Source: an uncultured bacterium (GTDB lineage: Bacteria > Patescibacteriota > Saccharimonadia > UBA4664). From it: a stretch of 64,000 nt of DNA. Every line of letters begins with the position of its first letter. The first letter of the stretch is position 1. The position numbers and the translations under genes are program-made. Below the pieces are notes generated by a model that saw only the letters and a program-made list of their open reading frames with translations, ran no database searches and had not been told where the DNA came from. Of this stretch, positions 1-64,000 are shown in pieces. The stretch is from the NCBI GenBank assembly GCA_963720265.1, contig CAVRET010000002.1, positions 456,704 through 520,703 of the forward strand. The letters run 5' to 3'.

Positions 1-354
1 TTCGTCCCATCCTTTACGAATTGCGCCGGGTCGAAAAGGGTCGGTAATCTTTATTTGCTCCGTCCCTTCCACCGGCCGCGATCGCGATAAGTATTCCTTA
101 CTAGCAGACTCAGCCCAACGCGATGCCACGTCTTGTTCGCTTGCCGCAGCAACCACTGCCATCCTATATGCTCGTTGCTCAAGATGCGTCATTTTGCCTA
201 CCGGCTGCCGTACAAAGTCAGGACTGAAGTCCTCAACAGGGTCAGCTTCCTGAGACTGCGGTAATGGCGCCTCAAGGGATGAGGCTGAGTTCTCGCCCGT
301 CAGGGGGTTGGTAAAAACGACCTCCGCAGGATTATGTCTATCCTCTTCTGGCAT
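1..354 (-). CDS. Partial hypothetical protein. The start codon is at 352-354 and the gene runs off the left edge of the window; it is divergent from ruvB.
   Basis: Manual reverse translation from the ATG at 354 gives about 118 codons with no stop before the window edge (MPEEDRHNPAEVVFTNPLTGENS...). No family recognised. Confidence 0.35.
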   Translation of the reverse strand, partial: MPEEDRHNPAEVVFTNPLTGENSASSLEAPLPQSQEADPVEDFSPDFVRQPVGKMTHLEQRAYRMAVVAAASEQDVASRWAESASKEYLSRSRPVEGTEQIKITDPFRPGAIRKGWDE

Positions 355-428
355 AGCCAGTCCTTTTCAACTAGCATAGCACCACGGTTCGAAGTCCTTT
401 GCGCATCTAGCCCTGATACAATAAGGTC

Positions 429-1472
429 ATGATCGAGCGCATCGTGGGCGCAGAGCCCGACCCCGAAACCACTGACCCGGCCGAAGCCGCCGCCGAGGCC
501 GCGCTTGGCGAGACGCTCCGTCCCACCAGTTTTGCCACCTACATCGGTCAGCCCCTGCTCAAGCAAAACCTCGAGCTCGCCATTGCTGCGGCTCGCGTTC
601 GCGCCGAATCGGTCGACCACATTTTGCTCTACGGCCCACCCGGCCTTGGCAAAACCACTATGGCCGGCGTTATCGCGCGTGAACTGGGCAAAGGCATCCG
701 CATCACCAGCGGCCCAGCCATCGAGCGAGCGGGGGATTTAGCCAGCCTCCTCACCAGCCTCGAAGACGGCGACGTGCTCTTTATCGACGAAATCCACCGC
801 CTGCCCAAAGTTGTGGAAGAAGTGTTGTATCCGGCTATGGAAGATTTCGGTCTCGACGTCATGCTCGGCCGTGGTCCCGCCGCCAAATCCATCCGCCTCG
901 ATCTGCCAAGGTTCACTATCATTGGTGCCACCACCAGGGCCGGCGCGCTTGGTGCGCCCCTGCGTGACCGCTTCGGCCACGTTCATCGGCTCGAGTTTTA
1001 CTCGCCCGAGGAAATGGTCCAAATCATTAATCGTGCCGCCGGTATCTTAAACATCAGCCTCGACTCCGAAGCTGCGGCCGAAATTGCGGCCCGCTCTCGC
1101 CTTACACCCCGCATCTCAAATCGTCTGCTCAAACGCGTTCGCGACTACGCACAGGTCAAAAACGTTGACACAATTACAAAACGCCACGCCCGCGAGGCCC
1201 TCCACCTCCTGGAAATCGACGACCGCGGCCTTGATTCCTCCGACCGTCGGCTGTTGTCGGCCATTATCGAACACTACAACGGGGGCCCCGTGGGCCTTAC
1301 AACACTGGCCGCCGCCCTAGCCGAAGAAGCCACCACCATCGAAGACGTCTACGAGCCCTACCTCATGCAAATCGGCTACCTCGAACGTACTGCCCGCGGC
1401 CGCCGCGCCACCGCCACCGCCTACTCACACCTCGGATTCAATCCACCGGAATCCCAAACCAGGTCATCATAA
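429..1472 (+). CDS. ruvB: Holliday junction branch migration helicase RuvB
   Basis: 347 aa. AAA+ Walker A '[12 protein letters not shown]', 'DEIHRL', a sensor region, and the RuvB-typical C-terminal winged helix ([10 protein letters not shown]...). Confidence 0.95.
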
Positions 1473-1487
1473 GTTACAATATCTGCC

Positions 1488-2111
1488 ATGGAACCCAGCG
1501 AAGGCGCGGACTCCGCAAAGCTCCGGCTCTGGCTGGAAGCTCTCGGAATCCCCCAAAGGATATTCCCGTACCTCATCAACATCCACCGGCTTGAGCCAAC
1601 AACGATCAGCCAGTACTTCGCCGACCTCACGTCCTACCAACGATGGCGCGAGGGCGGCCCCAACACCGTCCACGACAGCCTCGCGCTTTTGAGGCCGAGC
1701 ATCGATCGGGCTGCCTACATCGAGCCGGCCCTTGCTGCCCGGGCTGCTAACGCTAGGATCATTCGCATCTTCCTGCTACCGCGCGGGGCACTGGAGCCAA
1801 ACACGTGGGATTGGCGTCGGTACCTCTTGGAGGTGCAGTATGCGCATTTTGCCGATGCGGCTGATGAAGTGCTGATTATGTTTCCGCTCGAGGTATTCAC
1901 CGAGTACTTCCAGCCACCGCTCATCGATCTTATGCAGGTCGGCGAGGGCGTCGTCATAACCAGCTACGACAGCGTCGGCAATCCCAACGCCCGCACATTC
2001 CTGGGCCCCGGCACGCCTGAAGCGAAAACGCAACGCGAACACATCATGACGATTCTGGCGCTGGCCATCGCCCGCGGTGTGATCCTCCGGCAGGCCCGCT
2101 GGTTCACGTGA
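1488..2111 (+). CDS. hypothetical protein
   Basis: 207-aa ORF immediately after ruvB on the same strand. Balanced composition. The antisense ORFs here are short and R/S-rich. Confidence 0.5.
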   Translation: MEPSEGADSAKLRLWLEALGIPQRIFPYLINIHRLEPTTISQYFADLTSYQRWREGGPNTVHDSLALLRPSIDRAAYIEPALAARAANARIIRIFLLPRGALEPNTWDWRRYLLEVQYAHFADAADEVLIMFPLEVFTEYFQPPLIDLMQVGEGVVITSYDSVGNPNARTFLGPGTPEAKTQREHIMTILALAIARGVILRQARWFT

Positions 2112-2157
2112 GTTGGTAGGCCCGGGGCGGTTGGTAACGCCTCGGGCTTACCCCGAC

Positions 2158-2451
2158 CTAAAACGGACTGCTCTGACTCCCCAGCGTCCCCGTTGGTACA
2201 TTGCCCTGCACCACGCTTAAGTTCTTGAGTGAGGTAATCGTGGCCTTGTCAAAGCTAATCGACGGCCCAAGGGCTTGCGGCGCGGTCGCCGGCTGAGTAT
2301 TGAGCGCCGCATTCACTTCATAGGCTGTATAGGCAAAAACCGCGATTAAAGCTGCGCCCACCAGATAGGCTTGCACCCGCTTTAGTGCCGGCAACAGTTT
2401 TGCCAGGTCCTCCGGCTTCAGGCTCAGGTTGAGGTTCATATTCGTGTTCAT
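2158..2451 (-). CDS. Small membrane-anchored protein at the end of the pilMNO operon (PilP-like position)
   Basis: 97 aa with one TM segment (LVGAALIAVFAYTAY). Its start overlaps the pilO stop by 4 nt. Confidence 0.4.
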   Translation of the reverse strand: MNTNMNLNLSLKPEDLAKLLPALKRVQAYLVGAALIAVFAYTAYEVNAALNTQPATAPQALGPSISFDKATITSLKNLSVVQGNVPTGTLGSQSSPF

Positions 2452-3002
2452 GGGTTTATGTACGCATTAAGGCTAATAGAATAGACAATCGGCTTAGTTT
2501 TATCCACATGGCTGATGGCAAGATTCGTAATACTCGTAAATCGGTTCAAATTCTCCACGTCGGCGGTGAATGTCTGCAATTGTTGATAGGTCCCCGACAG
2601 CTGAAAACTAATCGGCAGCGCCAACACCTGGCCGGCTTTCACCGTCTGCGACACGCTGGTCGGCAGGCCCACCGGGCTCGGCATGCTCACACTCGTGATC
2701 GACAGCCCCACTTCGTTCGCAATTGTTTGCAACTGTGCTAGGATCTCGGTTTGGTTCTTTTGACTCGGCAGGGCATCATTCATGAGCGGTAAAATTGGCA
2801 CGATCTCCGTCTTGTACTCCGACTCCAGGTGGGTAAGCGAAGACACTTGCGCCCCCGCCGACGTTTGGCCGGCGAGATCAGAGGCCAAAGTCTGTGAGCG
2901 GGTATGCAATTGTTGAAGCGCCATATAATAAGCACCACCCCCGGCCACGAGCAAAACTACCATCACGCCCAGCAGTACAAAGAAGAACTGCTTCGGCTTC
3001 AT
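2448..3002 (-). CDS. pilO: Type IV pilus assembly protein PilO-like
   Basis: 184 aa. N-terminal TM helix, a coiled-coil stretch, then a periplasmic domain. Position after pilM/pilN, with a 4-nt overlap with pilN. Confidence 0.6.
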   Translation of the reverse strand: MKPKQFFFVLLGVMVVLLVAGGGAYYMALQQLHTRSQTLASDLAGQTSAGAQVSSLTHLESEYKTEIVPILPLMNDALPSQKNQTEILAQLQTIANEVGLSITSVSMPSPVGLPTSVSQTVKAGQVLALPISFQLSGTYQQLQTFTADVENLNRFTSITNLAISHVDKTKPIVYSISLNAYINP

Positions 3003-3532
3003 TGGGCCTCTCCCGGTTTGAATGCCACCACCACATTGGCCGTGTAGCCACTGCCACTCGTTGACGTAATCGTCTCAAGATCGGCGTTGGCAATCCGAGG
3101 CGATGTGGTGAGCGCGTCGCGGAACGCCAAGGCGTCATTATAGCTATCTGCAGTCACGGCGATGGTCACCGGTGTCTTGTCATCACCAGTCAACGTCATG
3201 CTGTCGATCGATACCCCGGCCGGAACCACCTTGGCAATGTCGGCAATCACGGCCGAAAATCGTGTCTGGGTGCCCTGCACGTACTTAATCGCATTCAGCC
3301 GTTCACTGGCCGCCTTGGCTTCCGGCAGCACGGTCTCGTCCAGCTTGGCAATTTGTTGATGATCGCCAGCTGCATTGGCATTGGCCGCCTGAGTTTGCTG
3401 ATTCAATAAGTAGAAAGCACCGCCAAATACGCCTCCCAGCACTATAAGCACAATTACCAGCCCCCAGACATAGTGAATTGCCACCCGATTCAGCTTAGCG
3501 TAGCGCATTTGCTCCTTGATATCCGGCGGCAT
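2999..3532 (-). CDS. pilN: Type IV pilus assembly protein PilN-like
   Basis: Conserved PilN N-terminus 'MPPDIKEQMRYAKLNRVAIHYVWGLVIVLIVLGG' followed by a TM helix. Start chosen at the internal Met (3532), 8 nt after the pilM stop. The 215-aa ORF-track version overlaps pilM. Confidence 0.65.
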   Translation of the reverse strand: MPPDIKEQMRYAKLNRVAIHYVWGLVIVLIVLGGVFGGAFYLLNQQTQAANANAAGDHQQIAKLDETVLPEAKAASERLNAIKYVQGTQTRFSAVIADIAKVVPAGVSIDSMTLTGDDKTPVTIAVTADSYNDALAFRDALTTSPRIANADLETITSTSGSGYTANVVVAFKPGEAQ

Positions 3533-3540
3533 GAGGTTGA

Positions 3541-4599
3541 TCACAGTTTGCCCTCCATCTGCGCCAAGCCGATTGCAGTCGCGTACATCGGCGCGTCGAA
3601 CCGCGACACGGCCTGCACATGCTTGAGAAGCTTGAGCCCCGTCCATGGATCGGCAATTGTCACCGGCAAGTTAATTTGCGCCTGCATATATTCCAAAAAT
3701 CCCGGCATACTGGCGCTTCCGCCGCCCACCACAATAGCTTGAATCCGCCGCTTCTCGCCGCCGCGCTCCTGATAGTACTTAATCACCCGCCGCATTTCAT
3801 CGCACATTTTTTTGAGTGGCTCACCCAAGCTTGCCACCACCTTCGGCTGCAGGCCCGACGGCCCAATGCCGAACTTGTGCTTGATCTCATTGGCTTGGTC
3901 AGCCTCGATGCCCAGATCCTTCACCAGCTGGTCGGTCAGAGTATCGCCGCCCATTGCTACTGTATCGGCCAGCCGGATCACCCGGTCGTACACCATAAGG
4001 TCAATGGAGCGCGAGCCAATGTCGGCCACCAAGGTGGTCTTACTCACCGGCTTGGCTGCCATAATGGCGCGCGTGGCCGCTGCCATACTCGAATCCAGCA
4101 GCCCAACTTCCAAATTCATAAGGTCAAACAATTTTATGTAGCTGTCGACGATTGCGCGCGGCGCCGCTACCATGAGCACCTGGTTGCGCTCCGGCCCTGC
4201 TTCAATCGTCTCGTAATCAATATAGAGATCGGGCAACGGCACCGGAATATATTGCTCGGCCTCCAACCGTACCGCCTGGCCTAGGTCAGTCGGATTCATC
4301 GGCGGCAGCTCCAGTACTCGCGTAAATATCTTGCCGAGCGGCAGCCCGGCTGCAATTCGTCGGGCTGTAATCTTGCCAAAGGTTATCTGCTTAATCATGG
4401 GAGCCAGCGCCGCGGCGATCTGCTCCGGGTCAACCACAATCCCTTCCACGATCGCATCAGCCGGAAAGTTCGCTACCCCGTAGCCCAGCACTTCAAAAAC
4501 CTTACCGTTGGCCCGCAACTGCAGCATTTTGGCCGTACGCGTTCCCAAGTCAAACCCAAACACAGGCGCCGATTTGTACACCAATGGTACGCGCATCAA
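3541..4599 (-). CDS. pilM: Type IV pilus assembly protein PilM (actin-like ATPase fold)
   Basis: 352 aa. N-terminal 'FGFDLGTRTAKMLQL' actin-fold phosphate-1 motif and a DIGSRSIDL-like motif. Sits upstream of pilN/pilO. Confidence 0.85.
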   Translation of the reverse strand: MMRVPLVYKSAPVFGFDLGTRTAKMLQLRANGKVFEVLGYGVANFPADAIVEGIVVDPEQIAAALAPMIKQITFGKITARRIAAGLPLGKIFTRVLELPPMNPTDLGQAVRLEAEQYIPVPLPDLYIDYETIEAGPERNQVLMVAAPRAIVDSYIKLFDLMNLEVGLLDSSMAAATRAIMAAKPVSKTTLVADIGSRSIDLMVYDRVIRLADTVAMGGDTLTDQLVKDLGIEADQANEIKHKFGIGPSGLQPKVVASLGEPLKKMCDEMRRVIKYYQERGGEKRRIQAIVVGGGSASMPGFLEYMQAQINLPVTIADPWTGLKLLKHVQAVSRFDAPMYATAIGLAQMEGKL

Positions 4600-4654
4600 G
4601 CTCGCCTACAAATAAACATAACCATTACGCTCATTGTATCATCACGCAGCGAGT

Positions 4655-6034
4655 TCATGGGCTGTACAATTGCTCGCGCCAATTCAGCACTGCGTAGGTG
4701 CCCGTCGTGGGGTAGCACGACGGCGGCCCGTAGGTGAGGTTGGTGTCAAATGTATTCGAGTCGGTTTTGTAGCCATAAACAACATTGCCGTTACCGTCCA
4801 CCCAGCTCCAGGTCCAAAAGTTGTAACTGTCAAGTGAACCGTAAAAGGTCAGCGCATTCTTGGCCGATCCCGATTCCTCCGCCAGAATACTGCCGTTTTG
4901 AGCCAGCAGTGCACCGTCAATCTCGATCGTACTCGCGGCATAGGGCGCTACCTGTACGTTATTTTGCGCAATCAGGCCAATGACGTCCGAACCGTTTTTA
5001 GACGCATAAGTCAGGTTGCCGATAATGGTGATATTAGTATTGGTCGACGAATTCGCCGGAAGCACTCCGCTGATAATGTCGAGCCGCCCGGGCCAACTCG
5101 TCCCCTGCACCCATACGTTATCAGCGACGTATAAGATGCCGTCACTCGGCGCCGACAGTGTCGCGACTGGGTTCACAGTGGTTGTAGTGATGCCGGTTGA
5201 GTTCTCGCTCTTTACAATGTATTCGTTAATCTTCCCGTTACTGAGGAGTTGCAGGTAATAGCCGAGTTTACCACTCGAGTTGAGATAAACACCGCTTGAC
5301 TTGGCCTGGGTGCCGCACGAGCTATAGTCGGCCGTTACACCGGAGAACGGGACGCTCGGAACTGGAAATTGCCACTGCGACGACGGCCCGCCGTTGCCCC
5401 ACACGCCATTGTGCACCTTGCCGTCGCCGCCGAATTCGGCCGACGGTGTATACGTGGCATTGGCCGAGTACACCGGCCCGTTGTTGGTGCCGTCCATGTG
5501 TACGCCCACGTCGCTCATGACCGGCCCATTCGAACTCTCGGTTGAGCCAAACCACACTTCAGTGCCGGTCAGCAGCGCATAATTGGCAAAGCTCGGTTGC
5601 CCTAGCTGGGCCAAAATCGTCCGCGTGCCGGGAAAATTCGGCACCTCGCCGATCGATTTCACGGTCGTAATGGTTGAGCCGTTCGTCGGCGGCGTAATCC
5701 ATAGCGTGTAGGTCCCGAGGAACTTGCCGTTCACATCATAGTAATTGTGAGTATAAGGCCCGTACGGCGTCGTCGGCGGTATGTTCGCATTACCGTCTGT
5801 ATAGTCAGTGGAGTTATGCGCCAGATGCCAGAGGTAATAATTCACTCCGGCCTCGGCAATATTGAGTGCCTCGGCGCTGCGGCTCTCATAGAGCCCGAAC
5901 CGCTCATTTGAGGTCAACACCTGTGCTCCAATCACGCCCAGCGCCGATAAAATTACCGCCATCACGAGTACCGTCAGCATAATGAACCCGCTCTCGGCCG
6001 TCTGCGTCTTTCGGTATTGGCTGTCTCGCCCCAT
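4655..6034 (-). CDS. Giant PilX-like minor pilin or pilus-tip protein
   Basis: A hydrophobic N-terminal segment 'GFIMLTVLVMAVILSALGVIGA' lacking Glu5 (PilX_N-like) precedes a large, S/T/N/G-rich ~440-aa extracellular region. It sits within the pilus operon. Confidence 0.6.
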   Translation of the reverse strand: MGRDSQYRKTQTAESGFIMLTVLVMAVILSALGVIGAQVLTSNERFGLYESRSAEALNIAEAGVNYYLWHLAHNSTDYTDGNANIPPTTPYGPYTHNYYDVNGKFLGTYTLWITPPTNGSTITTVKSIGEVPNFPGTRTILAQLGQPSFANYALLTGTEVWFGSTESSNGPVMSDVGVHMDGTNNGPVYSANATYTPSAEFGGDGKVHNGVWGNGGPSSQWQFPVPSVPFSGVTADYSSCGTQAKSSGVYLNSSGKLGYYLQLLSNGKINEYIVKSENSTGITTTTVNPVATLSAPSDGILYVADNVWVQGTSWPGRLDIISGVLPANSSTNTNITIIGNLTYASKNGSDVIGLIAQNNVQVAPYAASTIEIDGALLAQNGSILAEESGSAKNALTFYGSLDSYNFWTWSWVDGNGNVVYGYKTDSNTFDTNLTYGPPSCYPTTGTYAVLNWREQLYSP

Positions 6035-6042
6035 GTGTATCC

Positions 6043-6642
6043 TCATAAGTTGGTCTTAAAGTTCCTCAAGGTCACCCGTGTCGCAATCGAAATCGGCACA
6101 TTGAGCCGGGTCGTGTTCGGATTGGCGGCCACGGTGATGCCGATCTGGTAAATCTGACCGGTCGAAAAACCGCTTGCGAGGGCATTGCCTGAACTGTCGT
6201 AATAGGTAAATATCGGTGTTGCGCCCATCGCCAAATCATCGCGCAGTACCGTATTCTTTTGGTTGGCCACGTTATAGGTGTAATTGGGCGCTGTCCCGGT
6301 AGGCGTTATCACCCCCACTTCAAAATTTTTACCGCTCACGAAGTAGCTAATTTCATCCACCACGCTGTCGGCCGGCGAAAAATAGCCGTAAATCGTCAGG
6401 GTATTGTTTTGCGCCGTCACCACACCGGTCGTGCCGCGTACCACTTTAGCAATCCGCTCCGATAGCGTCGAAAGTTCAATCGAGGTATTTGACTCATCCT
6501 GCAGGTATTGGTACGAGGCCATGCCCTGGAACGTAAAAGTGGCCAGGGGAATACTCAAAATCCCCACCAGCACCACTACCACGAGCAGCTCAATCAGTGT
6601 GTAGCCGCCTTGAGCCGCGGGGATGCTACGGGGTAACATCAA
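6043..6642 (-). CDS. Prepilin-type N-terminal cleavage/methylation domain protein (minor pilin)
   Basis: 'GGYTLIELLVVVVLVGILS' is a canonical G|(F/Y)TLIE prepilin motif. 199 aa. Confidence 0.75.
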   Translation of the reverse strand: MMLPRSIPAAQGGYTLIELLVVVVLVGILSIPLATFTFQGMASYQYLQDESNTSIELSTLSERIAKVVRGTTGVVTAQNNTLTIYGYFSPADSVVDEISYFVSGKNFEVGVITPTGTAPNYTYNVANQKNTVLRDDLAMGATPIFTYYDSSGNALASGFSTGQIYQIGITVAANPNTTRLNVPISIATRVTLRNFKTNL

Positions 6643-7975
6643 ACCCTCCGCTCTCAGTGGCTGTACCGGTGCTGTTGGTTACATCGACATCCCAGTTACC
6701 TGTAGCCGCACTCGTTAAATTAAGCGTGCATGTTAGCTGGGTACCCGTGCCGGTTACACCGGTGCAGGGAATCGCGGTCTGGCCGGTCATCGCCAGCTGC
6801 ACCGTGGCTGAGCTCAAATTTGTTCCATTAACAGTGAGCGTCTGGCTTGATGTGCCGGTCGAGCTGCTAGCCGGTGAAATGCTCGTGATCGTAGGCCAAT
6901 TGGCCGACGTGCTCACGACCAGGTTAACCGTCAACTGCGAATTCGGTTCTAGAGCGGCCGGTGCCACCGGAGAACTTGACACTACATAATGCCCAGCTGG
7001 TACCGAAAAGCTGTATGAATCCCACTCCATGCCAGACAAAGTGATGTTGCCGCTCGAGTCTGTTGCAGTGGCCTGCGAGTACTTATAGGCCGTTGGGTCG
7101 GTGTAAATTTGTTTCGCGCCAGTCGTAGTGACGCTCAAATTTGATATCGGATTACCGCTTGTGTCCGTTACATGGAGATACAGTGTTGATACCTGGTCAA
7201 TCGACAGCGACACAGGCGTAATTTGCTGCGCGATCACATTCGGGTTGAGCTCCACCGCCTTTTGTCCGCCGCCAGGATTTGGCTTCGTGCCGTCAGTCGA
7301 ATACCCTGGCAAGCTCGCAATCACCTGATAATTATTACCCGAATCCGGTGGCAGCTTCGGTATCACCACTACCCCGTCATTGTCCGTCGTGGTCTGAATA
7401 TTCACGGCCGGATTTTGGTTCGTATTTGTAATGCTTACATTGGCCTGCGGCACCGGCTGGCCGTTGGCATCAAGTACCGTGATGTCCAGAATCCCGGTGT
7501 CCGAAGCCGTTTCCGCTGCCTTGCCGGCAATATCAGTGGTAAGGGTCGCTACCAGCTGGCCGCTCGTTACGAGATACACGTCGACCTGAGCCCGCTTGTA
7601 ATCGTACGGATACAAATCCTTTGGTTTACCCGGAATCGTGCCGGCCGCATTACCGTCATACGGATCATCGATATACACAATTGTTGTGTGGACACGGAAT
7701 TTATAGTTGTCCTGGGTCTGCGTTTGGTTGTCAGCGATCGTGCCGGGTGGATAAATCGTACCGAATTGCGTCGCCAGCGAATCGTATGGCAGGTCGCGCA
7801 AGTACTCCATCTGCTGATTGGCCAGGCCCAAGCCGATCGCGCGGGCCTTGTCGAGCACCACTTCGTTCAAGTTTGACACAAACAAGCTGCCCACGGCCGC
7901 CACCATAAGCGTCATGATGACCGCGGCCACCACGATTTCGATCAACGTAAACCCAGCCTCGTCCCGGCCCTTCAT
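6626..7975 (-). CDS. Large prepilin-type protein with a C-terminal Ig/IPT-like domain (minor pilin or adhesin)
   Basis: 'GFTLIEIVVAAVIMTLMVAAVG' prepilin motif. 449 aa. The C-terminus has an IPT/TIG-like beta-sandwich pattern (PTITSISPASSSTGTSSQTLTVNGTNL...). Confidence 0.7.
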   Translation of the reverse strand: MKGRDEAGFTLIEIVVAAVIMTLMVAAVGSLFVSNLNEVVLDKARAIGLGLANQQMEYLRDLPYDSLATQFGTIYPPGTIADNQTQTQDNYKFRVHTTIVYIDDPYDGNAAGTIPGKPKDLYPYDYKRAQVDVYLVTSGQLVATLTTDIAGKAAETASDTGILDITVLDANGQPVPQANVSITNTNQNPAVNIQTTTDNDGVVVIPKLPPDSGNNYQVIASLPGYSTDGTKPNPGGGQKAVELNPNVIAQQITPVSLSIDQVSTLYLHVTDTSGNPISNLSVTTTGAKQIYTDPTAYKYSQATATDSSGNITLSGMEWDSYSFSVPAGHYVVSSSPVAPAALEPNSQLTVNLVVSTSANWPTITSISPASSSTGTSSQTLTVNGTNLSSATVQLAMTGQTAIPCTGVTGTGTQLTCTLNLTSAATGNWDVDVTNSTGTATESGGFDVTP

Positions 7976-8080
7976 GTCCGTATTATACTGCTTGTGCTTG
8001 ATATCCCAAACCTAACCGAACCGGGGCACCAAAAAGCCGCCCGTAGGCGGCCTTCGGTCAAGCTAAGTTGATGACGTGAA

Positions 8081-8512
8081 CTAGTTGCTGTTTACCAGCT
8101 CAAACGTCTTGGTGGTGCACGGCGACACCGGCGCAATCACATCTGTACCAGCATCTTGGTCGTTCTCCAAGCAGGCGGTTAGCGTGTATGTGGTGTTGGA
8201 GTTAGCCGGGGTGTAGGTGTAAACGTACGCACCGGTGTTCTTCGGGTCGGTCGGAATTGTCTTCATGATTGGCGCCGAGCCGACTTGCAATGCGCTCAGG
8301 GAAGTCGGGTACGCGTTGTTATCAACGAAGTACTCTTCCAGACCCTTTTGCATTGCGGTCAGGTCGGTCTTACGCTTGGTATCCCGGGCCTTCTTGGGCG
8401 CGCTGGTAATGTTCGGCAGAATCAACAGCGCCAAAATACCGATGATCACGATTACGATCAACAGCTCAAGGAGCGTGAAACCGCCTTCTTTTTTAATGAT
8501 TTTGTTAAGCAC
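8081..8512 (-). CDS. pilA: Type IV major pilin (PilA-like)
   Basis: 143 aa. 'KEGGFTLLELLIVIVIIGILALLILPN' prepilin leader and alpha-1 helix. GTG start with GGAGGTGA Shine-Dalgarno 7 nt upstream. C-terminal Cys pair. Confidence 0.8.
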   Translation of the reverse strand: MLNKIIKKEGGFTLLELLIVIVIIGILALLILPNITSAPKKARDTKRKTDLTAMQKGLEEYFVDNNAYPTSLSALQVGSAPIMKTIPTDPKNTGAYVYTYTPANSNTTYTLTACLENDQDAGTDVIAPVSPCTTKTFELVNSN

Positions 8513-8758
8513 GAGTGCTCACCTCCTTAAATTGGTTGAACGATAGAGCCGCTGAGGCTCTACTTAGCCTCAGCATAAAGCGCTTACGTTTATGTGTCAA
8601 CCAAAATTCAGGAAGCAATCATGATCACGTGGGTTTTGGGTCCAACTTGAGCTTTCAAATCGCTTTCAAAGTTCAAGTCGGACCCGCGACTCCGGCGCTC
8701 AGTGGCACCGGGGCCGCGGGATTCGACATGGAGAGTCCGGTCAGGCTATTCGGTTCTG

Positions 8759-9346
8759 CTAGTTATGCTCGCAGAACCAGTCCACGCGCCCTCGGGCCGC
8801 GATGGCACGGGGGTCAGCGGTGTCCTCATTTCTGGGGGTCTCGCTGAGTGCGGTACCGGTGACCACGCACACGCGGCGCAGCAGCCGATTCCGGTGGGGC
8901 CGTCCGTAAAGGTCGGATAGGGCGCCGTTGCAAAGCACCGGGCCGAGGTAGACCATGCCGGTTGGCGGAACCACGCCCGCGTGCACCGGCCGGTCCAGCA
9001 GCTGTTGCTGCCATGCGGCCACGATGACATCGGCCGCGTCATGCGCGAGCCGCACCTGCGAATCAGCGATGGACGGCCGCTCGGAGCAGTCCCACACCGT
9101 CTGAGGGTCGACGTTGGCGTGGGCGCCTGCGGCGATGATCCACTTGAGCACCTGCGGTGAGCAGCCGGGGGCATCCGAACCATCCAGGTTCAGGAGCTCG
9201 TTGACTACTCGCTCGCGCAGGCCGGTTGGCGCGTACGTATCGGCGAGGGTCGGTGCCCATATCGCGATGAGCGCCATCCAAGCGTCCAACAGGCTGGGCG
9301 CACCGTGCGTTGCGGTGGTCCTACCGGTGGTGTCTACGATCGTCAT
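8759..9346 (-). CDS. Hypothetical protein, visibly GC-richer than flanking pil genes, inserted between pilC and pilA
   Basis: Start chosen at the internal Met after an AAGGAG Shine-Dalgarno. Protein composition is balanced (W/Y/K present), while the overlapping alternative-frame ORFs are R/P/G-rich junk. Confidence 0.5.
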   Translation of the reverse strand: MTIVDTTGRTTATHGAPSLLDAWMALIAIWAPTLADTYAPTGLRERVVNELLNLDGSDAPGCSPQVLKWIIAAGAHANVDPQTVWDCSERPSIADSQVRLAHDAADVIVAAWQQQLLDRPVHAGVVPPTGMVYLGPVLCNGALSDLYGRPHRNRLLRRVCVVTGTALSETPRNEDTADPRAIAARGRVDWFCEHN

Positions 9347-9490
9347 GAGCATCTCCTTCTCAGGCGTCGCGTCCGGGAATCCTATCCCGGCTCTCCATGT
9401 CATTCATTCATTCAATCAAGTTACGATCGAACCTAAGAATTATAGCATAAAAACGATGAAATTGCAAACAAGTCCGGACCAAACTGAGTG

Positions 9491-10711
9491 CTATCCGTTG
9501 CCCACCTGGCTGTCAATATTAGACAGCGGCCCAAACACTGAAATCACCACAAATCCTACCATTGTACCGAGTACCAAAATCAAGATCGGCTCAATGATGC
9601 TCGTCAGGCCCGCCACCGTCGTGTCCACCTCTTTCTCGTAAAACTCCGCCAGCTTGAGCAAAATCACGTCCATTTGGCCGGTCTCTTCACCTACCGCCAG
9701 CATTTGGCCCACGATAGCCGGGAAATTCTTTGAGTCCCGCAGTTGCTCACTCATGGTGCGGCCGTTTTTGACCTTTTGTGCCACGGCCGCCAATTCTTCT
9801 TGGTAGACCACGTTGTTCATGGCCAGCCTGGTGGAGTTGATCGCTTCCAGCACCGAAATGCCGGAGGCGAGCAGCGAGCCAAACGTGCGCGCAAACCGCG
9901 CCACGCTCATCTTCACCAGAATCGGCCCAAAGATTGGCGACTTGAGCAAAAACGCATCCACCGCGTGCCGCCCCTTAGGAGTCTTGCGCCAGCGGATGAA
10001 TATCGCCACCGCTGCCACGGCGCCGCCGATGAGCACGTACCACTCGTGCGTCATAAAGTTCGAAATCTTCAGCATCACCACGGTGTATACCGGCAATGTG
10101 CCGCCGACTTGAGCAAAAATGGAACCAAGCTTCGGCACGATTACGGTCATGAGAAAGAAGAATGCTGCGATCGTGGCCGTGGTCACTACTCCGGGATAAA
10201 TCATCGCGCTCTTCACCTTAGAAATAATTTCTGCATCTTTCTCCTGCTGGGTCGCCAGCCTGTCCAGTACTTGGTCCAAAATGCCGCCTTGCTCACCGGC
10301 CTTCACCATGTTGATATAAATCGGCGAAAACACATCCGGATGCTCGGCCAGCGCCGCGGCCAACGTTCCGCCGCCTTCCACTTGCTTGGCAACCTCCGCC
10401 ACCACCGTTTGCAAACGCTTCGATGCCGACTGCTGCCGCAAGATATTGAGCGACTGAGCGATCGGCACGCCGGCATTAATCATGGTGGCAAACTGCCGGC
10501 TAAAAATGACTTTGTCTTGCAGTGATACTTTGCCGACAAACTTGCTCAGGAAGCCACCGCTCTGTCGACTTGCTGCCATCTCTTTCACCAGAATCGGCGT
10601 TAGGTTCTTCTCCACCAGTGCTGCCGAGGCCGCCGCCCGGTCACCGGCAAATATGGTGCCTTTCTCAATCACGCCGGCTTTGGTGCGCGCGCTGTAGCTA
10701 AATTGACCCAT
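9491..10711 (-). CDS. pilC: Type IV pilus inner-membrane platform protein PilC (GspF family)
   Basis: 406 aa. Two GspF-type repeats with TM helices (VFSRQFATMINAGVPI... / ...GEETGQMD). Confidence 0.9.
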   Translation of the reverse strand: MGQFSYSARTKAGVIEKGTIFAGDRAAASAALVEKNLTPILVKEMAASRQSGGFLSKFVGKVSLQDKVIFSRQFATMINAGVPIAQSLNILRQQSASKRLQTVVAEVAKQVEGGGTLAAALAEHPDVFSPIYINMVKAGEQGGILDQVLDRLATQQEKDAEIISKVKSAMIYPGVVTTATIAAFFFLMTVIVPKLGSIFAQVGGTLPVYTVVMLKISNFMTHEWYVLIGGAVAAVAIFIRWRKTPKGRHAVDAFLLKSPIFGPILVKMSVARFARTFGSLLASGISVLEAINSTRLAMNNVVYQEELAAVAQKVKNGRTMSEQLRDSKNFPAIVGQMLAVGEETGQMDVILLKLAEFYEKEVDTTVAGLTSIIEPILILVLGTMVGFVVISVFGPLSNIDSQVGNG

Positions 10712-10723
10712 GGCTCACCTGTG

Positions 10724-12739
10724 TCATTCGCGTGTCACTCGCAAGATTTCCTCAATTGTGGTTTTACCCATGAGCGCTTTCACAAAGCCGTCCTGCTGCA
10801 TCGTGAGCATGCCGTTGCGTATCGCTGTCGCCTGAATATCATCAGCCGTCGACCGCCCTACCAGCATCTTTTGCATGGTTTCATCTACCTCAAGCACCTC
10901 ATAAATGCCCATGCGGCCGATATAGCCGACACCGCCGCAGTTTTCGCACCCCGGACCGGGCCGGTACAAAATAAACTGGCCGGCCTTCAGTTTGTCTGGA
11001 TTTGGCATCGGCGCCCTTGGTGCCCGGACTGTGTCCGCTATCACTGACGGAAGTACAGGGGTAGGTGCTCCCCCGGCTGCCTTCTTAGCATCGTCTGCGC
11101 TGCGATTGATGATGTTGGGGTCGGTCGCGATCTTATCCAAAATACTCTTGGTGTTTTCAATATCATGCTCCGGCTTCAGAACCAGGCCCTTCTTATGTTC
11201 GCCCGAACCGGGCTCGGCAGCCGGGGCCGGTGCTTCTGCCGGCGGTGCCACGACTGTGGCTTCAGGCGTCCCTTTCAGTTGGTTAAATCGCTTCAGCGCC
11301 GCCTCAAGCTGGAAATCACGCTTAATGTTGGTTAGCTCTACGCCCTCAGGCACGTATCCGATCCGGCAGACCTGGCAAAGCCTTCGCACGAGCCGTTGCC
11401 CGATCACCGTGTTCACCGTTGTCGCAATCAAGAACGGCTCAATGCCCATGTCGAGCAAGCGGGGAAGGGTAGTAGCTGCGTTATTAGTGTGGAGTGTACT
11501 GAGCACAATGTGACCGGTCAGCGCTGCCTGCACGGCCAGATCGGCTGTCTCACCGTCGCGAATCTCACCGACCATAATAATGTTGGGGTCTTGGCGCAGC
11601 AATGCACGTAAGCCGCTGGCAAACGTCATGCCGGCCTTTGGATTCACCTGGGTCTGATTCACGCCCTGCACGCGGTACTCCACTGGGTCTTCAATAGTTG
11701 AAATGTTTACCCCCGGCGTGTTCAGCATGGATAACACCGAATACAGCGTGGTCGACTTACCCGAGCCGGTTGGCCCGGTCACCAGTGTCATTCCGTGTGG
11801 TTTATGCAGATTACGCACAATTGTTTCAAGCGCATGTCCGGTAAAGCCGAGCTCCTCAAGCGTCAGCGCGCGCGTAGATTCATCCAAAATCCGCATCACC
11901 ACCTTCTCACCGTCCATGATCGGCAACGTGCTAACGCGCAGCGCCACGGTCTTCGACCCAATGGTGAACCGGAATCGCCCATCCTGGGGCACACGATGTT
12001 CGTCGATTTTGAGGTTGGACAAAATCTTAATACGGCTCACCACCGCGGCTAAGATTGCCTTCGGCAAGGTCATGGTTTCGCGTAGCACACCGTCCACCCG
12101 GTATCGTACCTGCACCATGCTCTCGCGCGGCTCAATATGGATGTCGGAAGCGCGGCTCTTTACCGCGTATTCCAGGATCACGTTCACGGTCTTGGCAATC
12201 GGCGCATCTTCAGCCAAATCCTTGGCTGACACCTGTTTTTGTTCCTCTTCAGTATCGGCATTCGAATCCTTGATCGCTTGCGTAATTTCGCTCGAAATCT
12301 CGCCTTTGTACTGGTCCAGCGCGCCCAAAATATCCGGCGCTGTTGCCATGGAAACCTTAAGCTTACCGCCGACTTGCTTAGATATAAAATCGATAGCCTG
12401 AAAGTCTTCTGGGTCAGCTACGGCTAGTTGTAGCTGGTCGTCGGCCGCACCAAACAGCACCGCCTGGTACTTACGCGCAATCCGTTCTGGAATCTTGAGC
12501 AGGATCTCGCGCGGAATCTTGGTTTCGCCGAGCTCCACAAACGGCACGTCAATACTCGAGGCATAGAGCTTAGTCAGCTCCTTTTCGCTGATGAGCTTTT
12601 TCTTGAGTACGCTGGAAAGTAGTGTATCTTTGTCGCCGTCTTTTGGCATGACGGCGTCAACTTCCTCGGCCTTAACCTTACCGGCCTCCACCAGCAGCTT
12701 CTTCAGCTCAGTATCAGATATGCGCATTACTATGCTCAT
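10724..12739 (-). CDS. pilB: Type IV pilus assembly ATPase PilB (GspE family), with N-terminal GSPII_E_N-like domains
   Basis: 671 aa. Walker A 'GPTGSGKSTTLYS', Asp box, Walker B, His box, and the tetra-Cys motif (CQVCR...CENCGG). Confidence 0.95.
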   Translation of the reverse strand: MSIVMRISDTELKKLLVEAGKVKAEEVDAVMPKDGDKDTLLSSVLKKKLISEKELTKLYASSIDVPFVELGETKIPREILLKIPERIARKYQAVLFGAADDQLQLAVADPEDFQAIDFISKQVGGKLKVSMATAPDILGALDQYKGEISSEITQAIKDSNADTEEEQKQVSAKDLAEDAPIAKTVNVILEYAVKSRASDIHIEPRESMVQVRYRVDGVLRETMTLPKAILAAVVSRIKILSNLKIDEHRVPQDGRFRFTIGSKTVALRVSTLPIMDGEKVVMRILDESTRALTLEELGFTGHALETIVRNLHKPHGMTLVTGPTGSGKSTTLYSVLSMLNTPGVNISTIEDPVEYRVQGVNQTQVNPKAGMTFASGLRALLRQDPNIIMVGEIRDGETADLAVQAALTGHIVLSTLHTNNAATTLPRLLDMGIEPFLIATTVNTVIGQRLVRRLCQVCRIGYVPEGVELTNIKRDFQLEAALKRFNQLKGTPEATVVAPPAEAPAPAAEPGSGEHKKGLVLKPEHDIENTKSILDKIATDPNIINRSADDAKKAAGGAPTPVLPSVIADTVRAPRAPMPNPDKLKAGQFILYRPGPGCENCGGVGYIGRMGIYEVLEVDETMQKMLVGRSTADDIQATAIRNGMLTMQQDGFVKALMGKTTIEEILRVTRE

Positions 12740-12779
12740 TGTAGCATAAGCGTCTTCTCGGCTTTGCTATCATGAGTGC

Positions 12780-13472
12780 ATGGCGCAAAAAGTCATTGAT
12801 CTCATTAAGGACGACGACGTCCGGCAGCTCACGGACAAAGCCACGATTGTAGCCGGCCACCAGCTCTGGGGCGGCCGAGAATTCATGCGCACCTTTCGCG
12901 ATGACAAAATCGACGCCCAGGTGCCGAGCCCAAACGGCTCCGTCTGCCACACTGTCATTGAACTCACTCCCCAGGGCCTACGCTGGTCGTGCTCATGCCG
13001 GCCCGGCTCAAACGACTTCTGCGAGCACCTGGTGGCAACCGCCCTCGACGCACAGCGTCAAGGTCACGGCGACATTTACAAGGCCGCCGGTATTATCATC
13101 AAAGATCGCAAAATGCTGGTCGAACGCTCACAAGGCAAGCCGGCTTTTATTGGGCCCGGCGGCCGCATTGATAACGGCGAAACCGCCAAGCAGGCCCTGG
13201 TGCGCGAGCTGAACGAAGAATTCCAAATTGATGTTGCCGAGCCCGACCTTGAGCCGTTCGGCCGCTTTTCCGCCGAGGCCGCCAATCATCCGGGCCAGCA
13301 GGTCCATATGGATGTCTTTTTGGTTAACCACTGGGCAGGCGATATTAGCCCGGCCGCCGAAATCGAAGAAATCATGTGGCTGACCTCAGATCTGCCCACC
13401 AATGTTACACTCGGGAGCATCTTTGCCCACGACATCATGCCCAAGCTCAAGGCTCAGGACCTCATCGACTAA
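12780..13472 (+). CDS. NUDIX hydrolase with an N-terminal SWIM-type zinc-finger-like segment
   Basis: Nudix box 'GGRIDNGETAKQALVRELNEEFQI'. Upstream 'WSCSCRPGSNDFCEHLV' has a CxCxnCxH arrangement. Confidence 0.8.
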   Translation: MAQKVIDLIKDDDVRQLTDKATIVAGHQLWGGREFMRTFRDDKIDAQVPSPNGSVCHTVIELTPQGLRWSCSCRPGSNDFCEHLVATALDAQRQGHGDIYKAAGIIIKDRKMLVERSQGKPAFIGPGGRIDNGETAKQALVRELNEEFQIDVAEPDLEPFGRFSAEAANHPGQQVHMDVFLVNHWAGDISPAAEIEEIMWLTSDLPTNVTLGSIFAHDIMPKLKAQDLID

Positions 13473-13533
13473 GCACATTCCGCCAAACGGCAAAGTGCGC
13501 TAGGCTTAAGGGGAAACAAGGCCTTGAACCATC

Positions 13534-14832
13534 GAACCGCAAGATCTCAAAACCCGCGCCGCAGTAGTACTTGAAGGCAACGACCTTGGCGGCTGGACCC
13601 GCCCGGCTCCGGGGCTGTATCCGCATCAATGGCTGTGGGATTCATGCTTTATTGCCATTGGTCTAGCGCGCATAAACCCAACCCGCGCCGCCGCCGAACT
13701 CTGGCGCCTTACCGAAGGCCAGTGGCCGGACGGCATGTTACCGCACATGATTTACGCCCCCGGCCTTCGCTCGCAGGTAGAGTCGCGCGTACTATGGAAC
13801 GCTGCCTCCAATGGGCCGCCCCGCTTACGCACCTCAGCCATTACCCAGCCTCCGCTTATCGCCGTTGCCGTCGAACGGGTAGCGCACGCGCTACCGCGCG
13901 TGGCCGCTGCCAGGTTTGTCGCCACTATGTTACCGTCACTCCTTGCCTACCACGACTGGCTCTACCGCGAACGCGACCCGCACGACACCGGCCTTGTCGC
14001 CTGCGTGCATCCGTGGGAATCCGGTATGGACGACGCACCGTATTGGACCACAGCTATGAACTACTTGCCGCGCCCGCCCCTGCACTGGCGCTGGATTCGC
14101 GAGCTGCGGGCTGTTAATCCAGCCCAGCGCGCCCGGGCCTCCGACCTCCAGCACATGTTTGCCCTGGCCCAAGTCTTAAAAGAACACCGCTACGATTCGC
14201 GCGCTATTCTCGAGCATTCAAGCGTGGTTGTGGTTGATGTGGGGTTCAATACCGTGCTGGCAGCCGCCAATGAGGCACTGGAACGATTGGCCGAGCACTA
14301 CAATCACCCACTGCCGGCTGCTCTGCATCGCCACTTCAGCCTCACTCGCACCGCACTCGAAGCTCTCTGGGACGACGAGAGCGGTGGCTACCAGTCCCAA
14401 AATTATCACACCGGCCGGCCCTTACCCGAAGTGACGGCCGCCGAGTTTCTGCCACTGTTTGCCGGCACTGCCACGGCCGCCCATGCCGAGAGCTTGCGCC
14501 ACCGCCTCACCAGGCGCGACTACAACACGGCCTTTCCCGTGCCTTCAGTACCCACTACCAGCTCACAGTTTGACGCCGACCGCTACTGGCGCGGACCAAC
14601 CTGGGTTAATCTCAACTGGTTCATTATCGGCGGCCTTGAACGGTACGGCTTTACTGATGAGGCAAATTGGCTGCGTCTGCATACCTTAGGCCTGATTGCA
14701 AAGTCTGGATTTCGCGAATACTACAATCCGCTCACCGGTGACGGCCTCGGCGCCGAGCATTTCTCCTGGACAGCCGCGCTAGCGCTTGATCTTCTGGCAG
14801 CAACAGAGTCCGCATCGACCGAATTTGAGTAG
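13534..14832 (+). CDS. Six-hairpin glycoside hydrolase (GDE_C / GH63-like, e.g. debranching or mannosylglycerate-hydrolase type). 5' end unresolved.
   Basis: 'CVHPWESGMDDAPYW' catalytic motif. An in-frame conserved N-terminal stretch 'WTRPAPGLYPHQWLWDSCFIAIGL' extends upstream of the first ATG (13735), back to a TGA at 13531-13533, with no ATG/GTG/TTG in between. Confidence 0.7.
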   Translation, partial: EPQDLKTRAAVVLEGNDLGGWTRPAPGLYPHQWLWDSCFIAIGLARINPTRAAAELWRLTEGQWPDGMLPHMIYAPGLRSQVESRVLWNAASNGPPRLRTSAITQPPLIAVAVERVAHALPRVAAARFVATMLPSLLAYHDWLYRERDPHDTGLVACVHPWESGMDDAPYWTTAMNYLPRPPLHWRWIRELRAVNPAQRARASDLQHMFALAQVLKEHRYDSRAILEHSSVVVVDVGFNTVLAAANEALERLAEHYNHPLPAALHRHFSLTRTALEALWDDESGGYQSQNYHTGRPLPEVTAAEFLPLFAGTATAAHAESLRHRLTRRDYNTAFPVPSVPTTSSQFDADRYWRGPTWVNLNWFIIGGLERYGFTDEANWLRLHTLGLIAKSGFREYYNPLTGDGLGAEHFSWTAALALDLLAATESASTEFE

Positions 14833-14854
14833 TGCTCGTGCTTGAATTCGACTT

Positions 14855-15232
14855 TTGTTCCAACTAATAGCGTTACTTATCATGCCCTCGCCGGTATTGG
14901 CCGATGGGAGTGGTGTACTAATTTCGGAACTCCAAACCGCTTCAAGCGCCAAAACCACCAAGAGTAGCTCTACCAAGGCCAAAGCCACGAACACACTCAA
15001 GGCCGCCAAGTCGATCGTCGTTGACACAACCGCACCAGCGCTGGCTGCCGTCACTCCACCGGACGGTAGGTGGTTGCTCTTTACCCTGGTCGGCCTTACC
15101 ATTGCGTATGTCATTTATGAGTTTCGCTATGACGTTCGAGATTTCTACTTCAAACTCTTCAGACACCGGCAAACTAGCAACGCAGCTGGCACCCGCCCTA
15201 ACCGGCGGCGACGTGCTCGAGCTAGTGAGTGA
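14855..15232 (+). CDS. Small hypothetical membrane protein (uncertain)
   Basis: 125-aa ORF with one TM segment. Its 3' third overlaps the tsaE start out of frame. Confidence 0.3.
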   Translation: MFQLIALLIMPSPVLADGSGVLISELQTASSAKTTKSSSTKAKATNTLKAAKSIVVDTTAPALAAVTPPDGRWLLFTLVGLTIAYVIYEFRYDVRDFYFKLFRHRQTSNAAGTRPNRRRRARASE

Positions 15233-15623
15233 CCTCGGCGGCGGCAAAACCACGTTTGTCCAAGGCCTCGCTAAAGGGTTAGGCTATAGCGGCCCGGTAA
15301 CGAGCCCAACCTTTGCCCTCAGCCAAATCTACCGCCTTGGCCCCGAGCTCGAACTCCACCATTATGATCTCTACCGGCTCGTCTCCACAGGCGCTCTCGG
15401 CGATGAGCTGGCCGAGGATCTGAACGACTCACACGTTATAACGGTGATCGAATGGCCGGGGCTGGCTGAGGCAGATCTGCCGCCCGACCGTCTACGAGTT
15501 GAATTTAATGTTACCGGCGAAACCGATCGGCGGCTGAAATTTACATCAGCCGGGCCCCATTCAGATCGGATAATTGCCGGTCTGCAGCAATCCGAAATAA
15601 AGAGCCCAGGAGCAAACACATGA
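15108..15623 (+). CDS. tsaE: tRNA t6A37 threonylcarbamoyladenosine biosynthesis protein TsaE
   Basis: 'GDVLELVSDLGGGKTTFVQGLAKGLG...VTSPTFAL...ELHHYDLYRL' P-loop and YjeE signature. Start set at the internal Met; the ORF-track N-terminal extension is not TsaE-like. Confidence 0.8.
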   Translation: MSFMSFAMTFEISTSNSSDTGKLATQLAPALTGGDVLELVSDLGGGKTTFVQGLAKGLGYSGPVTSPTFALSQIYRLGPELELHHYDLYRLVSTGALGDELAEDLNDSHVITVIEWPGLAEADLPPDRLRVEFNVTGETDRRLKFTSAGPHSDRIIAGLQQSEIKSPGANT

Positions 15624-16027
15624 TTCTTGCACTCAAGACCGCCGGAGCAACCACCGAAATACACCTCGTCGCGTCGAACGGAAAAATTTCCACCTACACC
15701 TGGGATTCCGGACGCACCCTGGCCGACCAGCTCCTTGGCCGCATCAAGGACAGATTGGCTGATCATAAAGCCGATCTTTCTGATCTCACCGGAATCGTGA
15801 TCTTGAGTGGCCCGGGTTCGTTTACGTCTCTGCGCATTGGGCATACTGTCGCAAACGCTCTGGCCGATAGTTTGGGTATTCCAGTCGTCAGCGCCGACAA
15901 CGAAAAATGGCTCAATCGAGGTATAAAAGTGCTGCATACTGCGAAACCGGGCCACCCGGTCTTGCCGCAATATGGCGCCGATGCCCACATTACACGCCAG
16001 CAGCCGCCCCAAACTTCCAAAGCTTGA
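15620..16027 (+). CDS. tsaB: tRNA t6A protein TsaB (short form)
   Basis: 'MILALKTAGATTEIHL...GPGSFTSLRIGHTVANALA' YeaZ N-terminal fold. Only 135 aa. 4-nt overlap with tsaE. Confidence 0.75.
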   Translation: MILALKTAGATTEIHLVASNGKISTYTWDSGRTLADQLLGRIKDRLADHKADLSDLTGIVILSGPGSFTSLRIGHTVANALADSLGIPVVSADNEKWLNRGIKVLHTAKPGHPVLPQYGADAHITRQQPPQTSKA

Positions 16028-16172
16028 CCCAAGACAATTTCTGACGTTTAATAAGACTGTCTCTTCCTAATTTCCATAACCGATTTCAATTCAGCCGTCG
16101 CGTCGGCCCCTGTCAAAACTGTTTGAATCCCTGATCAAGTTCCGCCGACTGACGCTAGAAGGTCACCCTTTC

Positions 16173-17687
16173 ATGTTTTTCCCCGTGATCGTTGCCCTCC
16201 TCGCAGGTGGAGCGGCGGGCTTCTCATACAACATTGTCATGACTAAACGCCGCGGCCGGGCCGCGTCGGATGAAGCCGCCAAAATCATTGAGGCGGCTAA
16301 ATCTGAGGCCAAAAAACTCACCCTTGATGCTAAATCTGATGCTTTAAAGGTCGCGGAAGAGGCCAAGCGTGAAGAAAAAGATCGCCGCCGCGCGCTTGAC
16401 CAAACCGAGCAGCAGTTGCTCGGCCGCCAGTCTAACCTAGATCAAAAACTCGAAGAGCTTGACAAGCGCTCGGAAAAGCTACGCAAGCATGAGGCCGATC
16501 TCGACATGCTTAAAGATGATTTACGTGCCATCCGCGCCAAACAACAGGAAAATCTTGAAAAAATTGCTGGCCTCTCCAAAGACGAAGCCAAAGACAAGCT
16601 TCTCAAAATGACCGAGCGTGACATTAAAGCCGACCTGGTTAAATTAGTTGAAAAACTCCAAACAAACGCCGCTGAGGACGCCGAAGAGCGCGCCCAACTT
16701 GTAATCGTTTCGGCCATGGAGCGCATCGCCTCTGATCAAACCGCCGAGCGCACCATTACAGCCGTACCGTTGCCCAACGACGAGCTCAAAGGCCGCGTTA
16801 TTGGCAAAGAGGGCCGCAATATTCAAGCCCTCGAGCGCGCTACCGGCGTCGACGTTATCATTGACGAAACCCCGGGCGCCATCGTCTTGTCATCCTTTGA
16901 CCCCATGCGACGCCAGGTTGCCCGTGTGGCGCTCGAAAAATTGCTATCCGATGGCCGCATCCACCCGGCCCGCATCGAAGAAGTGGTGGCCAAGGCCCAA
17001 GGCGAAGTCGACAAAATGGTTAAAGATGCCGGCGAGCAGGCACTCAAGGAAACGGGAGTGGTCGGCGTTCCACCGGAGCTCATTCGTTTGCTCGGCCAGC
17101 TCAAATTCCGTACCAGCTACTCGCAAAATGTGCTCAAGCATTCGGTCGAAATGGCCAACCTTGCCGGCATGATCGCCTCCGACATCGGCGCCGACGTCCG
17201 CATTGCCAAAACTGCCACGCTGCTCCATGACATCGGCAAGGCTGTCACCCACGAAATCGAAGGCGGCCACCACCACATCGGCGCCGAGCTTGCCCAGAAG
17301 TATGGTATGGAGGAAGCAATTGTACACGCCATCGACGCCCACCACGACGACACCGAAGCCACTACGCCTGAGGCCCTGATCGTACGCGTGTGCGATGCGC
17401 TCTCAGCCGGACGTCCAGGCGCTCGCGGCGACACTCTCGAGAATTATGCCAAACGCATGACCGAGCTCGAGAACCTCGCCAATGCCTTCCCCGGCGTCGA
17501 AAAGAGCTACGCTATCTCAGCTGGCCGCGAAATTCGCATCATCGTCGAACCCGAGCGGATCGACGACCTCCAGGCCATCAAAATGGCCCGCGACATTGCT
17601 ACCAAAGTCGAAGCCACACTGAAGTATCCCGGCGTAATCAAAGTTAACGTTATTCGCGAAACCCGGGCCGTCGAATTCGCCAAATAA
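16173..17687 (+). CDS. rny: Ribonuclease Y
   Basis: 504 aa. N-terminal TM, long K/E-rich coiled coil, KH domain (GRVIGKEGRNIQALE), and HD domain (LLHDIGKA...). Confidence 0.95.
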   Translation: MFFPVIVALLAGGAAGFSYNIVMTKRRGRAASDEAAKIIEAAKSEAKKLTLDAKSDALKVAEEAKREEKDRRRALDQTEQQLLGRQSNLDQKLEELDKRSEKLRKHEADLDMLKDDLRAIRAKQQENLEKIAGLSKDEAKDKLLKMTERDIKADLVKLVEKLQTNAAEDAEERAQLVIVSAMERIASDQTAERTITAVPLPNDELKGRVIGKEGRNIQALERATGVDVIIDETPGAIVLSSFDPMRRQVARVALEKLLSDGRIHPARIEEVVAKAQGEVDKMVKDAGEQALKETGVVGVPPELIRLLGQLKFRTSYSQNVLKHSVEMANLAGMIASDIGADVRIAKTATLLHDIGKAVTHEIEGGHHHIGAELAQKYGMEEAIVHAIDAHHDDTEATTPEALIVRVCDALSAGRPGARGDTLENYAKRMTELENLANAFPGVEKSYAISAGREIRIIVEPERIDDLQAIKMARDIATKVEATLKYPGVIKVNVIRETRAVEFAK

Positions 17688-17709
17688 ATAAGTTCTTAAA
17701 ATCAAAACC

Positions 17710-17750
17710 GGGGTGGGTCGCGCAGCTGTGAAAGCCTGCGGACCCACCCC
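17710..17750. terminator. Bidirectional stem-loop between convergent rny (+) and a secreted-protein gene (-)
   Basis: Perfect 10-bp stem, ggggtgggtc ... gacccacccc. Confidence 0.6.
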
Positions 17751-17762
17751 ATCGGGTGCTTC

Positions 17763-18299
17763 TTATGGACGGCAGAACGGCACCACCCGGCCGCCCCGGG
17801 TCATGGTTGTGACGGCGGGCAGCGGGCTTGTGGCCAGGAGCTTGGCCGAACCGCTGGTGTGCACCAGCTTGTAGAAGTTGCTGGTCGTGACGGATGGGCC
17901 GCCAGGCGCGAGACAGCCCTTCGGCTCATACTTGTTGATGTCCTCGTTTACTACCGCCGCCTGTGCGACGATCGTAACGGTCGCGACACCACCCGCCGTG
18001 TGCAGCCGAACCTCAATGATAACCACCCGGCAGGTCGTGTTCTGGGACTGTTTGACGCAGCCCAGGCGGACCTCGATGACCCGCTCCGAGGAGTGGGGGA
18101 GCAGACCCATGACGACGTTGCCGCCATGCCACGTCGTCATGGCCCAGTTACTTGAAGCGGTCGACCGGATGGACGCCGGGCTGGCGGTCGTAGTCGTGTG
18201 CGTCGTGGACGCCACAGCGGCAGCGGCGCTCACACTCGTTGCCAGAACGCCAAACACGACGACAGCAGCCGCCGCCAATACCCGAGGTGAAGGCTTCAT
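17763..18299 (-). CDS. Secreted hypothetical protein (signal peptide, Thr-rich linker), GC-rich
   Basis: N-terminus 'MKPSPRVLAAAAVVVFGVLATSVSAAAA'. The plus-strand alternatives are R/V/G-rich antisense-type ORFs. Confidence 0.5.
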   Translation of the reverse strand: MKPSPRVLAAAAVVVFGVLATSVSAAAAVASTTHTTTTASPASIRSTASSNWAMTTWHGGNVVMGLLPHSSERVIEVRLGCVKQSQNTTCRVVIIEVRLHTAGGVATVTIVAQAAVVNEDINKYEPKGCLAPGGPSVTTSNFYKLVHTSGSAKLLATSPLPAVTTMTRGGRVVPFCRP

Positions 18300-18495
18300 G
18301 GTTCCTCCCGAATTGTCAGAACGATCAACTTTACTAGTTAGGCGAAGCTAGCCCTAACTTAGTTGTATAATACCACAAAACATATAAAAAAGCAATTATA
18401 TCCTCGAGTCTCACCATCACAGTTCAATAGATCACTTGCATTTACATACATATAATGGTTATGTTTAAAATAATATCTATTAATCATGGTAAAAA

Positions 18496-19671
18496 ATGGC
18501 AGCCAAGAGTAAACGCAAAACAACTAAAGCAACCAAAACTAATACTGGTTCGGGACGACGCATCCTCGGAATGACCAGATCCCCTAACCAATGGGCCCTA
18601 TATGGCTTCCTGGTGGTGGTTGTCGCACTCGGCGGTTATTTAATTTACAACGCCACCCGCGCCGCCTCTCAACCTGAACTCAAGTCCGACCTAGCGGGGG
18701 GCTACTGCCTCACCGACGATAACAATGGTGGCGCAGGCTCACTTGTTTCAGCCTATTTGTGTAACGGAGGAGCTGACCAGTACTTCAGCACCCGCAGCGC
18801 CGCGAACGGCCCCGAACTCGCCGTCGGCGCGGGCTGCCTGGTACCCCAAGGCAGTTCCTCCACCAGACTTGGTGGCCCTGATGTCGCCATTGGCTCGTGC
18901 GGAAGCTCCACTGCCGACGCTGCTTGGGGTGGTCTCTGGACGACAGGGACCTCCGGTGACGGCAATAGGTACTACAGGAACAATCGCACCGGAGAGTGTC
19001 TGCATGCTACTGCCGGTAGCTCAGTCACCGTCGCCGCCTGTGACACTGGCGCTGCCAGCATGCAGTGGATTCCCTCTACCTACAGTAGTAGTGGCGGGGG
19101 TGGCGGGTCCACGCCCAAGCCGCCAGTTGGAGGGGGCACCGGCTACAACGACCCGCTCCGGGCTGTACAGGCCAATGGCTCGTTAAAACGGGAAAGAGTC
19201 GACCAGGGCGTTGATTATGACGGAAATGGACCGGTCTACGCCGTTGGCCCGGGCATCATTACGAACACCAACAACTCCGGTTGGCCAGAGGGTAATTTCA
19301 TCAGCGAAGAGCTCACCCAAGCGCCGGCCAGTACTTACCATGTATATGTATACGTAGCCGAGACCTGCACGCCAACTGTCTCTGTCGGAGAACACGTCAC
19401 CTCGAACACGGTAATCTGCGATATGCATACCGGTGGGACTGGCATCGAAACCGGATTCGCGGTACCCGGAGAGCCTGAAGCAATGCCGCTAATAGGTCAT
19501 GGCTGTTTTACCGACGGCACTGTGCCCCCGACCATCTTTGGATTAGCGTACGATGCAGTGCTTCAGGCACTCGGTGCTCCTGGCGGCACAATCACACCTG
19601 GCACAACCCAATGCCAGGGCACGTGGCCGAGCAATTGGCCTTCACAGAGCTCAATTTCCAACCTGTTCTAG
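18496..19671 (+). CDS. Membrane-anchored protein: ricin-B-like lectin domain, Gly/Ser linker, and a C-terminal M23/LytM-like (degenerate) peptidase-like domain
   Basis: K-rich N-terminus with a TM helix (ALYGFLVVVVALGGYLIYNATRAAS). QxW-type beta-trefoil motifs (CLHATAG...CDTGAASMQWI). SSSGGGGGS linker. C-terminal 'DQGVDYDGNGPVYAVGPGII...GNFI...HVYVYV...GEHV...ICDMHTGGTGIETGF' resembles the M23 topology. An AT-rich promoter region lies upstream. Confidence 0.6.
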   Translation: MAAKSKRKTTKATKTNTGSGRRILGMTRSPNQWALYGFLVVVVALGGYLIYNATRAASQPELKSDLAGGYCLTDDNNGGAGSLVSAYLCNGGADQYFSTRSAANGPELAVGAGCLVPQGSSSTRLGGPDVAIGSCGSSTADAAWGGLWTTGTSGDGNRYYRNNRTGECLHATAGSSVTVAACDTGAASMQWIPSTYSSSGGGGGSTPKPPVGGGTGYNDPLRAVQANGSLKRERVDQGVDYDGNGPVYAVGPGIITNTNNSGWPEGNFISEELTQAPASTYHVYVYVAETCTPTVSVGEHVTSNTVICDMHTGGTGIETGFAVPGEPEAMPLIGHGCFTDGTVPPTIFGLAYDAVLQALGAPGGTITPGTTQCQGTWPSNWPSQSSISNLF

Positions 19672-19698
19672 GCCAGCAGTAGAGTAGAATAGAAGCCC

Positions 19699-19740
19699 CC
19701 GGAAAAAGGAAGCGCCACAGCTTCCTTTTCCCGTAGCAGA
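19699..19740 (+). terminator. Rho-independent terminator after 18496..19671
   Basis: ggaaaaaggaagc-gccaca-gcttccttttcc stem-loop followed by a T-rich tract. Confidence 0.6.
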
Positions 19741-19805
19741 AATCCTTTACTTTTTCTAAGCACAAGCAGTATCATAAAAACCAAAGCTAAATTTAAGGGC
19801 ACTCT

Positions 19806-20825
19806 ATGCCATCCCAAAAAACAAAAAAGTCCAAGAGCAAAAGCTCAAGATCCCAAGCAAAAACGATAACATTTGGTCGTTCCTGGCTCGTCTTGAGCCG
19901 TCGTCCATTCCTATCACTAATGACTCTGGCCTTCGCCGTGCTATTCGTGGCCGTCGGAGGCTACCTTATCTACAACGCCACCCGCGCAGCGTCTTCCTAC
20001 GTCGAGCTCCGTGCCGGCAATCTTAATGGCTATTGCGTTGATAGTTCTAACATTGAGAACTGCGATTCCTCGAATCCGAACCGGGTTTGGCTCTATATGT
20101 CTGGGAACTTCGCCATCAAGAGTGAGGCCGGGCTTTGCCTTGATGACTGGAACCATGGCGTCCAAACGCAAAACGGCACCAAGTACAGGGTGCCTGTTCA
20201 CTACACCACATGCTACGGTGACACCGACCAGGAGTGGCACTGGAGCGGCAGTCGGCTTCAGAGCAATGCGAGTGGCGGTTGCCTTAATGGCCTGGGCGGG
20301 ACGACCACCCCGGGCACGCCACTTGGTGTCTACACATGCAATTCCGGATCAAACGAGCTCTTCTATGAGACCTCGGTCAACGTCAGTAGTAGCGGCGGCG
20401 GCGGTAGTGGTGGTGGCTACAGCTGCGCTGGTTATAGCCGCCTTGCTAACAGCGTTCCTGGCCCGCTCGTAACCGACGCTTCTTCCTCCGAGTGTGCGAG
20501 TGCCAACAAATATATGGCTCAGTACGGCATGGACACCGCTTCTCAAATGCAATGCCTCAGCAGCGTCTGGATCTGGGAAAGCGGTTGGAGATGGAATGCC
20601 CAATATCCTGATACCACGCCGTATACTGGGGCTTACGGTATTCCTCAGTCCGACCCGGGCAGCAAAATGGCATCAGCCGGCTCCGATTGGCTCACCAACC
20701 CCGACACGCAAATTAAATGGGGCGTTGGATACGTCGCCGGTGCCTATGACCATGACGCCTGCAGCGCTTGGTACTCTGAGACCCACAACGGCGGCTACGT
20801 CCTAATCGGTGGTAAATACTTCTAG
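19806..20825 (+). CDS. Paralogous membrane-anchored protein: ricin-B-like lectin domain, Gly-rich linker, and a C-terminal lysozyme-like or peptidoglycan-hydrolase-like domain
   Basis: Shares the N-terminal 'GGYLIYNATRAAS' anchor with the previous gene. QxW motifs (DQEWHW). C-terminal 'WIWESGWRWNAQYP...GAYGIPQSDPGSKMASAGSDWLTNPDTQIKWGVGYVAGAY...CSAWY' matches a motif I recall from Gram-positive and phage cell-wall lysins. Confidence 0.6.
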   Translation: MPSQKTKKSKSKSSRSQAKTITFGRSWLVLSRRPFLSLMTLAFAVLFVAVGGYLIYNATRAASSYVELRAGNLNGYCVDSSNIENCDSSNPNRVWLYMSGNFAIKSEAGLCLDDWNHGVQTQNGTKYRVPVHYTTCYGDTDQEWHWSGSRLQSNASGGCLNGLGGTTTPGTPLGVYTCNSGSNELFYETSVNVSSSGGGGSGGGYSCAGYSRLANSVPGPLVTDASSSECASANKYMAQYGMDTASQMQCLSSVWIWESGWRWNAQYPDTTPYTGAYGIPQSDPGSKMASAGSDWLTNPDTQIKWGVGYVAGAYDHDACSAWYSETHNGGYVLIGGKYF

Positions 20826-20874
20826 AACATGCATTAGCTAAGGCACCTTGAGCCAAAGCAATTAATTGCAAAAA

Positions 20875-20920
20875 GAACAGTAAAGGCGCCAAAAACAAAG
20901 GCCCTTTACTGTTCTTTGTT
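20875..20920 (+). terminator. Rho-independent terminator after 19806..20825
   Basis: 12-bp stem gaacagtaaagg ... cctttactgttc followed by tttgtt. Confidence 0.7.
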
Positions 20921-21086
20921 CAATCAAGCTGAACGAAACACAAAGCTTAACACAAAGCTTAACCGTTATTGACTTTTATATACTTATATGGTAAAATCTT
21001 CTTAAGATAGAAGGCTGTAACATAGTTTCAGCTCCTCGTCTTGGACATGGAAATTTGGACCTCGAGCCGAGGAGGCATCAGGCATC

Positions 21087-21617
21087 ATGAGGATTTTCGA
21101 ACCAGTTGTCGGATTTCTGGCGGCCACCGCGGCCGTCGCGGCCCTTGTAACCGTGGCCGCCGGCCCGGCTGGAGCGCAGACGCGCTACCCGTCGCCGACC
21201 GGCACGGTCTACGGCGTTGAACACGACCTCTCGCGCGGTGAGATCACCGCGTTGAGGAAGGGAGCGATCCACCCGGCCGCGTACCCCATCATGATCAGCG
21301 TGAACGGCCATCCGCGCCAGTTTGGTGCCGAGCTGACCTTCGGCGAATACGTCGGCTTCTGGCTGGTCGAGCGCGGTCAGCCCGCTCAGGTGGAGTACAA
21401 CCAGTATGTCAGGCTGGGCCCGCCGATCTCGAGATGGAACGGCATGCCCGTATACCGCTACCGAGGGACCGGCGAGTTGCAGGGCTGGACGTACTTCGTC
21501 TACGACCACCACCAGGGCGTCAACGCCCTGCTGGTACTACAGGGCAGGTCGGCCTTCCTGACCTACTGCACCCTCTGGCGGCTCTTCGACCAGGCCAATA
21601 TGGGGCAAGCTCCCTAA
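21087..21617 (+). CDS. Secreted hypothetical protein, GC-rich
   Basis: Signal peptide 'MRIFEPVVGFLAATAAVAALVTVAAGPAGAQ'. Aromatic-rich mature part. The antisense ORF is junk-like. Confidence 0.5.
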   Translation: MRIFEPVVGFLAATAAVAALVTVAAGPAGAQTRYPSPTGTVYGVEHDLSRGEITALRKGAIHPAAYPIMISVNGHPRQFGAELTFGEYVGFWLVERGQPAQVEYNQYVRLGPPISRWNGMPVYRYRGTGELQGWTYFVYDHHQGVNALLVLQGRSAFLTYCTLWRLFDQANMGQAP

Positions 21618-21761
21618 CGGCACCGACCGACACCATGTCCCAGGCCCCGGTTGCGCTATGCGCGCCCGGGGCCTCGGCATGTCTGTACCGTCTACATACT
21701 CCGGAACTGCGCCGCCGGCACCATTGACCGCATGTCATACATCACCCATACTGGGCGCATC

Positions 21762-22565
21762 ATGAAACTTCTTTACCTTGGCGACATTATGGGACGGCCC
21801 GGCCGCGATACGGTCAAGCAACTCCTGCCGGATATCATTCACAAACACGGCGTCGATTTCGTGGTCGCGCAGGGCGAGAACCTGTCCTCGGGTAAGGGCA
21901 TGCAAATCAAAACCACCGAAGACATGTTGGACGCCGGCATCAATTTCTTCACCGGCGGCGATTGGACGCTCCACCGCGAAGAAATCTACCCCTGGCTCGA
22001 GGACCCGGCGCGTCCTGTTATCCGCCCAGCCAATTATCCCGACGGTACGCCCGGCCGTGGCTACAAGCTTGTAGATACGCCTCACGGACGCCTGCTCATC
22101 GTAAGCCTCTTGGGCCAAACCGTCGGCTACCGCGCGCCCGAAGATTTGCAAAACCCGCTCACCACCATTGATCGCATCCTGGAAGAAACGAAGCGCGAAA
22201 AACTCATCGGCCGCATCGTTAACTTCCACGGCGACTTCTCCAGCGAAAAACTGGTTATCGGCCACTACCTCGACGGCCGTGTCACGGCCGTTATCGGCGA
22301 CCACTGGCACGTGCCCACGGCCGACGCCCTTATCTTGCCTGGCGGCACCGTCCACATCACCGACGTCGGCATGGTTGGCAGCCGCGATTCCTCTCTGGGC
22401 ATCAAAACCGATGTTATTATCCGGCGCTGGCTCACCGGCGAACATTCCAGAAACGAACTCGAAACCGATGGCACAATGCAGTTTTGTGGCTTGTTAATAG
22501 GCATTAATACAGCCACCGGCCTCGCAACCGAGGTCAGCCAACTGATTGACTTTGTAAAAACCTAG
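21762..22565 (+). CDS. ymdB: YmdB-family metallophosphoesterase (2',3'-cyclic-nucleotide phosphodiesterase)
   Basis: 'MKLLYLGDIMGRPGRDTVKQLLPDI...VVAQGENLSSGKG...GDHWHVPTAD'. Start set at the internal Met. Conserved rny-ymdB neighbourhood. Confidence 0.85.
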   Translation: MKLLYLGDIMGRPGRDTVKQLLPDIIHKHGVDFVVAQGENLSSGKGMQIKTTEDMLDAGINFFTGGDWTLHREEIYPWLEDPARPVIRPANYPDGTPGRGYKLVDTPHGRLLIVSLLGQTVGYRAPEDLQNPLTTIDRILEETKREKLIGRIVNFHGDFSSEKLVIGHYLDGRVTAVIGDHWHVPTADALILPGGTVHITDVGMVGSRDSSLGIKTDVIIRRWLTGEHSRNELETDGTMQFCGLLIGINTATGLATEVSQLIDFVKT

Positions 22566-22622
22566 ACTTTACCCTGAGAAAGTATATCGGTACAGTAAGG
22601 GATAGTTAAGTTCGGAGCATCC

Positions 22623-22895
22623 ATGACCAAACAACAGTTAATCGAGACCCTGGCTGCCGAAACCAATATGACCAAGCGCCAGGTAGAGAAGACCCTCAGT
22701 ACATTTGTTAATATCGTGGAACGCACCGTAGCTAGAGGTGAAAAAGTCTCAATCACCGGCTTCGGCACGTTCGACCTCGGCAAGCGCGCCGCCCGCCGCG
22801 GCGTCAACCCGCAAACCGGCGCCGAGATCCAGATCCCGGAGATGGCCATGCCGCGCTTCCGTGCCGGCAAACGCCTCAAAGAAGCCCTGCGCTAG
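22623..22895 (+). CDS. hup: DNA-binding protein HU
   Basis: 90 aa. 'MTKQQLIETLAAETNMTKRQVEKTL...GFGTFDLGKRAARRGVNPQTGAEIQIP'. Confidence 0.9.
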   Translation: MTKQQLIETLAAETNMTKRQVEKTLSTFVNIVERTVARGEKVSITGFGTFDLGKRAARRGVNPQTGAEIQIPEMAMPRFRAGKRLKEALR

Positions 22896-22960
22896 TCAGT
22901 TTCTAACCTCATTTTGAGTCTGATATACTTTCTTTGTCCTGCTAGTGAGCTGGAGGAAGT

Positions 22961-23980
22961 ATGTATGTATTCGTGCACGAGCGGCGCGCTGAGCTTGTCT
23001 TCGGCACGCTCTTGGAGGCCCTCGCGGCCAATCGTTACCCGTACAGCCGTGATGACGTCCGGGTGACACAAGACCACCGGCACCTCCCGGACAATTTGCC
23101 GCTCGGTGGAATCGAGCACGCCTCGTTTTTGTTTGTACTGTGCTACTGGATGCGCGGCGGCATTGATTCAATCGCCGCCGCCAAGGAGCTCGCAGGGCTT
23201 TACCAAGATTGCCCGCGCCTGTTCGATTTCAACTACGCGGCTAGGCTCGATCCCGAAGACACAGCTTTCTGGTTGAGCCAGATCCTCATCGTGCATGGGC
23301 TTGGCTTTAACGCCAAGCTCATCGCGGGCTATTGGATCGAAAATGCCAAGCGAATAGTCGAATGCTACGGTGGAGACCCGCGCCGCATCTTCGACGGCGT
23401 CGGCACCTACAATGAAGCGCTGGCCCGCGTTTGCAACCGCGGCCAAACGGGCTTCAAGGGGTTTCAGGAGAAAATGACCAGCATGCTCCTGTATTTTTAC
23501 CGGTCCGAGCAGATGATCGACGACTTCATGTATGCCATTGCGGTCGACTTTCACGTCCTCCGCCTGCTCGTGGCCACTGGGGCGCTGCGGGTCGAAAACC
23601 CGCCAACCAACGGTAATCTGCTCAGCCCGGAGCTTAAGGAAGCAGCCCGCTCTCTCTCAATGCGCTATACCGAGGCTCACGATTGCACGCCGCTCCAACT
23701 GAGCGACGCGCTCTGGCTGTTCTCCGGCGCGATGTGCTCGGTGCAACCGGGCAACACCATGCTCGCACCCAACGGCCGACAGCCCGGCCAGGACCGAGCC
23801 ACACGCTTGGTTCCGCTGGCCGTCAGCTTCGGAAACCGGACCCAGCGCCGTGCCTACGAGCGATCCTGCGGGCTATGCCCAATCGAGCGGCATTGCGAGC
23901 TCAACGTGCCGGCAGCTCCCTACTACAACTGGGGACAGCTGCTGGTCAGTCAGCGCCTGCGGTTTCCGCTGCTGTTCTAA
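22961..23980 (+). CDS. HhH-GPD-superfamily DNA-glycosylase-like protein (diverged)
   Basis: 'VDFHVLRLL' resembles the EndoIII 'VDTHIFRV' region. C-terminal 'CGLCPIERHC' is a C-x2-C-x5-C partial Fe-S loop; the first Cys of the canonical four is absent. A stem-loop follows the gene at about 24016-24043. Confidence 0.4.
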   Translation: MYVFVHERRAELVFGTLLEALAANRYPYSRDDVRVTQDHRHLPDNLPLGGIEHASFLFVLCYWMRGGIDSIAAAKELAGLYQDCPRLFDFNYAARLDPEDTAFWLSQILIVHGLGFNAKLIAGYWIENAKRIVECYGGDPRRIFDGVGTYNEALARVCNRGQTGFKGFQEKMTSMLLYFYRSEQMIDDFMYAIAVDFHVLRLLVATGALRVENPPTNGNLLSPELKEAARSLSMRYTEAHDCTPLQLSDALWLFSGAMCSVQPGNTMLAPNGRQPGQDRATRLVPLAVSFGNRTQRRAYERSCGLCPIERHCELNVPAAPYYNWGQLLVSQRLRFPLLF

Positions 23981-24177
23981 CCGGCGGCCGGGGCGACGAC
24001 GACCCCGACCGCCCAAGACTGGAGGCTGCTTCCAGTCTTAATTAATGTATGAACTTCAGACGGCCGTGATATACTGGGTGCCGGGCACCCAGCCCTTCAC
24101 GCATAAATCTAATTAATAATTCCTGGTACCCCTTAGCGGACACGTTACGAACTCTAAGCCCGTAGTGATTGTTAATA

Positions 24178-24945
24178 CTAAAGCTCAAACACCGTCACAA
24201 TTGGCAAATGGTCGGACGCCTTGCTTAGGGGCAAATCAGTCTCAAGAACTTTCATATCACGAGTTGCGAACATGTAATCAAGCCGCCAAGTGAAGGGGTC
24301 CGCCTTATGATTAGTGTCGTGGTATTGAAAGGGCATCGTTGGGAAAGATGGCTGACTATCAACCGGATCCGCCTGCATCAGTGACCTCCTGAGGGACTGG
24401 ATAATGTAAGAATCAGGATCCGCGTTGAAGTCCCCAGCAAGTACAAATCTCTCTGTTCGATTGCCTATTGCCTCAACAAGTCGGTCAGACTCAGCCTTCC
24501 GGTGTTCAGTCATTTCAAAATAGGGTGAGTACGACAGCTGAGTCGTTCCAACTGTCAATTCGCCTGAGGGCGTAACAAACGTGCCCTCTATATATACCCG
24601 GTCATAATTCGAAGCATCATGTTTGTCGGAATCGCCGCGGTTAATGAGTGTATGGCTAAAGCTCTTCACCCCATGCCTACCGAACAAGCCGACACCCTCT
24701 ATCTTATGACGCTCACCGGCGCGCTGAATAGTGGGCACGAAGCTGTATGCGTAACCCAAATCGGCCACGAGCTCCGGAACGTTGATATCAGGATTAGCCT
24801 CAGAATCCTTTGTCATTTCCTGCAGGCATAAAATGTCAGCGTTAACAGATTTAATAAATTCTAGGGTTGGACCGACTGGGCTTTTCCAATATAGATTCCA
24901 GTTCAGAATTTTTAACTTCATGGAACAATTATAGGTTGCTCTCAA
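24178..24945 (-). CDS. Endonuclease/exonuclease/phosphatase (EEP) family protein
   Basis: 'LKILNWNLYWKSPVGP...ADILCLQEM...' N-terminal EEP motifs and 'SDHLPIVTVFEL' at the C-terminus. Confidence 0.85.
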   Translation of the reverse strand: MRATYNCSMKLKILNWNLYWKSPVGPTLEFIKSVNADILCLQEMTKDSEANPDINVPELVADLGYAYSFVPTIQRAGERHKIEGVGLFGRHGVKSFSHTLINRGDSDKHDASNYDRVYIEGTFVTPSGELTVGTTQLSYSPYFEMTEHRKAESDRLVEAIGNRTERFVLAGDFNADPDSYIIQSLRRSLMQADPVDSQPSFPTMPFQYHDTNHKADPFTWRLDYMFATRDMKVLETDLPLSKASDHLPIVTVFEL

Positions 24946-24979
24946 GGACCGACGTAGCCAAAAATAAGCATAACAACTT

Positions 24980-25056
24980 TGGTACCCCCGGCAGGACTCG
25001 AACCTGCGACCATTGGCTTAGAAGTCCACTGCTCTATCCAGCTGAGCTACGGGGGC
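24980..25056 (-). tRNA. tRNA-Arg (anticodon TCT), CCA encoded
   Basis: Reverse complement gives GCCCCCG-TA-GCTCAGCTGGATAGAGC...CTTCTAA...GCAGGTTCGAGTCCTGC-CGGGGGT-A-CCA. Acceptor, D arm and T arm are perfect. The anticodon stem has only 3 of 5 pairs. Confidence 0.65.
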
Positions 25057-25081
25057 TCATGTCGTCATAATACAAAAATGG

Positions 25082-25152
25082 TGCGGGTGGAGGGAGTCGA
25101 ACCCTCGTAACCTGCTTGGAAGGCAGGCGCACTGCCGTTATGCTACACCCGC
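25082..25152 (-). tRNA. tRNA-Gly (anticodon TCC)
   Basis: GCGGGTG-TA-GCAT-AACGGCA-GTGC-G-CCTGC-CTTCCAA-GCAGG-TTAC-GAGGG-TTCGACT-CCCTC-CACCCGC-A. All stems pair. CCA is not encoded. Confidence 0.85.
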
Positions 25153-25259
25153 GCAGCAAGCACACCTACTATACCAGCGAGCGACCATAAGCACAAATAA
25201 ATCCCGGGCGCATGCTTCCCGGGATTTATCGCGGACTTGGACTTAAAACAACGAGCGGC

Positions 25260-25730
25260 CTACAGGCAGCCCTGGCTAACCCATTGGTTCCAATCATTCT
25301 GGCACCAATTCGAACTATAGCAACACCACTTGCCGTTGCTCCAATAGCCCATTTGGCTGTAGTTGTACCACTTGCCGTTGTACATCATGCCGCCATTGTT
25401 GCCGTAGTTGTTACCACTGTTCGCGTAGTAAATGCTACCGCCACCGTAGTTATTGTTGCCGTAGTTGCTACCACCGCCATTGCTGTAGTAAATGCTACCG
25501 CCACCGTAGTTATTGTTGTTGTAGTTGCCACCTTGGTTGCCATAGCTATTGCCATAGCGGTTGCTACTATTGTAGTTGCTGTACAACGCCGGCTTCTGGT
25601 TGTTGCAGTTGCAATTGTTGCCGCGGTTCATGTCGCCCGAATTGCCAGCCAGAGCGCTTGCTCCGCCGAGCGCCACGATCCCTGCTGCAACGGCCAAGCC
25701 GCCACCATACCTAATTAATAATGTTTTCAC
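25260..25730 (-). CDS. Secreted Gly/Asn/Tyr-rich low-complexity repeat protein with a Cys/Trp-rich C-terminus
   Basis: Signal peptide 'MKTLLIRYGGGLAVAAGIVALGGASALA'. Internal tandem repeat NYGGGSIYYxNxG(x)NYGNN, with a matching ~60-bp DNA repeat at about 25430-25530. The plus-strand ORF 25212..25718 is its antisense. Confidence 0.5.
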   Translation of the reverse strand: MKTLLIRYGGGLAVAAGIVALGGASALAGNSGDMNRGNNCNCNNQKPALYSNYNSSNRYGNSYGNQGGNYNNNNYGGGSIYYSNGGGSNYGNNNYGGGSIYYANSGNNYGNNGGMMYNGKWYNYSQMGYWSNGKWCCYSSNWCQNDWNQWVSQGCL

Positions 25731-25890
25731 GCACCCTCCTTATTGGATTTATTAGTTGTTACAACTGTTCAGAATAGCGCACTAACGGTATATAAGTACA
25801 AAAAAAGTTACAAAAATCCGGCACCAAATCGCTCAAAATTTGGGAATATTGTCAGTCACACGAAATGTCGGGTAAAATGAATTAGTCCTG

Positions 25891-25965
25891 GTCGGGGTGA
25901 AAGGACTCGAACCTTCGACCTCCTGCTCCCAAAGCAGGCGCGCTAGCCAACTGCGCCACACCCCG
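25891..25965 (-). tRNA. tRNA-Pro (anticodon TGG), CCA encoded
   Basis: CGGGGTG-TG-GCGC-AGTTGGCTA-GCGC-G-CCTGC-TTTGGGA-GCAGG-AGGTC-GAAGG-TTCGAGT-CCTTT-CACCCCG-A-CC(A). Confidence 0.85.
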
Positions 25966-26037
25966 ATAACCTTGCCATTATACTAGATTTTCAGGCTAGA
26001 ATACGGTAAAGTACCTAAGTTAAAAACCATTTCCCAT

Positions 26038-26115
26038 GGCGGGAGTAGCTCAGTTGGTTAGAGCGACGGGTTGTGGTCCCGTAGGTCGTGGGTTCGAGCC
26101 CCATCTCTCGCCCCA
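26038..26115 (+). tRNA. tRNA-His (anticodon GTG) with genomically encoded G-1 and CCA
   Basis: G(-1)-GCGGGAG-TA-GCTC-AGTTGGTTA-GAGC-G-ACGGG-TTGTGGT-CCCGT-AGGTC-GTGGG-TTCGAGC-CCCAT-CTCTCGC-C-CCA. The extra 5' G pairs with C73. Confidence 0.9.
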
Positions 26116-27687
26116 AGCATTCATTTTCTTCGCGTCTGCGATTGCAGAAAACGCACTGTTAAGCTCAAAAACCAACGTTGAGCCTTCCAGTTGGGTGTTC
26201 GAAAGTACGAACTGGATGAGCCGCCTCTTTGTGCTGACAGGAGTTCTCTCGTTCAGGAAAATCTCGCTGGCTCGGCTAGCGACTTCTAAGACCTTGGACG
26301 CGGATACCACAAAGCGCTCGTTGCCCTGGCTGTGGTCTTTTATTTGCTCTAGCACATCAGCTTGGCGCTGCGCCTTTTCGCCAATCAGCTCTTCGAACAA
26401 CTCAGGCTTAATCTTGAATTTTGAGCGGTCTCGAAACATATCTTTAATCTCTTCATCCAGGCGCTTGTATTCTTTCTGCAGCGAGTCCACTTGGCGCTTG
26501 TAGTAATCTTGCTCGCCGTTAAACTCTCTCTCCAGGTCTTCGACCAGCTTTGGCAGCATGTCTCCTGGTATTCTGAACGACTCCAGTATTGCTACTATCT
26601 GGGCGTTGATTACCTTCTCGTTCACCCACTTCGCCCCGTGTTTACCCCCGTACTCTGTGCACTTTAGGTAGTAGTTGCCACCGTTCTTCGGCCCGTCGGT
26701 CGATACAGTGTAGCCGCATGTTCCGCACCTGAGCATATCTTTGAACAGGTATTCTTTTCCCACCAACTTGGTTCTCTGCTTTGAGCGCTTCGCATCTACT
26801 GCTTTCACCTTTTGCCACATCCACGGGTCAATCAGCGGCTCGTATTTGTGAGGGTATTGTTTGCCCTCGTAAACCATCGTGCCAGAGTAAAACGGGTTCA
26901 TCAGGAAATGCTGGACCTGGGTTTTCGGAATCGGCTTCTTCTTAATACTGGAGACCATGCCCTTTTTTCGCAGCTCTTTGGTGATTGCACCATACGACAA
27001 CCCTGCGGCCCGCATCTCGAAAGCCTCTCTTACGAACTGCCTCTTCTCAGGGTCTGCCTCAATATCTTTGATTGGGTCTCCCTTGGTAGTGTAGCCAACG
27101 ATAATGTTCCGGTAGCCAATTGGCGCTTTCCCTGGCCACTCCTGGTCGGCCAGCTTTTGCTCAAATTTGCGGCGTACATTGTCTCTTATTGCGGAACTAT
27201 AATAACTGGCCAGTGCTACGCCAATGTCTAAGCGGAATAGGTCGGCTGCTGGCGAATCTTTGTGTACAAACAAATTGTCCGCTGGAAAATGAAGCTCAAT
27301 TTTCCCCGCCCGCATCAACTTTGTCATGATGCTCTTTTCTTCACTTGAGCTATCGCGAGTGTAGCGGTCAATTTTGTCGAAAGTGACTATGACTAGGCCT
27401 TCCGCCTGCTTGAGCGGCTGAAGCACCAGCTCGCTGAAGGTTTTCCTGGCCTTGCCGTAATATGCCGACTCATCAAATTCCGCGTACGCGTAACGTTCCG
27501 GTCTTTTCTCCACATATTCGACCAGCCGTTTGCGCTGTGCTGGCAGCGCCGGCCTTTGGCTGGCATCAGAGACCCGTGCCACAGCTAAGATAAAACTGTC
27601 GCCGGATTCTGCGAGACGTTCCACCTTCTCTGCTTTCTCGGGCATGAAGCTGTCGCCTTCAAACATCGCCATTGCCTGTGTTTTCAT
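26050..27687 (-). CDS. Large serine recombinase (integrase)
   Basis: 545 aa. N-terminal resolvase catalytic domain '...ILAVARVSDASQRPALPAQ' (catalytic Ser), a recombinase domain, a zinc ribbon 'CGTCGY...C', and a coiled coil. The C-terminal 22 codons overlap the tRNA-His 3' end. Confidence 0.9.
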   Translation of the reverse strand: MKTQAMAMFEGDSFMPEKAEKVERLAESGDSFILAVARVSDASQRPALPAQRKRLVEYVEKRPERYAYAEFDESAYYGKARKTFSELVLQPLKQAEGLVIVTFDKIDRYTRDSSSEEKSIMTKLMRAGKIELHFPADNLFVHKDSPAADLFRLDIGVALASYYSSAIRDNVRRKFEQKLADQEWPGKAPIGYRNIIVGYTTKGDPIKDIEADPEKRQFVREAFEMRAAGLSYGAITKELRKKGMVSSIKKKPIPKTQVQHFLMNPFYSGTMVYEGKQYPHKYEPLIDPWMWQKVKAVDAKRSKQRTKLVGKEYLFKDMLRCGTCGYTVSTDGPKNGGNYYLKCTEYGGKHGAKWVNEKVINAQIVAILESFRIPGDMLPKLVEDLEREFNGEQDYYKRQVDSLQKEYKRLDEEIKDMFRDRSKFKIKPELFEELIGEKAQRQADVLEQIKDHSQGNERFVVSASKVLEVASRASEIFLNERTPVSTKRRLIQFVLSNTQLEGSTLVFELNSAFSAIADAKKMNAWGERWGSNPRPTGPQPVALTN

Positions 27688-27896
27688 TTGTTGCCTCCTT
27701 TATTCTTTTCAATGTCCGCAGCCTTCAGGCTTGCGTACTTTTCATCCAGCTCGTTTTGCCTATCTTGCTCAATCAGCAATTTCAGATAGCCAATCAACCC
27801 GTCTTGTTGCTGCGGCCCGTCAGGTCGCAACGCTTGTTTTGCTAGTTTTTCAAATCGCTTTTTTCTGCGGCTCATTTTGCCTCCGTTCGCACCCAA
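27684..27896 (-). CDS. Small basic/acidic helical protein upstream of and overlapping the integrase (possible recombination directionality factor)
   Basis: 70 aa. 4-nt overlap with the integrase start. No motif recognised. Confidence 0.35.
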   Translation of the reverse strand: MGANGGKMSRRKKRFEKLAKQALRPDGPQQQDGLIGYLKLLIEQDRQNELDEKYASLKAADIEKNKGGNK

Positions 27897-28136
27897 AAGG
27901 GGCGACTCCGGTTGACCCAGCTAGGCTCAAGAAGAGCTGTTACCGGCGGAGCCGCCCCTAAGGAGCGGTAAAGCCACTAAAAAACTTCTTGGGCAAAATC
28001 TAGCTTGGGTCAACGAATTAATTATAATCCGGTGAATCATAGATATCTAATAGACTTATCCACTTAGAAGAGGGAATCTAATTGGATATCCAATAGTATT
28101 TAGGTATCCATATAGACATCTATATAGCTATATAGA

Positions 28137-28529
28137 TTAGGGTGGTTTATTCGAGTCTTTTTCTAGCTCTTCAAAGGCTTTATCCATAAGTTCGTCCAGG
28201 TTCTCGATATCCTCATCGGTAGGGAGAATATCAGGAGTTTTCAGGGCCTCAACAGCTTCGAGTACAAGGCTCTCAATTTTCTTCCTCAGCACTGATTCTT
28301 TTGTCAGCTCAATCGGCTTGATGTAACCATTACCGCGCTTAAACGCCGGCATCTGGACCCACAAGTCCCCGTAGCGAGGCGAGCGGCGAACACTAATGCT
28401 GTTAATGAACAGCTCAATGTCCGGAAAGTTGACTTTAACGAGGTAATATTCAGCCTTGTCATCGCGGTAGTACACCTCTGCCGTAGCAAGGTCAAGGCTG
28501 AGGAAAATTTTAGTTGGCTGGTCGCTCAT
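28137..28529 (-). CDS. SpoVG-like protein (phage or plasmid-borne)
   Basis: 'VKVNFPDIELFINSISVRRSPRYGDLWVQMPAFKRGNGYIKPIEL' resembles the SpoVG core (hhhDIRVh..G.LFVAMPSKR..G...DIAHPI). Start uncertain. Confidence 0.4.
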   Translation of the reverse strand: MSDQPTKIFLSLDLATAEVYYRDDKAEYYLVKVNFPDIELFINSISVRRSPRYGDLWVQMPAFKRGNGYIKPIELTKESVLRKKIESLVLEAVEALKTPDILPTDEDIENLDELMDKAFEELEKDSNKPP

Positions 28530-28815
28530 TCGTACCATCCTCATGCTCATTTTTAACTTCAGAATGTTGCCCGCCGTACAGCCACGATTTCAACCTACGA
28601 GTTGCGTCGTGATACAGCCTGGGGTTCAATTCGATGCCGTCATCCCAATACAGTTCCACTACAGAGCGCAGTTCCGGCGAGTCCCAAAAAACAAAACCAA
28701 CCCGCCGCTGATTACTCCGGTCCAGGCCAATCGCTTTGAAGCCTTTGGCAGCCAGGACCGCAGCTAGCGGCAGGTCGGATGTAGTGAATTGTTTTTCAGC
28801 CAGTGCCATTCTCAT
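28510..28815 (-). CDS. DUF5659-like phage-associated protein
   Basis: 'FTTSDLPLAAVLAAKGFKAIGLDRSNQRRVGFVFWDSPEL' matches my recollection of DUF5659. Confidence 0.4.
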   Translation of the reverse strand: MRMALAEKQFTTSDLPLAAVLAAKGFKAIGLDRSNQRRVGFVFWDSPELRSVVELYWDDGIELNPRLYHDATRRLKSWLYGGQHSEVKNEHEDGTNERPAN

Positions 28816-28878
28816 CCTGCGTGATTACAGGTGTGAGCTTAGCCTAGTAATTTTCCGTGGTATAACCCCTAAATGAGT

Positions 28879-29571
28879 TCACTTACGTTTTGACTGGCGT
28901 TCAAATGTGCGAATAAGGCCAGGAATTTGTGTATAGTCGTAGATTCCTCCAAGCTCTTCCTCAATGCGGGCAGCAATCTCGCGGTTTGTAAGGTTGGGGT
29001 CTTCTTGCTTCAATTCTGCTGCTCGCCGTCCGTCTTCCAACCTTTCATCATCTAACGCTCTTATTTGGTGTACTCTTTTATGCTTCAGCGATGCCAGGTG
29101 CCAGCTCACGTCCTTCCACGCCGCTTTCCACTCACGGCTGTTAATGTTGGCATCAACATGCACTATTAGATAATCAAGTGGTTTACCCATATGGTCGCTT
29201 GAGCGGACGCCCACATTAGTTGTGGGCCGCAGTTTACTGCGGTCACCGTAGGTAATGAAATCCGTAATGAAAGAGTCCCAGAAAGGAGAACAGCGATGTT
29301 TGGCAACAAGCTTGGCAGTTGCGTTCTCAAGTAGAGTTGATGGCATACGGGCTAGTATTTTGTCGCCGTCCCAGTCTTTGCCAGCAGCAACGTATGCTTC
29401 TCTGTTGTGCGATAAAAAATAATCGTGGTCGAGGTCAACTCTTTCCTTATACCCGCCTGTCGGATAGCCGAGCCTTCTGCGCACTCGGTCCGCATCTTTG
29501 CGAAACTCTATGTTTTGCAAAAACGCCTCATACGCTTTCTCAGCGGAACTTTTTACTTTGGTGTCAGCCAT
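28879..29571 (-). CDS. hypothetical protein
   Basis: Start chosen at 'MADTKVK', which has a GGAG Shine-Dalgarno 6 nt upstream. 230 aa. No family recognised. Confidence 0.5.
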   Translation of the reverse strand: MADTKVKSSAEKAYEAFLQNIEFRKDADRVRRRLGYPTGGYKERVDLDHDYFLSHNREAYVAAGKDWDGDKILARMPSTLLENATAKLVAKHRCSPFWDSFITDFITYGDRSKLRPTTNVGVRSSDHMGKPLDYLIVHVDANINSREWKAAWKDVSWHLASLKHKRVHQIRALDDERLEDGRRAAELKQEDPNLTNREIAARIEEELGGIYDYTQIPGLIRTFERQSKRK

Positions 29572-29684
29572 TTTCATCTCCATCCTCATCTGGGCATATT
29601 CTCTCACGCCTGGTTGCCAACAGGGGTATCCGGAAGAATTCCTAGTCAATTCACGGCTTGCGGTTTACCTGTCAAAATAAAAAT

Positions 29685-30134
29685 ATGGGGGAGAAGTCAA
29701 CAAAAGTCGGCCGGCCAGCCGCGATAACAACGGCTTGTGTCCAAAAACTGGAACAGGCGTTTCGTGAGGGTTCGGACACGGCAACGGCCTGCCATCTATC
29801 TGGAATTTCGCGGTCTACATACTACCAACGTCTTGCCGACGACTCCGAGTTTTCGGACAAAATGCGGCTTGCGCAAGAGTGGCCAACTGCACTCGCAAGA
29901 AAAACGGTTGTCAGCGAAATTAACAAAGGCAACTTTACTGCCGCGCGCTGGTGGCTTGAGCGCAAGGCATCTGCCGAATTTGGCCAAACTCCGGCTACAG
30001 GTAAGCATCCCGAACCGGCTATCAACCTAACTCAGGCTCAGTGGGATGCAATGCAGCAAGCTTCAGAAGCTGCAATTCGGTTACTGCAGGGTGAGCCGGA
30101 CACAGGCTCGGGGGCTGGCAATCTCGTTGACTGA
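29685..30134 (+). CDS. HTH DNA-binding protein resembling a phage terminase small subunit
   Basis: 'VGRPAAITTACVQKLEQAFREGSDTATACHLSGISRSTYYQRLADDSEFSDKMRLAQE' is a typical TerS-like N-terminal HTH. Confidence 0.5.
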   Translation: MGEKSTKVGRPAAITTACVQKLEQAFREGSDTATACHLSGISRSTYYQRLADDSEFSDKMRLAQEWPTALARKTVVSEINKGNFTAARWWLERKASAEFGQTPATGKHPEPAINLTQAQWDAMQQASEAAIRLLQGEPDTGSGAGNLVD

Positions 30135-30336
30135 GGCAAAAATGACGCGCATACTTTTTGCGTTGACGTTAGACAGTAGTTTTTAGTTTCCGCGCGTTTT
30201 CGCGTGGTTGCGATTTGAGCCTGAATAGGCCGCAATCACCGAAAAATAGTAGGCTCAAACCTGCTGTCTGGCGTCAACAACCTAGGTGGTTGTGGCCTTT
30301 TTAATTGGCCCTCCCCGTTAATAAAGGAGGCGCGTC

Positions 30337-30723
30337 ATGGACATTCAGCCAGCCACAAAACCTAAACAAGTAGAGATGCCGCCCGACCAGGCTACGGGCA
30401 AAAAGGTGGCCAAAGGGGTGGCCGGAGGCGCTGCTGGGATTATTATGGGGGTCATCATCGGTATAGTAATGTTCATTGCCGGCCTCTTGCTCACGTTCAC
30501 CATCATTGGGGCAATTATTGGAATCCCGCTCATGATTGCAGCTTTTGTAACGCCGTTTGCGTTTGGCGGAGCGATGGCCAAACACGCAGCCACTGCAATT
30601 GAACTGACATGCCCGTACTGCGACAACAAGGTGTCATGGACAAAACGGAAAAAGGCTGGCGTTTGTAGGGTCTGCCAAAAGCGACTGATAATGAAGGGTA
30701 ACAAGCTTCAGGTTGTTGAGTGA
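30337..30723 (+). CDS. Membrane protein with a C-terminal zinc ribbon
   Basis: Strong Shine-Dalgarno (aaggagg). Two TM helices, then 'CPYCDNK...CRVCQK'. Confidence 0.65.
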   Translation: MDIQPATKPKQVEMPPDQATGKKVAKGVAGGAAGIIMGVIIGIVMFIAGLLLTFTIIGAIIGIPLMIAAFVTPFAFGGAMAKHAATAIELTCPYCDNKVSWTKRKKAGVCRVCQKRLIMKGNKLQVVE

Positions 30724-30870
30724 TGCCGGAGGAGAGTAAGAAATCGGCTGAGCGGTTTGTCTGGCACGAGGGGGATTACGAGCTTGTGCCCACGGAAGAA
30801 TTGGGACGTAGCAGGCAAAACAGACTCAACACGCAAAACCCAAAGGCGCGCGGTGAGAGAGAAAGCCCCG

Positions 30871-31965
30871 CTAGGCCTCCACTTTCCCCTCCAGGCCCTG
30901 GAAGCGCATCGCCCGCCTGAACCCTAATTTTTCCGCCTCTGCGACTGTTGAACAATATTTTTCGCCCAGCCTAGGCTTAATTTTTACTCGGTCATATTGC
31001 TGGTCAAACGGAAGGTGATAAATCTTCTCGCCAGTTGCCGGAGCAATATTGCACTTAATGCAGGCATACGGCTGGGGCAGCTTCTCCTGCTCCTTCATTT
31101 CAATCCCAAGTTCGTTGCCGAACCGCCGCGCCAGGTCCGAGACATTGGTTGTTGTGTAGAAGAGAGCACGCACATTCTCGGACCTGTGCTCATCGCGGTA
31201 TTTAAAAACGGTGCCGAAAAACTGAAAAATGTGCTTTTCGTGGAGTAATTTGAACCTTGACCAGTTCTTACATTGAACTACGACAGTCTCTTGGCCCTTC
31301 TTGGCTATCAGGTCACGCCCCAAGTCTTGGCGGCCCTTAATTATGCCCTCATAGCTCACGTCGTACCCCTGCTGCTCGTACACCGACCCAACGTAACGCT
31401 CGTACATTATGCCGATGTGCCATTTTGACTTACGCTTCTTCCAATAGTTATCCAATGCCACCTGGTTGCGCTCACTTGGGGAGAGCGTCTCGTACTGCTC
31501 TTTTGAGAGAAATAATGCGGCATTGTCTTTGGCCTCATCAACCTCAGGCGGCTCATCCGCTTCAACCAAATAACCCTCATCCGCACCAGTGCCATCAAAG
31601 TCCTCTCGTAGCTCGGCCAGCTCTGGCATGAGGGTTTCGTAGTCCTCAACCAGGTAGCGGTACATTCTGCGCTCGGCATCAGCTTCGCGCCGTTGCTTGG
31701 CTATCACCTGCAGTATGTCGCTGGCTTTTGGCGCAGGGTGGGCCTTGTATTTCAGCAGGTCAACGAGCTGCTTGTCCTGCAGTGCCAGATACTCTTCATA
31801 CGCCTTTGCCAGTGTCGGATACCCCTTGGCGTACTCATTCGCCATCTGAGCAATCTCGCGCCTCTGCTGGGCCAGTCTGGGGTAAGTGGCATCAATAAAC
31901 TTTTGTGCCTTTTCGTAGTCGGCCATGAGGCGGCGGAGTTGGTTTAAGAGCTGCTGTGGGTCCAC
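30871..31965 (-). CDS. Coiled-coil protein with an Mrr-type restriction-endonuclease catalytic domain (Mrr_cat) and a C-terminal Zn-finger
   Basis: 'WHIGIMYERYVGSVYEQQGYDVSYEGIIKGRQDLGRDLIAKKGQETVVVQCKNW' is the PD-(D/E)xK Mrr_cat pattern (D...D/E..QCK). C-terminal 'CIKCN...'. GTG start overlapping the stop of the upstream gene by 1 nt (TAGTG). Confidence 0.65.
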   Translation of the reverse strand: MDPQQLLNQLRRLMADYEKAQKFIDATYPRLAQQRREIAQMANEYAKGYPTLAKAYEEYLALQDKQLVDLLKYKAHPAPKASDILQVIAKQRREADAERRMYRYLVEDYETLMPELAELREDFDGTGADEGYLVEADEPPEVDEAKDNAALFLSKEQYETLSPSERNQVALDNYWKKRKSKWHIGIMYERYVGSVYEQQGYDVSYEGIIKGRQDLGRDLIAKKGQETVVVQCKNWSRFKLLHEKHIFQFFGTVFKYRDEHRSENVRALFYTTTNVSDLARRFGNELGIEMKEQEKLPQPYACIKCNIAPATGEKIYHLPFDQQYDRVKIKPRLGEKYCSTVAEAEKLGFRRAMRFQGLEGKVEA

Positions 31966-32489
31966 TAGCGATAGGCCTCATCAAGCTCCTGGAAAAACTG
32001 TCCAAGATAAAGTTCGTCCAGTCTTGGCGAGCCTGCTGGGCCAGTAAAGCCAAAGTCGCAAACGGGGTTTGTGCACCTGTAGCTGTAAATTCCAGCAGCA
32101 CCATTTTGGTATGACCTTTCAACTGTACCCTCCTGGCACTTCGGGCAGTGAATAACTTTCGACTCCCCGAAGTAGCTTTGCCGCTCAACAAACTTACCCA
32201 TTCCATAGCTTGAGAGATAGCGTAACTTGCGCTCAAGTTTCTCAACCGAAGTTGTGCTGAGCTTGTTCTCGCTTACTAGCTGTTGGATCTCAGCAAGTGT
32301 CGCCATGCGGTCAACCGGCTCCGGATTGGGAAGCTCCAGTGGTCGCGCCCCAGCCACACTAGGCTGGCTCCGACGCTGAGCCTTGTACCGGTTGGTTCTA
32401 TGCTCATCATAGCGCTCCCACAGCCAGCCTAGCCCGATTAGTAAGCCAATAATGATAATTACAGTCATGGTTCTGATGTTAAGATACAT
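31965..32489 (-). CDS. Membrane-anchored protein with a C-terminal double zinc ribbon
   Basis: N-terminal TM 'MTVIIIIGLLIGLGWLW'. 'HCPKCQEG...YRCTNPVCDFGF'. Translationally coupled to the downstream nuclease gene. Confidence 0.6.
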   Translation of the reverse strand: MYLNIRTMTVIIIIGLLIGLGWLWERYDEHRTNRYKAQRRSQPSVAGARPLELPNPEPVDRMATLAEIQQLVSENKLSTTSVEKLERKLRYLSSYGMGKFVERQSYFGESKVIHCPKCQEGTVERSYQNGAAGIYSYRCTNPVCDFGFTGPAGSPRLDELYLGQFFQELDEAYR

Positions 32490-32519
32490 CAGTCCACTTG
32501 CTTTGCTAAGGCTCCAATA

Positions 32520-33266
32520 TTACCAGGTGATTACGCTCACCCCCATCTCCTTTAGTTTCTTTTCTTCTTCGGCACTGAGGCCCAGCTCTCGGTTCTCCAT
32601 GTCAAAGCCGTAAGTAATGCCATAAATATTGTGCTTGAAAAAGAATGATTGCCGGCCATTGAGTTGCCTGGGCAAGCCTGAAAATTCGCATTTGTTCTCA
32701 GGGGTCCCAGGCACCACTACCCAGAAACCCTTAAAGTCCCGTACACCCATAATGATTTGGCGTGCTTCATCAAAGCGCGGCTGCAATACATATTCTGCCC
32801 CACGGTCCAGGCACATGAACTCATATGCAATTTTGTAAAGTGCCCTGGCGAAGTTCTTCGCATAATTGGTGGTCATTTTGTCGCCTCGAAGGTGAAGCCT
32901 AAAGTTTACCGACCCGTCAGGTTGCCTAGGCCCTTCTTCGTAATGTTTCGGCGTTGTTTTCGCCATCTCCATGTAAAGACCGCTGCGGTCCGGCTTAACC
33001 TGCATATTTAGGTTGGTCATTCGAACCTCAGGCATCTTACCTTCTTTGTTGGGAACCATAAAATAGGTCCGAAGGTAGGCAATAATCTTGTCTTTCACCA
33101 AAATGGAATCCAGGCCAGCCAGAACCGTATTGTTGCAGTTGTCGCAAACCGTACCCCGTGGCAGCACGTATTTGGTGTTACCAAGGCTCTCTGGCACAAT
33201 ATGCTCTTCCGATGTGAAGCTTCCGTGTTTGGTGAGGCAAAAAACGCACTGCATACCCCCGACCAT
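32520..33266 (-). CDS. HNH endonuclease domain protein with an uncharacterised C-terminal domain
   Basis: 'CVFCLTKHGSFTSEEHIVPESLGN...TVCDNCNN' is a classic HNH (CxxC...H...N...CxxC). Start set at the internal Met; the upstream ORF extension is low-complexity. Confidence 0.7.
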   Translation of the reverse strand: MVGGMQCVFCLTKHGSFTSEEHIVPESLGNTKYVLPRGTVCDNCNNTVLAGLDSILVKDKIIAYLRTYFMVPNKEGKMPEVRMTNLNMQVKPDRSGLYMEMAKTTPKHYEEGPRQPDGSVNFRLHLRGDKMTTNYAKNFARALYKIAYEFMCLDRGAEYVLQPRFDEARQIIMGVRDFKGFWVVVPGTPENKCEFSGLPRQLNGRQSFFFKHNIYGITYGFDMENRELGLSAEEEKKLKEMGVSVITW

Positions 33267-33326
33267 AATGTAATTCGTGGCAAATCTGCAATAAGATAGG
33301 GCTACGTTTGAAAGTTTTAGGGAGAA

Positions 33327-34187
33327 ATGCCGAGAATTAATCCGAAAAAAAGCGATAAACAGGCTGAGTTGGAGAAAGAACTCGATGCGCTGATTGAAAG
33401 CGGGGCTTCCAAGATTGATGGGTATAAGCTGCCCGCTGGAAAGCAAAATCGAAAAACACTTTTTACTCTCGCCACATATGCTGCGGTCAGTGACAGGGCC
33501 GAGGGGATTCTTCTTATGGCGCAAAATTACAAGCCCGACCCAGCTTTTATTATTTTGCGGTCAGCTCAAGAGGGCTATCTTAACCTATGCTACGTTCTAC
33601 AAACCGATAATGATGCGAGACTGCTGGCAATGTTCCATTCTTTGGCAGAGCAGGACGTTCGCCGAGTGAGGTTGCTAGATACGTACCTAAAAACACTAAC
33701 GACCAAATCGGGCGTGCCTGAAGGTCTAAGCAGTGATGCTCACGACGCAATTGCTCGCCTTGAAAAACAGCGCGACCAGGCCCAGCAAGAATTAGCGAAG
33801 CTCGAAGACTCTGAGTTTGCGGCCAAGAGCCTCCCTGACCTTGTCGAGCGCTTACGGCGCTATGATGCAGGGAGTAAAGCCGAGGGCAATGACACTCACC
33901 TGGAGCTGGATTATCGCATGATTTATTTTTTTCTATCTCAGCACACTCACCTTGGGCTTTCGGCTCTAGCGAATAATCTTGGTGAAACCGGCGAGACTGT
34001 TGATTTGAACCCAAAAGACCCTGTCTCCGATTGCGAAATTGTGCTCCACTCCGCATATGCAATTTTAGGCGACACTTTAATGCTGACACTGGCACAAATT
34101 GGCGCTTCAACTGATGGCGTGCTTGAGCAGATGAAGGAAGTTGCCAAGAGACTAAAGCCTGATACAAAAAGTAGCGCTAGCTCATGA
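33327..34187 (+). CDS. Hypothetical protein, first gene of a translationally coupled pair (lower-GC block)
   Basis: 286 aa. The stop overlaps the next start (ATGA). Helical, with no motif confidently recognised. Confidence 0.6.
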   Translation: MPRINPKKSDKQAELEKELDALIESGASKIDGYKLPAGKQNRKTLFTLATYAAVSDRAEGILLMAQNYKPDPAFIILRSAQEGYLNLCYVLQTDNDARLLAMFHSLAEQDVRRVRLLDTYLKTLTTKSGVPEGLSSDAHDAIARLEKQRDQAQQELAKLEDSEFAAKSLPDLVERLRRYDAGSKAEGNDTHLELDYRMIYFFLSQHTHLGLSALANNLGETGETVDLNPKDPVSDCEIVLHSAYAILGDTLMLTLAQIGASTDGVLEQMKEVAKRLKPDTKSSASS

Positions 34188-35152
34188 AGCGTTCAGCCTC
34201 GCAGAAGGTCCAGCTCATTACTAAGTCGCGTGAGGCAACTCTGGCTGCCGTTCAGCTATTCAATAATCCTCTAGCCAGTTTCAAAACAGAGTCCTTCATC
34301 GTTCTCAGTATGATTGCCTGGACTTACATGCTGCACGCGTACTATCGCGCAAAGGGCGTCGAGAACCGCTACTTTGAGCAAGGCCCAGTGCGAAGACGCT
34401 TTGTTCGCAACTCAGACAATAGTTACCGATATTGGGACTTAACAGAGTGCATAAAATCGGAACACTGCCCTCTTGACAGCAACACATCCAACAACCTGCT
34501 GTTCCTTATCGGACTACGCAACCAAATAGAGCACAACAGGCCCGAGGGTTTGGACTCTTACTTGTCTGCTCGCTACCAGGCGTGTATGTTGAACTTCAAT
34601 TTTTACATTAAGAAGCTGCACGGTGAAAAATATGGTCTAGATGACAACCTTACGCTCAGTCTGCAATTCGGCGAGCTTACCTACAACCAAGCGAATGTCA
34701 TAAAAAATAAGGAGAAGCTTATACCTGCCGGCATCAATTCATACATTGCCAGCTTTGACAGCAAATTAAGTGAAAACGAACGCAATAATGAGCGCTATGC
34801 GTACAGGTTGCTGTTTACCAAAACTTCAGCCAAACGCGAAGGTCAAGCTGACAGGGTTGTCGAGTTCCTTGACCCGAATTCCGAGCTAGCTAAGAACATT
34901 GATAAAGAGTATTGGGTAAAAGAGGAAAGAGAAAAGCCCAAATTTCGCCCAACTGACGTGGTCAGGGAAGTCCAAAAAGCAGGCTTCAGAGCGTTCAACA
35001 TCACAAAACACACAGATATGTGGAAGGCCCATGACGCAAAGAGTCTGGCAAAGGGGTACGGCGTTGAAGTGGCAAAGACTTGGTATTGGTACCAAAATTG
35101 GGTGGACTTGGTAATTCAGGAGTTATCCGAGGCGGGCAGAACTCAAATTTGA
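34184..35152 (+). CDS. DUF3644-like protein (a family I recall from abortive-infection and defence-island contexts)
   Basis: 'REATLAAVQLFNNPLASFKTESFIVLSMIAWTYMLHAYYRAKGVE...RYWDLTECI' matches my recollection of the DUF3644 N-terminal signature. 322 aa. Confidence 0.5.
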   Translation: MKRSASQKVQLITKSREATLAAVQLFNNPLASFKTESFIVLSMIAWTYMLHAYYRAKGVENRYFEQGPVRRRFVRNSDNSYRYWDLTECIKSEHCPLDSNTSNNLLFLIGLRNQIEHNRPEGLDSYLSARYQACMLNFNFYIKKLHGEKYGLDDNLTLSLQFGELTYNQANVIKNKEKLIPAGINSYIASFDSKLSENERNNERYAYRLLFTKTSAKREGQADRVVEFLDPNSELAKNIDKEYWVKEEREKPKFRPTDVVREVQKAGFRAFNITKHTDMWKAHDAKSLAKGYGVEVAKTWYWYQNWVDLVIQELSEAGRTQI

Positions 35153-35340
35153 CTATGACAGCACAGTTTTAAACCGAATATCGGCTCCAGGAAGCCGTTA
35201 TTTTGTTGTTTACATCTTTAACCCGTATAGGGCTTCGAACACCAGAATAAGTTCTTTTCGAGCCGAAGGCGAAAGCACACTCTTGAGAGGGGTTATTTCA
35301 AAGTTTTTAACAACAGATAGGGAAAGATTACAATAACGTC

Positions 35341-36132
35341 ATGAAATTACCCATCATGGCCAATGTAACCTTTAAAACTCCTCACGGCTTATTGCAGCTT
35401 CAAGGCGCACCGGATATAGGCCACTTTAACCAGCGATTGAAGGCCTATTTTGAAGATGAATTCAAGAATCCAGACGCGCTGTCCTCTTACTCAAATTTTC
35501 AAAAGATTTTAAACAAAAAGGCAAAAGAGGTATCTCATTTAAGGATTTACGATTTTGAAGCTGAACAAAGGGTAGGCGAGTTAGTGGTTGTATCTGCAAT
35601 AGCAGCTACGTTAAACCACATTCACGGCATGGCACTTATACCAGGATGGCAGAGGTCAGGGCAGCAAGTGATCATGGAGCAAGAGTTCGGCAAAAAGAGC
35701 TGGGATGGATTTGTGTATGAGACCCCTACGGATGGTACCGATAAGGCTTTTCCAAATTTCGTAGAGGTAAAATCAACTATGGTAAACCCAAGTGAAGACG
35801 TAATGAGCCCGAATGAATTGATGAACAGCAGACTCGAACAGTACAGAAAACACTTTCAATCTTCTGACACAATCTGTGCAATATTCATCATGCCCTATAC
35901 TGCCCCTGGAGAGCGGCTTCGATTCGACCTTAAAGACGCTACGGAAAAACTTAACAATGTGGTTGCGGATGGCGCTATGGGTAGTATCTGTCTGCTCAGC
36001 TTTCCGACCAATGAGAGCGGACAGACGGTAATGACCATTCATTGCTATCTAGTAAACAAAAACCCAAAGCTTGGTAAGAATGGAAAAATTGATAACGTCA
36101 GTTTAGGAAAACTTGAGTTAGCGGACTTTTAA
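35341..36132 (+). CDS. hypothetical protein (AT-rich gene)
   Basis: 263 aa. Clean ORF. No family recognised. Confidence 0.55.
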   Translation: MKLPIMANVTFKTPHGLLQLQGAPDIGHFNQRLKAYFEDEFKNPDALSSYSNFQKILNKKAKEVSHLRIYDFEAEQRVGELVVVSAIAATLNHIHGMALIPGWQRSGQQVIMEQEFGKKSWDGFVYETPTDGTDKAFPNFVEVKSTMVNPSEDVMSPNELMNSRLEQYRKHFQSSDTICAIFIMPYTAPGERLRFDLKDATEKLNNVVADGAMGSICLLSFPTNESGQTVMTIHCYLVNKNPKLGKNGKIDNVSLGKLELADF

Positions 36133-36168
36133 GATTATAGCGATGGTGCGTTAGGAGAGGCGATTACT

Positions 36169-36245
36169 GACCGAAACCTAATATCATTCACCATCCGTGC
36201 AATCTCTCCGTTCGCTGTTCGAAACTTGAACCATAGCTCGCCCCA
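36169..36245 (+). repeat. Repeat A: att-like imperfect direct repeat ending in the tRNA-His 3' core
   Basis: gaccgaaacctaatatcattcaccatc...aatctc...gttcgaaacttgaaccatagctcgcccca. Shares 'ctcgcccca' with tRNA-His 26107-26115. Confidence 0.7.
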
Positions 36246-36350
36246 AAGAACTTATGCTTAAAAAGGTGTTAACTCGCCTTTTTTGTTGCCAAAAGCAAGG
36301 ACGCCCTGGTTGGGCGTCCCGCTAATGCAGGAGCCCAACCAGGGCGTAGT

Positions 36351-37481
36351 TCAGGCGGCCTCGAGGACGAGGTTCGCCAGTTCGGACAGGTCGTGCCGGT
36401 TGCCCTGCCGCCAGCCGAGGTGGTAGGCCTCGTAGACCGGCGGGTCGTTCGGCCGGCCCAGGGTGTTGGGCACAGCGACCCGGTCGCTGGCAACGATCGC
36501 GCCCTCGTAACCGTAGAAGTACTTCAGCGCGCCGGGCAGGCCCAGGGCGAGGTCTTCGGGCGACGAGCACTGGTCGTTGTTGCAGCAGGGCAACGGCTGG
36601 CCAAGCACCACCACCGAGGTGTCGGGGTGCTGCTGGTACAACTCGATCGCCGCGTCCGAGTTCAGCGCCGGCAGGAGCTGGATGGTCGGCAGGTCGGGGA
36701 AGGCGGCCAGGATGGCTGTCTGCCACACTGGGTCCGCCTCGGCCACGATGACCTTGGTGACGTTCACCCAGGCCCGGTCGGGCTCGACCTGCACGAAACC
36801 GAGCAGGTCGCGGAGGTACTCCTCGAGCAAGCCGCCCTTGAAGGGCTGCCCGTCGAATTCGTCCTCCACCGGCCCTCGCAACGCCTTGAGCAGTCGCCGC
36901 CGCAGGCCCCGGATGAGGCCGTAGTGCGCCAGCAGCTCGTAGACGGCGGTGTTGTAAAGCCGGTGGTTCTTGTGGTACCACTTCAGGCTCGGCACGCGGC
37001 CGTAGAGGTCCTCGTCCATGTCGCACGTGCAGTTGCCGTCCCGGTCGGGGGCGAGGCCGCTGGCGAAGGCGTTGTGGACCTCGGAGGGCCGACGGGTCGC
37101 GGCGAACTTCTCGAACGTCGCCAGCCAGCCCAGCACTTCCGTGAGGGCCTCCTGCTCGCGCAGAAGATCGATCATCCGGTAGAGATACCACGCGCCGCCG
37201 CTGGGGTCCTCGGGCCGAGGCTTGAGCTGACGTACAGCGAGTGCCGCCTTGACGTCGCCCTGCTCCCTGGCGGCCTTGAATGCACGGGCGTGCTCTTTGG
37301 CCTCCTCGGTCCAGGGGTACTGGTCATCGAACGGCAGGGGCTCAGTGTTGATCGCCAGCGTCAGGCTGATGCTGTAGCGCCGCATCACCCTCCGCAGCAT
37401 GGCGAGCATCCGGTCGACGGACGCGAGCCGGCGCCGCATGTGATCGAGCGTCGGGGTGGACGTGACGAGGGTCTCGCTCAT
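36351..37481 (-). CDS. Hypothetical protein, strongly GC-rich single-gene cassette between repeats A and B
   Basis: 376 aa with normal composition. The overlapping ORFs in other frames (36393..37487 +, 36322..37191 -) are R/G/V/P-rich artefacts of high GC. Confidence 0.55.
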   Translation of the reverse strand: MSETLVTSTPTLDHMRRRLASVDRMLAMLRRVMRRYSISLTLAINTEPLPFDDQYPWTEEAKEHARAFKAAREQGDVKAALAVRQLKPRPEDPSGGAWYLYRMIDLLREQEALTEVLGWLATFEKFAATRRPSEVHNAFASGLAPDRDGNCTCDMDEDLYGRVPSLKWYHKNHRLYNTAVYELLAHYGLIRGLRRRLLKALRGPVEDEFDGQPFKGGLLEEYLRDLLGFVQVEPDRAWVNVTKVIVAEADPVWQTAILAAFPDLPTIQLLPALNSDAAIELYQQHPDTSVVVLGQPLPCCNNDQCSSPEDLALGLPGALKYFYGYEGAIVASDRVAVPNTLGRPNDPPVYEAYHLGWRQGNRHDLSELANLVLEAA

Positions 37482-37616
37482 AGCTAAGCGTCACCTCCCT
37501 TTCTGGATAGGAACGGAACAACATTACTGTAGAACTAGGAAATATCATAACACATAATGACAAAAATTACAAGTATAAGCGCTGGCAGTACTTCACTTTC
37601 GGCTCAACTCAGCACT

Positions 37617-37696
37617 GAGCGGAACCGAATATCATTCACCATCGCCAAAATCTCGCTCAAACACTGGGTTCGAAACGTGAACCATACCTCGCCCCA
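37617..37696 (+). repeat. Repeat B (same family as A)
   Basis: gagcggaaccgaatatcattcaccatcgccaaaatctcgctcaaacactgggttcgaaacgtgaaccatacctcgcccca. Confidence 0.7.
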
Positions 37697-37958
37697 TTGC
37701 AATTATAGAAATAATAACTTCACAGAGCCATTAGTTTGTTTAATCGGGCTCAACCCCAAAAGCTACTTTCGAGCCAACTTTCGAGCCAACAATACTTGCA
37801 ATTTTGATAAAAACATGCTAATGTAATAAGCATTCGATCGTGAGATTGGATAATTTTGACATGGATTTGGGCCGGATTATTGCTCCACACCCGTGTGGCA
37901 ATAACCCGGCCCAGGATAATAGGATATCCAGGCCAGCGCTCTAGAAAGGATTCGCACC

Positions 37959-38495
37959 ATGAGCGCATCACACCTAACCCGCCCCGCCCGTCAGGATATG
38001 GTGGATCGGACGATCGACGACCTCTACCGGCTCCTGGGCATCGGCCGAGCGGACATCTTCGAAACGGAGACCTTGCTCCAGAGGGCATACGAGGGCTTGC
38101 CTAAGTACCCCGACGACAAATACTTCCAAATCTCGGTTGCGTGGCCGTACGTCAGCCGCGATGTCACCGAACTGCTACGGCACTTCAACGAGCCCGAGAA
38201 CATGTGGGACCGACACCGGCAGCTTGCTGCCATTTGCCTGGTTCTACGCATGCAGGCCCGGGCTCTGGAGCGGCCGCTCTTCGAGCCGATCGACCACTCA
38301 CAGTGGATCTACCTGGGTTCGATGCGTACCGATGGGGGCCTCGTCGACCTGTGGGGCGCCCGCGACTGGGAGACTGTCGACGTCCGTTGGGCGCAAGGAA
38401 CCCTCAGGCGCACTGGTGCGACGACTTCCCCGGACCTTCGGATCCGCGAGGCGTACCGTCGGCTCCAGCGCGCCTACCACGGCCCCGATATCTGA
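37959..38495 (+). CDS. Hypothetical protein, single-gene cassette between repeats B and C
   Basis: 178 aa. GC-rich. No family recognised. Confidence 0.5.
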   Translation: MSASHLTRPARQDMVDRTIDDLYRLLGIGRADIFETETLLQRAYEGLPKYPDDKYFQISVAWPYVSRDVTELLRHFNEPENMWDRHRQLAAICLVLRMQARALERPLFEPIDHSQWIYLGSMRTDGGLVDLWGARDWETVDVRWAQGTLRRTGATTSPDLRIREAYRRLQRAYHGPDI

Positions 38496-38589
38496 TCCAT
38501 GTCATGCCCGCGCCCCGGTGCTCGTTGCCGGGCCGGGCCTGGCCTGAACTTTGAATCAAACATTCAAATTTCAGGGCAGGCTCAACACC

Positions 38590-38669
38590 GACCGAAACCG
38601 AATATCGTTCACCATCTTCAAAATCTCGCCAGCAAATCGGGTTCGAGACGCGCACATTAGCTCGCCCCA
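38590..38669 (+). repeat. Repeat C (same family)
   Basis: gaccgaaaccgaatatcgttcaccatcttcaaaatctcgccagcaaatcgggttcgagacgcgcacattagctcgcccca. Confidence 0.7.
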
Positions 38670-38881
38670 TTTAGCATTTATTGCGGCAATAGCCGCATTT
38701 TTCTCCTCTAGCTACATGGAACTATCATTGTTTTAGGGCAAGTCCAAGACCGTATCACTGAAACCCTCAATTTGCGCGCAATTAGTGCGCGACTTATTGA
38801 AAAGCAAACCCGTTAGTTCTATAGTTTCGCGTACGCCCCCGGATGAGAGGATCGTTTGGTGTTCGTAGACATGAGATCAAG

Positions 38882-39349
38882 ATGACCTGGCTGTCCAGGG
38901 AATCGGGCCTGTCCCGCCTCGTACTGTTCATAATCGCGGTGCACATGACAGCTACTTGGCTGATTGTGCATTGGCTCGCTACGGGCCAGCAGTCAGCCGC
39001 GCTCACGTTGCTTCTGCCCGAGTTCGGCTGCGCGCTGTTCGTTGGGGTGATGGACGTCGCGGGCTTGGGTTCGGTCAAGGACATCGCTACCGAGGATGCC
39101 CACGGCCGTGCAGCCAGAATACTCGCGATCGTAGGGCCCGGTGTACTGGCTGTGCTCGTCTGTGTCATCGCTACCACGGCCATTCTGGATGCGGAGCATT
39201 ACCACGCCCTCGGTGGCATCCAGTGGGTCTTCGCCACCGTGTTCCTCATTGGAACTATCACTATGATCGGCTGGGCCTGCTTCACCCTTATAGCCTGGCT
39301 GATCTGGATCGCGATTCCGCCGCCGGATGAAGACATGCGGCGTACGTGA
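38882..39349 (+). CDS. Hypothetical polytopic membrane protein
   Basis: 4-5 predicted TM helices. Start uncertain (ORF-track start is 38843). Confidence 0.45.
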   Translation: MTWLSRESGLSRLVLFIIAVHMTATWLIVHWLATGQQSAALTLLLPEFGCALFVGVMDVAGLGSVKDIATEDAHGRAARILAIVGPGVLAVLVCVIATTAILDAEHYHALGGIQWVFATVFLIGTITMIGWACFTLIAWLIWIAIPPPDEDMRRT

Positions 39350-39584
39350 GACCCAGATGGTACTCGTGAGTACACTGTAGCCCGGTAACAACAACCTACC
39401 CCGCAAGACGCCAAAGAGCGAACAAACCGTTCGGCCTGGTGGTCGGCGGGGCGTTCGCTGCCAGCCCGGCAACACTGATCCCAACTACACATTGGCCAAC
39501 GTCGGCAACAACAAGCAGATAAATCCATCTATTTGTGATCATTAATTTGGCCTTAGTACAGTGCGAATACCTTCCACGGTGCGG

Positions 39585-39599
39585 CCCCAAAGAACTTAT
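39585..39599 (+). repeat. Partial copy D of the junction sequence 'ccccaaagaacttat' seen at the end of repeat A
   Basis: 15-bp identity with 36241-36255. A possible distal att remnant or original attB flank. Confidence 0.4.
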
Positions 39600-39603
39600 A
39601 TTT

Positions 39604-40257
39604 CTAACGGCCGTCAACAAGTCGGCCGCATAGCATATAGAATCCGAACACAATCAACCAAATTGATTGCGGATAGGCCACCACCCGTTCTATTCCGCCG
39701 GCGCCAAGTCCCAGGTATAGGTGAGTTTCAGTCAGCAGCAGTGCGCACAGTGCGATCACGCCGGAGAAAATTGTGTAGTATTTCAGGGACACAGGTAATT
39801 TCAGGGACAATCCCAGAATTATCAGACTTACATTCCCGCTAATGAAAACCAGCGATGCGCCAAGCGTGTGCGATACGATGTTTACATTTTCCGGGTACAG
39901 TCCTACAAGCAACGTACCCACACCCGCGATTACCATAAGGCCAAACCCGACGGCCGCACCACGGTATGCTGTAAATGCACGGTATATCAGAACCGACCCC
40001 GCGATCATCGTAATCCCTAGCACAATAAAGGAGCCGTTCATCAACACATGCTGCGGCGAACAAACAAGTCGACCCGAATATCGCCCACAGTCGGAATTGC
40101 CCAGGTCGCTGATCAGGTTGTTAGACAGGCTGTAATGCCAAGGCCAGGCCTGTGCAACTAGAATCTGAACCACATAGTATTGAATACTCAGCAGCCATAG
40201 GACGGCCCCGATGCATGGATGGTGGCGCACAAATGTGTCTATATACTTTGATCTCAT
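39604..40257 (-). CDS. Hypothetical polytopic membrane protein
   Basis: 217 aa with about 6 TM helices. Confidence 0.55.
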   Translation of the reverse strand: MRSKYIDTFVRHHPCIGAVLWLLSIQYYVVQILVAQAWPWHYSLSNNLISDLGNSDCGRYSGRLVCSPQHVLMNGSFIVLGITMIAGSVLIYRAFTAYRGAAVGFGLMVIAGVGTLLVGLYPENVNIVSHTLGASLVFISGNVSLIILGLSLKLPVSLKYYTIFSGVIALCALLLTETHLYLGLGAGGIERVVAYPQSIWLIVFGFYMLCGRLVDGR

Positions 40258-40403
40258 AATCCAAGGCTAACATGCATGTTGCCGTCTAGAACACAAAACA
40301 TAAGTTCGAATACCCTCAACGCTGAGGGCGCATAATTCTTATACTTAAAGAGGCCTTGCTGAGCCTCTTTTTTAAGATGCGGTGAAAATATCAACAGTCG
40401 CCT

Positions 40404-40916
40404 TTACCCGAAGTGCTGCACAAACAAAAAGGGGTGGAAGCTGGCACTGAACGTGCCAGCTTCCACCACATCGGATAAATTTACCGCCCTAAGCGGAGGT
40501 GAGGGGCTCGCCGCGACCCCGAGCGCGCGCTCCACTATCGAGAGGAACTGCTCGGCGCATTGCAGATGGCGATCAGCCTCTTTTGCAGATGCCCCGCTCG
40601 GCAACCCAGCCTCTGTGGCTGCACGCTTGGGAGCACAGCCCGCAAAGTAGGCCGCCCACTGGGCGAGGTCGGGCCCCGCCTCGGCAAGCCTAGGTTCCAG
40701 CTCGGCGAGTTGCTCCCATACGTTGCGCATGCTCCTTCTGCGTCGTGGAGAAGGCACGCCCTTGGCTGCCACCACTGCTGCAACGGCACGAAGCGCCGCG
40801 AAATGCGCTGCCACATATCGGGCGCGGGGTGCTGAATCGCCGGCCGCATCGGCAAGGCTCATACGCGCCTTTCGTAGCAGGCTGGGCACAGCCGGCGACA
40901 CAATCTCATTTGTCAT
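40404..40916 (-). CDS. HEPN-domain protein, SAV_6107-like
   Basis: 'ARYVAAHFAALRAVAAVVAAKGVPSPRRRRSMRNVWEQLAELEPRLAEAGPDLAQWAAYFAG' resembles the actinobacterial SAV_6107 HEPN family as I recall it. GC-rich. Confidence 0.45.
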   Translation of the reverse strand: MTNEIVSPAVPSLLRKARMSLADAAGDSAPRARYVAAHFAALRAVAAVVAAKGVPSPRRRRSMRNVWEQLAELEPRLAEAGPDLAQWAAYFAGCAPKRAATEAGLPSGASAKEADRHLQCAEQFLSIVERALGVAASPSPPLRAVNLSDVVEAGTFSASFHPFLFVQHFG

Positions 40917-41060
40917 ATCCCCTCCTCGGAGGCAACATCATTCCACTACACATAGAACACGTCAACCCTATTGTAAAAGATTTACAATAAACAGTCAATC
41001 TTGAGCGAGCGCACCAAAGACCAAATCGATCTGGCCAGAGACCAACGGCATGCTAAGCAC

Positions 41061-42146
41061 TCACGCCTCGTTAAAGGCGCGCATCTCATCTCTAAAGCCA
41101 TTTTTTATACGGCCAAAATACGCTCGCACCGCCGCATCGTGCTGCGTGCACCCAAGCACGGCAATACCGAGCAGCACTAGCAACGGCCCAGTGCTCGGGT
41201 CAGTTGCAAGGCCTGTATAGTACCCCCCCAGACTTTGCCCAACCACCCAAAAAACGATCGAGAGCACGCTACCTATACCAACCGCGAGTACCCGCATAAA
41301 CCCAGGAATGATAACCGCAAAGGCAATTACCAGCTGTAACAGTGCGACAAGGAGCAAGAACCAAAATCCAGACACTTTTTGGGCGTGCGGGCCTAATGTA
41401 GCAGTATCTGTTTGTGGCGCCGACATTGCCATGCCCGGCATACCGGCCATCGAATCCGGCTCCACCGTGGTTGTCCCAAAAGCACCCAAAATGTGAGCCG
41501 CTCGGTTATCAGCTTGAGCGAGCCACTTTGGCGCCCCCTCGGCATTAGCGGAGATCATCGTGCTCATATCGGCAACCGTATTTTGTCCGGGCAAAACTTG
41601 GTAAATCGAGCCGAGCGTCCATATGCCGGCCCAGGCCCACACCAACCAATAGGCCGGCCGCCGGTCCGCGCCGCCGGCCTCCGGGACCCGTCGTGGTAAT
41701 ACTCCTAGGGCGAGAAAAACATAAATCAGAGCAGCTCCCGGTAGGCCCATCAGCATCACGGCATGCCAGCTGGCCAGCCCGCCGAATGCTTCACCAATGT
41801 ACCAAACAAACAGGCCCCAACCCACTGATGCCCAAAGGCCGAACATCGCCGTCCGTTTCCACAAGATGAGTACGCCGAGACCCAGTTGAACGAGTGCAAT
41901 GCCGGTATTCGCCAAAGCCGGATGCCACACAAATATGCTTATAAAAAAATGCATCGGTCCACTTATGAATGCCGGCTGCCCCTGTGCCGCTTGAAATATA
42001 ACAACGTCGGCAAACTGAGTAGTAAACATATGCGGCTGCAGCTGCAGCAGACCATCGAGTAGCCATAAAACACTTAAGGCAATTTGTATGCCCCGCCCCG
42101 TGATCTTCAGCGCAAACAGCGAACCAGACCATCGCTCCATGCTCAT
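41061..42146 (-). CDS. Hypothetical polytopic membrane protein (DoxX-like?)
   Basis: 361 aa with about 9 TM helices. Confidence 0.55.
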   Translation of the reverse strand: MSMERWSGSLFALKITGRGIQIALSVLWLLDGLLQLQPHMFTTQFADVVIFQAAQGQPAFISGPMHFFISIFVWHPALANTGIALVQLGLGVLILWKRTAMFGLWASVGWGLFVWYIGEAFGGLASWHAVMLMGLPGAALIYVFLALGVLPRRVPEAGGADRRPAYWLVWAWAGIWTLGSIYQVLPGQNTVADMSTMISANAEGAPKWLAQADNRAAHILGAFGTTTVEPDSMAGMPGMAMSAPQTDTATLGPHAQKVSGFWFLLLVALLQLVIAFAVIIPGFMRVLAVGIGSVLSIVFWVVGQSLGGYYTGLATDPSTGPLLVLLGIAVLGCTQHDAAVRAYFGRIKNGFRDEMRAFNEA

Positions 42147-42160
42147 ATGGTATATCTTCT

Positions 42161-42895
42161 ATGGTTATGCCGCCAACCCTGACTCACCCAGGGGTGCTCC
42201 GAATCAGCAACTATGACGTAGAACCATTGGCCGCACGGTCATACACTCTGGCCATGGACCTCGCAACAATCGCATCATTGGCAACGGCTTTCGGCACGCT
42301 GGTGCTGGCCGTGGCGACGTTCGCGTCGGTGCGCTCTTCCAGCCGCAGCGCCAAAGTTACGGAACGCGCCTTTTTGGTCGCGAGCCGGCCCTTATTGGTG
42401 CCGTCGAACATTGTGGATCCACCGGAAAAAATTCGCTTTCAGGACGGGCGCTGGATCAAAATCGCCGGCGGCCACGCGTACGCCGAAGCAGGCGACCAGG
42501 CAGTAATTTTTGCCATCGCCCTGCGCAATGCCGGACAGGGCTTGGCCTTACTCGACCGCTGGCGAGCGGACACTGCCACTACTCCCGAGGATTTCAGCGC
42601 CATACCGCCTGAGCTCGGGAACTACCGCCGCCTGAGCCGCGATATCTATGTAACGGCCAGCCTAACCGGCTTCTGGCAGGGTGCTATCCGCGACCCTCTC
42701 GACCCCCAGTTTGACGACCTCGTCGCAGCGATTCGGGAACAGCACGTAATTATGATCGACATTGAATACGCCGACCAAGACGGTGGCCAGCGCACCATCA
42801 GTCGCTTTGCCCTGTCGCACCACGGTGACGACGACCAGGAGTGGCTAGCCTCAGTTGCCCGTCATTGGCGCCTTGACGGCCACAATCCGCGCTAG
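42161..42895 (+). CDS. Hypothetical membrane-anchored protein
   Basis: TM 'MDLATIASLATAFGTLVLAVATFASV', then a soluble domain. Confidence 0.5.
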   Translation: MVMPPTLTHPGVLRISNYDVEPLAARSYTLAMDLATIASLATAFGTLVLAVATFASVRSSSRSAKVTERAFLVASRPLLVPSNIVDPPEKIRFQDGRWIKIAGGHAYAEAGDQAVIFAIALRNAGQGLALLDRWRADTATTPEDFSAIPPELGNYRRLSRDIYVTASLTGFWQGAIRDPLDPQFDDLVAAIREQHVIMIDIEYADQDGGQRTISRFALSHHGDDDQEWLASVARHWRLDGHNPR

Positions 42896-42916
42896 CGGCT
42901 CAGGTATAATCGCCCC

Positions 42917-43399
42917 ATGGCTAGTCTTGCCGACCACTTTCACCATCCCGGTGTTCAACTCGCCCGAATCAGTAACGCTGACATTGATGCCACCGCCGCG
43001 CTCATCAACGCCGCTTACGCCTATCAGGATACGCACAAGGGTGAGCCGCGCACCAATTCTGCACATTTGCGCAAAAGCGTGGCGGAAAATGAATTCTATG
43101 TCGCCAAACAGGAGGCCGAAATCGTTGGCTGCGTGTATGTGAAATCCGGGCCGAAGCTCGTTCATTTTGGCCTGCTAACGGTCGCGGACAAACTCAGAGG
43201 AAAGGGCCTCGGATCCGCTCTCATCGCAGCCGTAGCGGCGTACGCCAAGAGCATTGACGCCGAAACGGTCGAGCTCGACTACATGTCGGCCGCACCCTGG
43301 CTCAAAAACTACTATGAGCAACACGGCTATACCGAAACCGGCTTGGTCAGAAATTGGGGAACGATCGAGCTTATTCGCATGTCTAAAGCGCTTCGTTAA
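42917..43399 (+). CDS. GNAT family N-acetyltransferase
   Basis: 'IVGCVYVKSG...LLTVADKLRGKGLGSALIAAV' acetyl-CoA binding motif A. Confidence 0.8.
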   Translation: MASLADHFHHPGVQLARISNADIDATAALINAAYAYQDTHKGEPRTNSAHLRKSVAENEFYVAKQEAEIVGCVYVKSGPKLVHFGLLTVADKLRGKGLGSALIAAVAAYAKSIDAETVELDYMSAAPWLKNYYEQHGYTETGLVRNWGTIELIRMSKALR

Positions 43400-43850
43400 T
43401 GTGTTTGCGTTCGGCCTCAAACATCGCAGCCGACCTGCGGAAGTAGTCTGACAACACCTCGAGCTCTTGACGAGAGTAGCTATCGAGCAGCTGATTCTGG
43501 GCTACGCGAACCGAAGTAAAAAGTGGCCTGAACCGGTGAGCCGCCTGCGTATCGAGCGCAACCAAGGTACCGCGCCGGTCGTCTGGGTTAACCCGGCGCT
43601 GAACTAGGCCGCTCTTTTCCAGCCGGTCGATCATAGCCGTAGTTGAGCCGGAGCTCAGGCTCGTATATCTGGCCAGTTCCGAAGGCGTGGCGGTACCCCG
43701 GAAAAAGATCAGGTCAAGTCCCTCAAAGTCTGTTGAGTGAAGACCCAGCTTCTTACCGATGGCGTTGCGAAATAACGTGTAGCTAATGCCGCTTTCGCGG
43801 CTGTCCACCACAACCTGCTGCTTTAGTTCGCTGGTGTTCTCTAAGGGCAT
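43383..43850 (-). CDS. MarR family transcriptional regulator
   Basis: 'LHSTDFEGLDLIFFRGTATPSELARYTSLSSGSTTAMIDRLEKSGLVQRRVNPDDRRGTLVALD' winged HTH. Start set at the internal Met (the ORF-track extension is a TM-like artefact). The exact start coordinate is ±3 nt uncertain. Confidence 0.7.
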   Translation of the reverse strand: MPLENTSELKQQVVVDSRESGISYTLFRNAIGKKLGLHSTDFEGLDLIFFRGTATPSELARYTSLSSGSTTAMIDRLEKSGLVQRRVNPDDRRGTLVALDTQAAHRFRPLFTSVRVAQNQLLDSYSRQELEVLSDYFRRSAAMFEAERKHINEAL

Positions 43851-43932
43851 ATCGTTGCCTTTGACATTATCTCGATAGTAAAGTATCTTGATTATATAGA
43901 TTAATGCTATGCAATACAAGAGGAGATAGAGT

Positions 43933-44259
43933 ATGGCCAACAATATTAAACTCATTGCGTTTCCAGCCAAGGATTTGGAAAAAGCCAAAAAGTTTTACAA
44001 CACGTTTTTAGGAACCGAACCGTACGTAGATGGTTCGTGGTACGTCGGATACAAGGTCGGTGATACCGAAGTTGGGTTGGACCCCAATGGCACAGCGATC
44101 ATCAGCTACATTGATGTCGACGATATTGAAGCCAGTCTAAGAACCCTCAAGGAAGCCGGCGCCAAAGTCGTAAAAGGCAGCACCAACGTCGGCGGCGGTC
44201 TGCTGATCGCTCAAGTCGAGATCGACGCCAATGTCATGGGCCTAAGGCAGCAACCGTAA
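43933..44259 (+). CDS. VOC/glyoxalase-family protein
   Basis: 108 aa, betaalphabetabetabeta-type (KLIAFPAKDLEKAKKFY...). Confidence 0.65.
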   Translation: MANNIKLIAFPAKDLEKAKKFYNTFLGTEPYVDGSWYVGYKVGDTEVGLDPNGTAIISYIDVDDIEASLRTLKEAGAKVVKGSTNVGGGLLIAQVEIDANVMGLRQQP

Positions 44260-44277
44260 CCAGAAAGGGACTCGCAG

Positions 44278-44646
44278 ATGCCAAGTAAGAAAAACGACGA
44301 CGAAGTAGCCGTGCTCGCGGCCATCGCTGTCATGCCGGAATCCGACCGTGCCATAGGCGAACGGCTGCATGCCATCATTACGGCCAGCGCTCCGGCTCTC
44401 ATGCCAAGGACGTGGTACGGAATGCCCGCCTATGCCAACCGGGACGGCAAGATTGTTTGCTTCTTCCGGAGTAAAGAAAAATTTGGCGAGCGCTATATGA
44501 CGCTTGGCTTCAACGACGTGGCAAACCTGGACGACGGAGTCATGTGGCCGATCTACTACGCGCTAACGGACGTAACCGAGCCCGTTGAGGAAAAAATTGC
44601 CGCACTCATAAAAAAAGCGGTGAATACCCGGGCACAACCAGCATGA
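44278..44646 (+). CDS. DUF1801 (YdhG-like) domain protein
   Basis: '[11 protein letters not shown]...DGKIVCFF' pattern. Confidence 0.55.
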
Positions 44647-45020
44647 ATTGGACCGATACCGAGCTCAAAGGTATCGCCGCTGCCGACGAGCTGCAGATTG
44701 AGACCATGAGGGCTGATGGCACCTTCCGAAACCCGGTTACCATCTGGGTTGTTAGAGTAAACAACGGCATCTATGTGCGGGCAGTGGGCGGACCCACTGG
44801 CACCTGGTTCCGCCACGCGAGTGAGCGCCATCAGGCCCGCATTAGTGCGGTTGGTGTTAGTAAAGTGGTTACCCTGGCGGTAGTAACCGATGCAGACCTG
44901 AACCACGCTGTGGATACCTCCTACCGGGCCAAATATGCACATTACGGTGAACGCATTGTCGGCTCAACACTCACGGAGCAAGCGCATGCCGCCACGCTCA
45001 AGCTGGAACCGGCAGTATAA
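44643..45020 (+). CDS. DUF2255-like protein
   Basis: '[45 protein letters not shown]'. 4-nt overlap with the upstream gene. Confidence 0.55.
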
Positions 45021-45046
45021 TAGAAGTTATAACCGCAAGGGGAATA

Positions 45047-45961
45047 ATGCATTCAGCCATTCGCACCCAGGGCCTCACCAAGCACTATGGGTCGTTTGTG
45101 GCCTTGGCCCCACTTGATCTCGAGGTAAAACCCGGCGAAGTGCTCGGCTATCTCGGTCCGAACGGCGCTGGCAAAACCACCACTATCCGCTCGATTCTTG
45201 GCCTTATCAGGCCCACAGCCGGCCGAGCCGAGATCTTTGGCATCGATGCCTGGAGTAACAAAATTAAAGCTCACGAGCGCCTGGCCTATGTTCCGGGCGA
45301 ATCCGTGTTTTGGCCTAACCTCACCGGCGCTGAAACCATCCACCTGCTCGGCCAGCTGCATGGCAAAATCGATCCGCACTACCGAGACGAGCTCATCAAG
45401 CGCTTTGAATTCGACCCCAACAAGAAAGTCCGTACCTATTCCAAGGGTAATCGCCAAAAAATCAGCCTTATCGCCGCTTTCATGACCCGCGCCGAGTTGC
45501 TCATCATGGACGAGCCCACGAGCGGCCTCGATCCCATCATGGAGCAAGCCTTCCGCCAGACCGTGCTTGAGGCCAAGGCCGCCGGCCAAACCGTCTTTTT
45601 GTCGTCGCATATCCTGGAAGAGGTGGAAGCGCTATGCGATCGCGTTGGTATTCTGCGCGCCGGCCGCTTGGTTGAGCTGGGCACACTTGCCAAAATGCGC
45701 CACCTCTCGGCCATGACCATCGAAGCCACCTTTGCCGGCCACGCGCCGAGCATCGCCGATGTTCCAGGCGTGACTAATGTTGAGCTCACGGGCCACGTCT
45801 TGCGCTGCCAAGTGCACGGCTCGATCGAGCCACTGCTGCGCCGCCTCAGTGCGACCGATATCAAAAAATTTGTCAGCCGTGAACCATCGCTCGAAGAACT
45901 GTTCCTCGGCCTCTATGGCGACCAGGAGGTAACCAACCACGAACCGGCCCGTGAGCGCTAA
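45047..45961 (+). CDS. ABC transporter ATP-binding protein
   Basis: Walker A 'GPNGAGKTT', signature 'YSKGNRQK', Walker B 'LIMDEPTSGLD'. Confidence 0.9.
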   Translation: MHSAIRTQGLTKHYGSFVALAPLDLEVKPGEVLGYLGPNGAGKTTTIRSILGLIRPTAGRAEIFGIDAWSNKIKAHERLAYVPGESVFWPNLTGAETIHLLGQLHGKIDPHYRDELIKRFEFDPNKKVRTYSKGNRQKISLIAAFMTRAELLIMDEPTSGLDPIMEQAFRQTVLEAKAAGQTVFLSSHILEEVEALCDRVGILRAGRLVELGTLAKMRHLSAMTIEATFAGHAPSIADVPGVTNVELTGHVLRCQVHGSIEPLLRRLSATDIKKFVSREPSLEELFLGLYGDQEVTNHEPARER

Positions 45962-47609
45962 AGCCGCTACGGCATCGGCGCCACACCTGCAGCTGCAGCG
46001 CTGGCCCCGCACCGTTATCGCCCGCTTTGTGGCCAGACGCACGATCCGCAGCGCTACGTTTGTGGCCCTGGCCTTCGGCCTGTTTTGCGCCTCCAAGATT
46101 ATCGGGTATATCAAAGTTTATCCCACTGCTGCCGAGCGCATATCGGCCGCTGCCCTGCTCACGAGCAACATTGGCTTCAAGGCCCTGTTTGGCACTCCAC
46201 ACCAAGTCGAGACTGCGGCCGGCTACGGCTCCTGGTACGGTGTCACCTTGGGTGTAGTGCTCGGGGGCATCTGGGCCTACCTCGTCGCTACCCGCACCTT
46301 TCGCGGTGAAGAGGCCGCCGGCCGCTGGGAGCTAATGCTCGCCGGACTTACCACGCCCCGCCGCGCCGCCGCCAATGTCCTTGCCGGCTTGGGAGTCGGC
46401 TTGGCGCTGTTCTATGTTTTGGTTGCGCTCGCCCTCATCGCCATTGGTAAGGCCCATGGCGTCGGCTACTCGGCCGGCGCAGCACTCTATTTTGCCTTGG
46501 CAGCCACTGCATCGGCTATCATGTTCACAGCCGTGGGTGCATTTGTCAGTCAACTTATGCCTACCCGCGCCCTCGCCGCCGGACTCGCCACCGCCATTTT
46601 TGGCATCAGTTACCTCGTGCGCGCGGCCGGCGATATTACCTCGGCTCATTGGCTCGTCAATATTTCGCCGCTGGGCTGGGTTGAACTGCTCCGGCCGCTC
46701 GTAGGACCACAGCCCATCTGGCTTATACCAATAGCACTGTTCACACTAGCTCTTGTTAGCGCAACCATCTGGCTCGCCGGCCGCCACGACCTCGGTGCAT
46801 CCATTGTGGCCGACCGTGATTCTGCCCCGCCCCGCCTGTTCCTCCTGCGCGGGCCGCTTACCTCCGCCGTCCGTTTTACTCGTGGCGCCACGCTCAGCTG
46901 GCTCGCCGGCATGGCTGCCTATTTGGCATTTTTCGGTGCACTCACGGGATCCGCCGCCCAACTCCTGGGTACAGCCAGCGCCTCAACCCGCGAGATACTA
47001 GACAAGCTATCCAAAACGCAAGAAGTTGGTGCGCGGTCATTTTTGGGCATCGCCTTCTTCATTTTCATGCTTATCATCATGGCCTATGTCGCAAGCGCCG
47101 TTGCTTCAATGCGCAGCGACGAAGCCAACGGCTATCTCGACAATTTCTTGGTCCGGCCCGTGAGCCGGCAGTACTGGCTCTGGAGCCGTCTCAGCCTTAT
47201 TGTGACCACGTTGCTCGCTGCCGCCATTCTGGCAGCCACCGCCATTTGGCTCGTCTTAGGCAGTAATCACTATGGCATCACATTCCACGATCTTGTATCA
47301 GCCGGCCTCAATGCCCTGCCGGCCGCCGTTTTCACGCTTGGTGTCGCGGTCCTGGCCTTTGGTGTGCTGCCGCGCTTCACGTCGGTCATCGCCTATGGCG
47401 TGATTGTGTGGTCATTCATCGTCCAATTACTCAGCTCCGGTACGAACCTCAGCCACTGGCTGCTCGACACCTCGATTTTCACCCACGTTGCCTTTGCTCC
47501 GGCCACCGATCCCAAGTGGTCCGCCGGCTGGATATTAATACTATTGGGCGTGCTCATAGCATCAATCGGCGCCTTTGTCTTCAACCGCCGCGACCTCGCC
47601 AGCGAATAG
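45951..47609 (+). CDS. ABC-2 type transporter permease
   Basis: 552 aa with at least 10 TM helices. Overlaps the ATPase gene end. Confidence 0.8.
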   Translation: MSAKAATASAPHLQLQRWPRTVIARFVARRTIRSATFVALAFGLFCASKIIGYIKVYPTAAERISAAALLTSNIGFKALFGTPHQVETAAGYGSWYGVTLGVVLGGIWAYLVATRTFRGEEAAGRWELMLAGLTTPRRAAANVLAGLGVGLALFYVLVALALIAIGKAHGVGYSAGAALYFALAATASAIMFTAVGAFVSQLMPTRALAAGLATAIFGISYLVRAAGDITSAHWLVNISPLGWVELLRPLVGPQPIWLIPIALFTLALVSATIWLAGRHDLGASIVADRDSAPPRLFLLRGPLTSAVRFTRGATLSWLAGMAAYLAFFGALTGSAAQLLGTASASTREILDKLSKTQEVGARSFLGIAFFIFMLIIMAYVASAVASMRSDEANGYLDNFLVRPVSRQYWLWSRLSLIVTTLLAAAILAATAIWLVLGSNHYGITFHDLVSAGLNALPAAVFTLGVAVLAFGVLPRFTSVIAYGVIVWSFIVQLLSSGTNLSHWLLDTSIFTHVAFAPATDPKWSAGWILILLGVLIASIGAFVFNRRDLASE

Positions 47610-47618
47610 CCGATCCTA

Positions 47619-48887
47619 CTATTTCTTAAAGTGCAGGCCCTTAAGTCGGAGCGTTAGGATTTGGTCAGACGAAAACAGCTTGGCCGCGATCGCCATAAAC
47701 ACGATAAAGCATAAGAGCTCGTAGGCACCTCCTAGCAGTACCAGGCCATAATTGTGCACGTACAAATTCGGCATCGCCTGAAACGTATAGGTAAACGGGA
47801 TGACGTACAGTATGACCTTGAACGCCGTCGGCAGCGACGGCACATCTGTCACCAGTGTGGCCAAATAGGGAATAAGCAAGAGCACCATCAGTGGCATAAT
47901 GAGCGACTGTACGCTTTTGATGTTGTCGGCAAACGCTCCCAGCACCAATGCAATGGCGAGCGCAACCGAAATGCCCAAAAATAATACCACGCCCAGCAGT
48001 GCATAACTGCTGACCGACAAATTGAGCCCAAGCTGGCTAATCGCCGCCTTGGCGGCGACACTCAGCGATTGGCTGCCGGTAAAACTCGACTGGATGCTAT
48101 GTATGCCGTACACGTAGACGGCGGCTGTCACGCTGGCCACTGTAGCCGCCGCCAGCATCTTGGCCGCTACAATTGAGGACCTTGAGATCGGCACCGTCAG
48201 CAAGGTCTCAAGTGTCTTATTTTCTTTTTCATTGGCCATCGCCGTGGCCACCATTTGGCCGGCAAATACGATCACAATGAAGAGCACCACCGGCACAAAT
48301 GCCACCTGCGAGGCCAGGTATGAGCCAACATCGGACGGACTAACGGCCGCCACCTTGCCGCTCACTACCAAGTGTTCGTCATTTTGTACCGGCGCCAGTA
48401 CATGGGCTGGACTCATATGCGGCACAAGCCGGGCCAACCGCTCGGTAGCCACGGCAGCATTGAGTTGTGCCACCGCACCACTCACGAGGCCAGTATCGGC
48501 CAATCGCGCGATCGAAAAACCATTCTGAATCGTATACGTCTGTAAATTCGCCGGCTGGCCCGCATCAAGCGCCCGGCCAAACCCGGCCGGAATCACAATC
48601 ACGGCCTTCTCGTTGGTCGGCTTGCTAAAGTCAGGCAGCGGCGCCCGCTGCTCGAGCGTCACCGCCAGATCGTCGCTCTTGAGCTGCGCCACGACGTCCG
48701 CTGCAGTACTGGAGCCGTCATTGTCTATCACCAACACCGGCTGCGGCTTATTCTGCGTCTTGGTTTGCTGCGAGATCACTTTACCCAGGCCTATAAATAC
48801 GATCACAACCAAAATGATCGGAAGTAACGTCTGCGGCGTCACGAGTTCCCGCAGCTCTTTTACAAATAGCACCCAAAAGCGCTTCAT
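47619..48887 (-). CDS. ABC-2 type transporter permease
   Basis: 422 aa. N-terminal TM, a large periplasmic loop, and C-terminal TM bundle. 4-nt overlap with the upstream ATPase gene. Confidence 0.8.
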   Translation of the reverse strand: MKRFWVLFVKELRELVTPQTLLPIILVVIVFIGLGKVISQQTKTQNKPQPVLVIDNDGSSTAADVVAQLKSDDLAVTLEQRAPLPDFSKPTNEKAVIVIPAGFGRALDAGQPANLQTYTIQNGFSIARLADTGLVSGAVAQLNAAVATERLARLVPHMSPAHVLAPVQNDEHLVVSGKVAAVSPSDVGSYLASQVAFVPVVLFIVIVFAGQMVATAMANEKENKTLETLLTVPISRSSIVAAKMLAAATVASVTAAVYVYGIHSIQSSFTGSQSLSVAAKAAISQLGLNLSVSSYALLGVVLFLGISVALAIALVLGAFADNIKSVQSLIMPLMVLLLIPYLATLVTDVPSLPTAFKVILYVIPFTYTFQAMPNLYVHNYGLVLLGGAYELLCFIVFMAIAAKLFSSDQILTLRLKGLHFKK

Positions 48888-49606
48888 GCTTCAGCCACCC
48901 GCAAAAATACCTCCTCCAGGTTCTTGGCCTTATGCCTCTCCTTTAAAGCCTTAGCCGTTCCGACTTCTTTCAACTGGCCATGCACGATCAATCCAATCCG
49001 GTCCGACAAATACTCAACCTCAAGCATGTTATGGCTCGACAGTAGGACCGCCGTACCGCTTTTGGTTAGGTCCCGGACAATCCGCCGGATGTCGAGCGAA
49101 TTTAATACGTCGAGCCCGCTCGTCGGCTCATCCAAAATCGCCAGCCTCGGCTCGGTCATAATCGCCCGGGCAAGCAACAATTTGCGTGTCATACCCTTGC
49201 TATAGGTTCCTATTTTAGCTGTAATTTTATCGCCTAAGTCTGCAATTGCTTCCGCCCGCTGCACGTACTCAGCCCGCTTGCTAGCACTGGTCGTATACAA
49301 ACCCGCCATAAAATGCAGATAGTCCCGCCCGGTCAACGTCTTGTATGCACCCGACTCTTCCGGCAGGTAGGTAATGAGCTCCCGCACCTTGGGCGCCTCT
49401 TTCAAGACGTCAAGTTTCGCGATGGTAATATCCCCGGACGTCGGCCGCAGAATCGTCGCTATCATCCTCAGAGTCGTTGACTTACCGGCACCGTTCGGTC
49501 CCACCAAGGCAAAAATCTCGCCCGCATCAATCGAGAAGCTAACGTCTTGCACCGCCTCGGCCGAACCATAGCGCTTGCCGAGATGTTTAACCGTGAGCAC
49601 ATTCAT
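48884..49606 (-). CDS. ABC transporter ATP-binding protein
   Basis: Walker A 'GPNGAGKSTT', 'YSKGMTRK', 'ILDEPTSGLD'. Start set at the internal 'MNVLTVKHL' (cat at 49604-49606). Confidence 0.9.
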   Translation of the reverse strand: MNVLTVKHLGKRYGSAEAVQDVSFSIDAGEIFALVGPNGAGKSTTLRMIATILRPTSGDITIAKLDVLKEAPKVRELITYLPEESGAYKTLTGRDYLHFMAGLYTTSASKRAEYVQRAEAIADLGDKITAKIGTYSKGMTRKLLLARAIMTEPRLAILDEPTSGLDVLNSLDIRRIVRDLTKSGTAVLLSSHNMLEVEYLSDRIGLIVHGQLKEVGTAKALKERHKAKNLEEVFLRVAEA

Positions 49607-49625
49607 ATATCCATAGTACTCCAGA

Positions 49626-49994
49626 CTAGCGCTGGGCGAGCTGTTGCAGCGTCCAGCGGTTGCCGTCCGGGTCACTAAAGTCGGCGTGTGTCGCGCCCCA
49701 CGGCATGAGCTTGGGCTCGCCAACCTCTACCCCGCGTTCGTGCAATGAATCGCACACCGCCTTGATGTCTTTTACCACCAGCAATATGCCGTCAATAGTA
49801 CCCGGCGCCTGCTTTGAAATGCCCTCGCCTATCACAATTGAGCAAGCCGAACCCGGCGGCGTCAGCTGCACAAACCGCATCTCACCCAACCGGCTATCAA
49901 CGTCGGCGTGAAAGCCCACTTTCTCAACATAAAATGTCTTGGCCCGATCCACATCCGATACCGGTACCGGCACAAGTTCTAGTTTCATGTCCAT
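49626..49994 (-). CDS. VOC/glyoxalase-family protein
   Basis: 122 aa. 'VPVSDVDRAKTFYVEKVGF...PDGNRW'. Confidence 0.75.
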   Translation of the reverse strand: MDMKLELVPVPVSDVDRAKTFYVEKVGFHADVDSRLGEMRFVQLTPPGSACSIVIGEGISKQAPGTIDGILLVVKDIKAVCDSLHERGVEVGEPKLMPWGATHADFSDPDGNRWTLQQLAQR

Positions 49995-50007
49995 CGCAAA
50001 GCCCTCC

Positions 50008-50679
50008 TTAGCTCAAAATATTCACGGCCCGCGCCGCCACCAGCGCAATAGCGATGAGCGACACCAACGCCTGCACAAGCATAAGCATTTTCGCTCGACG
50101 CGTCAGCGGCATCGTGTCGGTCGGACTAAACGCGGTCGCATTAGTTGCCGACACATACAAGTAATCCAAAAAGGTTGGATGCCAACCGCCGTCAGTTCCG
50201 GGCATACCTGCCTGCGGAAACAAAAAGTCCTTCTGATGATGTGTTAGCGCGCGTCGCCTGCCCGGGCCTCCACCGTCCATTTCCCAGTACCACAGGCCAA
50301 ACGCGATCACATTGGTGAGATAAATGTTAATTGAAGCCAAAATCAGCGTCCGGCCGTCATCAATTTTGCCTCCGGCCAACAGCTCATTGGCTACCCGCGC
50401 CAGCGAGTAAATGTTGGCCGCACTCATGAGCGCAATCAACCCAATCGCGTTGACCCGCCTGGCCACCGACCGAAACTCCGGCAGCTTTGGTGTCGTTACG
50501 ACCAGGAGCAACAGGAGCACCGCTTCCAATGTGGACAGCAGATATTTCGGCCCCACCACCAGCCGGTCCGGCAGTGCCAGTTGCAATACCAGCGCCACCA
50601 CCACAGCCAGTTGCACATGCCACACCGGATCATAATCGTGGTGTCGGTTACCAAAAATCAGCCGTGCTGTAGCCGCCAT
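50008..50679 (-). CDS. DUF1345-like membrane protein
   Basis: 223 aa with 4-5 TM helices. Confidence 0.5.
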   Translation of the reverse strand: MAATARLIFGNRHHDYDPVWHVQLAVVVALVLQLALPDRLVVGPKYLLSTLEAVLLLLLVVTTPKLPEFRSVARRVNAIGLIALMSAANIYSLARVANELLAGGKIDDGRTLILASINIYLTNVIAFGLWYWEMDGGGPGRRRALTHHQKDFLFPQAGMPGTDGGWHPTFLDYLYVSATNATAFSPTDTMPLTRRAKMLMLVQALVSLIAIALVAARAVNILS

Positions 50680-50695
50680 ATGCTAAGCTTACAAT

Positions 50696-51310
50696 ATGTC
50701 AGCCAAGCCTGATACTCTCAAGCCAGCCGAACGCATCTACGCTTGGTTCCTCGCTCTTGCGGGGCTCATTGGGCTCATCGCCTCGTTCGTCATTACTTAT
50801 GACGAGCTTCAACTTGCCAAAAACCCCAATTACCACCCCAGCTGCTCGATCAATCCGGTAATCAGCTGCGGCAGTGTGATGCGCACGCCCCAAGCGCACG
50901 CCCTCTTCGGAATGCTCAATTCCTGGTGGGGGCTCATTGGATTTAGTGCTGTCATTGTTGCCGGTGTGAGCCTGCTTGCCGCCGGCAAACTAGCCAATTG
51001 GTATTGGCGGCTCTTCAATCTCGGCACACTGTTTGGCGTAATTTTCATCCACTGGCTCTTTTTTGAGACCGTCTATCGCATTCACGCGCTCTGTCCTTGG
51101 TGCATGGTGGTATGGGCTGTCACCATTCCGTTGTTCTTATACACTACCCTGCGCAACTTCAGAGAGGGCGTTTGGCCGACACCGGGGCCTTTGCGCGGGT
51201 TTATCACATTCCTGCAAAGCTACAAAAACCTGATTCTCGTCCTGTGGTATCTCACCATCATTCTGCTAATCTTGCATCACTTCTGGTACTACTTTAAGAC
51301 CGTTATCTAA
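50696..51310 (+). CDS. Vitamin K epoxide reductase (VKOR) family protein
   Basis: Loop Cys pair 'CSINPVISC' and active-site 'CPWC' within a 4-TM core. Confidence 0.8.
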   Translation: MSAKPDTLKPAERIYAWFLALAGLIGLIASFVITYDELQLAKNPNYHPSCSINPVISCGSVMRTPQAHALFGMLNSWWGLIGFSAVIVAGVSLLAAGKLANWYWRLFNLGTLFGVIFIHWLFFETVYRIHALCPWCMVVWAVTIPLFLYTTLRNFREGVWPTPGPLRGFITFLQSYKNLILVLWYLTIILLILHHFWYYFKTVI

Positions 51311-51389
51311 GGCAAAGACCCTCAAACACAACTCGAGCCCCTCCTCGTAACTCGAGTTGGGGCTCGTATGAACGAAGACAGTGCTTCAT

Positions 51390-51950
51390 TCATTGCTTAA
51401 TACAGGCAAAAACGGACGGGTTCGACCGATCGTTCTCCGGCTGCCAGGCGCTGCCATAACGATTCTGGCACCACCGCAGTAGATCGCTCATTGCCAGAAA
51501 GCCGTCGCCGGGTGCGCACTGCGCAACCGCGCTCGATCCAGAACTATCCGGTACTGCGGTCGTGCCGGGATAGACCCAAGCGCAAGCCGCATCCAGGTTG
51601 ATGCCGTGAGCAGACACCGGGGCGAGCGACGAGGCGCTGACAACCGGTGTCGGACTTGGCGTCACCTCGGTAGCGGTCGCTGTAGGCGTTGGCGATGCCA
51701 TCGCGGTGCTCGTGGTGGCTGCCGGTGTAAGCGTTGCAGCCGCCGTTGTCGTGCCCGCGCTTGGTGTTAGCGCCGGCGACGTTGTTGCCGTCGCCGAACT
51801 TGTAGCCTGCGAGCTGGCAGTGTTAGGGCTCGAAGGGTGAGGGACGAGTCTAAACACGGCGTAGGCGATTATCGCCAATACTACGACGAGCACTGCGCCC
51901 TGAATTATCCATCTGCGCCATCGCCGGAACCATCCGTGGTGGGTTGCCAC
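51390..51950 (-). CDS. Membrane-anchored or secreted Thr/Ala/Pro-rich hypothetical protein
   Basis: N-terminal TM, a long T/A/S low-complexity linker, and a Cys-containing C-terminal domain. Confidence 0.5.
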   Translation of the reverse strand: MATHHGWFRRWRRWIIQGAVLVVVLAIIAYAVFRLVPHPSSPNTASSQATSSATATTSPALTPSAGTTTAAATLTPAATTSTAMASPTPTATATEVTPSPTPVVSASSLAPVSAHGINLDAACAWVYPGTTAVPDSSGSSAVAQCAPGDGFLAMSDLLRWCQNRYGSAWQPENDRSNPSVFACIKQ

Positions 51951-52033
51951 CGGATCACCCCCACTCTCATGTCGAATACCAATCTATGATAGATCTACAA
52001 AATAATACAATGTAATACGAAAAAAAGCAAGAT

Positions 52034-52780
52034 TCAGTCTGAAAACGAAATATTGTCCCATAAAACCAAACTGAGCCCCAACCAGGGGCCCAGATTCGGG
52101 CGGCCCGGTTGAGGCTCGCAGGGGAGTAAGCTCCCCGATGGAACGCAGACGCTGCCGTTCCAGGTCCAGTTGTCGCCCTGAACCGTCGCGCAAGCTTGCG
52201 AATCCGGGTACGTATATTCGAATACGCCCCCAGTCGGGCACGGCACGATACAGGTAAACGTCTGCGCGCTGTCGTCGCTTTCCACCTTCGTCCATCCCGG
52301 CTGCAACTGATTACAGGCCGCGTAGACCTGCAGTGACGCACTCAGTACGGGTGCCGAGGTTGTCGGTTGCGCCTCAGGTGTCGGCTGCTGAACATACGAT
52401 GTTGACGACTGCGGTGCCGGCGCGGTCACAGGCGGCTGCGTGATCGTTTGCGTAGCAGTTGTGGTTGTCGTGATCGGCAAAATGATCGTGGTTGAACCAG
52501 TCGCAGGTTGCGCGATGTATGTCACGTTCGTGTGCGGCACCGAATCCGCCTTCACGATCGCCAATGCAACAAGGGCGAGAACAACCAAACCCGCAAGGGC
52601 CAGTAGTACGCCCAAAACCGTCGCCAGCCCGGAGGGGCCCCGGCGTACAATCCGGGTCTCCCGCGGCCGTGGCTCGCGTCCGCGACCATAGTAATCCCAG
52701 CCGGAGCCACCGGCCTCTTCCTCGGCAGGAAGCAGCGGTGCGTGGTGGCCCCCACCATGATGGGCAGTCATGACGACCAC
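52034..52780 (-). CDS. Membrane-anchored hypothetical protein with a T/Q/P-rich linker and Cys-rich C-terminal domain
   Basis: Similar architecture to the previous gene (possible paralog). Confidence 0.5.
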   Translation of the reverse strand: MVVMTAHHGGGHHAPLLPAEEEAGGSGWDYYGRGREPRPRETRIVRRGPSGLATVLGVLLALAGLVVLALVALAIVKADSVPHTNVTYIAQPATGSTTIILPITTTTTATQTITQPPVTAPAPQSSTSYVQQPTPEAQPTTSAPVLSASLQVYAACNQLQPGWTKVESDDSAQTFTCIVPCPTGGVFEYTYPDSQACATVQGDNWTWNGSVCVPSGSLLPCEPQPGRPNLGPWLGLSLVLWDNISFSD

Positions 52781-52936
52781 CTCGCTTTCAATCTAGTCAT
52801 ACACAACGATTATGTACGGCACCATAATATATCAATTTCGTCAATAGGTCAAGCAAAAGCACCGCCTAACTATTGACATAACGATATATCGGGATGTATA
52901 TTTAGATGTAATTAACGATATATCACGACCTATCGC

Positions 52937-53500
52937 ATGCGCTACTTTCACGCCAATCCAAAATTTGATTTCACCGACTGGGCCGACTTCGCCCGCGCGG
53001 GCTCCTGGCGGCACGGCTGGGGCGGCGGCTCGTTCCAGGCCAGGCGCGGGGATATTCGCCCGATCTTGCTGGGCGTATTAGCCGAGCGGCCCATGCACGG
53101 GTATGAGATTATTCGCTATCTTGAAGACCGAAGTCACGGCCTCTGGCGGCCCAGTCCCGGATCAGTTTACCCAACGCTCCAGTTGCTCGAAGAAGAGGAA
53201 CTGGTGCGCAGCCACGACGAAGGGGGGAAGAAAATCTACGAACTCACGGATCGCGGACGAGATGAGGCCAAAGCCGCTCAGTCCACCGACCACTTTGAGC
53301 GTGGGCGTGAGCACTTTGAACGCCTGGGCGAGATTTACGCTGTGATCGCCGGCGTCGTTGGTCCGTTTAAGCGGCTGGCTAGCCGCGGTCCCGGACCCGA
53401 GTTTGACCAGGCTATGCAGATTATGAACGATACCAGCGCCAAGCTCATCGCTTTGCTTGAGCAGAGGCCCGCCCACAAGCCGGACGGTGCCGATGCCTAA
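52937..53500 (+). CDS. PadR family transcriptional regulator
   Basis: 'ILLGVLAERPMHGYEIIRYLEDRSHGLWRPSPGSVYPTLQLLEEEELV'. Confidence 0.8.
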   Translation: MRYFHANPKFDFTDWADFARAGSWRHGWGGGSFQARRGDIRPILLGVLAERPMHGYEIIRYLEDRSHGLWRPSPGSVYPTLQLLEEEELVRSHDEGGKKIYELTDRGRDEAKAAQSTDHFERGREHFERLGEIYAVIAGVVGPFKRLASRGPGPEFDQAMQIMNDTSAKLIALLEQRPAHKPDGADA

Positions 53501-54317
53501 AACCTCCGGTTCAGCGGGGGTCGAGCCGATTATTCGCCTCGACCACGTCACCAAACGCTTTGGGAGCATTACGGCTGTGAACGACATCAGCTTCGAAGTT
53601 GCGCCCAGCGAACTATTCGCCTTTCTCGGCCCCAATGGCGCCGGCAAATCCACGACCATCAAGATGCTCACCGCGCTCCTGCGGCCGACCTCCGGCACAA
53701 TTACGCTGGCCGGCTACAACGTTGCCCGCGAGCCCGATAGCGCGCGCAAGAGTTTCGGTATCGTGTTCCAGGACCCAAGTGTCGATAGTGAACTCACCGC
53801 CTACGAGAATATGGAGCTCCACGCCGCGCTCTACGGCGTGCCAACCTCCCGTCGTCGCGCCCGCATTAATGAATTGCTAAAACTCATGGAGCTCGACGAC
53901 CGCGCTGGAAGCTATGTGAAGACCTTCTCCGGCGGCATGATCCGTCGCCTCGAAATCGCTCGCGGTCTGCTCCATCAGCCCAAAATCCTGTTCCTTGACG
54001 AGCCTACCCTTGGCCTGGATACCCAAACCCGCAACCTGCTCTGGGCCTATGTTAAAAAACTCAACCACGATACCGGTATGACCGTCTTCTTCACCACCCA
54101 TTATCTCGAAGAGGCCGAAGAAGTGGCGGGCCGCATTGCCATCATCGATCACGGCAAAATCATCGCCAATGGCACCGCCGCCGAGCTGACGGCCCAAACC
54201 CACACCGATACGCTCGAAAACGCCTACCTCGCCCTTACTGGCACTGGTATTCGCGATGAGCAAGCCGACTCCAATAGCCCTATGCAGATGCGCGCCATGC
54301 GAGGGCTGCGCCGATGA
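53493..54317 (+). CDS. ABC transporter ATP-binding protein
   Basis: 'GPNGAGKSTT', 'FSGGMIRRLEIA', 'LFLDEPTLGLD'. Start set at the internal Met, with an 8-nt overlap with PadR. Confidence 0.9.
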   Translation: MPKTSGSAGVEPIIRLDHVTKRFGSITAVNDISFEVAPSELFAFLGPNGAGKSTTIKMLTALLRPTSGTITLAGYNVAREPDSARKSFGIVFQDPSVDSELTAYENMELHAALYGVPTSRRRARINELLKLMELDDRAGSYVKTFSGGMIRRLEIARGLLHQPKILFLDEPTLGLDTQTRNLLWAYVKKLNHDTGMTVFFTTHYLEEAEEVAGRIAIIDHGKIIANGTAAELTAQTHTDTLENAYLALTGTGIRDEQADSNSPMQMRAMRGLRR

Positions 54318-55060
54318 ACATCATTTACATCCTCTGGTTGCGCCAGATTAAGCGCTACCTGCGTTCCCGCTCGCGCGTGCTTGGCGCCATCGGCCAGCCG
54401 CTCCTTTTTCTGCTTGCGCTCGGCTACGGCCTCGGCTCTGTTTTTAAGCGTGCCGGCCAGGGCAACTACCTGCAGTTTCTTGTGCCCGGCATTATTGCCC
54501 AGACCATTCTCTTCTCAGCTGTCTTCTGGGGCATTCAAATTATTTGGGACAAACAATTTGGCTTTCTTAAAGAAACCCTGGTCGCACCCGTGTCACGGCT
54601 CAAAATCATGATCGGCAGCGCGCTCGGCGGGGCCACCTTGGCTGCCTTCCAGGGTGTGCTCGTGCTCGTAATATCGTTTGTGCTCGGCTTTCGTCCCTCC
54701 AATTGGGCGCTCATCCCGGCCGCGCTCGTTATTATGGCTGTGCTGTCCATCGCTCTGGCTTGCTTCGGCGCCGGCATCGCTTCCATCGTGAACGACTTCC
54801 AAGGCTTCCAGGCGATTAACCAGTTCATCGTCTTTCCACTCTACTTCCTGTCCGGCGCCATTTATCCGCTCGTTGGCATTCCGCTCGTACTCAAAATAAT
54901 CTCCACCCTCAATCCGCTCAGCTACGCAATCGACGGCCTGCGCGCCGTGCTCATCGGCCAATCGCACTTCAACCTGGGCCTAGACCTGCTTGTGCTTGGT
55001 GGCACTGCGTTGTTGCTGATGGCTTTCGGTGCCATCGCCTTCCGCCGCATCGAGGCTTGA
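54314..55060 (+). CDS. ABC-2 type transporter permease
   Basis: 248 aa, 6 TM helices. 4-nt overlap with the ATPase gene. Confidence 0.85.
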   Translation: MNIIYILWLRQIKRYLRSRSRVLGAIGQPLLFLLALGYGLGSVFKRAGQGNYLQFLVPGIIAQTILFSAVFWGIQIIWDKQFGFLKETLVAPVSRLKIMIGSALGGATLAAFQGVLVLVISFVLGFRPSNWALIPAALVIMAVLSIALACFGAGIASIVNDFQGFQAINQFIVFPLYFLSGAIYPLVGIPLVLKIISTLNPLSYAIDGLRAVLIGQSHFNLGLDLLVLGGTALLLMAFGAIAFRRIEA

Positions 55061-55468
55061 ACCGGTATCTGGCCGTGAAGCTGGGGTTTCACGCGAGGCA
55101 ACAGCCTGGGCCGCCACCGTCTGATACTGCTCAATCTTGGCCGTCAAATAGCTCACGAGCGCGTGCACTGCCACTGCCAAAAGCATGTAGATAAGCGCCG
55201 CAAACAATGCCGTTACGTCTAAATAGCCGGTGTCCGAAACCTTGTGGGTTGGGAACATATTCGCAAACGGATGACCGAACGCCTGCGCGCCGTTATAAAT
55301 GAATTTCACAAACGGTGTTGCGTAGTTAGCTCCAAATAGCAATAAGAAGAATGCGAAACCAAGATACAGTGTAGCGATAATGGCGATCGCATAAGCAAAA
55401 TACGACACGCCGCGGGCAAGCTTAAGCAACATTAGTTGGGACGATGGCACAGCTTGTGATTGTTGCAT
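54980..55468 (-). CDS. Hypothetical small membrane protein (uncertain)
   Basis: 2-3 TM helices. The 3' end overlaps the convergent permease gene by about 80 nt. Confidence 0.35.
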   Translation of the reverse strand: MQQSQAVPSSQLMLLKLARGVSYFAYAIAIIATLYLGFAFFLLLFGANYATPFVKFIYNGAQAFGHPFANMFPTHKVSDTGYLDVTALFAALIYMLLAVAVHALVSYLTAKIEQYQTVAAQAVASRETPASRPDTGSSLDAAEGDGTESHQQQRSATKHKQV

Positions 55469-55552
55469 AATGGTTCCTTTTCAATGGCTTACTGCGGCCT
55501 ACGGCCAGCTTGGCTTTATCGTACCACCACCACCCCGCCGGCGCATCGCAAT

Positions 55553-56038
55553 TTAAGCCTCACCAAAGGCCTCTTTAAGTTTGGTTTCTTGTTCATTCGA
55601 CAGCGATGTGTGGATAATCTCACCGTTAAATTTCTTGAGGTGCTCAATCGCCTTGTCCGCTTGGGCCGATCGCACGAGCAAGAATATTGCCGAGTTACCC
55701 GGCTTCACCTTCTCACCCACCTCTTTAATGAATTCATCATCAATACCAAAATCGGCAGCTTTACCGGCCAGCGCCCCAGTCGCTGCTCCCACTGCCAGAC
55801 CCAGCACCGGCACGAGGAACAAAATTCCAAACAACATTCCCCAAAACGCGCCACCCAGCGCGCCCTCGCCAACCAGGCTGCGCGCCTGCCGGATTTTCAC
55901 TTTGCCGCTCTGCGATCGTACCACCGTGGCGGCGTCGTCCAGCTCCAACAGCCCTTCGCGCTGGAGCTTGCCGACCTCGCCCATAAAGCCCTCGGCACTA
56001 CTCTCGTCCTTAAAATTGACGACAATCAAATTACTCAT
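55553..56038 (-). CDS. DUF1269-family membrane protein
   Basis: 'LIVVNFKDESSAEGFMGEVGKLQREGLLELDDAATVVRSQSGKVKI' plus a Gly-zipper TM 'GALGGAFWGMLFGILF...GLAVGAATGALAGK'. Start set at the Met with a GAGGAG Shine-Dalgarno 6 nt upstream. Confidence 0.7.
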   Translation of the reverse strand: MSNLIVVNFKDESSAEGFMGEVGKLQREGLLELDDAATVVRSQSGKVKIRQARSLVGEGALGGAFWGMLFGILFLVPVLGLAVGAATGALAGKAADFGIDDEFIKEVGEKVKPGNSAIFLLVRSAQADKAIEHLKKFNGEIIHTSLSNEQETKLKEAFGEA

Positions 56039-56214
56039 AGTCATCTCCTCGTTACCGTCCAATTTTGCGGTCTCGCGTGAAGTTTGGCTGTAATAAACCT
56101 CACAGCATGTCGATTCCTCCAAGAATTATGCCGATCCAAACGGAAAAAATGGGTCATTCAGTATTGATCGGCAAGCTCGATACAGCAAAACTTAAGGTAA
56201 GCGAAGGGCATACT

Positions 56215-56877
56215 ATGGCGGCAATAATCCCAGAGATCACAGCATTCTTTCAAGAACAGAATTTTGTGCGCAAATTCCACAAGGGCCAACTCATTTTCGC
56301 CCACGGCGAACCGTTCGATTACGTCTTTTTGGTCAACTCCGGCATGGTCAAAAACTATGACATCGACGACACCGGTACTGAGCGGACGCTCGCAATTTTT
56401 GGCCCCGGCAGCGTTTTCCCGCTCACCTGGCTAATTCGGCCCTGTCCCACCGAGTACCTATTTTATTATGAGGCTTTCAGCGACACCACCTGCTACCTTG
56501 CAAACGTTCGGACCTGCCTCAAGTTTGTGGAGGAGCATCCCGAAGTGCTCATCGGCGTGGCATCTGGCGTCGCCAGGGCCTATATTAATCTCGCCAACCA
56601 GGTCCGCAGCCTCGAACGGTCGCACATTCACGAACGACTTGAGTTCGTGCTCGCCACCTTGGCAGCACAGCTTGGCAAGTTCAACGACGCGGGCACTATC
56701 GCCGCTATCGACGCACCGATTACTCAGGAGGACATCTCAAAATTGGCTGGTGTCACGCGTGAGTCGATCTCACTCGAGCTAAATCGTGCCCGTGCCAAAT
56801 CCATGATTTGGAAAGATGGCCACCGCACCTACATCGATGTCAGCCGTTTACACACTGCCGACCAGCCGGCAGTGTGA
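56215..56877 (+). CDS. Crp/Fnr family transcriptional regulator
   Basis: cNMP-binding beta-roll (FHKGQLIFAHGEP...) and a C-terminal HTH (QEDISKLAGVTRESISLELN). Start at the internal Met. Confidence 0.8.
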   Translation: MAAIIPEITAFFQEQNFVRKFHKGQLIFAHGEPFDYVFLVNSGMVKNYDIDDTGTERTLAIFGPGSVFPLTWLIRPCPTEYLFYYEAFSDTTCYLANVRTCLKFVEEHPEVLIGVASGVARAYINLANQVRSLERSHIHERLEFVLATLAAQLGKFNDAGTIAAIDAPITQEDISKLAGVTRESISLELNRARAKSMIWKDGHRTYIDVSRLHTADQPAV

Positions 56878-56945
56878 AATTTATTGCATGGTTGCAATCG
56901 AGAACGGCGCATAATAGAGACTAACGGGTTAACGCGGGGACAACC

Positions 56946-58238
56946 ATGGCGGCATCCGAACCAGCAACTGAGGGCGGGCGTATCGAGGCAATTGAGCGCG
57001 AGCTCGCCGAGCTGCGCCACGAGAACACTGAGCTCAAAGCCAAGCTCGGCAAACGGCGTGTAGGGGGGCGCCAAATCGCGGCCGGTGTGTTGCTGATATT
57101 TGCGCTACTAGCGGTCTTGCCGGCTGAGATCCTGTTGTGGGCTAACCGCACCTTCATGAACACCGATAATTACGTTCAGACCGTGGCGCCGGTTATCCAC
57201 CAGCCGGCGGTTCAACAAGCTATTACCAAATATGCCACCGACAATCTTTTCGCAACCGTAAATATCCAGCAGGAAGTTGAGCAGTTTCTCCCCGCTCAGG
57301 CCCAACCACTAGCCGCACCAGTCGCCAGCCAAGTACAAGGCTACATAACGAAAGCAGCGGCCCGGCTGGTGGCCACTGACAAGTTTGCACAGCTGTGGGC
57401 AAACGTAAACCAGCGGGTCCAAACCCGCTTTGTCGCCATTGCCCAAAATCCCAATGCTAGCCCAAGTATAAACATCAACGATATTTATTCGTTTATCTCG
57501 CAAAACCTGTCCGGCACCGGTCTCGGATTTCTGGCTGGTCACCAACTGCCGCCAAAAGTCAGCCAAATCACCATCATCACTATCCCCGCCCTGTCCAAAA
57601 TCCCGTATTATGTGGCAACGTTTGACGACCTGCGCTGGTTGTTCGTCGGTCTGGCGGTTGGGCTGTCTGTGCTGGCACTCGCGGTGGCGACTCGCCGCCG
57701 CCGCATGGCCCTGTGGATCGGCGTCGGCTGGATGGCGGTAACGGTCTTCGGGGTAATCACGGTACGGCTTATCCGTAATGCACTGCTGGTAAATATCCCC
57801 GACACCACCTATCGTGCTGCCGCTAGCGATATTTGGCAGGCCTTGCTCAGGCCACTGTACGAGCAGGCCGTGGTGCTATTTGCGGCCGGAGCCATCATTG
57901 CCGCCGCCGCTTGGTTACTCGGGCCGACGGAGATAGCCGTTCGCTCGCGCGTTGGGTTGCAAGGCCTGCTGGCCCATTGGCGCACATCATTGTTCCCACA
58001 ACTCGAGACTGCCGGTTGGAATGTCGGCCTCCGCCGTCATCACAACCAGGCCCTATGGGTACTGTTACTCCTCACGCTGGGCGTTTTGCTGCTGTTAATC
58101 CCGCTCACCCTGCCTGAGCTAGTGATGGTGGCAGTCGGCGCCGCACTCGTATGGGTGGTGCTTGAATTTCTGGTTGCTAGGGCCGATCCCGGCTCTAACG
58201 CCGGGCCGCCGGTGACAGAAGCTGCCCCGCCACCGTAG
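56946..58238 (+). CDS. Hypothetical membrane protein with an N-terminal coiled coil
   Basis: 430 aa with several TM helices. Confidence 0.55.
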   Translation: MAASEPATEGGRIEAIERELAELRHENTELKAKLGKRRVGGRQIAAGVLLIFALLAVLPAEILLWANRTFMNTDNYVQTVAPVIHQPAVQQAITKYATDNLFATVNIQQEVEQFLPAQAQPLAAPVASQVQGYITKAAARLVATDKFAQLWANVNQRVQTRFVAIAQNPNASPSININDIYSFISQNLSGTGLGFLAGHQLPPKVSQITIITIPALSKIPYYVATFDDLRWLFVGLAVGLSVLALAVATRRRRMALWIGVGWMAVTVFGVITVRLIRNALLVNIPDTTYRAAASDIWQALLRPLYEQAVVLFAAGAIIAAAAWLLGPTEIAVRSRVGLQGLLAHWRTSLFPQLETAGWNVGLRRHHNQALWVLLLLTLGVLLLLIPLTLPELVMVAVGAALVWVVLEFLVARADPGSNAGPPVTEAAPPP

Positions 58239-58722
58239 CAAGTGCCTCGGGGTTCACAAAATCTTGTGCCAGTAACAGGCCGCCGGAATTTTTCACCGCG
58301 TCCTTGAGTGGTAATACCCAGACGTGTTCCACCAGCAACGCTAGCATTCCACCGCGCCGCGGAATGTCCTCGAGCACCGTCTGCAGCTCGCTGGCATGAA
58401 TGCCGTATGCATACTCGCAGTCAACCAGCATTGCCGAACCCAAAGCCTGTGCACTCGCATCCGCCACACTGTTGCCTTCAAGACCCAATAATCGTCGAAT
58501 GATTCCGCCAAACGCGTTCGCCCTGCCGGCCGGCAGATCACTAACCTCGATCGCCACAAAATCGTCATCAAGCGTTCGTGCCACAGCCAAGGCGTCGAGC
58601 ACATGAACAACCTTTTTTCGCTCCAAATTCGAAACGGCATGCCACAGGCTGCGATCAAACTGCAAGTTATCAAACGCCACGGCTAAAAATTGAATGGGCG
58701 CTACCCGCGGCTCGCTCTTCAT
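58195..58722 (-). CDS. Hypothetical protein. The N-terminal domain resembles the DUF1269-type soluble domain.
   Basis: 'IQFLAVAFDNLQFDRSLWHAVSNLERKKVVHVLDALAVARTLDDDFVAI' follows the same pattern as the 55553 gene's N-terminus. Confidence 0.45.
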   Translation of the reverse strand: MKSEPRVAPIQFLAVAFDNLQFDRSLWHAVSNLERKKVVHVLDALAVARTLDDDFVAIEVSDLPAGRANAFGGIIRRLLGLEGNSVADASAQALGSAMLVDCEYAYGIHASELQTVLEDIPRRGGMLALLVEHVWVLPLKDAVKNSGGLLLAQDFVNPEALATVAGQLLSPAARR

Positions 58723-58904
58723 GATACTGATCCTTCTATTGTGCCCAATCGTATTGCGATGGGACCGTGGCATCAGTGAAATTTATCACACCTAACGCTA
58801 ACCTGCTCCTCAATCAACCAATCCAGGTTGCTTAATTAGGGAACAGGGGAGACGGCGGCGTGAACCGCCGGCTCCCACGCTCTTGTTACTTGTGTTGCTC
58901 GCCA

Positions 58905-59975
58905 TCAGCCCACAGCGCACGCGGCCTGGGCGTGGAGCATGGCACCGATTGCACCTGCCCCGGACAGGTTGAGCGGCTGCCTGGGCCGGTTCACCACGTA
59001 CAGCGGCACGCTGTCTGCGACCTCCACGACGTCGTGGCGGTCCACGATGAACGGCTTGATCCGCCAGCAGGCGGACGTCTCCGTAGGCTTGCCGAACAGC
59101 TCGACAAAGTCGTTCACGGCCGGCGCACCGGCCAGTACGACGGCGCCGCACGTGGTCGACAGCGCACTGATGAGGTACCCGAGCTGCTCGCGGAAATAAG
59201 CGAACGCCTGCGTGAAGACCGGGTTGCCCGGACCCAGCTTGGCACGCTGGGCAATGAACTTAGCGCGGTCATGCCGAGGGGCCATGTCCAGTTCTCGCTC
59301 CGCGTCTTGCCAGCCGGAGCATCGGGTGGCGATCAGGGCTCGAGCGATGTTCTCTAGTCCCAACCCGGACACGTAGTCCTCGGCCACCAGGGCGTTGCCG
59401 AACTTCTTCACCAGCTCCTCGTCGATGTCCGGACGACTCCCGCGCCGGGCCCAGATGTGGCCCTGCTCGGTCCGCCGCGCCTTCTTGCCGTCGGTGATCG
59501 TGCCGATGCCGAGGCCCGTCCCGATCACCACGACATTGATGAAGCCGTGGCTGAGCAAGGGAGCCGTGGCGCCGTTGGCCTGGACATACTCGTCGTCGGT
59601 CAGCATGATGACGCCGGCGGCAGCGGCGAAGCCGTCGTTCACGACCGTTGCCGGCGCCTGGCAGCCGCCCATCCTCAGGCCGTTCTCGACCTCATCGGCC
59701 GCCAGCACGAAGCCGTCGCGGTTAGTGAAGACGGCCTTATTGTTTTCGACCGGGCCCGCCGCACTGATTACAACATAGTGGGGGAACGCATCGGTCAGTG
59801 TGAGACCGAGCCTCTGGACGAACCTGGTCGTTGCGGCGGTGTGTCGGCTGTGGACGAGCGAAACGTCGCCCTTGGCCCACATGCCAGTTAGGCTGTTCGT
59901 GGCGCCGGCGTCGCCGACACCGATGCGAGCACTACTGGCCGCGACCACCTCGCGGTCAATGGGCATGCTTTTCAT
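58905..59975 (-). CDS. Glucokinase/ROK-like sugar kinase
   Basis: 356 aa. 'ARIGVGDAGATN' phosphate-1-like motif and 'VVIGTGLGIGT' phosphate-2-like motif. Confidence 0.6.
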   Translation of the reverse strand: MKSMPIDREVVAASSARIGVGDAGATNSLTGMWAKGDVSLVHSRHTAATTRFVQRLGLTLTDAFPHYVVISAAGPVENNKAVFTNRDGFVLAADEVENGLRMGGCQAPATVVNDGFAAAAGVIMLTDDEYVQANGATAPLLSHGFINVVVIGTGLGIGTITDGKKARRTEQGHIWARRGSRPDIDEELVKKFGNALVAEDYVSGLGLENIARALIATRCSGWQDAERELDMAPRHDRAKFIAQRAKLGPGNPVFTQAFAYFREQLGYLISALSTTCGAVVLAGAPAVNDFVELFGKPTETSACWRIKPFIVDRHDVVEVADSVPLYVVNRPRQPLNLSGAGAIGAMLHAQAACAVG

Positions 59976-60173
59976 GACGACCTCCGTCGCCTATCGTAGT
60001 TGGCTGATTACTTGCGCCCTGCAAACCAAGCGCTATATCTAAACAACGCTCGCTTTGCAGTTCACAATATAATCGGCTCCACAAAGCCATAAAACACAAG
60101 TGAATTTCAAGAGCATCTAATCGAGCTCAAACTCAATTATGGTTATATATTTTATACCATTTAAGCTTAAAAG

Positions 60174-60734
60174 TCAATAGTCGATCGCCTTACGTGCCAA
60201 AATCCCGGCGTCATACGGATGCTTTACTTTTACCATCTCAGTCACGAGGTCTGCTCGCTCAATCAGCGCTGGCAAATCCTTGCCGCGGTGGCCCGTCAGC
60301 ACGAGGTCAACCTCCGGCGGCTTCGAGTCAATCAATGCAAGCACTGGCTCCAGCGGTAGCAGCCCGCCCGTCACGGTCCCAATAATCTCGTCCAGCACCA
60401 CTACATCGTACGCACCCGAGCTCACCTTGGCCTGCGCCAGCTCAAATGCGTCCCGTGCCGCCTCTACATGCTCAGTCTCCGGCAGTTTGTCGCCCAAGAT
60501 TTTATAGAATCCTTTGCCGGCCTGGATAAATTCCACATTGGGCAGTTGCTCAAACCCACCCTTTTCGCCGGTAAACCAGGTCTTCACAAATTGAATCACA
60601 AGCACGCGCTTACCGTACCCAGCCGCCCGCAGCGCCAGGCCCATGGCTGCCGTGGTTTTGCCCTTGCCATTGCCGGTGTATACCACCACCAGCCCCCGGT
60701 CTGATTCGCGTAACTCTTGTTCTGGCATTGCCAT
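60174..60734 (-). CDS. cobO: Cob(I)yrinic acid a,c-diamide / cob(I)alamin adenosyltransferase (CobA/CobO/BtuR family)
   Basis: 'GLVVVYTGNGKGKTTAAMGLALRAAGYGKRVLVIQF...VVLDEI' P-loop. Start at the internal 'MAMPEQ', with AGGA upstream. The long ORF-track N-terminal extension is not protein-like. Confidence 0.85.
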   Translation of the reverse strand: MAMPEQELRESDRGLVVVYTGNGKGKTTAAMGLALRAAGYGKRVLVIQFVKTWFTGEKGGFEQLPNVEFIQAGKGFYKILGDKLPETEHVEAARDAFELAQAKVSSGAYDVVVLDEIIGTVTGGLLPLEPVLALIDSKPPEVDLVLTGHRGKDLPALIERADLVTEMVKVKHPYDAGILARKAIDY

Positions 60735-60788
60735 TCCTGATAAAACAGATACGTCCAGTATAATGCGCTTCCGACGAAAAGAGGAAAC

Positions 60789-61454
60789 GTGCCACCTGAG
60801 CCTGGAAGTATCGAACAGCTGCGCGACTTGTTGGCTGCTGCCAACCTCACGATCGAGTCGGCCGCGCCCGACTGCCCACCGGCTAACAACCAGTCGCCGA
60901 GAAGCTACCTTATCGTAACCGACGACTTCGCTAAGGCTCGGCTCGTAGAAACCCTGCTGGAAGAATACGGCTTCTCGTACCACGATTACACCCGGGACGA
61001 AACCAGCTTTGTTCTGATGTATCAGCGCCCCGACGGTGGCCAGTTCGCCGTCAAGTACACTGGCAGCGAGCCTGTACGCTGGCAGATCCAGGGCAGAACA
61101 CGGCCGGACTTCCCCTGGAAGCCGTACGACCGGACGCTGCTCGCGTTCGAGCCCGGAAATCCCGATCCAGGCGACGACGACTACCTGTGGCGGCTGGGCC
61201 AACGCGCCTATCCCGACGAGGGCTGCTTGCGAGCGCGGCCAATGCTCCGCTACTTATCGCAACGCAGCGCAAACCGGCCGCCATCCAAACCCGGTGCCGG
61301 CGGTAATTGCTACCGCCGGCACCGGGAAGGTTTGCCTTTTAGGACTTATTTAACACTTACTAAAGCCGCAAATCTCGCATTTTTGGCAACCTTCCATGAA
61401 CCGCAAACTGGCATTGCCGCAATCCGGGCAAATGTCAGCCAGGTCGAGCGATGA
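60789..61454 (+). CDS. Hypothetical protein (uncertain)
   Basis: The first ~150 aa are protein-like. The last ~100 nt run antisense through the nrdJ 3' end. Confidence 0.3.
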   Translation: MPPEPGSIEQLRDLLAAANLTIESAAPDCPPANNQSPRSYLIVTDDFAKARLVETLLEEYGFSYHDYTRDETSFVLMYQRPDGGQFAVKYTGSEPVRWQIQGRTRPDFPWKPYDRTLLAFEPGNPDPGDDDYLWRLGQRAYPDEGCLRARPMLRYLSQRSANRPPSKPGAGGNCYRRHREGLPFRTYLTLTKAANLAFLATFHEPQTGIAAIRANVSQVER

Positions 61455-64000
61455 GCTAGTCGGCGCCTCCATAGTTGCTACGGCCGCCGCTTGCGGGGCT
61501 GCCGCCGCGGCCGCGCCGCCGTCCGCCGACTGCGTGAACACGCTCGCCATCGCGGTGGCCGCCGAAGCGCCGTCACCGCCGCCGGCCAAACTGCCTGCCG
61601 CCGCCATGCTCGCCAGCTGCGCCGCCTGGGCACCGCGAGCTTCACGCTCGCCGTTCTTCGCCATCTCGTGCTCGCGAATCGCTTTTGCCACTGCATCAGC
61701 CAAGCTCCGCACTCTAGCCTGGCCAAACCCGGCCGAGCTCGATCCCCCGATACCTGCTAATTGATCAACCACATTTTGCGCAATCCTATCACTCGAAAAC
61801 GGCGTCGGAATCCTAAACGTGAGCGAAATCAACCGCCCAATCGCCTCAGCGTCGGCCATGATGTCCGACCCAGCCCGGCCCAGGTGGATAAACACCTCGA
61901 AGATATTCCCGGCCTCGTCCTCATTAATCGACACAAAGCAGGTGCCAATCGGTGTGCGCACCATATACGTCTTACCGCTCAAAGCTTCCGGCCGCGGCTT
62001 CATTTCCACCGGTACACCGGCCAGTGCCTTATCGGCCTCGGTAGGAGCAGCCGCTTCACCGGCGATCGCCGCCGCGGCCGCATCGGTCATACCCGTACCA
62101 AAGTTGCTTGTCGAGCCCTTAAGCTGGTCGTAGTAGCTGCCCTCTTTCTTAGTCTCAAGAATCTGCTTCTCTCGGCTGCCGTCGCGGTAGATCGTAATAC
62201 CCTTGCAGCCTGTCTCATGCACTAAGAGGTAGGCGTCGCGAACATCCTGCACCGTGGCCTCGTTACTAAAGTTAATGGTCTTTGAAATGGCATTATCGGT
62301 GTAGCGCTGGAACGCTGCCTGCATGCGCACGTGCCACTGCGGCGTAATGTCGCCCGCCACCACAAACGTCTGCCTAAGGTCTTCCGGTAGTTCGTCCATA
62401 TCCTGGATCGAGCCTTTATTCTGCTGGATTCTTTCTAATAGCTCGTCGGTGTACAGGCCGCGATCACGCAAGGCCTTTTCAAAGTAGCGGTTGGTGTAGA
62501 ACATGCGCTTGCCCTCGATCGTGTTCTTGGCATAGGTGAGCGCAAACACCGGTTCGCAGCCTGAGTTGCAGTCGGCCAACATAGCCGTGGTACCGGTCGG
62601 CGCGATCGTGGTGCGGGCACCGTTGCGCGGCCTGATATCACCCGGCTTGTCGTAGATTGAGCCCCTAAAGGCCGGAAACACACCCCGTACCCGGGCCAGC
62701 TCAACACTCGCGTTGTCAGCCTCGGCCTGCACAAATTTCATCACCTTTTCGGCCGTCTCAATGCCTTCCGGTGTGTTGTAACCCACGCCCAGCTGCATCA
62801 GTGCATCGGCAAAGCCCATAATGCCCAGCCCAATGCGCCGGATCGCACGTGTGGTTTGCCGCACCTCTTCGATCGGGTACTCGTTCATATCAAGTACGTC
62901 GTCGAGGAAACGGGTCACATTGTGCACCGTATATTTAAGCTTCTTCCAGTCAAAATCAGTGCCCTGGGCGTTCACGTGCTTACCCAGATTCACCTGACCG
63001 AGCGTGCAGGCGTCGTAGGGCAAGAGCGGCTGCTCGCCGCACGGATTAGTGGCCTCGATCATGCCGAGATGCGGAGTTGGGTTGGCGCGCGAGTTGTTAA
63101 TCCGATCGATCAAAATCATGCCCGGGTCGCCATACTGCCAGGCTAGGCGCGTAATGAGGTCAAACATCTTCTTGGCATTGAGCCGGCCCTCTTCCTTGCC
63201 CGTCCGCGGGTTGATCAACGGATAGCCGTGGCTCGGGTCCACCTCGTCTACCCATTCGTGTAATCTCTTTACCACCGCGTCGAGCCGTACCAGCTTCAGG
63301 TCCTGGTCGCGCGTCTTAAGCGCCGCTTTAGCGTCGGCAATCACGTTCTCAAAATCAAACTCATCTTCGTAATCCGCCGGCAGCGCCGCCTCATCGCGCG
63401 CCAGAGCCGTAAAGAATTCCTCCTCCACGGTCATCGAAATGTTAAAGTTGGTCAGCGAAAACTCATCCACCTTATACACCGCAAACAGCAAAATGTCCGG
63501 GTGGTTGTAGTGCATAATGCCCATGTTGGCACCGCGCCGCACCCCGCCCTGGCGCACGTTCGAGGTCACGTCGTTATACATCTGCATAAACGCCACCGGC
63601 CCGGTCGTGGTACCGCCGGAACTTTGAATCACATCACCCTTGGGCCGCAAGCGCGAAAAACTAAATCCCGTCCCTCCGCCGCTCTTGTGAATTTTAGCCA
63701 TGTCCGTGGCCGACTTCAAAATGCCGTCAAGATTGTCTTCCACCGGCAGTACAAAACAGGCCGATAGCTGCTGCTGCGGCTTGCCGGCGTTGAGCATAGT
63801 GGGAGTATTGGCCACATATTCCTGCCTGGCGATCAGGCCGTAAAACTTCCGAGCCATCTCAATGTGGTCCCGCACCGGGTTTTCGCTGTACAGCCGCTCT
63901 GCCGTTGCAATGTTATATGCAATCCGCCACACCATCTGCCGGGGCGTCTCGATCGGCACGCCGTCCTTGTCGCGAAACGCGTAGCGCGTACGGCCGATGT
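61350..64000 (-). CDS. nrdJ: Adenosylcobalamin-dependent class II ribonucleotide reductase NrdJ; 5' end beyond the window
   Basis: Over 869 aa. '...SACFVLPVEDNLDGI...' class II active-site region, C-terminal Cys-rich tail 'CPDCGN...CQKCEICG'. The reading frame is open upstream of the first Met to the window edge. Confidence 0.9.
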   Translation of the reverse strand, partial: IGRTRYAFRDKDGVPIETPRQMVWRIAYNIATAERLYSENPVRDHIEMARKFYGLIARQEYVANTPTMLNAGKPQQQLSACFVLPVEDNLDGILKSATDMAKIHKSGGGTGFSFSRLRPKGDVIQSSGGTTTGPVAFMQMYNDVTSNVRQGGVRRGANMGIMHYNHPDILLFAVYKVDEFSLTNFNISMTVEEEFFTALARDEAALPADYEDEFDFENVIADAKAALKTRDQDLKLVRLDAVVKRLHEWVDEVDPSHGYPLINPRTGKEEGRLNAKKMFDLITRLAWQYGDPGMILIDRINNSRANPTPHLGMIEATNPCGEQPLLPYDACTLGQVNLGKHVNAQGTDFDWKKLKYTVHNVTRFLDDVLDMNEYPIEEVRQTTRAIRRIGLGIMGFADALMQLGVGYNTPEGIETAEKVMKFVQAEADNASVELARVRGVFPAFRGSIYDKPGDIRPRNGARTTIAPTGTTAMLADCNSGCEPVFALTYAKNTIEGKRMFYTNRYFEKALRDRGLYTDELLERIQQNKGSIQDMDELPEDLRQTFVVAGDITPQWHVRMQAAFQRYTDNAISKTINFSNEATVQDVRDAYLLVHETGCKGITIYRDGSREKQILETKKEGSYYDQLKGSTSNFGTGMTDAAAAAIAGEAAAPTEADKALAGVPVEMKPRPEALSGKTYMVRTPIGTCFVSINEDEAGNIFEVFIHLGRAGSDIMADAEAIGRLISLTFRIPTPFSSDRIAQNVVDQLAGIGGSSSAGFGQARVRSLADAVAKAIREHEMAKNGEREARGAQAAQLASMAAAGSLAGGGDGASAATAMASVFTQSADGGAAAAAAPQAAAVATMEAPTSSSLDLADICPDCGNASLRFMEGCQKCEICGFSKC

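Follow-up and report, generated by a model that had tools for sequence, protein, structure and literature searches.

Three forward-strand genes occupy 2.8 kb of a 64,000-nucleotide stretch of bacterial DNA (hereafter, the window): gene 1 at positions 33327-34187 (286 aa), gene 2 at 34184-35152 (322 aa) and gene 3 at 35341-36132 (263 aa). The coordinates of a first-pass annotation held when the ORFs were read again, and an independent gene call on an identical public contig returned the same three genes. All three encode conserved proteins, and the possibility that any of them is a chance ORF was therefore set aside. A 334-aa ORF with a TTG start that overlaps gene 1 was rejected as an artefact of the ORF-listing rule. 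The true start of the neighboring HNH gene is at 33266 on the minus strand, so that the HNH gene and gene 1 diverge, as had been annotated, from a 60-bp intergenic region (33267-33326). A Shine-Dalgarno-like sequence, GGGAGA, lies just 5' of the gene 1 ATG.

Genes 1 and 2 share the 4-nt ATGA stop/start overlap that the first-pass annotation had described (34184-34187, + strand; junction sequence ...AGC TCA TGA / ATG AAG...), a geometry of translational coupling. The start of gene 2 is without an obvious Shine-Dalgarno sequence on reading the DNA, and a consensus scan found no terminator between the two genes. Genes 2 and 3 are separated by two plus-strand signals predicted by consensus scan: a terminator-like hairpin with a T-run 3' of gene 2 (35182-35207) and, directly 5' of gene 3, a promoter-like site, TTAACA-16-TACAAT (10/12; 35307-35334).

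Composition and island context

The three genes had been placed by eye in the most AT-rich stretch of the window, and GC values in bins agree: the lowest 1-kb bin of the whole window is 35001-36000 (GC 0.436) and the lowest 400-nt bin is 35200-35599 (GC 0.393). Among the genes, gene 3 has the lowest GC of the window (0.427), while gene 1 is less extreme (0.485). Rfam models matched nowhere in 32.4-36.6 kb, and the same interval contained no tandem repeat of note.

The module sits at one end of a low-GC island of ~10 kb, in which GC3 is 0.45-0.64 vs 0.76-0.92 in the genes flanking both sides. By composition, the right edge of the island falls at 36280-36350; the first gene beyond it (36351-37481, minus strand) has a GC3 of 0.92. 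At the opposite end lies a gene for a large serine recombinase (26050-27687, minus strand; Resolvase, Recombinase and Zn_ribbon_recom domains), adjoining tRNA-His (26039-26115), and the island also carries a gene resembling that of a terminase small subunit (terS-like). No convincing att-type direct repeats bounding the island were found; long att repeats are not expected of serine recombinases. The island is integrative and possibly satellite-like. The suggestion of a defense hotspot on an integrative element is thus a fair reading, given the serine recombinase, the tRNA, the low GC and the other nuclease genes, but the part of it that treated the coupled pair as a system did not survive the comparisons below.

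Gene 2 encodes a HEPN protein of the DUF3644 family

Gene 2 had been assigned to DUF3644 by an N-terminal peptide, AVQLFNNP...FKTESFIVLSMIAWTYMLHAYY, which is present in the protein. The assignment was correct: Pfam DUF3644 (PF12358) matches with an E value of 1.5e-51 and a score of 175 bits, where the gathering cut-off is 27.6, over profile positions 1-182 of 183. Its supposed tie to defense is also sound, in that the family is PADLOC's PDC-S19, a listed phage-defense candidate. The main PDC-S19 model, PDLC04948 (325 positions), matches residues 3-317 with an E value of 4.9e-128, and six more PDC-S19 models also match.

The protein has 1791 homologues, and its alignment with 28 diverse ones contains 118 invariant columns. 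A HEPN domain spans residues ~10-194 and carries the Rx4-6H catalytic motif as R112-N-Q-I-E-H117 (codons at 34517-34534, + strand). R112, N113, E116 and H117 are invariant in the 28 homologues, and those with the invariant motif span CPR bacteria, Proteobacteria, Chloroflexi and archaea. AF2 models this domain with a pLDDT of about 90. Its sensible fold matches are HEPN proteins only (2hsb, TM 0.69; HepT, ~0.58; both target-normalised), with Foldseek E values above 1 that are not statistically significant.

The C-terminal domain (residues ~200-322; 34781-35149, + strand) is strongly conserved as YRLLFxK...AKRxGQADRVxEF...EKxK...WxWY, although residues 206-251 are poorly modelled by AF2. Pfam gave no match to PF18740 in gene 2 at E<=0.1. 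In hhalign, residues 10-319 align collinearly over their full length with satellite proteins that combine DUF3644 and PF18740 (probability 98.6%), and the C-terminus alone aligns with the PF18740 C-terminus of those proteins over 99 columns (E 2e-4, probability 45%). These profile comparisons suggest that the domain is probably a divergent REase-fold domain of the EC042_2821 type.

The EC042_2821 family, in which a HEPN domain is joined to a REase C-terminal domain and which is found in restriction-modification (R-M) operons (Anantharaman et al. 2013, PMC3710099), is matched by gene 2 in its Rx4-6H HEPN domain, in equal length, in the collinear full-length alignment and in the association of its homologues with R-M operons. 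It differs in that its C-terminus falls under the PF18740 threshold and is recognised by profile-profile comparison only, and in the absence of wHTH or Zn-ribbon additions. PDC-S19 is a single-gene phage defense candidate of PADLOC (Payne et al., bioRxiv 10.1101/2024.01.29.577857). Gene 2 matches its main model end to end, and the third of gene 2 homologues that is embedded among R-M genes fits a candidate proposed from such embedding. Gene 2 itself, in contrast, lies outside any R-M, BREX or DISARM system, and the gene before it on the recombinase island encodes a DUF5677 protein. No experiment on PDC-S19 itself appeared in the literature searched.

Two characterized proteins were considered and rejected as identities for gene 2. 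HEC-08 is a phage-protective DUF3644 protein in which mutation of the catalytic His abolishes defense, and whose model was matched by its authors to the HEPN toxin SO_3166. Gene 2 has the same N-terminal HEPN family and the equivalent His (H117), but its C-terminal domain is free of zinc-finger features and has no cysteine in residues 195-322, and HEC-08 was rejected on this architecture. Ishtar (ist1/ist2) is a monogenic HEPN system of anti-plasmid immunity that clears RP4 (bioRxiv 10.64898/2026.07.06.735840). Like gene 2, it consists of one polypeptide, in which an N-terminal HEPN domain (DUF4145 or DUF3644) is followed by a C-terminal domain of unknown function, and it is located on mobile elements and in defense neighborhoods. 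Its homologues, however, are about 170-260 aa vs 322 aa for gene 2, and none of those in the homologue table (Table S3) contains the invariant motifs of gene 2. With 12 of the listed homologues, taken as a sample of that table, hhalign aligned the catalytic helix only (28 columns, probability 20%), and Ishtar was rejected on sequence.

Gene 1 belongs to DUF5677 and its pairing with gene 2 is not conserved

The upstream partner had been described as unknown, but it belongs to Pfam DUF5677 (PF18928; residues 49-221, E 4e-16, score 60 bits with the cut-off at 27.1), in a rare subfamily. Four relatives were found among 5.8 billion proteins, a profile search added none, and PDB, plasmids and viral contigs gave no match. 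The subfamily is marked by two conserved blocks, LRSxQEGYLNL and DYRxIYxxLSQxTHL. An AF2 model built from five sequences is all-helical with a pLDDT of 55.6, and its Foldseek matches are meaningless. The idea that gene 1 is a cryptic HEPN protein was rejected (three HEPN profiles or proteins compared by hhalign, probability <=0.2%), as was a toxin-antitoxin pair of the HEPN-MNT type, since gene 1 is a DUF5677 protein with no nucleotidyltransferase match, and gene 3 likewise has none.

The relatives of gene 1 are solo genes with serine recombinases, Fic/RelA-SpoT genes or transposases nearby, and two of the four are close to large serine recombinases. The RADS study described DUF5677 as serine-recombinase-associated cargo, and the ORFs that protected against phage in its tests did not include the DUF5677 one (PMC12632615). 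Gene 1 resembles this cargo in that its island also carries a large serine recombinase, and differs from it in belonging to a small, divergent subfamily. We regard it as most probably an independent cargo gene of the recombinase-associated kind; because the tested ORF gave no phage defense, it may not be a defense gene at all.

In the present locus, and in this one only, gene 1 is co-transcribed with and translationally coupled to gene 2. An ATGA overlap with no Shine-Dalgarno sequence for the second gene is how a functional operon would be expected to look, and the first-pass annotation had taken the pair for a candidate system. Roughly 90 loci of gene 2 homologues show no conserved pairing. 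Relatives of gene 1 or gene 3 occurred at 0/80 genome loci (phmmer and family HMMs, E<=10), at 0/3 viral loci and at none of the plasmid or satellite loci that were inspected, and none adjoined the closest gene 2 homologues with precomputed Pfam annotation. Conversely, a DUF3644 gene was beside gene 1 relatives at 0/6 loci. These counts cover the subfamily of gene 1 itself together with Pfam scans of immediate neighbors, so that a very divergent DUF5677 gene two or more genes away could escape them.

What the homologues of gene 2 do have beside them is varied. Where both neighbors were visible, 25/70 were solo and 24/70 were tightly coupled to a variety of genes, mainly HsdS upstream (14/76) and HsdR downstream (8/73). 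About a third lie among R-M genes, and many are chromosomal within R-M operons, with mobile-element genes absent nearby. Since members of this family are routinely found nested behind genes unrelated to them, a tight ATGA overlap is by itself poor evidence that one of them forms a functional system with its neighbor.

HEPN toxins often require a partner, as is established for HEPN-MNT and PrrC. Genes 1 and 2 could accordingly be a genuine two-component system, in which the DUF5677 protein would act as sensor, inhibitor or antitoxin and gate the HEPN RNase by a logic like that of PrrC/EcoprrI, in the role that the type I R-M complex has for relatives embedded among R-M genes. The junction described above, with neither a Shine-Dalgarno sequence for gene 2 nor a terminator in between, is consistent with this, as is the tight coupling of many gene 2 homologues inside R-M genes, from which the family may generally need a neighbor. 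The pairing is nevertheless known from the present locus alone, the 25/70 solo homologues argue that the family does not require a dedicated partner, and gene 1 resembles neither MNT nor any known antitoxin. The overlap itself is what compaction predicts, in that a non-conserved C-terminal tail of gene 1 runs to the first stop inside the start of gene 2. We therefore consider a two-component system unlikely, although with a single such locus known the two genes may be a real, recently formed partnership.

PrrC/EcoprrI, in which a latent anticodon nuclease resides in a type I R-M operon, is nonetheless a plausible model of latency and activation by analogy, in that many gene 2 homologues are likewise HEPN RNase genes nested among hsd genes. 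PrrC differs in having an ABC-ATPase N-terminal domain and a different HEPN family, and in being accompanied by R-M genes, whereas none accompanies gene 2 in the window.

Gene 3 is a candidate nuclease of a rare family

Gene 3 had been called an orphan, yet it belongs to a small family with 23 representatives in 1.84 billion proteins. It has no match in Pfam, PADLOC, NCBIfam, PHROG or PDB sequences. Its D122-G123...E142-x-K144-S145 (codons within 35704-35775, + strand) is an invariant signature of the PD-(D/E)xK type; D122-G123 and E142-x-K144, with a spacing of 19 residues, are retained in 19 relatives at identities down to 18%. On this motif, and with the terminator-like and promoter-like sites that precede it, gene 3 is a candidate for a separately transcribed, standalone PD-(D/E)xK-type nuclease.

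Gene 3 might instead form the functional pair with gene 2, as a DNase alongside a HEPN RNase. At locus L088, 24 bp separate its closest relative from the upstream gene, which encodes a different HEPN protein; Ymh (HEPN) genes are at most two genes away at two other loci of its relatives, and one locus (L094) has a DUF3644 gene 5 kb off. These neighbors had raised the idea of a habitual pairing of gene 3 with HEPN proteins, which was rejected after a scan of upstream neighbors; the genes that precede its relatives are a mixed set (Ltp, DUF2779, Shedu, HNH and unknowns). One gene 2 homologue (L117) is followed by a PDDEXK_13 nuclease gene, but comparison rejected this as a relative of gene 3. 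With gene 3 relatives at 0/80 gene 2 loci, and terminator-like and promoter-like sites intervening, a pair of genes 2 and 3 is very improbable.

Discussion

The 2.8-kb stretch is probably best explained as the cargo end of a ~10-kb integrative island that holds three unrelated, defense-type single-gene cassettes, rather than one conserved system. Gene 2 is predicted to encode a HEPN ribonuclease that works as a single-gene system, within the EC042_2821/DUF3644 family. Its N-terminal HEPN domains would dimerise to form a composite Rx4-6H RNase site, while the REase-fold-like C-terminal domain would bind nucleic acid or otherwise sense an invader, and would hold the RNase latent. Upon entry of a phage or plasmid, the protein would then cut RNA, leading either to growth arrest (abortive infection) or to loss of the invading replicon.

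The genes may also serve the mobile element rather than the immunity of its host. In that case the role of gene 2, possibly shared by genes 1 and 3, would be in maintenance of the island or a plasmid or in competition between elements; it might, for example, stabilise its carrier in an addiction-like way or exclude competing plasmids or satellites. DUF3644 relatives are found on 25 plasmids, adjoining ParA/ParB or integrase genes, and in Streptococcus satellites between cI and integrase, and the HEPN proteins of Ishtar clear plasmid RP4. Relatives of DUF5677 adjoin serine recombinases, and the family is enriched near them, yet gave no phage defense when tested. However, many gene 2 homologues are chromosomal members of R-M operons with no mobile-element genes near, and the DUF3644 protein HEC-08 protects against phage. 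A role confined to the element thus appears doubtful, although the two roles are not mutually exclusive, and we retain defense-type cassettes as our preferred reading.

All three ORFs of the module are now assigned. Gene 2 joins a family already catalogued both as a defense candidate and as a HEPN RNase family, and it provides a clean, intact member of PDC-S19 on a mobile island. Gene 3 represents a rare family that has no name yet; its nuclease signature is clear, and the family turns up repeatedly in defense-type neighborhoods. A bolder and quite unlikely scenario is that DUF5677 has been recruited as the dedicated gatekeeper of an EC042_2821-type HEPN RNase, in place of the type I R-M complex by which many relatives are flanked. 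Genes 1 and 2 would then make up a two-gene system of recent origin, directed at plasmids or acting by abortive infection, and gene 3 would be the founding member of a new family of PD-(D/E)xK defense nucleases that stand alone. If true, this would give DUF5677 its first function.

Module organization and composition

All three open reading frames of the module were recovered as first described, with the same gene calls present on an identical public contig: gene 1 at 33327-34187 (plus strand; 286 aa, GC 0.485), gene 2 at 34184-35152 (plus; 322 aa, GC 0.466) and gene 3 at 35341-36132 (plus; 263 aa, GC 0.427). The reported ATGA overlap of genes 1 and 2 was confirmed at 34184-34187 (…TCA TGA / ATG AAG…), as was the placement of the module in the most AT-rich stretch, since the 1-kb bin at 35001-36000 has the lowest GC of the window (0.436). 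A ribosome-binding-like GGGAGA precedes gene 1, while none was seen in the sequence read upstream of gene 2. The true start of the minus-strand HNH gene is 33266 (protein MVGGMQCVFC…); thus, gene 1 is divergent from it, as had been noted for the HNH operon, with 60 bp between. A 334-aa TTG ORF overlapping gene 1 was rejected as an ORF-listing artefact. Consensus scans alone place two elements between genes 2 and 3: at 35182-35207 a terminator-like hairpin with T-run, and at 35307-35334 a promoter-like site (10/12). No ncRNA or repeat elements were found in the module.

Gene 2 belongs to a catalogued HEPN candidate family

The DUF3644 assignment first made for the second gene proved correct, with the entire Pfam profile covered (E 1.5e-51). 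Gene 2 also matched the PADLOC model PDLC04948 over residues 3-317 (E 4.9e-128), which represents PDC-S19, a single-gene phage defence candidate family. DUF3644 was recognized in 2013 as the HEPN family "EC042_2821", whose members occur in restriction-modification (R-M) operons and carry, as a fusion, a novel C-terminal domain of the REase fold (PMC3710099). We detected 1791 homologs, the best of which are full length with 60-68% identity, from CPR bacteria, Proteobacteria, Chloroflexi, Planctomycetes and archaea. An alignment of 28 homologs contained 118 invariant columns, including R112, N113, E116 and H117 of the HEPN Rx4-6H motif.

The AF2 model is confident for its N-terminal domain, which is helical (pLDDT about 90), and poor at residues 206-251. 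Foldseek returned no significant match in the PDB; the sole structurally sensible partial matches, none significant, were HEPN proteins, namely AF_0298 (2hsb; TM 0.69) and HepT/SO_3166 (about 0.58), both target-normalised. Conservation in the C-terminal ~125 residues equals that of the HEPN part. Streptococcus satellites encode distant relatives that combine DUF3644 with PF18740, the EC042_2821 REase-like domain. When the gene 2 family was compared with these proteins by hhalign, the alignment was collinear across residues 10-319 (probability 98.6%, E 1e-15; C-terminus alone, E 2e-4, probability 45%). Gene 2 is therefore read as a probable full-length EC042_2821-type protein with a diverged C-terminal domain.

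What was observed for gene 2 concerns family membership, catalytic motif, architecture and genomic contexts; the activity proposed here is drawn from the named families. By this analogy, gene 2 would be a latent HEPN RNase contained in a single polypeptide, its HEPN domains would dimerise, and its C-terminal domain may be regulatory or nucleic-acid-binding. Upon invasion, it would cleave RNA, so that growth would stop or the invader would be lost. PrrC is a precedent for an RNase kept latent within a type I R-M operon. In HEC-08, which also belongs to DUF3644, phage defence was abolished once the motif His was mutated; gene 2 was rejected as HEC-08 because the gene 2 C-terminal domain carries no cysteines. 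Ishtar proteins combine an N-terminal HEPN with an unknown C-terminal domain, work alone and clear plasmid RP4 (bioRxiv 10.64898/2026.07.06.735840). Membership in Ishtar was also rejected, as none of the invariant motifs of gene 2 occurs in the Ishtar homolog table and, in a comparison with 12 of the listed homologs, the catalytic helix is the sole part shared by the two profiles.

Gene 1 and gene 2 are not a conserved pair

Genes 1 and 2 had been proposed to form a coupled two-gene system, a reading that is unsupported by conservation. Gene 2 homologs of 46-68% identity were examined at 80 genome loci, and none of the ORFs up to 6 kb away matched gene 1 or gene 3 (phmmer and family HMMs, E<=10). 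Relatives of either gene were likewise absent near gene 2 homologs in 3 viral contigs, on two annotated plasmids and one annotated satellite, and, by precomputed Pfam neighbors, beside four of the closest homologs. Nor does a DUF3644 gene adjoin any of the four gene 1 relatives.

Gene 2 homologs instead have varied upstream neighbors, including HsdS (14/76), N6_N4 methyltransferase (9/76) and a LexA-like repressor (7/76), and HsdR is their sole recurrent downstream family (8/73; large serine recombinases, 3/73). Among the 70 loci with both neighbors visible, 25 are solo and 24 have a same-strand neighbor at <=20 bp, with frequent -4 or -8 overlaps. The family is thus habitually tightly coupled to any upstream gene, in agreement with the nomination of PDC-S19 through "guilt-by-embedding" (bioRxiv 10.1101/2024.01.29.577857). 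Because of this habit, the ATGA overlap lends little support to a specific partnership, and its weight is reduced further by the C-terminal end of gene 1 (…DTKSSASS), which is not conserved among its relatives and runs to the first stop codon, located within the gene 2 start. A genuine partnership specific to this locus, for which the overlap would speak, is considered unlikely.

The LexA-like repressors (Peptidase_S24 + LexA_DNA_bind; loci L003, L005-L007, L014 and other CPR loci) raise the possibility that, in some lineages, the HEPN gene is under control of the SOS or prophage type. In one lineage (L004:2247-5990 and L118:253-3999), the DUF3644 gene begins 1 bp past a gene for a 1248-aa helicase (DEAD/ResIII, with HA domains), a tightly coupled upstream partner that is neither R-M nor DUF5677.

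Gene 1 and gene 3

Gene 1 is a DUF5677 gene (PF18928, E 4e-16) of a tiny subfamily, with four relatives at 49-65% identity among 5.8 billion proteins and none added by a profile search. It is predicted to be all-helical (weak model, pLDDT 55.6) and has no related PDB entry; a HEPN assignment was rejected, there being no relation to HEPN profiles. Its relatives adjoin a large serine recombinase, or lie between transposases or between two genes without Pfam annotation. The fourth (L084:6587-11776) has a Fic gene on one side and a convergent 975-aa RelA/SpoT gene on the other, and a large serine recombinase is found 5 kb off; this locus is a further compact island of toxin or defence type. DUF5677 is enriched adjoining serine recombinases, and an assayed DUF5677 ORF gave no phage defence (PMC12632615). 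These findings would suit genes that serve to maintain mobile elements or to compete among them, not host immunity; we find such a role for the module improbable.

Gene 3 has no match in Pfam, NCBIfam, PADLOC or PHROG, and a search of 1.84 billion proteins yielded 23 representatives of its family. Nineteen of these, down to 18% identity, share invariant D122-G123 and E142-x-K144-S145, the signature of a putative PD-(D/E)xK nuclease, placed on an apparent beta-hairpin (…SWDGFVYE…NFVEVKST…). Neighbors at 18 loci of relatives are varied and defence-flavored (methyltransferases, Eco57I, Shedu SduA, nSTAND, HNH, AAA_21, recombinases), with Ymh genes nearby in two loci and a DUF3644 gene 5 kb away in one. 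An 845-kb metagenome contig carries the closest relative (L088:5995-6789; 70-73% identity), which is preceded at a distance of 24 bp by a classical PF05168 HEPN gene (187 aa, L088:5408-5968). The two may be a local two-gene unit, although the association is not general; gene 3 as a habitual HEPN partner, a lead raised by this gene and by the Ymh and DUF3644 neighbors, was rejected, as upstream neighbors of its relatives are heterogeneous.

The island and its implications

The module forms the end of a ~10-kb low-GC block whose genes have a GC3 of 0.45-0.64, versus 0.76-0.92 for the genes that flank the block on both sides; the composition changes sharply at about 36.3 kb. At the other end, a 545-aa large serine recombinase (26050-27687, minus; Resolvase + Recombinase + Zn_ribbon_recom) abuts tRNA-His, followed by a DUF5659 gene (28510-28815, minus) and a 158-aa terminase-small-subunit-like gene (29658-30134, plus; phrog_4102, E 3e-17). 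Next comes a three-gene operon headed by an Mrr_cat nuclease gene (30871-31965, minus) with Zn-ribbon and HNH_5 proteins; the Mrr_cat protein has a C-terminal match, slightly under cut-off, to the NCBIfam "sunset" domain (E 6e-5).

At its 3' end, the recombinase ORF overlaps tRNA-His (26039-26115, plus) by about 66 nt, and a public Logan contig matching the island breaks within this tRNA (contig base 1 at approximately 26086), which could mark the attachment site. This tRNA belongs to a cluster of four at 24980-26115 (Arg-TCT, Gly-TCC, Pro-TGG, His-GTG), where GC is already reduced from about 24.0 kb. An opposite-strand ORF pair at 25212-25718 contains 57-60-nt tandem-like direct repeats (families D1 and D2, 94-96% identical) and encodes a repeat-rich product.

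No capsid or tail genes were found in the island, which may be a phage satellite (PICI/PICMI-like) with defence cargo. DUF3644 relatives were located on 25 plasmids, and Streptococcus satellites of ~10-13 kb carry others between cI and integrase. The module looks like the cargo-bearing end of a small element that is integrative and possibly satellite-like, on which three independent cassettes have probably been stacked, with gene 2 belonging to a known HEPN candidate family.

Follow-up and report, generated by a model that had tools for sequence, protein, structure and literature searches.

The tRNA-His Locus and Its Resident Element

The stretch of DNA analysed here (64,000 nucleotides, hereafter the window) harbors a tRNA-His gene, a gene for a large serine recombinase (LSR) that runs into it from the opposite strand, and a downstream series of direct repeats with single genes between them (Table 1). 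The host genome is tiny, approximately 1.1 Mb, and of the Patescibacteria type.

The recombinase is classed as an LSR on its predicted domain order, namely an N-terminal resolvase-type catalytic domain (PF00239, E 3e-10, residues 35-181, including the motif VARVSDASQR) followed by recombinase and zinc-ribbon domains that exceed the curated cut-offs (PF07508, E 3.5e-14; PF13408, E 4.6e-6). Many of its 407 homologues read into tRNA 3' ends, and the same arrangement is found here: the 3' end of tRNA-His, ...GGGTTCGAgccccatctCTCGCCCCA, constitutes the B (left) half of the attachment site, with attL at about 26090-26140, and the LSR gene crosses attL into tRNA-His with its frame unchanged, its final 21 codons (WGERWGSNPRPTGPQPVALTN, then stop) being the reverse complement of the tRNA. 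Assignment to CcrA, CcrB or CcrC was tried and rejected, the NCBIfam models scoring 42, 38 and 25 bits where 900, 700 and 900 are required. The 70-aa open reading frame (ORF) next to the LSR start has homologues with the motif NLIGYxKLLxELD at the same position in L015, L016, L018 and L019, and is a candidate LSR partner or directionality factor.

The core CTCGCCCCA stands at both ends of the resident element, with the recombinase adjoining one of them; L015 is laid out alike, and both L015 and L016 carry comparable elements of 8-9 kb. The sizeable ORFs from 26 to 47.6 kb contain no Phage_integrase domain, in agreement with an earlier note on this DNA that had described the array as lacking a tyrosine integrase.

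Table 1. Features of the tRNA-His locus in window coordinates
Feature	Position	Strand	Details
tRNA-His (GTG)	26039-26115	+	ARAGORN; Rfam tRNA 65.6 bits
LSR gene	26050-27687	-	545 codons as integrated; Pfam Resolvase, Recombinase, Zn_ribbon_recom
Small conserved ORF, 70 aa	27684-27896	-	just upstream of LSR start, overlapping
LSR element proper	26116-35154		~9 kb, 49.6% GC
Cargo, Mrr-type nuclease	30871-31965		Pfam
Cargo, HNH	32520-33524		Pfam
Cargo, DUF5677	33327-34187		Pfam
Cargo, DUF3644/PDC-S19	34184-35152		Pfam; PADLOC PDC-S19 E 5e-128
R0	35155-35246	+	repeat family search; tail HMM E 1.5e-14; head HMM positions 14-42
Unit gene, 263 aa	35341-36132	+	42.7% GC; promoter-like site 35307-35334
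R1	36149-36335	+	head 36157-36245 (minus-strand reading WGELWFKFRTANGEIARMVNDIRFRSVI...); core 36237-36245; tail diverged
Unit gene, 376 aa	36351-37481	-	68% GC; orphan; AF2 model pLDDT 38
R2	37599-37786	+	head 37598-37696 (WGEVWFTFRTQCLSEILAMVNDIRFRSVLS, then stop); core 37688-37696; full tail 37698-37782
Unit gene, 178 aa	37959-38495	+	63.7% GC; AF2 model pLDDT 39
R3	38571-38754	+	head 38570-38669 (WGELMCASRTRFAGEILKMVNDIRFRSVLSLP, then stop); core 38661-38669; terminator-like tail hairpin 38682-38697
Unit gene, 168 aa (gene caller: 155 aa)	38843-39349	+	hydrophobic, membrane-like by eye
R4	39584-39613	+	exact 16-mer; full-unit HMM positions 100-129, E 0.053
DUF998 membrane protein gene	39604-40257	-	Pfam; between R4 and R5
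R5	40300-40407 (HMM-matched copy 40331-40407)	+	full-unit HMM positions 104-180, E 0.004

Architecture of the Repeats and the Genes between Them

The full repeat unit spans about 190 nt and is composed of an 85-nt head, the core CTCGCCCCA, which is the 3' end of tRNA-His, and a 90-nt tail; three intact (R1-R3) and three degenerate copies (R0, R4 and R5) are present in the window. The direct repeats that had been noted on the plus strand at 36169-36245, 37617-37696 and 38590-38669 were confirmed, together with the tRNA-His core that terminates all three alike and recurs at 26107-26115. Their positions were right, but the extent then assigned to them was too short, the unit running on for about 90 nt beyond CCCCA through a tail that resembles a terminator. 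Three occurrences of the head motif AATATCATTCACCATC were counted at one mismatch or fewer, against a chance expectation in the window of about 0.33 at up to three mismatches, while the 30-nt T-arm/core pattern has a chance expectation of about 0 and the 16-nt sequence GCCCCAAAGAACTTAT, found at 36240 and 39584, one of 0.01. The T-arm-like hairpin described previously exists in R1 and R2, and in the copies of L004, L015 and L013, but is missing elsewhere, the conserved part being GGTTCGAAAC. The repeats conserve one stem only, the terminator-like tail hairpin, in which a compensatory U-A/C-G change is seen among copies; in other arrays the tail most frequently starts with AAG(A/C)ACTTAT.

R0 is a dead junction, in which the first ~24 nt of the head (minus strand ...DIRFKTVLS, then stop) are fused to the tail hairpin at 35182-35197 and a deletion of about 90 nt has taken away the remaining head, the core and the tail start. 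The partial junction copy reported after a membrane-protein gene was borne out as R4, which has decayed to GCCCCA, the consensus tail start AAGAACTTAT and the hairpin, with a barely recognisable head upstream, and R5 is a weak tail-type remnant (GTTCGAA, 22 nt, TAATTCTTATACTTAAAGA, hairpin and T-run).

Exactly one plausible gene occupies each inter-repeat interval of the window, so the rule of one gene per unit holds there, but not in L013, which has a three-gene unit and a two-gene toxin-antitoxin unit. The unit genes are found in both orientations, and the units bring promoter-like and terminator-like signals of their own. A single homologue (82% identical) of the 376-aa protein was retrieved among 5.8 billion proteins, and no family matches were found for the 263-aa, 178-aa and 168-aa proteins; the DUF998 gene is probably a further, old unit. 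No debris of a recombinase body was found within the units.

Origin of the Head and Type of the Junctions

The minus strand of every head encodes W, then GELMCTFRTRFAGEILAMVNDIRFRSVL and a stop. Read from the core, the nine frame-intact heads (of twelve recognisable ones) follow the pattern WGEL(M/W)(C/F)xFRTxxxxEIxxMVNDIRFRSVL before their stop, and the tail has stops in the same reading frame. The single-base codon differences among heads comprise 172 synonymous vs 122 non-synonymous changes in the coding frame and 41:292 and 55:214 in the other two frames, and the only indel, located in R1, is of 3 nt and keeps the frame. LSR family members with intact ends continue as W-x6-FRTECRxEILxLxxDxxFRSLV, and a profile built from eight such ends only placed the heads, and nothing else, in its top 18 ranks among 6521 six-frame peptides (E 5e-8 to 0.04). 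P0028 aligns with the window LSR through residue 488 (position 26113), and its residues 488-519 resume at each core, which in R2 corresponds to 37696-37601. Judged by reading frame and homology, the head is the authentic last ~33 codons of this LSR family; as the LSR also crosses attL in frame, attP would lie inside the LSR gene, whose 3' end would be severed by integration. The conservation of the head, formerly taken as an argument that the copies are functional recombination sites, is of a coding kind and does not alone show function for each copy. Neither a full-length LSR ending in ...MVNDIRFRSVL, as expected of the attP form, was found among 1.84 billion representatives, nor this form in viral contigs. 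In complement, the conserved Trp codon TGG reads as the CCA of the tRNA and the FRT codons TTTCGAACC as the T-loop-like GGTTCGAAA.

The spacing from GGGTTCGA to CTCGCCCCA is 9 nt in tRNA-His and 14 nt in every head. In serine integrases, the zinc-ribbon-domain motif stands 5 bp farther out in attP than in attB (PMC3783163), and the 5-bp outward shift of GGGTTCGA in the heads therefore indicates a left half of P-type, which fits a serine integrase. The right half corresponds to the terminator flank that natively follows tRNA-His, since tRNA-His in L014 bears the same 85-nt tail, followed by a gene and R with no recombinase between; an LSR-free tRNA-His-tail junction is thus present in that relative. 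Each repeat is accordingly read, from these half-sites, as an attR-type junction with a P-type left and a B'-type right half. The right half-sites show no clear shifted motif, except in L015 (TTCGAACA at 11-18 nt), and the reconstructed sites have weak dyad symmetry.

Arrays in Other Genomes and Signs of Use

Related arrays, which the earlier note had suggested seeking, were found on at least five other Patescibacteria-type contigs. L015 carries a simple complete element, consisting of attL, 9 kb and a single head and tail, and shares the tRNA His-Pro-Gly-Arg synteny. Between genomes, head and tail (each ~85-90 nt) are 70-88% identical, and R3 is 83% identical to the L014 and L008 copies vs 69-77% to R1 and R2; neither shared cargo nor the same unit in two arrays was detected in the arrays compared. 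Because the heads differ mostly synonymously and have their nearest relatives outside their own array, they appear to be derived from separate LSR elements, which supports the earlier proposal of several separate site-specific integration events, as well as the linkage of the repeats, as recombination-site junctions, to the upstream LSR and tRNA-His.

Two Logan contigs (k=31; PMC12424806) come from the same strain. One has its first base exactly 30 nt ahead of the end of the tRNA, and the other, L001, opens precisely where the R2 core does, at 37688. These break points match the product of attL x R2 excision (tRNA-His joined to tail 2) in part of the reads, which points to use of the site, and a tRNA-His-tail junction without the LSR is implied in ERR11523669. 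The attachment site is thus probably in use, the excision junction being deduced from contig ends; a circle junction is not implied by the Logan contigs.

Proposed Origin of the Array and Alternative Readings

The window can be described as holding a single resident LSR element and, after it, five more attR-type junctions that have decayed to different degrees, with single-gene foreign segments between them. We regard the array as site-specific accretion at tRNA-His, a hotspot of gene exchange and not an integron; that the repeats are attR-type junctions of LSR elements targeting the tRNA-His 3' end, and that accretion built the array, is the reading we consider likely. Recombination in CTCGCCCCA would join the LSR body to the tRNA, giving attL at 26116, and the severed 3' end of the LSR gene would move as the head to the far end of the element, where it would abut the tail, the terminator flank of tRNA-His. 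Different LSR elements would have reached the same tRNA-His at different times, and excision between attL and an attR, be it close or distant, would leave inter-junction segments behind or carry them off, with the LSR-less units being passengers mobilised in cis rather than autonomous cassettes and older units decaying farther from tRNA-His. A serine integrase catalyses attP x attB, and attL x attR requires a directionality factor. Against accretion, the number of attR sites is conserved in canonical serine-integrase reactions, and excision through alternative attR sites plus transfer may move and accumulate units but cannot create the first tail-gene-head unit; the units free of LSR debris, the missing attP form and circle junction, the weak dyad symmetry and the right half-sites without a clear shift outside L015 are also counted against it.

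Movement of single-gene units on their own in trans is less likely. We think it improbable that autonomous mini-cassettes circulate as tail-gene-head circles with a head-core-tail site and are re-inserted by the LSR at the tRNA-His-tail boundary, which each insertion would regenerate, even though all units have the same pair of ends and their own expression signals, L014 has tail, gene and R directly behind its tRNA-His, and the first 10-20 nt of the tail (..CTTATgTTTAAA) resemble the LSR-side half-site of L015 (..CTTATtTTCGAA). The site on such a circle would be an attR (P + B'), and according to PMC3783163 attR is paired with attL, not attB, in canonical serine integrase reactions; moreover, the CTTAT of the tails and that of the LSR-side half-sites are spaced 1 nt differently, neither circular junctions nor a unit common to two arrays were encountered, and the coding-type divergence of the heads fits pieces of working recombinase genes, not self-evolving sites. 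Equally doubtful is the notion that the LSR acts on head-core-tail sites too, the units being excised and re-inserted singly at tRNA-His as in a double-strand analogue of the integron; if true, this would constitute a dedicated gene-capture platform for ultra-small Patescibacteria, in which the LSR C-terminus is swapped at each change of partner site and the LSR tail serves as DNA site and on/off switch.

Saccharibacteria are naturally competent, which counts in favor of homology shuffling, whereby the LSR made the junctions and RecA, e.g., after natural transformation, adds and removes units via the ~190-nt repeats. The identity of head and tail between genomes and the deletion inside R0, which is not site-specific, would suit this explanation, but the within-array identity of 69-77% makes a poor RecA substrate and the contigs break exactly at core boundaries, not anywhere in the repeat, so that we give it only a slim chance. 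It is scarcely credible that the repeats have nothing to do with recombination and represent a structured RNA, a decayed copy of tRNA-His or some generic intergenic repeat: the ~77-80 nt up to CCA do equal a tRNA in length and the tail hairpin is solitary at a few sites (L004, L013 and L017), but the head has a codon pattern and matches a recombinase C-terminus, all copies face the same way and are confined to the region after tRNA-His or to the distal end of LSR elements, and 1.84 billion representatives include just four related short-ORF clusters. Rfam, searched at E up to 1, matched the repeats to neither a tRNA nor any other family, and ARAGORN found no tRNA in them; this null, the profile and the codon pattern already contradict such a reading.

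Comparison with Known Systems

The closest known case, judged by the layout described in PMC3146451, is that of the ssrA-specific islands of Dehalococcoides with the serine recombinase DsiB (McMurdie et al. 2011). In both, an LSR of ~540 aa adjoins attL, its ORF crosses the junction into the 3' end of a small RNA and stops outside the island, tandem downstream islands are bounded by repeats of the RNA 3' end, and additional conserved sequence flanks the repeat; about half of the Dehalococcoides islands lack the integration module and have been read as accreted and cis-mobilisable (PMC3146451). The present locus differs in its target, tRNA-His instead of tmRNA (ssrA), in its ~1.1-Mb Patescibacteria-type host and in its mostly single-gene units of 0.8-1.4 kb. 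Moreover, each internal junction seen joins head to native tail (attR type), the conserved flank corresponds to the LSR's own last ~33 codons, and the six-gene module with DsiA, ParB and Mom is absent in 26-35 kb, where no second Resolvase-domain protein occurs.

SCCmec/SCC elements (CcrAB/CcrC) at the 3' end of rlmH (orfX) likewise use LSRs and the 3' end of a conserved gene, and form tandem arrays with short direct repeats in which recombinase-less pseudo-SCC units move with a neighbour, whereas here there is one recombinase, a tRNA target and an attP within the recombinase gene. In the CIMEs of Streptococcus ICEs and the tycheposons of Prochlorococcus, successive integrations at one tRNA drive the older elements away from it, past events can be traced by remnants and partial tRNA copies, and integrase-less units persist between att sites; however, tyrosine recombinases prevail there almost throughout (910/937 tycheposon-type elements; bioRxiv 10.1101/2020.12.28.424599), and the repeats are mere tRNA fragments, not pieces of an integrase gene.

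With integrons and CALINs the array shares a series of units, mostly of one gene, that end in related sites beside a fixed insertion point, and a varied cargo that is often orphan or toxin-antitoxin. Identification as an integron was rejected: an IntI-type tyrosine recombinase is absent, the only recombinase being of the serine type; the repeats are conserved in sequence with a codon pattern, unlike attC palindromes folded as single strands; and genes on both strands with their own promoter-like sites contradict promoterless one-way cassettes read from Pc. The attC analogy drawn earlier fails for the head as well, which is the severed LSR gene end by its coding-type conservation, in-frame indel and match to intact homologues.

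Significance

The locus shows concretely how Patescibacteria-type bacteria, in whose reduced genomes few mobile elements have been characterised, can gain and lose genes in a site-specific manner, and the cargo carried by this route includes defence genes (PDC-S19, Mrr, Gabija-like), toxin-antitoxin pairs, kinases and many orphan genes. It also discloses a family of serine recombinases whose protein and DNA site coincide in one sequence (W corresponds to CCA, and FRT to a mimic of the T-loop with a 5-bp shift), so that integration would truncate the enzyme and excision restore it, which would offer a testable built-in directionality switch. With conserved tRNA ends as its targets, the family may yield new integrases for genome engineering. 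For annotation, it is relevant that such arrays break short-read assemblies and generate spurious small ORFs (P0125-P0128).

Repeat units and the layout of the row

The three direct repeats (R1-R3) that had been claimed in the earlier note are present at their positions in the window far above chance expectation, and they were recovered in a repeat search as families of 44-91 nt. The 16-mer of the head, the segment of about 85 nt left of the core, occurs three times with at most one mismatch, against about 0.33 occurrences expected by chance with up to three mismatches, and chance occurrence was expected neither for the 30-nt proximal pattern in the window pattern scan nor for the 16-nt junction GCCCCAAAGAACTTAT at 36240 and 39584. 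The tRNA-His 3' core ascribed to the repeats was likewise borne out, with R1-R3 all finishing in CTCGCCCCA, the final nine bases of tRNA-His, and so was the single plausible gene per interval, encoding proteins of 376 aa (-), 178 aa (+) and 168 aa (+). Three extra degenerate copies in the window (R0, R4 and R5) were disclosed by a full-unit profile, which was built partly from R1-R3, so that the E-values of R1-R3 themselves are circular. With these copies the row reads tRNA-His, the element of the large serine recombinase (LSR), R0, 263 aa, R1, 376 aa, R2, 178 aa, R3, 168 aa, R4, DUF998, R5. The most decayed window copies are the distal R4 and R5, which fits insertion at the tRNA-proximal end, a trend that is not monotonic in other arrays. 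A structured RNA or a tRNA pseudogene was rejected as the identity of the repeats, which gave no Rfam match at E up to 1 and none by ARAGORN.

Coordinates of the repeats and associated genes
Feature	Sequence	Position	Strand	Remark
tRNA-His	window	26039-26115		
LSR	window	26050-27687	-	
R0	window	35155-35246		first 24 nt of head joined to tail hairpin; core deleted
R1	window	36169-36245		intact
R2	window	37617-37696		intact
R3	window	38590-38669		intact
R4	window	39584-39613		degenerate copy; full-unit profile
R5	window	40331-40407		degenerate copy; full-unit profile, E 0.004
Small ORF, NLIGYxKLLxELD	window	27684-27896	-	directly upstream of LSR
Small ORF, NLIGYxKLLxELD	L015	9791-9985		directly upstream of LSR
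Small ORF, NLIGYxKLLxELD	L016	9813-10004		directly upstream of LSR
Small ORF, NLIGYxKLLxELD	L018	9722-9937		directly upstream of LSR
Small ORF, NLIGYxKLLxELD	L019	9834-10004		directly upstream of LSR
156-aa protein	window	25260-25730	-	adjoining tRNA cluster
AAA_15 ATPase, UvrD-type helicase	L016	4102-7402		adjacent
HEPN_SAV_6107	window	40404-40916	-	
DUF397	L014	125-400	+	

The repeat family also exists outside this genome. A pattern scan of species-representative genomes returned one true relative (L004, a Patescibacteria MAG) and three chance matches, and four more array contigs (L008, L012, L013 and L014) came from a metagenome scan; by profile search each array contig holds 2-4 copies, 0.4-2.8 kb apart and uniform in orientation. 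Alignment of all copies gave a repeat unit of about 190 nt, which is composed of a head of about 85 nt, the core and a tail of about 90 nt, the latter consisting of NNNNNCTTATGnTTAAATAA, a hairpin GGCTCC...GAGCC, whose pairing is maintained by U-A/C-G exchange in four sequences, a T-run and then CTTTCGAACCCAATAAGCAnTTTCGAAC. In L014 a genuine tRNA-His is followed by the tail as found in the repeats and then by gene, repeat, gene, repeat, so the tail is what natively lies downstream of tRNA-His, its terminator. Short ORFs of 56-73 aa in public gene calls (P0125-P0128) correspond to tail-plus-head read-throughs in other genomes and are likely annotation artefacts of the repeat family.

The head as the displaced C-terminus of the recombinase

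The LSR gene encodes Resolvase, Recombinase and zinc-ribbon domains, each over the Pfam cut-off; a comparison with PDB sequences gave no match at 1e-3. Its ORF has no stop inside the element and crosses the junction to read 21 codons of the tRNA-His complement, passing from ...KKMNA into WGERWGSNPRPTGPQPVALTN before the stop. When read from the core in the LSR frame, nine copies of the repeat, drawn from five genomes, encode WGEL(M/W)(C/F)xFRTxxxxEIxxMVNDIRFRSVL with a stop within a few codons. In three further copies this peptide is retained, with a stop or altered base among the first codons, while another two are frameshifted; the tail contains stops in the head frame. The single-base differences among the nine heads are 172 synonymous and 122 non-synonymous in the LSR frame, versus 41:292 and 55:214 in the two other frames, and the sole length difference is 3 nt (R1).

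The C-termini of the 120 listed LSR homologues (P0005-P0124) all carry a conserved W at the junction point, beyond which two classes are found. The first ends in reverse-translated tRNA (WLRRPDSNRRP, WYxRQDSNLRP, WGE-stop and others), and its members are integrated copies. The second, W-x6-FRTECRxEILxLxxDxxFRSLV, is found in Kitasatospora, Streptomyces and several metagenomic proteins, with the related form WGELLDEFRT in Frankia. A profile built solely from eight of these intact ends was compared with 6521 six-frame peptides from the window and loci, where the 18 best matches were repeat heads (E 5e-8 to 0.04). In tblastn, residues 5-488 of P0028, a member with an intact end, align with the window LSR gene up to 26113, and residues 488-519 match each head, the alignment starting exactly at the core. 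The attP of this LSR family is thus located inside the recombinase gene, and integration would remove the last ~33 codons and deposit them at the opposite end of the element.

Across the listed homologues and the window LSR, the C-terminal junction has the form W-x6-(F/L)RT. The W codon (TGG) is the complement of CCA, and FRT (TTTCGAACC in tRNA-His heads) that of a T-loop-like motif, so the C-terminal peptide of the family is partly set by the DNA site. Since integrated copies end in the 3' ends of several different tRNAs, the whole family appears to be specialised for tRNA 3' ends.

Attachment sites and contig ends

The distance from GGGTTCGA to CTCGCCCCA is 9 nt in the tRNA and 14 nt in every head. 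For serine integrases, Rutherford et al. (2013, PMC3783163) describe one zinc-ribbon-domain motif at two positions, in attB 5 bp nearer the centre than in attP. The 5-bp shift of GGGTTCGA therefore marks the tRNA as a B-type and the head as a P-type left half-site, by which each repeat is a canonical attR, composed of a P-type left half, the core and the native flank as B'. The crossover would fall in CTCGCC, inside the shared core, if the motifs have the positions given in PMC3783163 (about 12-19 and 17-24 bp). The LSR-side half-site of the L015 element displays TTCGAACA, the motif in inverted form, where it is expected in P', and a motif of this type is not clear in the window's own P' or in the tails; the dyad symmetry of the reconstructed attP and attB is weak, at best 14/28 positions. 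Viral contigs, searched with two DNA patterns and in a single protein scan, yielded no attP or circular form, a chimeric LSR-end+head query gave no attP candidates, and the head profile matched, among 1.84 billion representatives, only four short ORFs over other repeat units and one spurious repeat protein.

Two Logan contigs of run ERR11523669, L020 and L001, match the window at 100% identity, the Logan graphs being described as built on 31-mers (PMC12424806). L020 covers 26086-36979 and starts exactly 30 nt before the last tRNA base, as expected of an out-branch immediately after CCCCA; L001 starts where the R2 core does, at 37688, as expected of an in-branch there. L020 is unbroken across R0 and R1, and L001 across R3. 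Taken by themselves, these contig ends hint at a single junction between tRNA-His and the tail of R2 with the crossover in CTCGCCCCA, which accounts for both and is also fitted by the first differing bases (a vs t after CCCCA; t vs c before CTCG). Such a junction would be the attB remaining after attL x R2 excision of 26116-37696. The same ends may also stem from a co-occurring strain or another genomic copy of that 30-mer, and the reciprocal circle junction left no trace in the Logan contigs. The other end of L020, at 36979, lies inside the 68%-GC 376-aa gene at the palindrome GTGGTACCAC; coverage, the palindrome or polymorphism may be its cause.

Complete elements and their genes

The locus L015, whose tRNA cluster (His, Pro, Gly, Arg) is the same as that of the window, harbors a plain element with attL in tRNA-His, LSR, small conserved ORFs, an HTH gene and cargo including an Mrr-type nuclease, and a single head+tail about 9 kb away. 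The L016 element resembles it and bears a Gabija-like pair of AAA_15 ATPase and UvrD-type helicase, while the window LSR element carries PDC-S19/DUF3644 adjoining DUF5677, plus Mrr and HNH nucleases; both look like defence-gene carriers. L017 possesses a truncated LSR with further repeat remnants. In L018 and L019, homologues that are more distant run into tRNA-Asn, and no attR was found there within 10 kb. The small ORF with the NLIGYxKLLxELD motif (56-71 aa), which overlaps the recombinase start in some copies, is a candidate directionality factor or regulator. The 156-aa protein has a hydrophobic N-terminus, a body rich in Gly, Asn and Tyr that contains NYGGGSIYY repeats, and an end rich in Cys and Trp; on the strand opposite its gene are a 168-aa ORF, which is spurious, and a weak match to Rfam isrG.

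Assembly of the row and comparison with known systems

R3 is 83% identical to the L014 and L008 copies, 77% to R2 and 69% to R1, and the closest relatives of the heads are not in their own array. The row is built from separate events with heads of independent origin, and each head, as its coding-type divergence implies, evolved within a working recombinase gene. In-situ duplication is ruled out, within-array copies not being nearest relatives.

Starting from this demonstrated composition of the repeats, their link to the LSR and tRNA-His and their independent origins, LSR elements would integrate at tRNA-His+tail, and excision assisted by a directionality factor (RDF) could pair attL and any one of the row's attR sites, whereby the segments between junctions would be carried off or left (cis-mobilisation and accretion); deletion of a junction, as at R0, would join a unit to the LSR element as new cargo. 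The number of attR is conserved in these reactions, so the origin of the first [tail-gene-head] unit is not explained by them. Homology-driven exchange of units is one alternative. Another is the mobilisation of mini-circles in trans, the integron-like reading. The array itself is no integron: it has no IntI and no attC-type structure, and its units stand in both orientations with their own expression signals. Recombinase debris was not found inside the units. The array is a real feature with a good explanation, and it belongs to the known tandem islands that serine recombinases drive at t(m)RNA genes.

Among described systems the closest are the Dehalococcoides ssrA islands, which share a serine recombinase of ~540 aa whose ORF overlaps attL with its stop only outside the island, tandem islands between repeats of an RNA gene 3' end, additional conserved sequence adjoining the repeat, and many islands without an integration module (PMC3146451). 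The authors of that study suggested that the recombinase may be complete only on the circle, or beside an island providing the missing 3' fragment (PMC3146451). The window array differs in its tRNA-His target, its Patescibacteria host, the lack of a DsiA/ParB/Mom module, mostly single-gene units and internal junctions all of attR type; moreover, its conserved flank is demonstrated to be the sequence coding for the recombinase's own C-terminus, in which the T-loop mimic is shifted by 5 bp. The same logic is found in SCCmec composites, CIME accretion and tycheposon islands.

Cargo of the units

The cargo is wholly different between arrays and mixed in GC (43-68%, vs 55% for the window), and an all-against-all ORF comparison found no cassette in two arrays, the L012/L013 overlap excepted. 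Recognisable array cargo is accessory, including an APH-type kinase, DUF397, Fic, an NmrA-type protein and a PEP-utiliser domain protein, together with a gene pair that, judged from gene size and arrangement, would be ParE/RelB-like. The possibility of units being decayed whole elements was ruled out, as tblastn with five family members found no recombinase-body fragments between junctions. The window's unit genes between R0 and R4 gave no Pfam, NCBIfam or PADLOC match, and AF2 models of the 376-aa and 178-aa products have a pLDDT of 38-39.

Several unit genes are of 59-68% GC, and the closest named LSR relatives (Kitasatospora, Streptomyces, Frankia) show 46-57% identity. HEPN_SAV_6107 and DUF397, Pfam families named or described from Streptomyces proteins, are encoded in or beside arrays. 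These observations may hint at gene flow between array-bearing bacteria and actinobacteria.

The exact 376-aa product has no entry in the gene-position index, and the protein is present in the collection as P0001 (ncbi/ena). The sole homologue of its gene, P0002, is located on a 161-kb contig (JGI 3300047160), where it belongs to a ~16-kb series of about 20 small genes, nearly all without Pfam match; its neighbours are unlike those in the window in size, and this region may be a much longer array.
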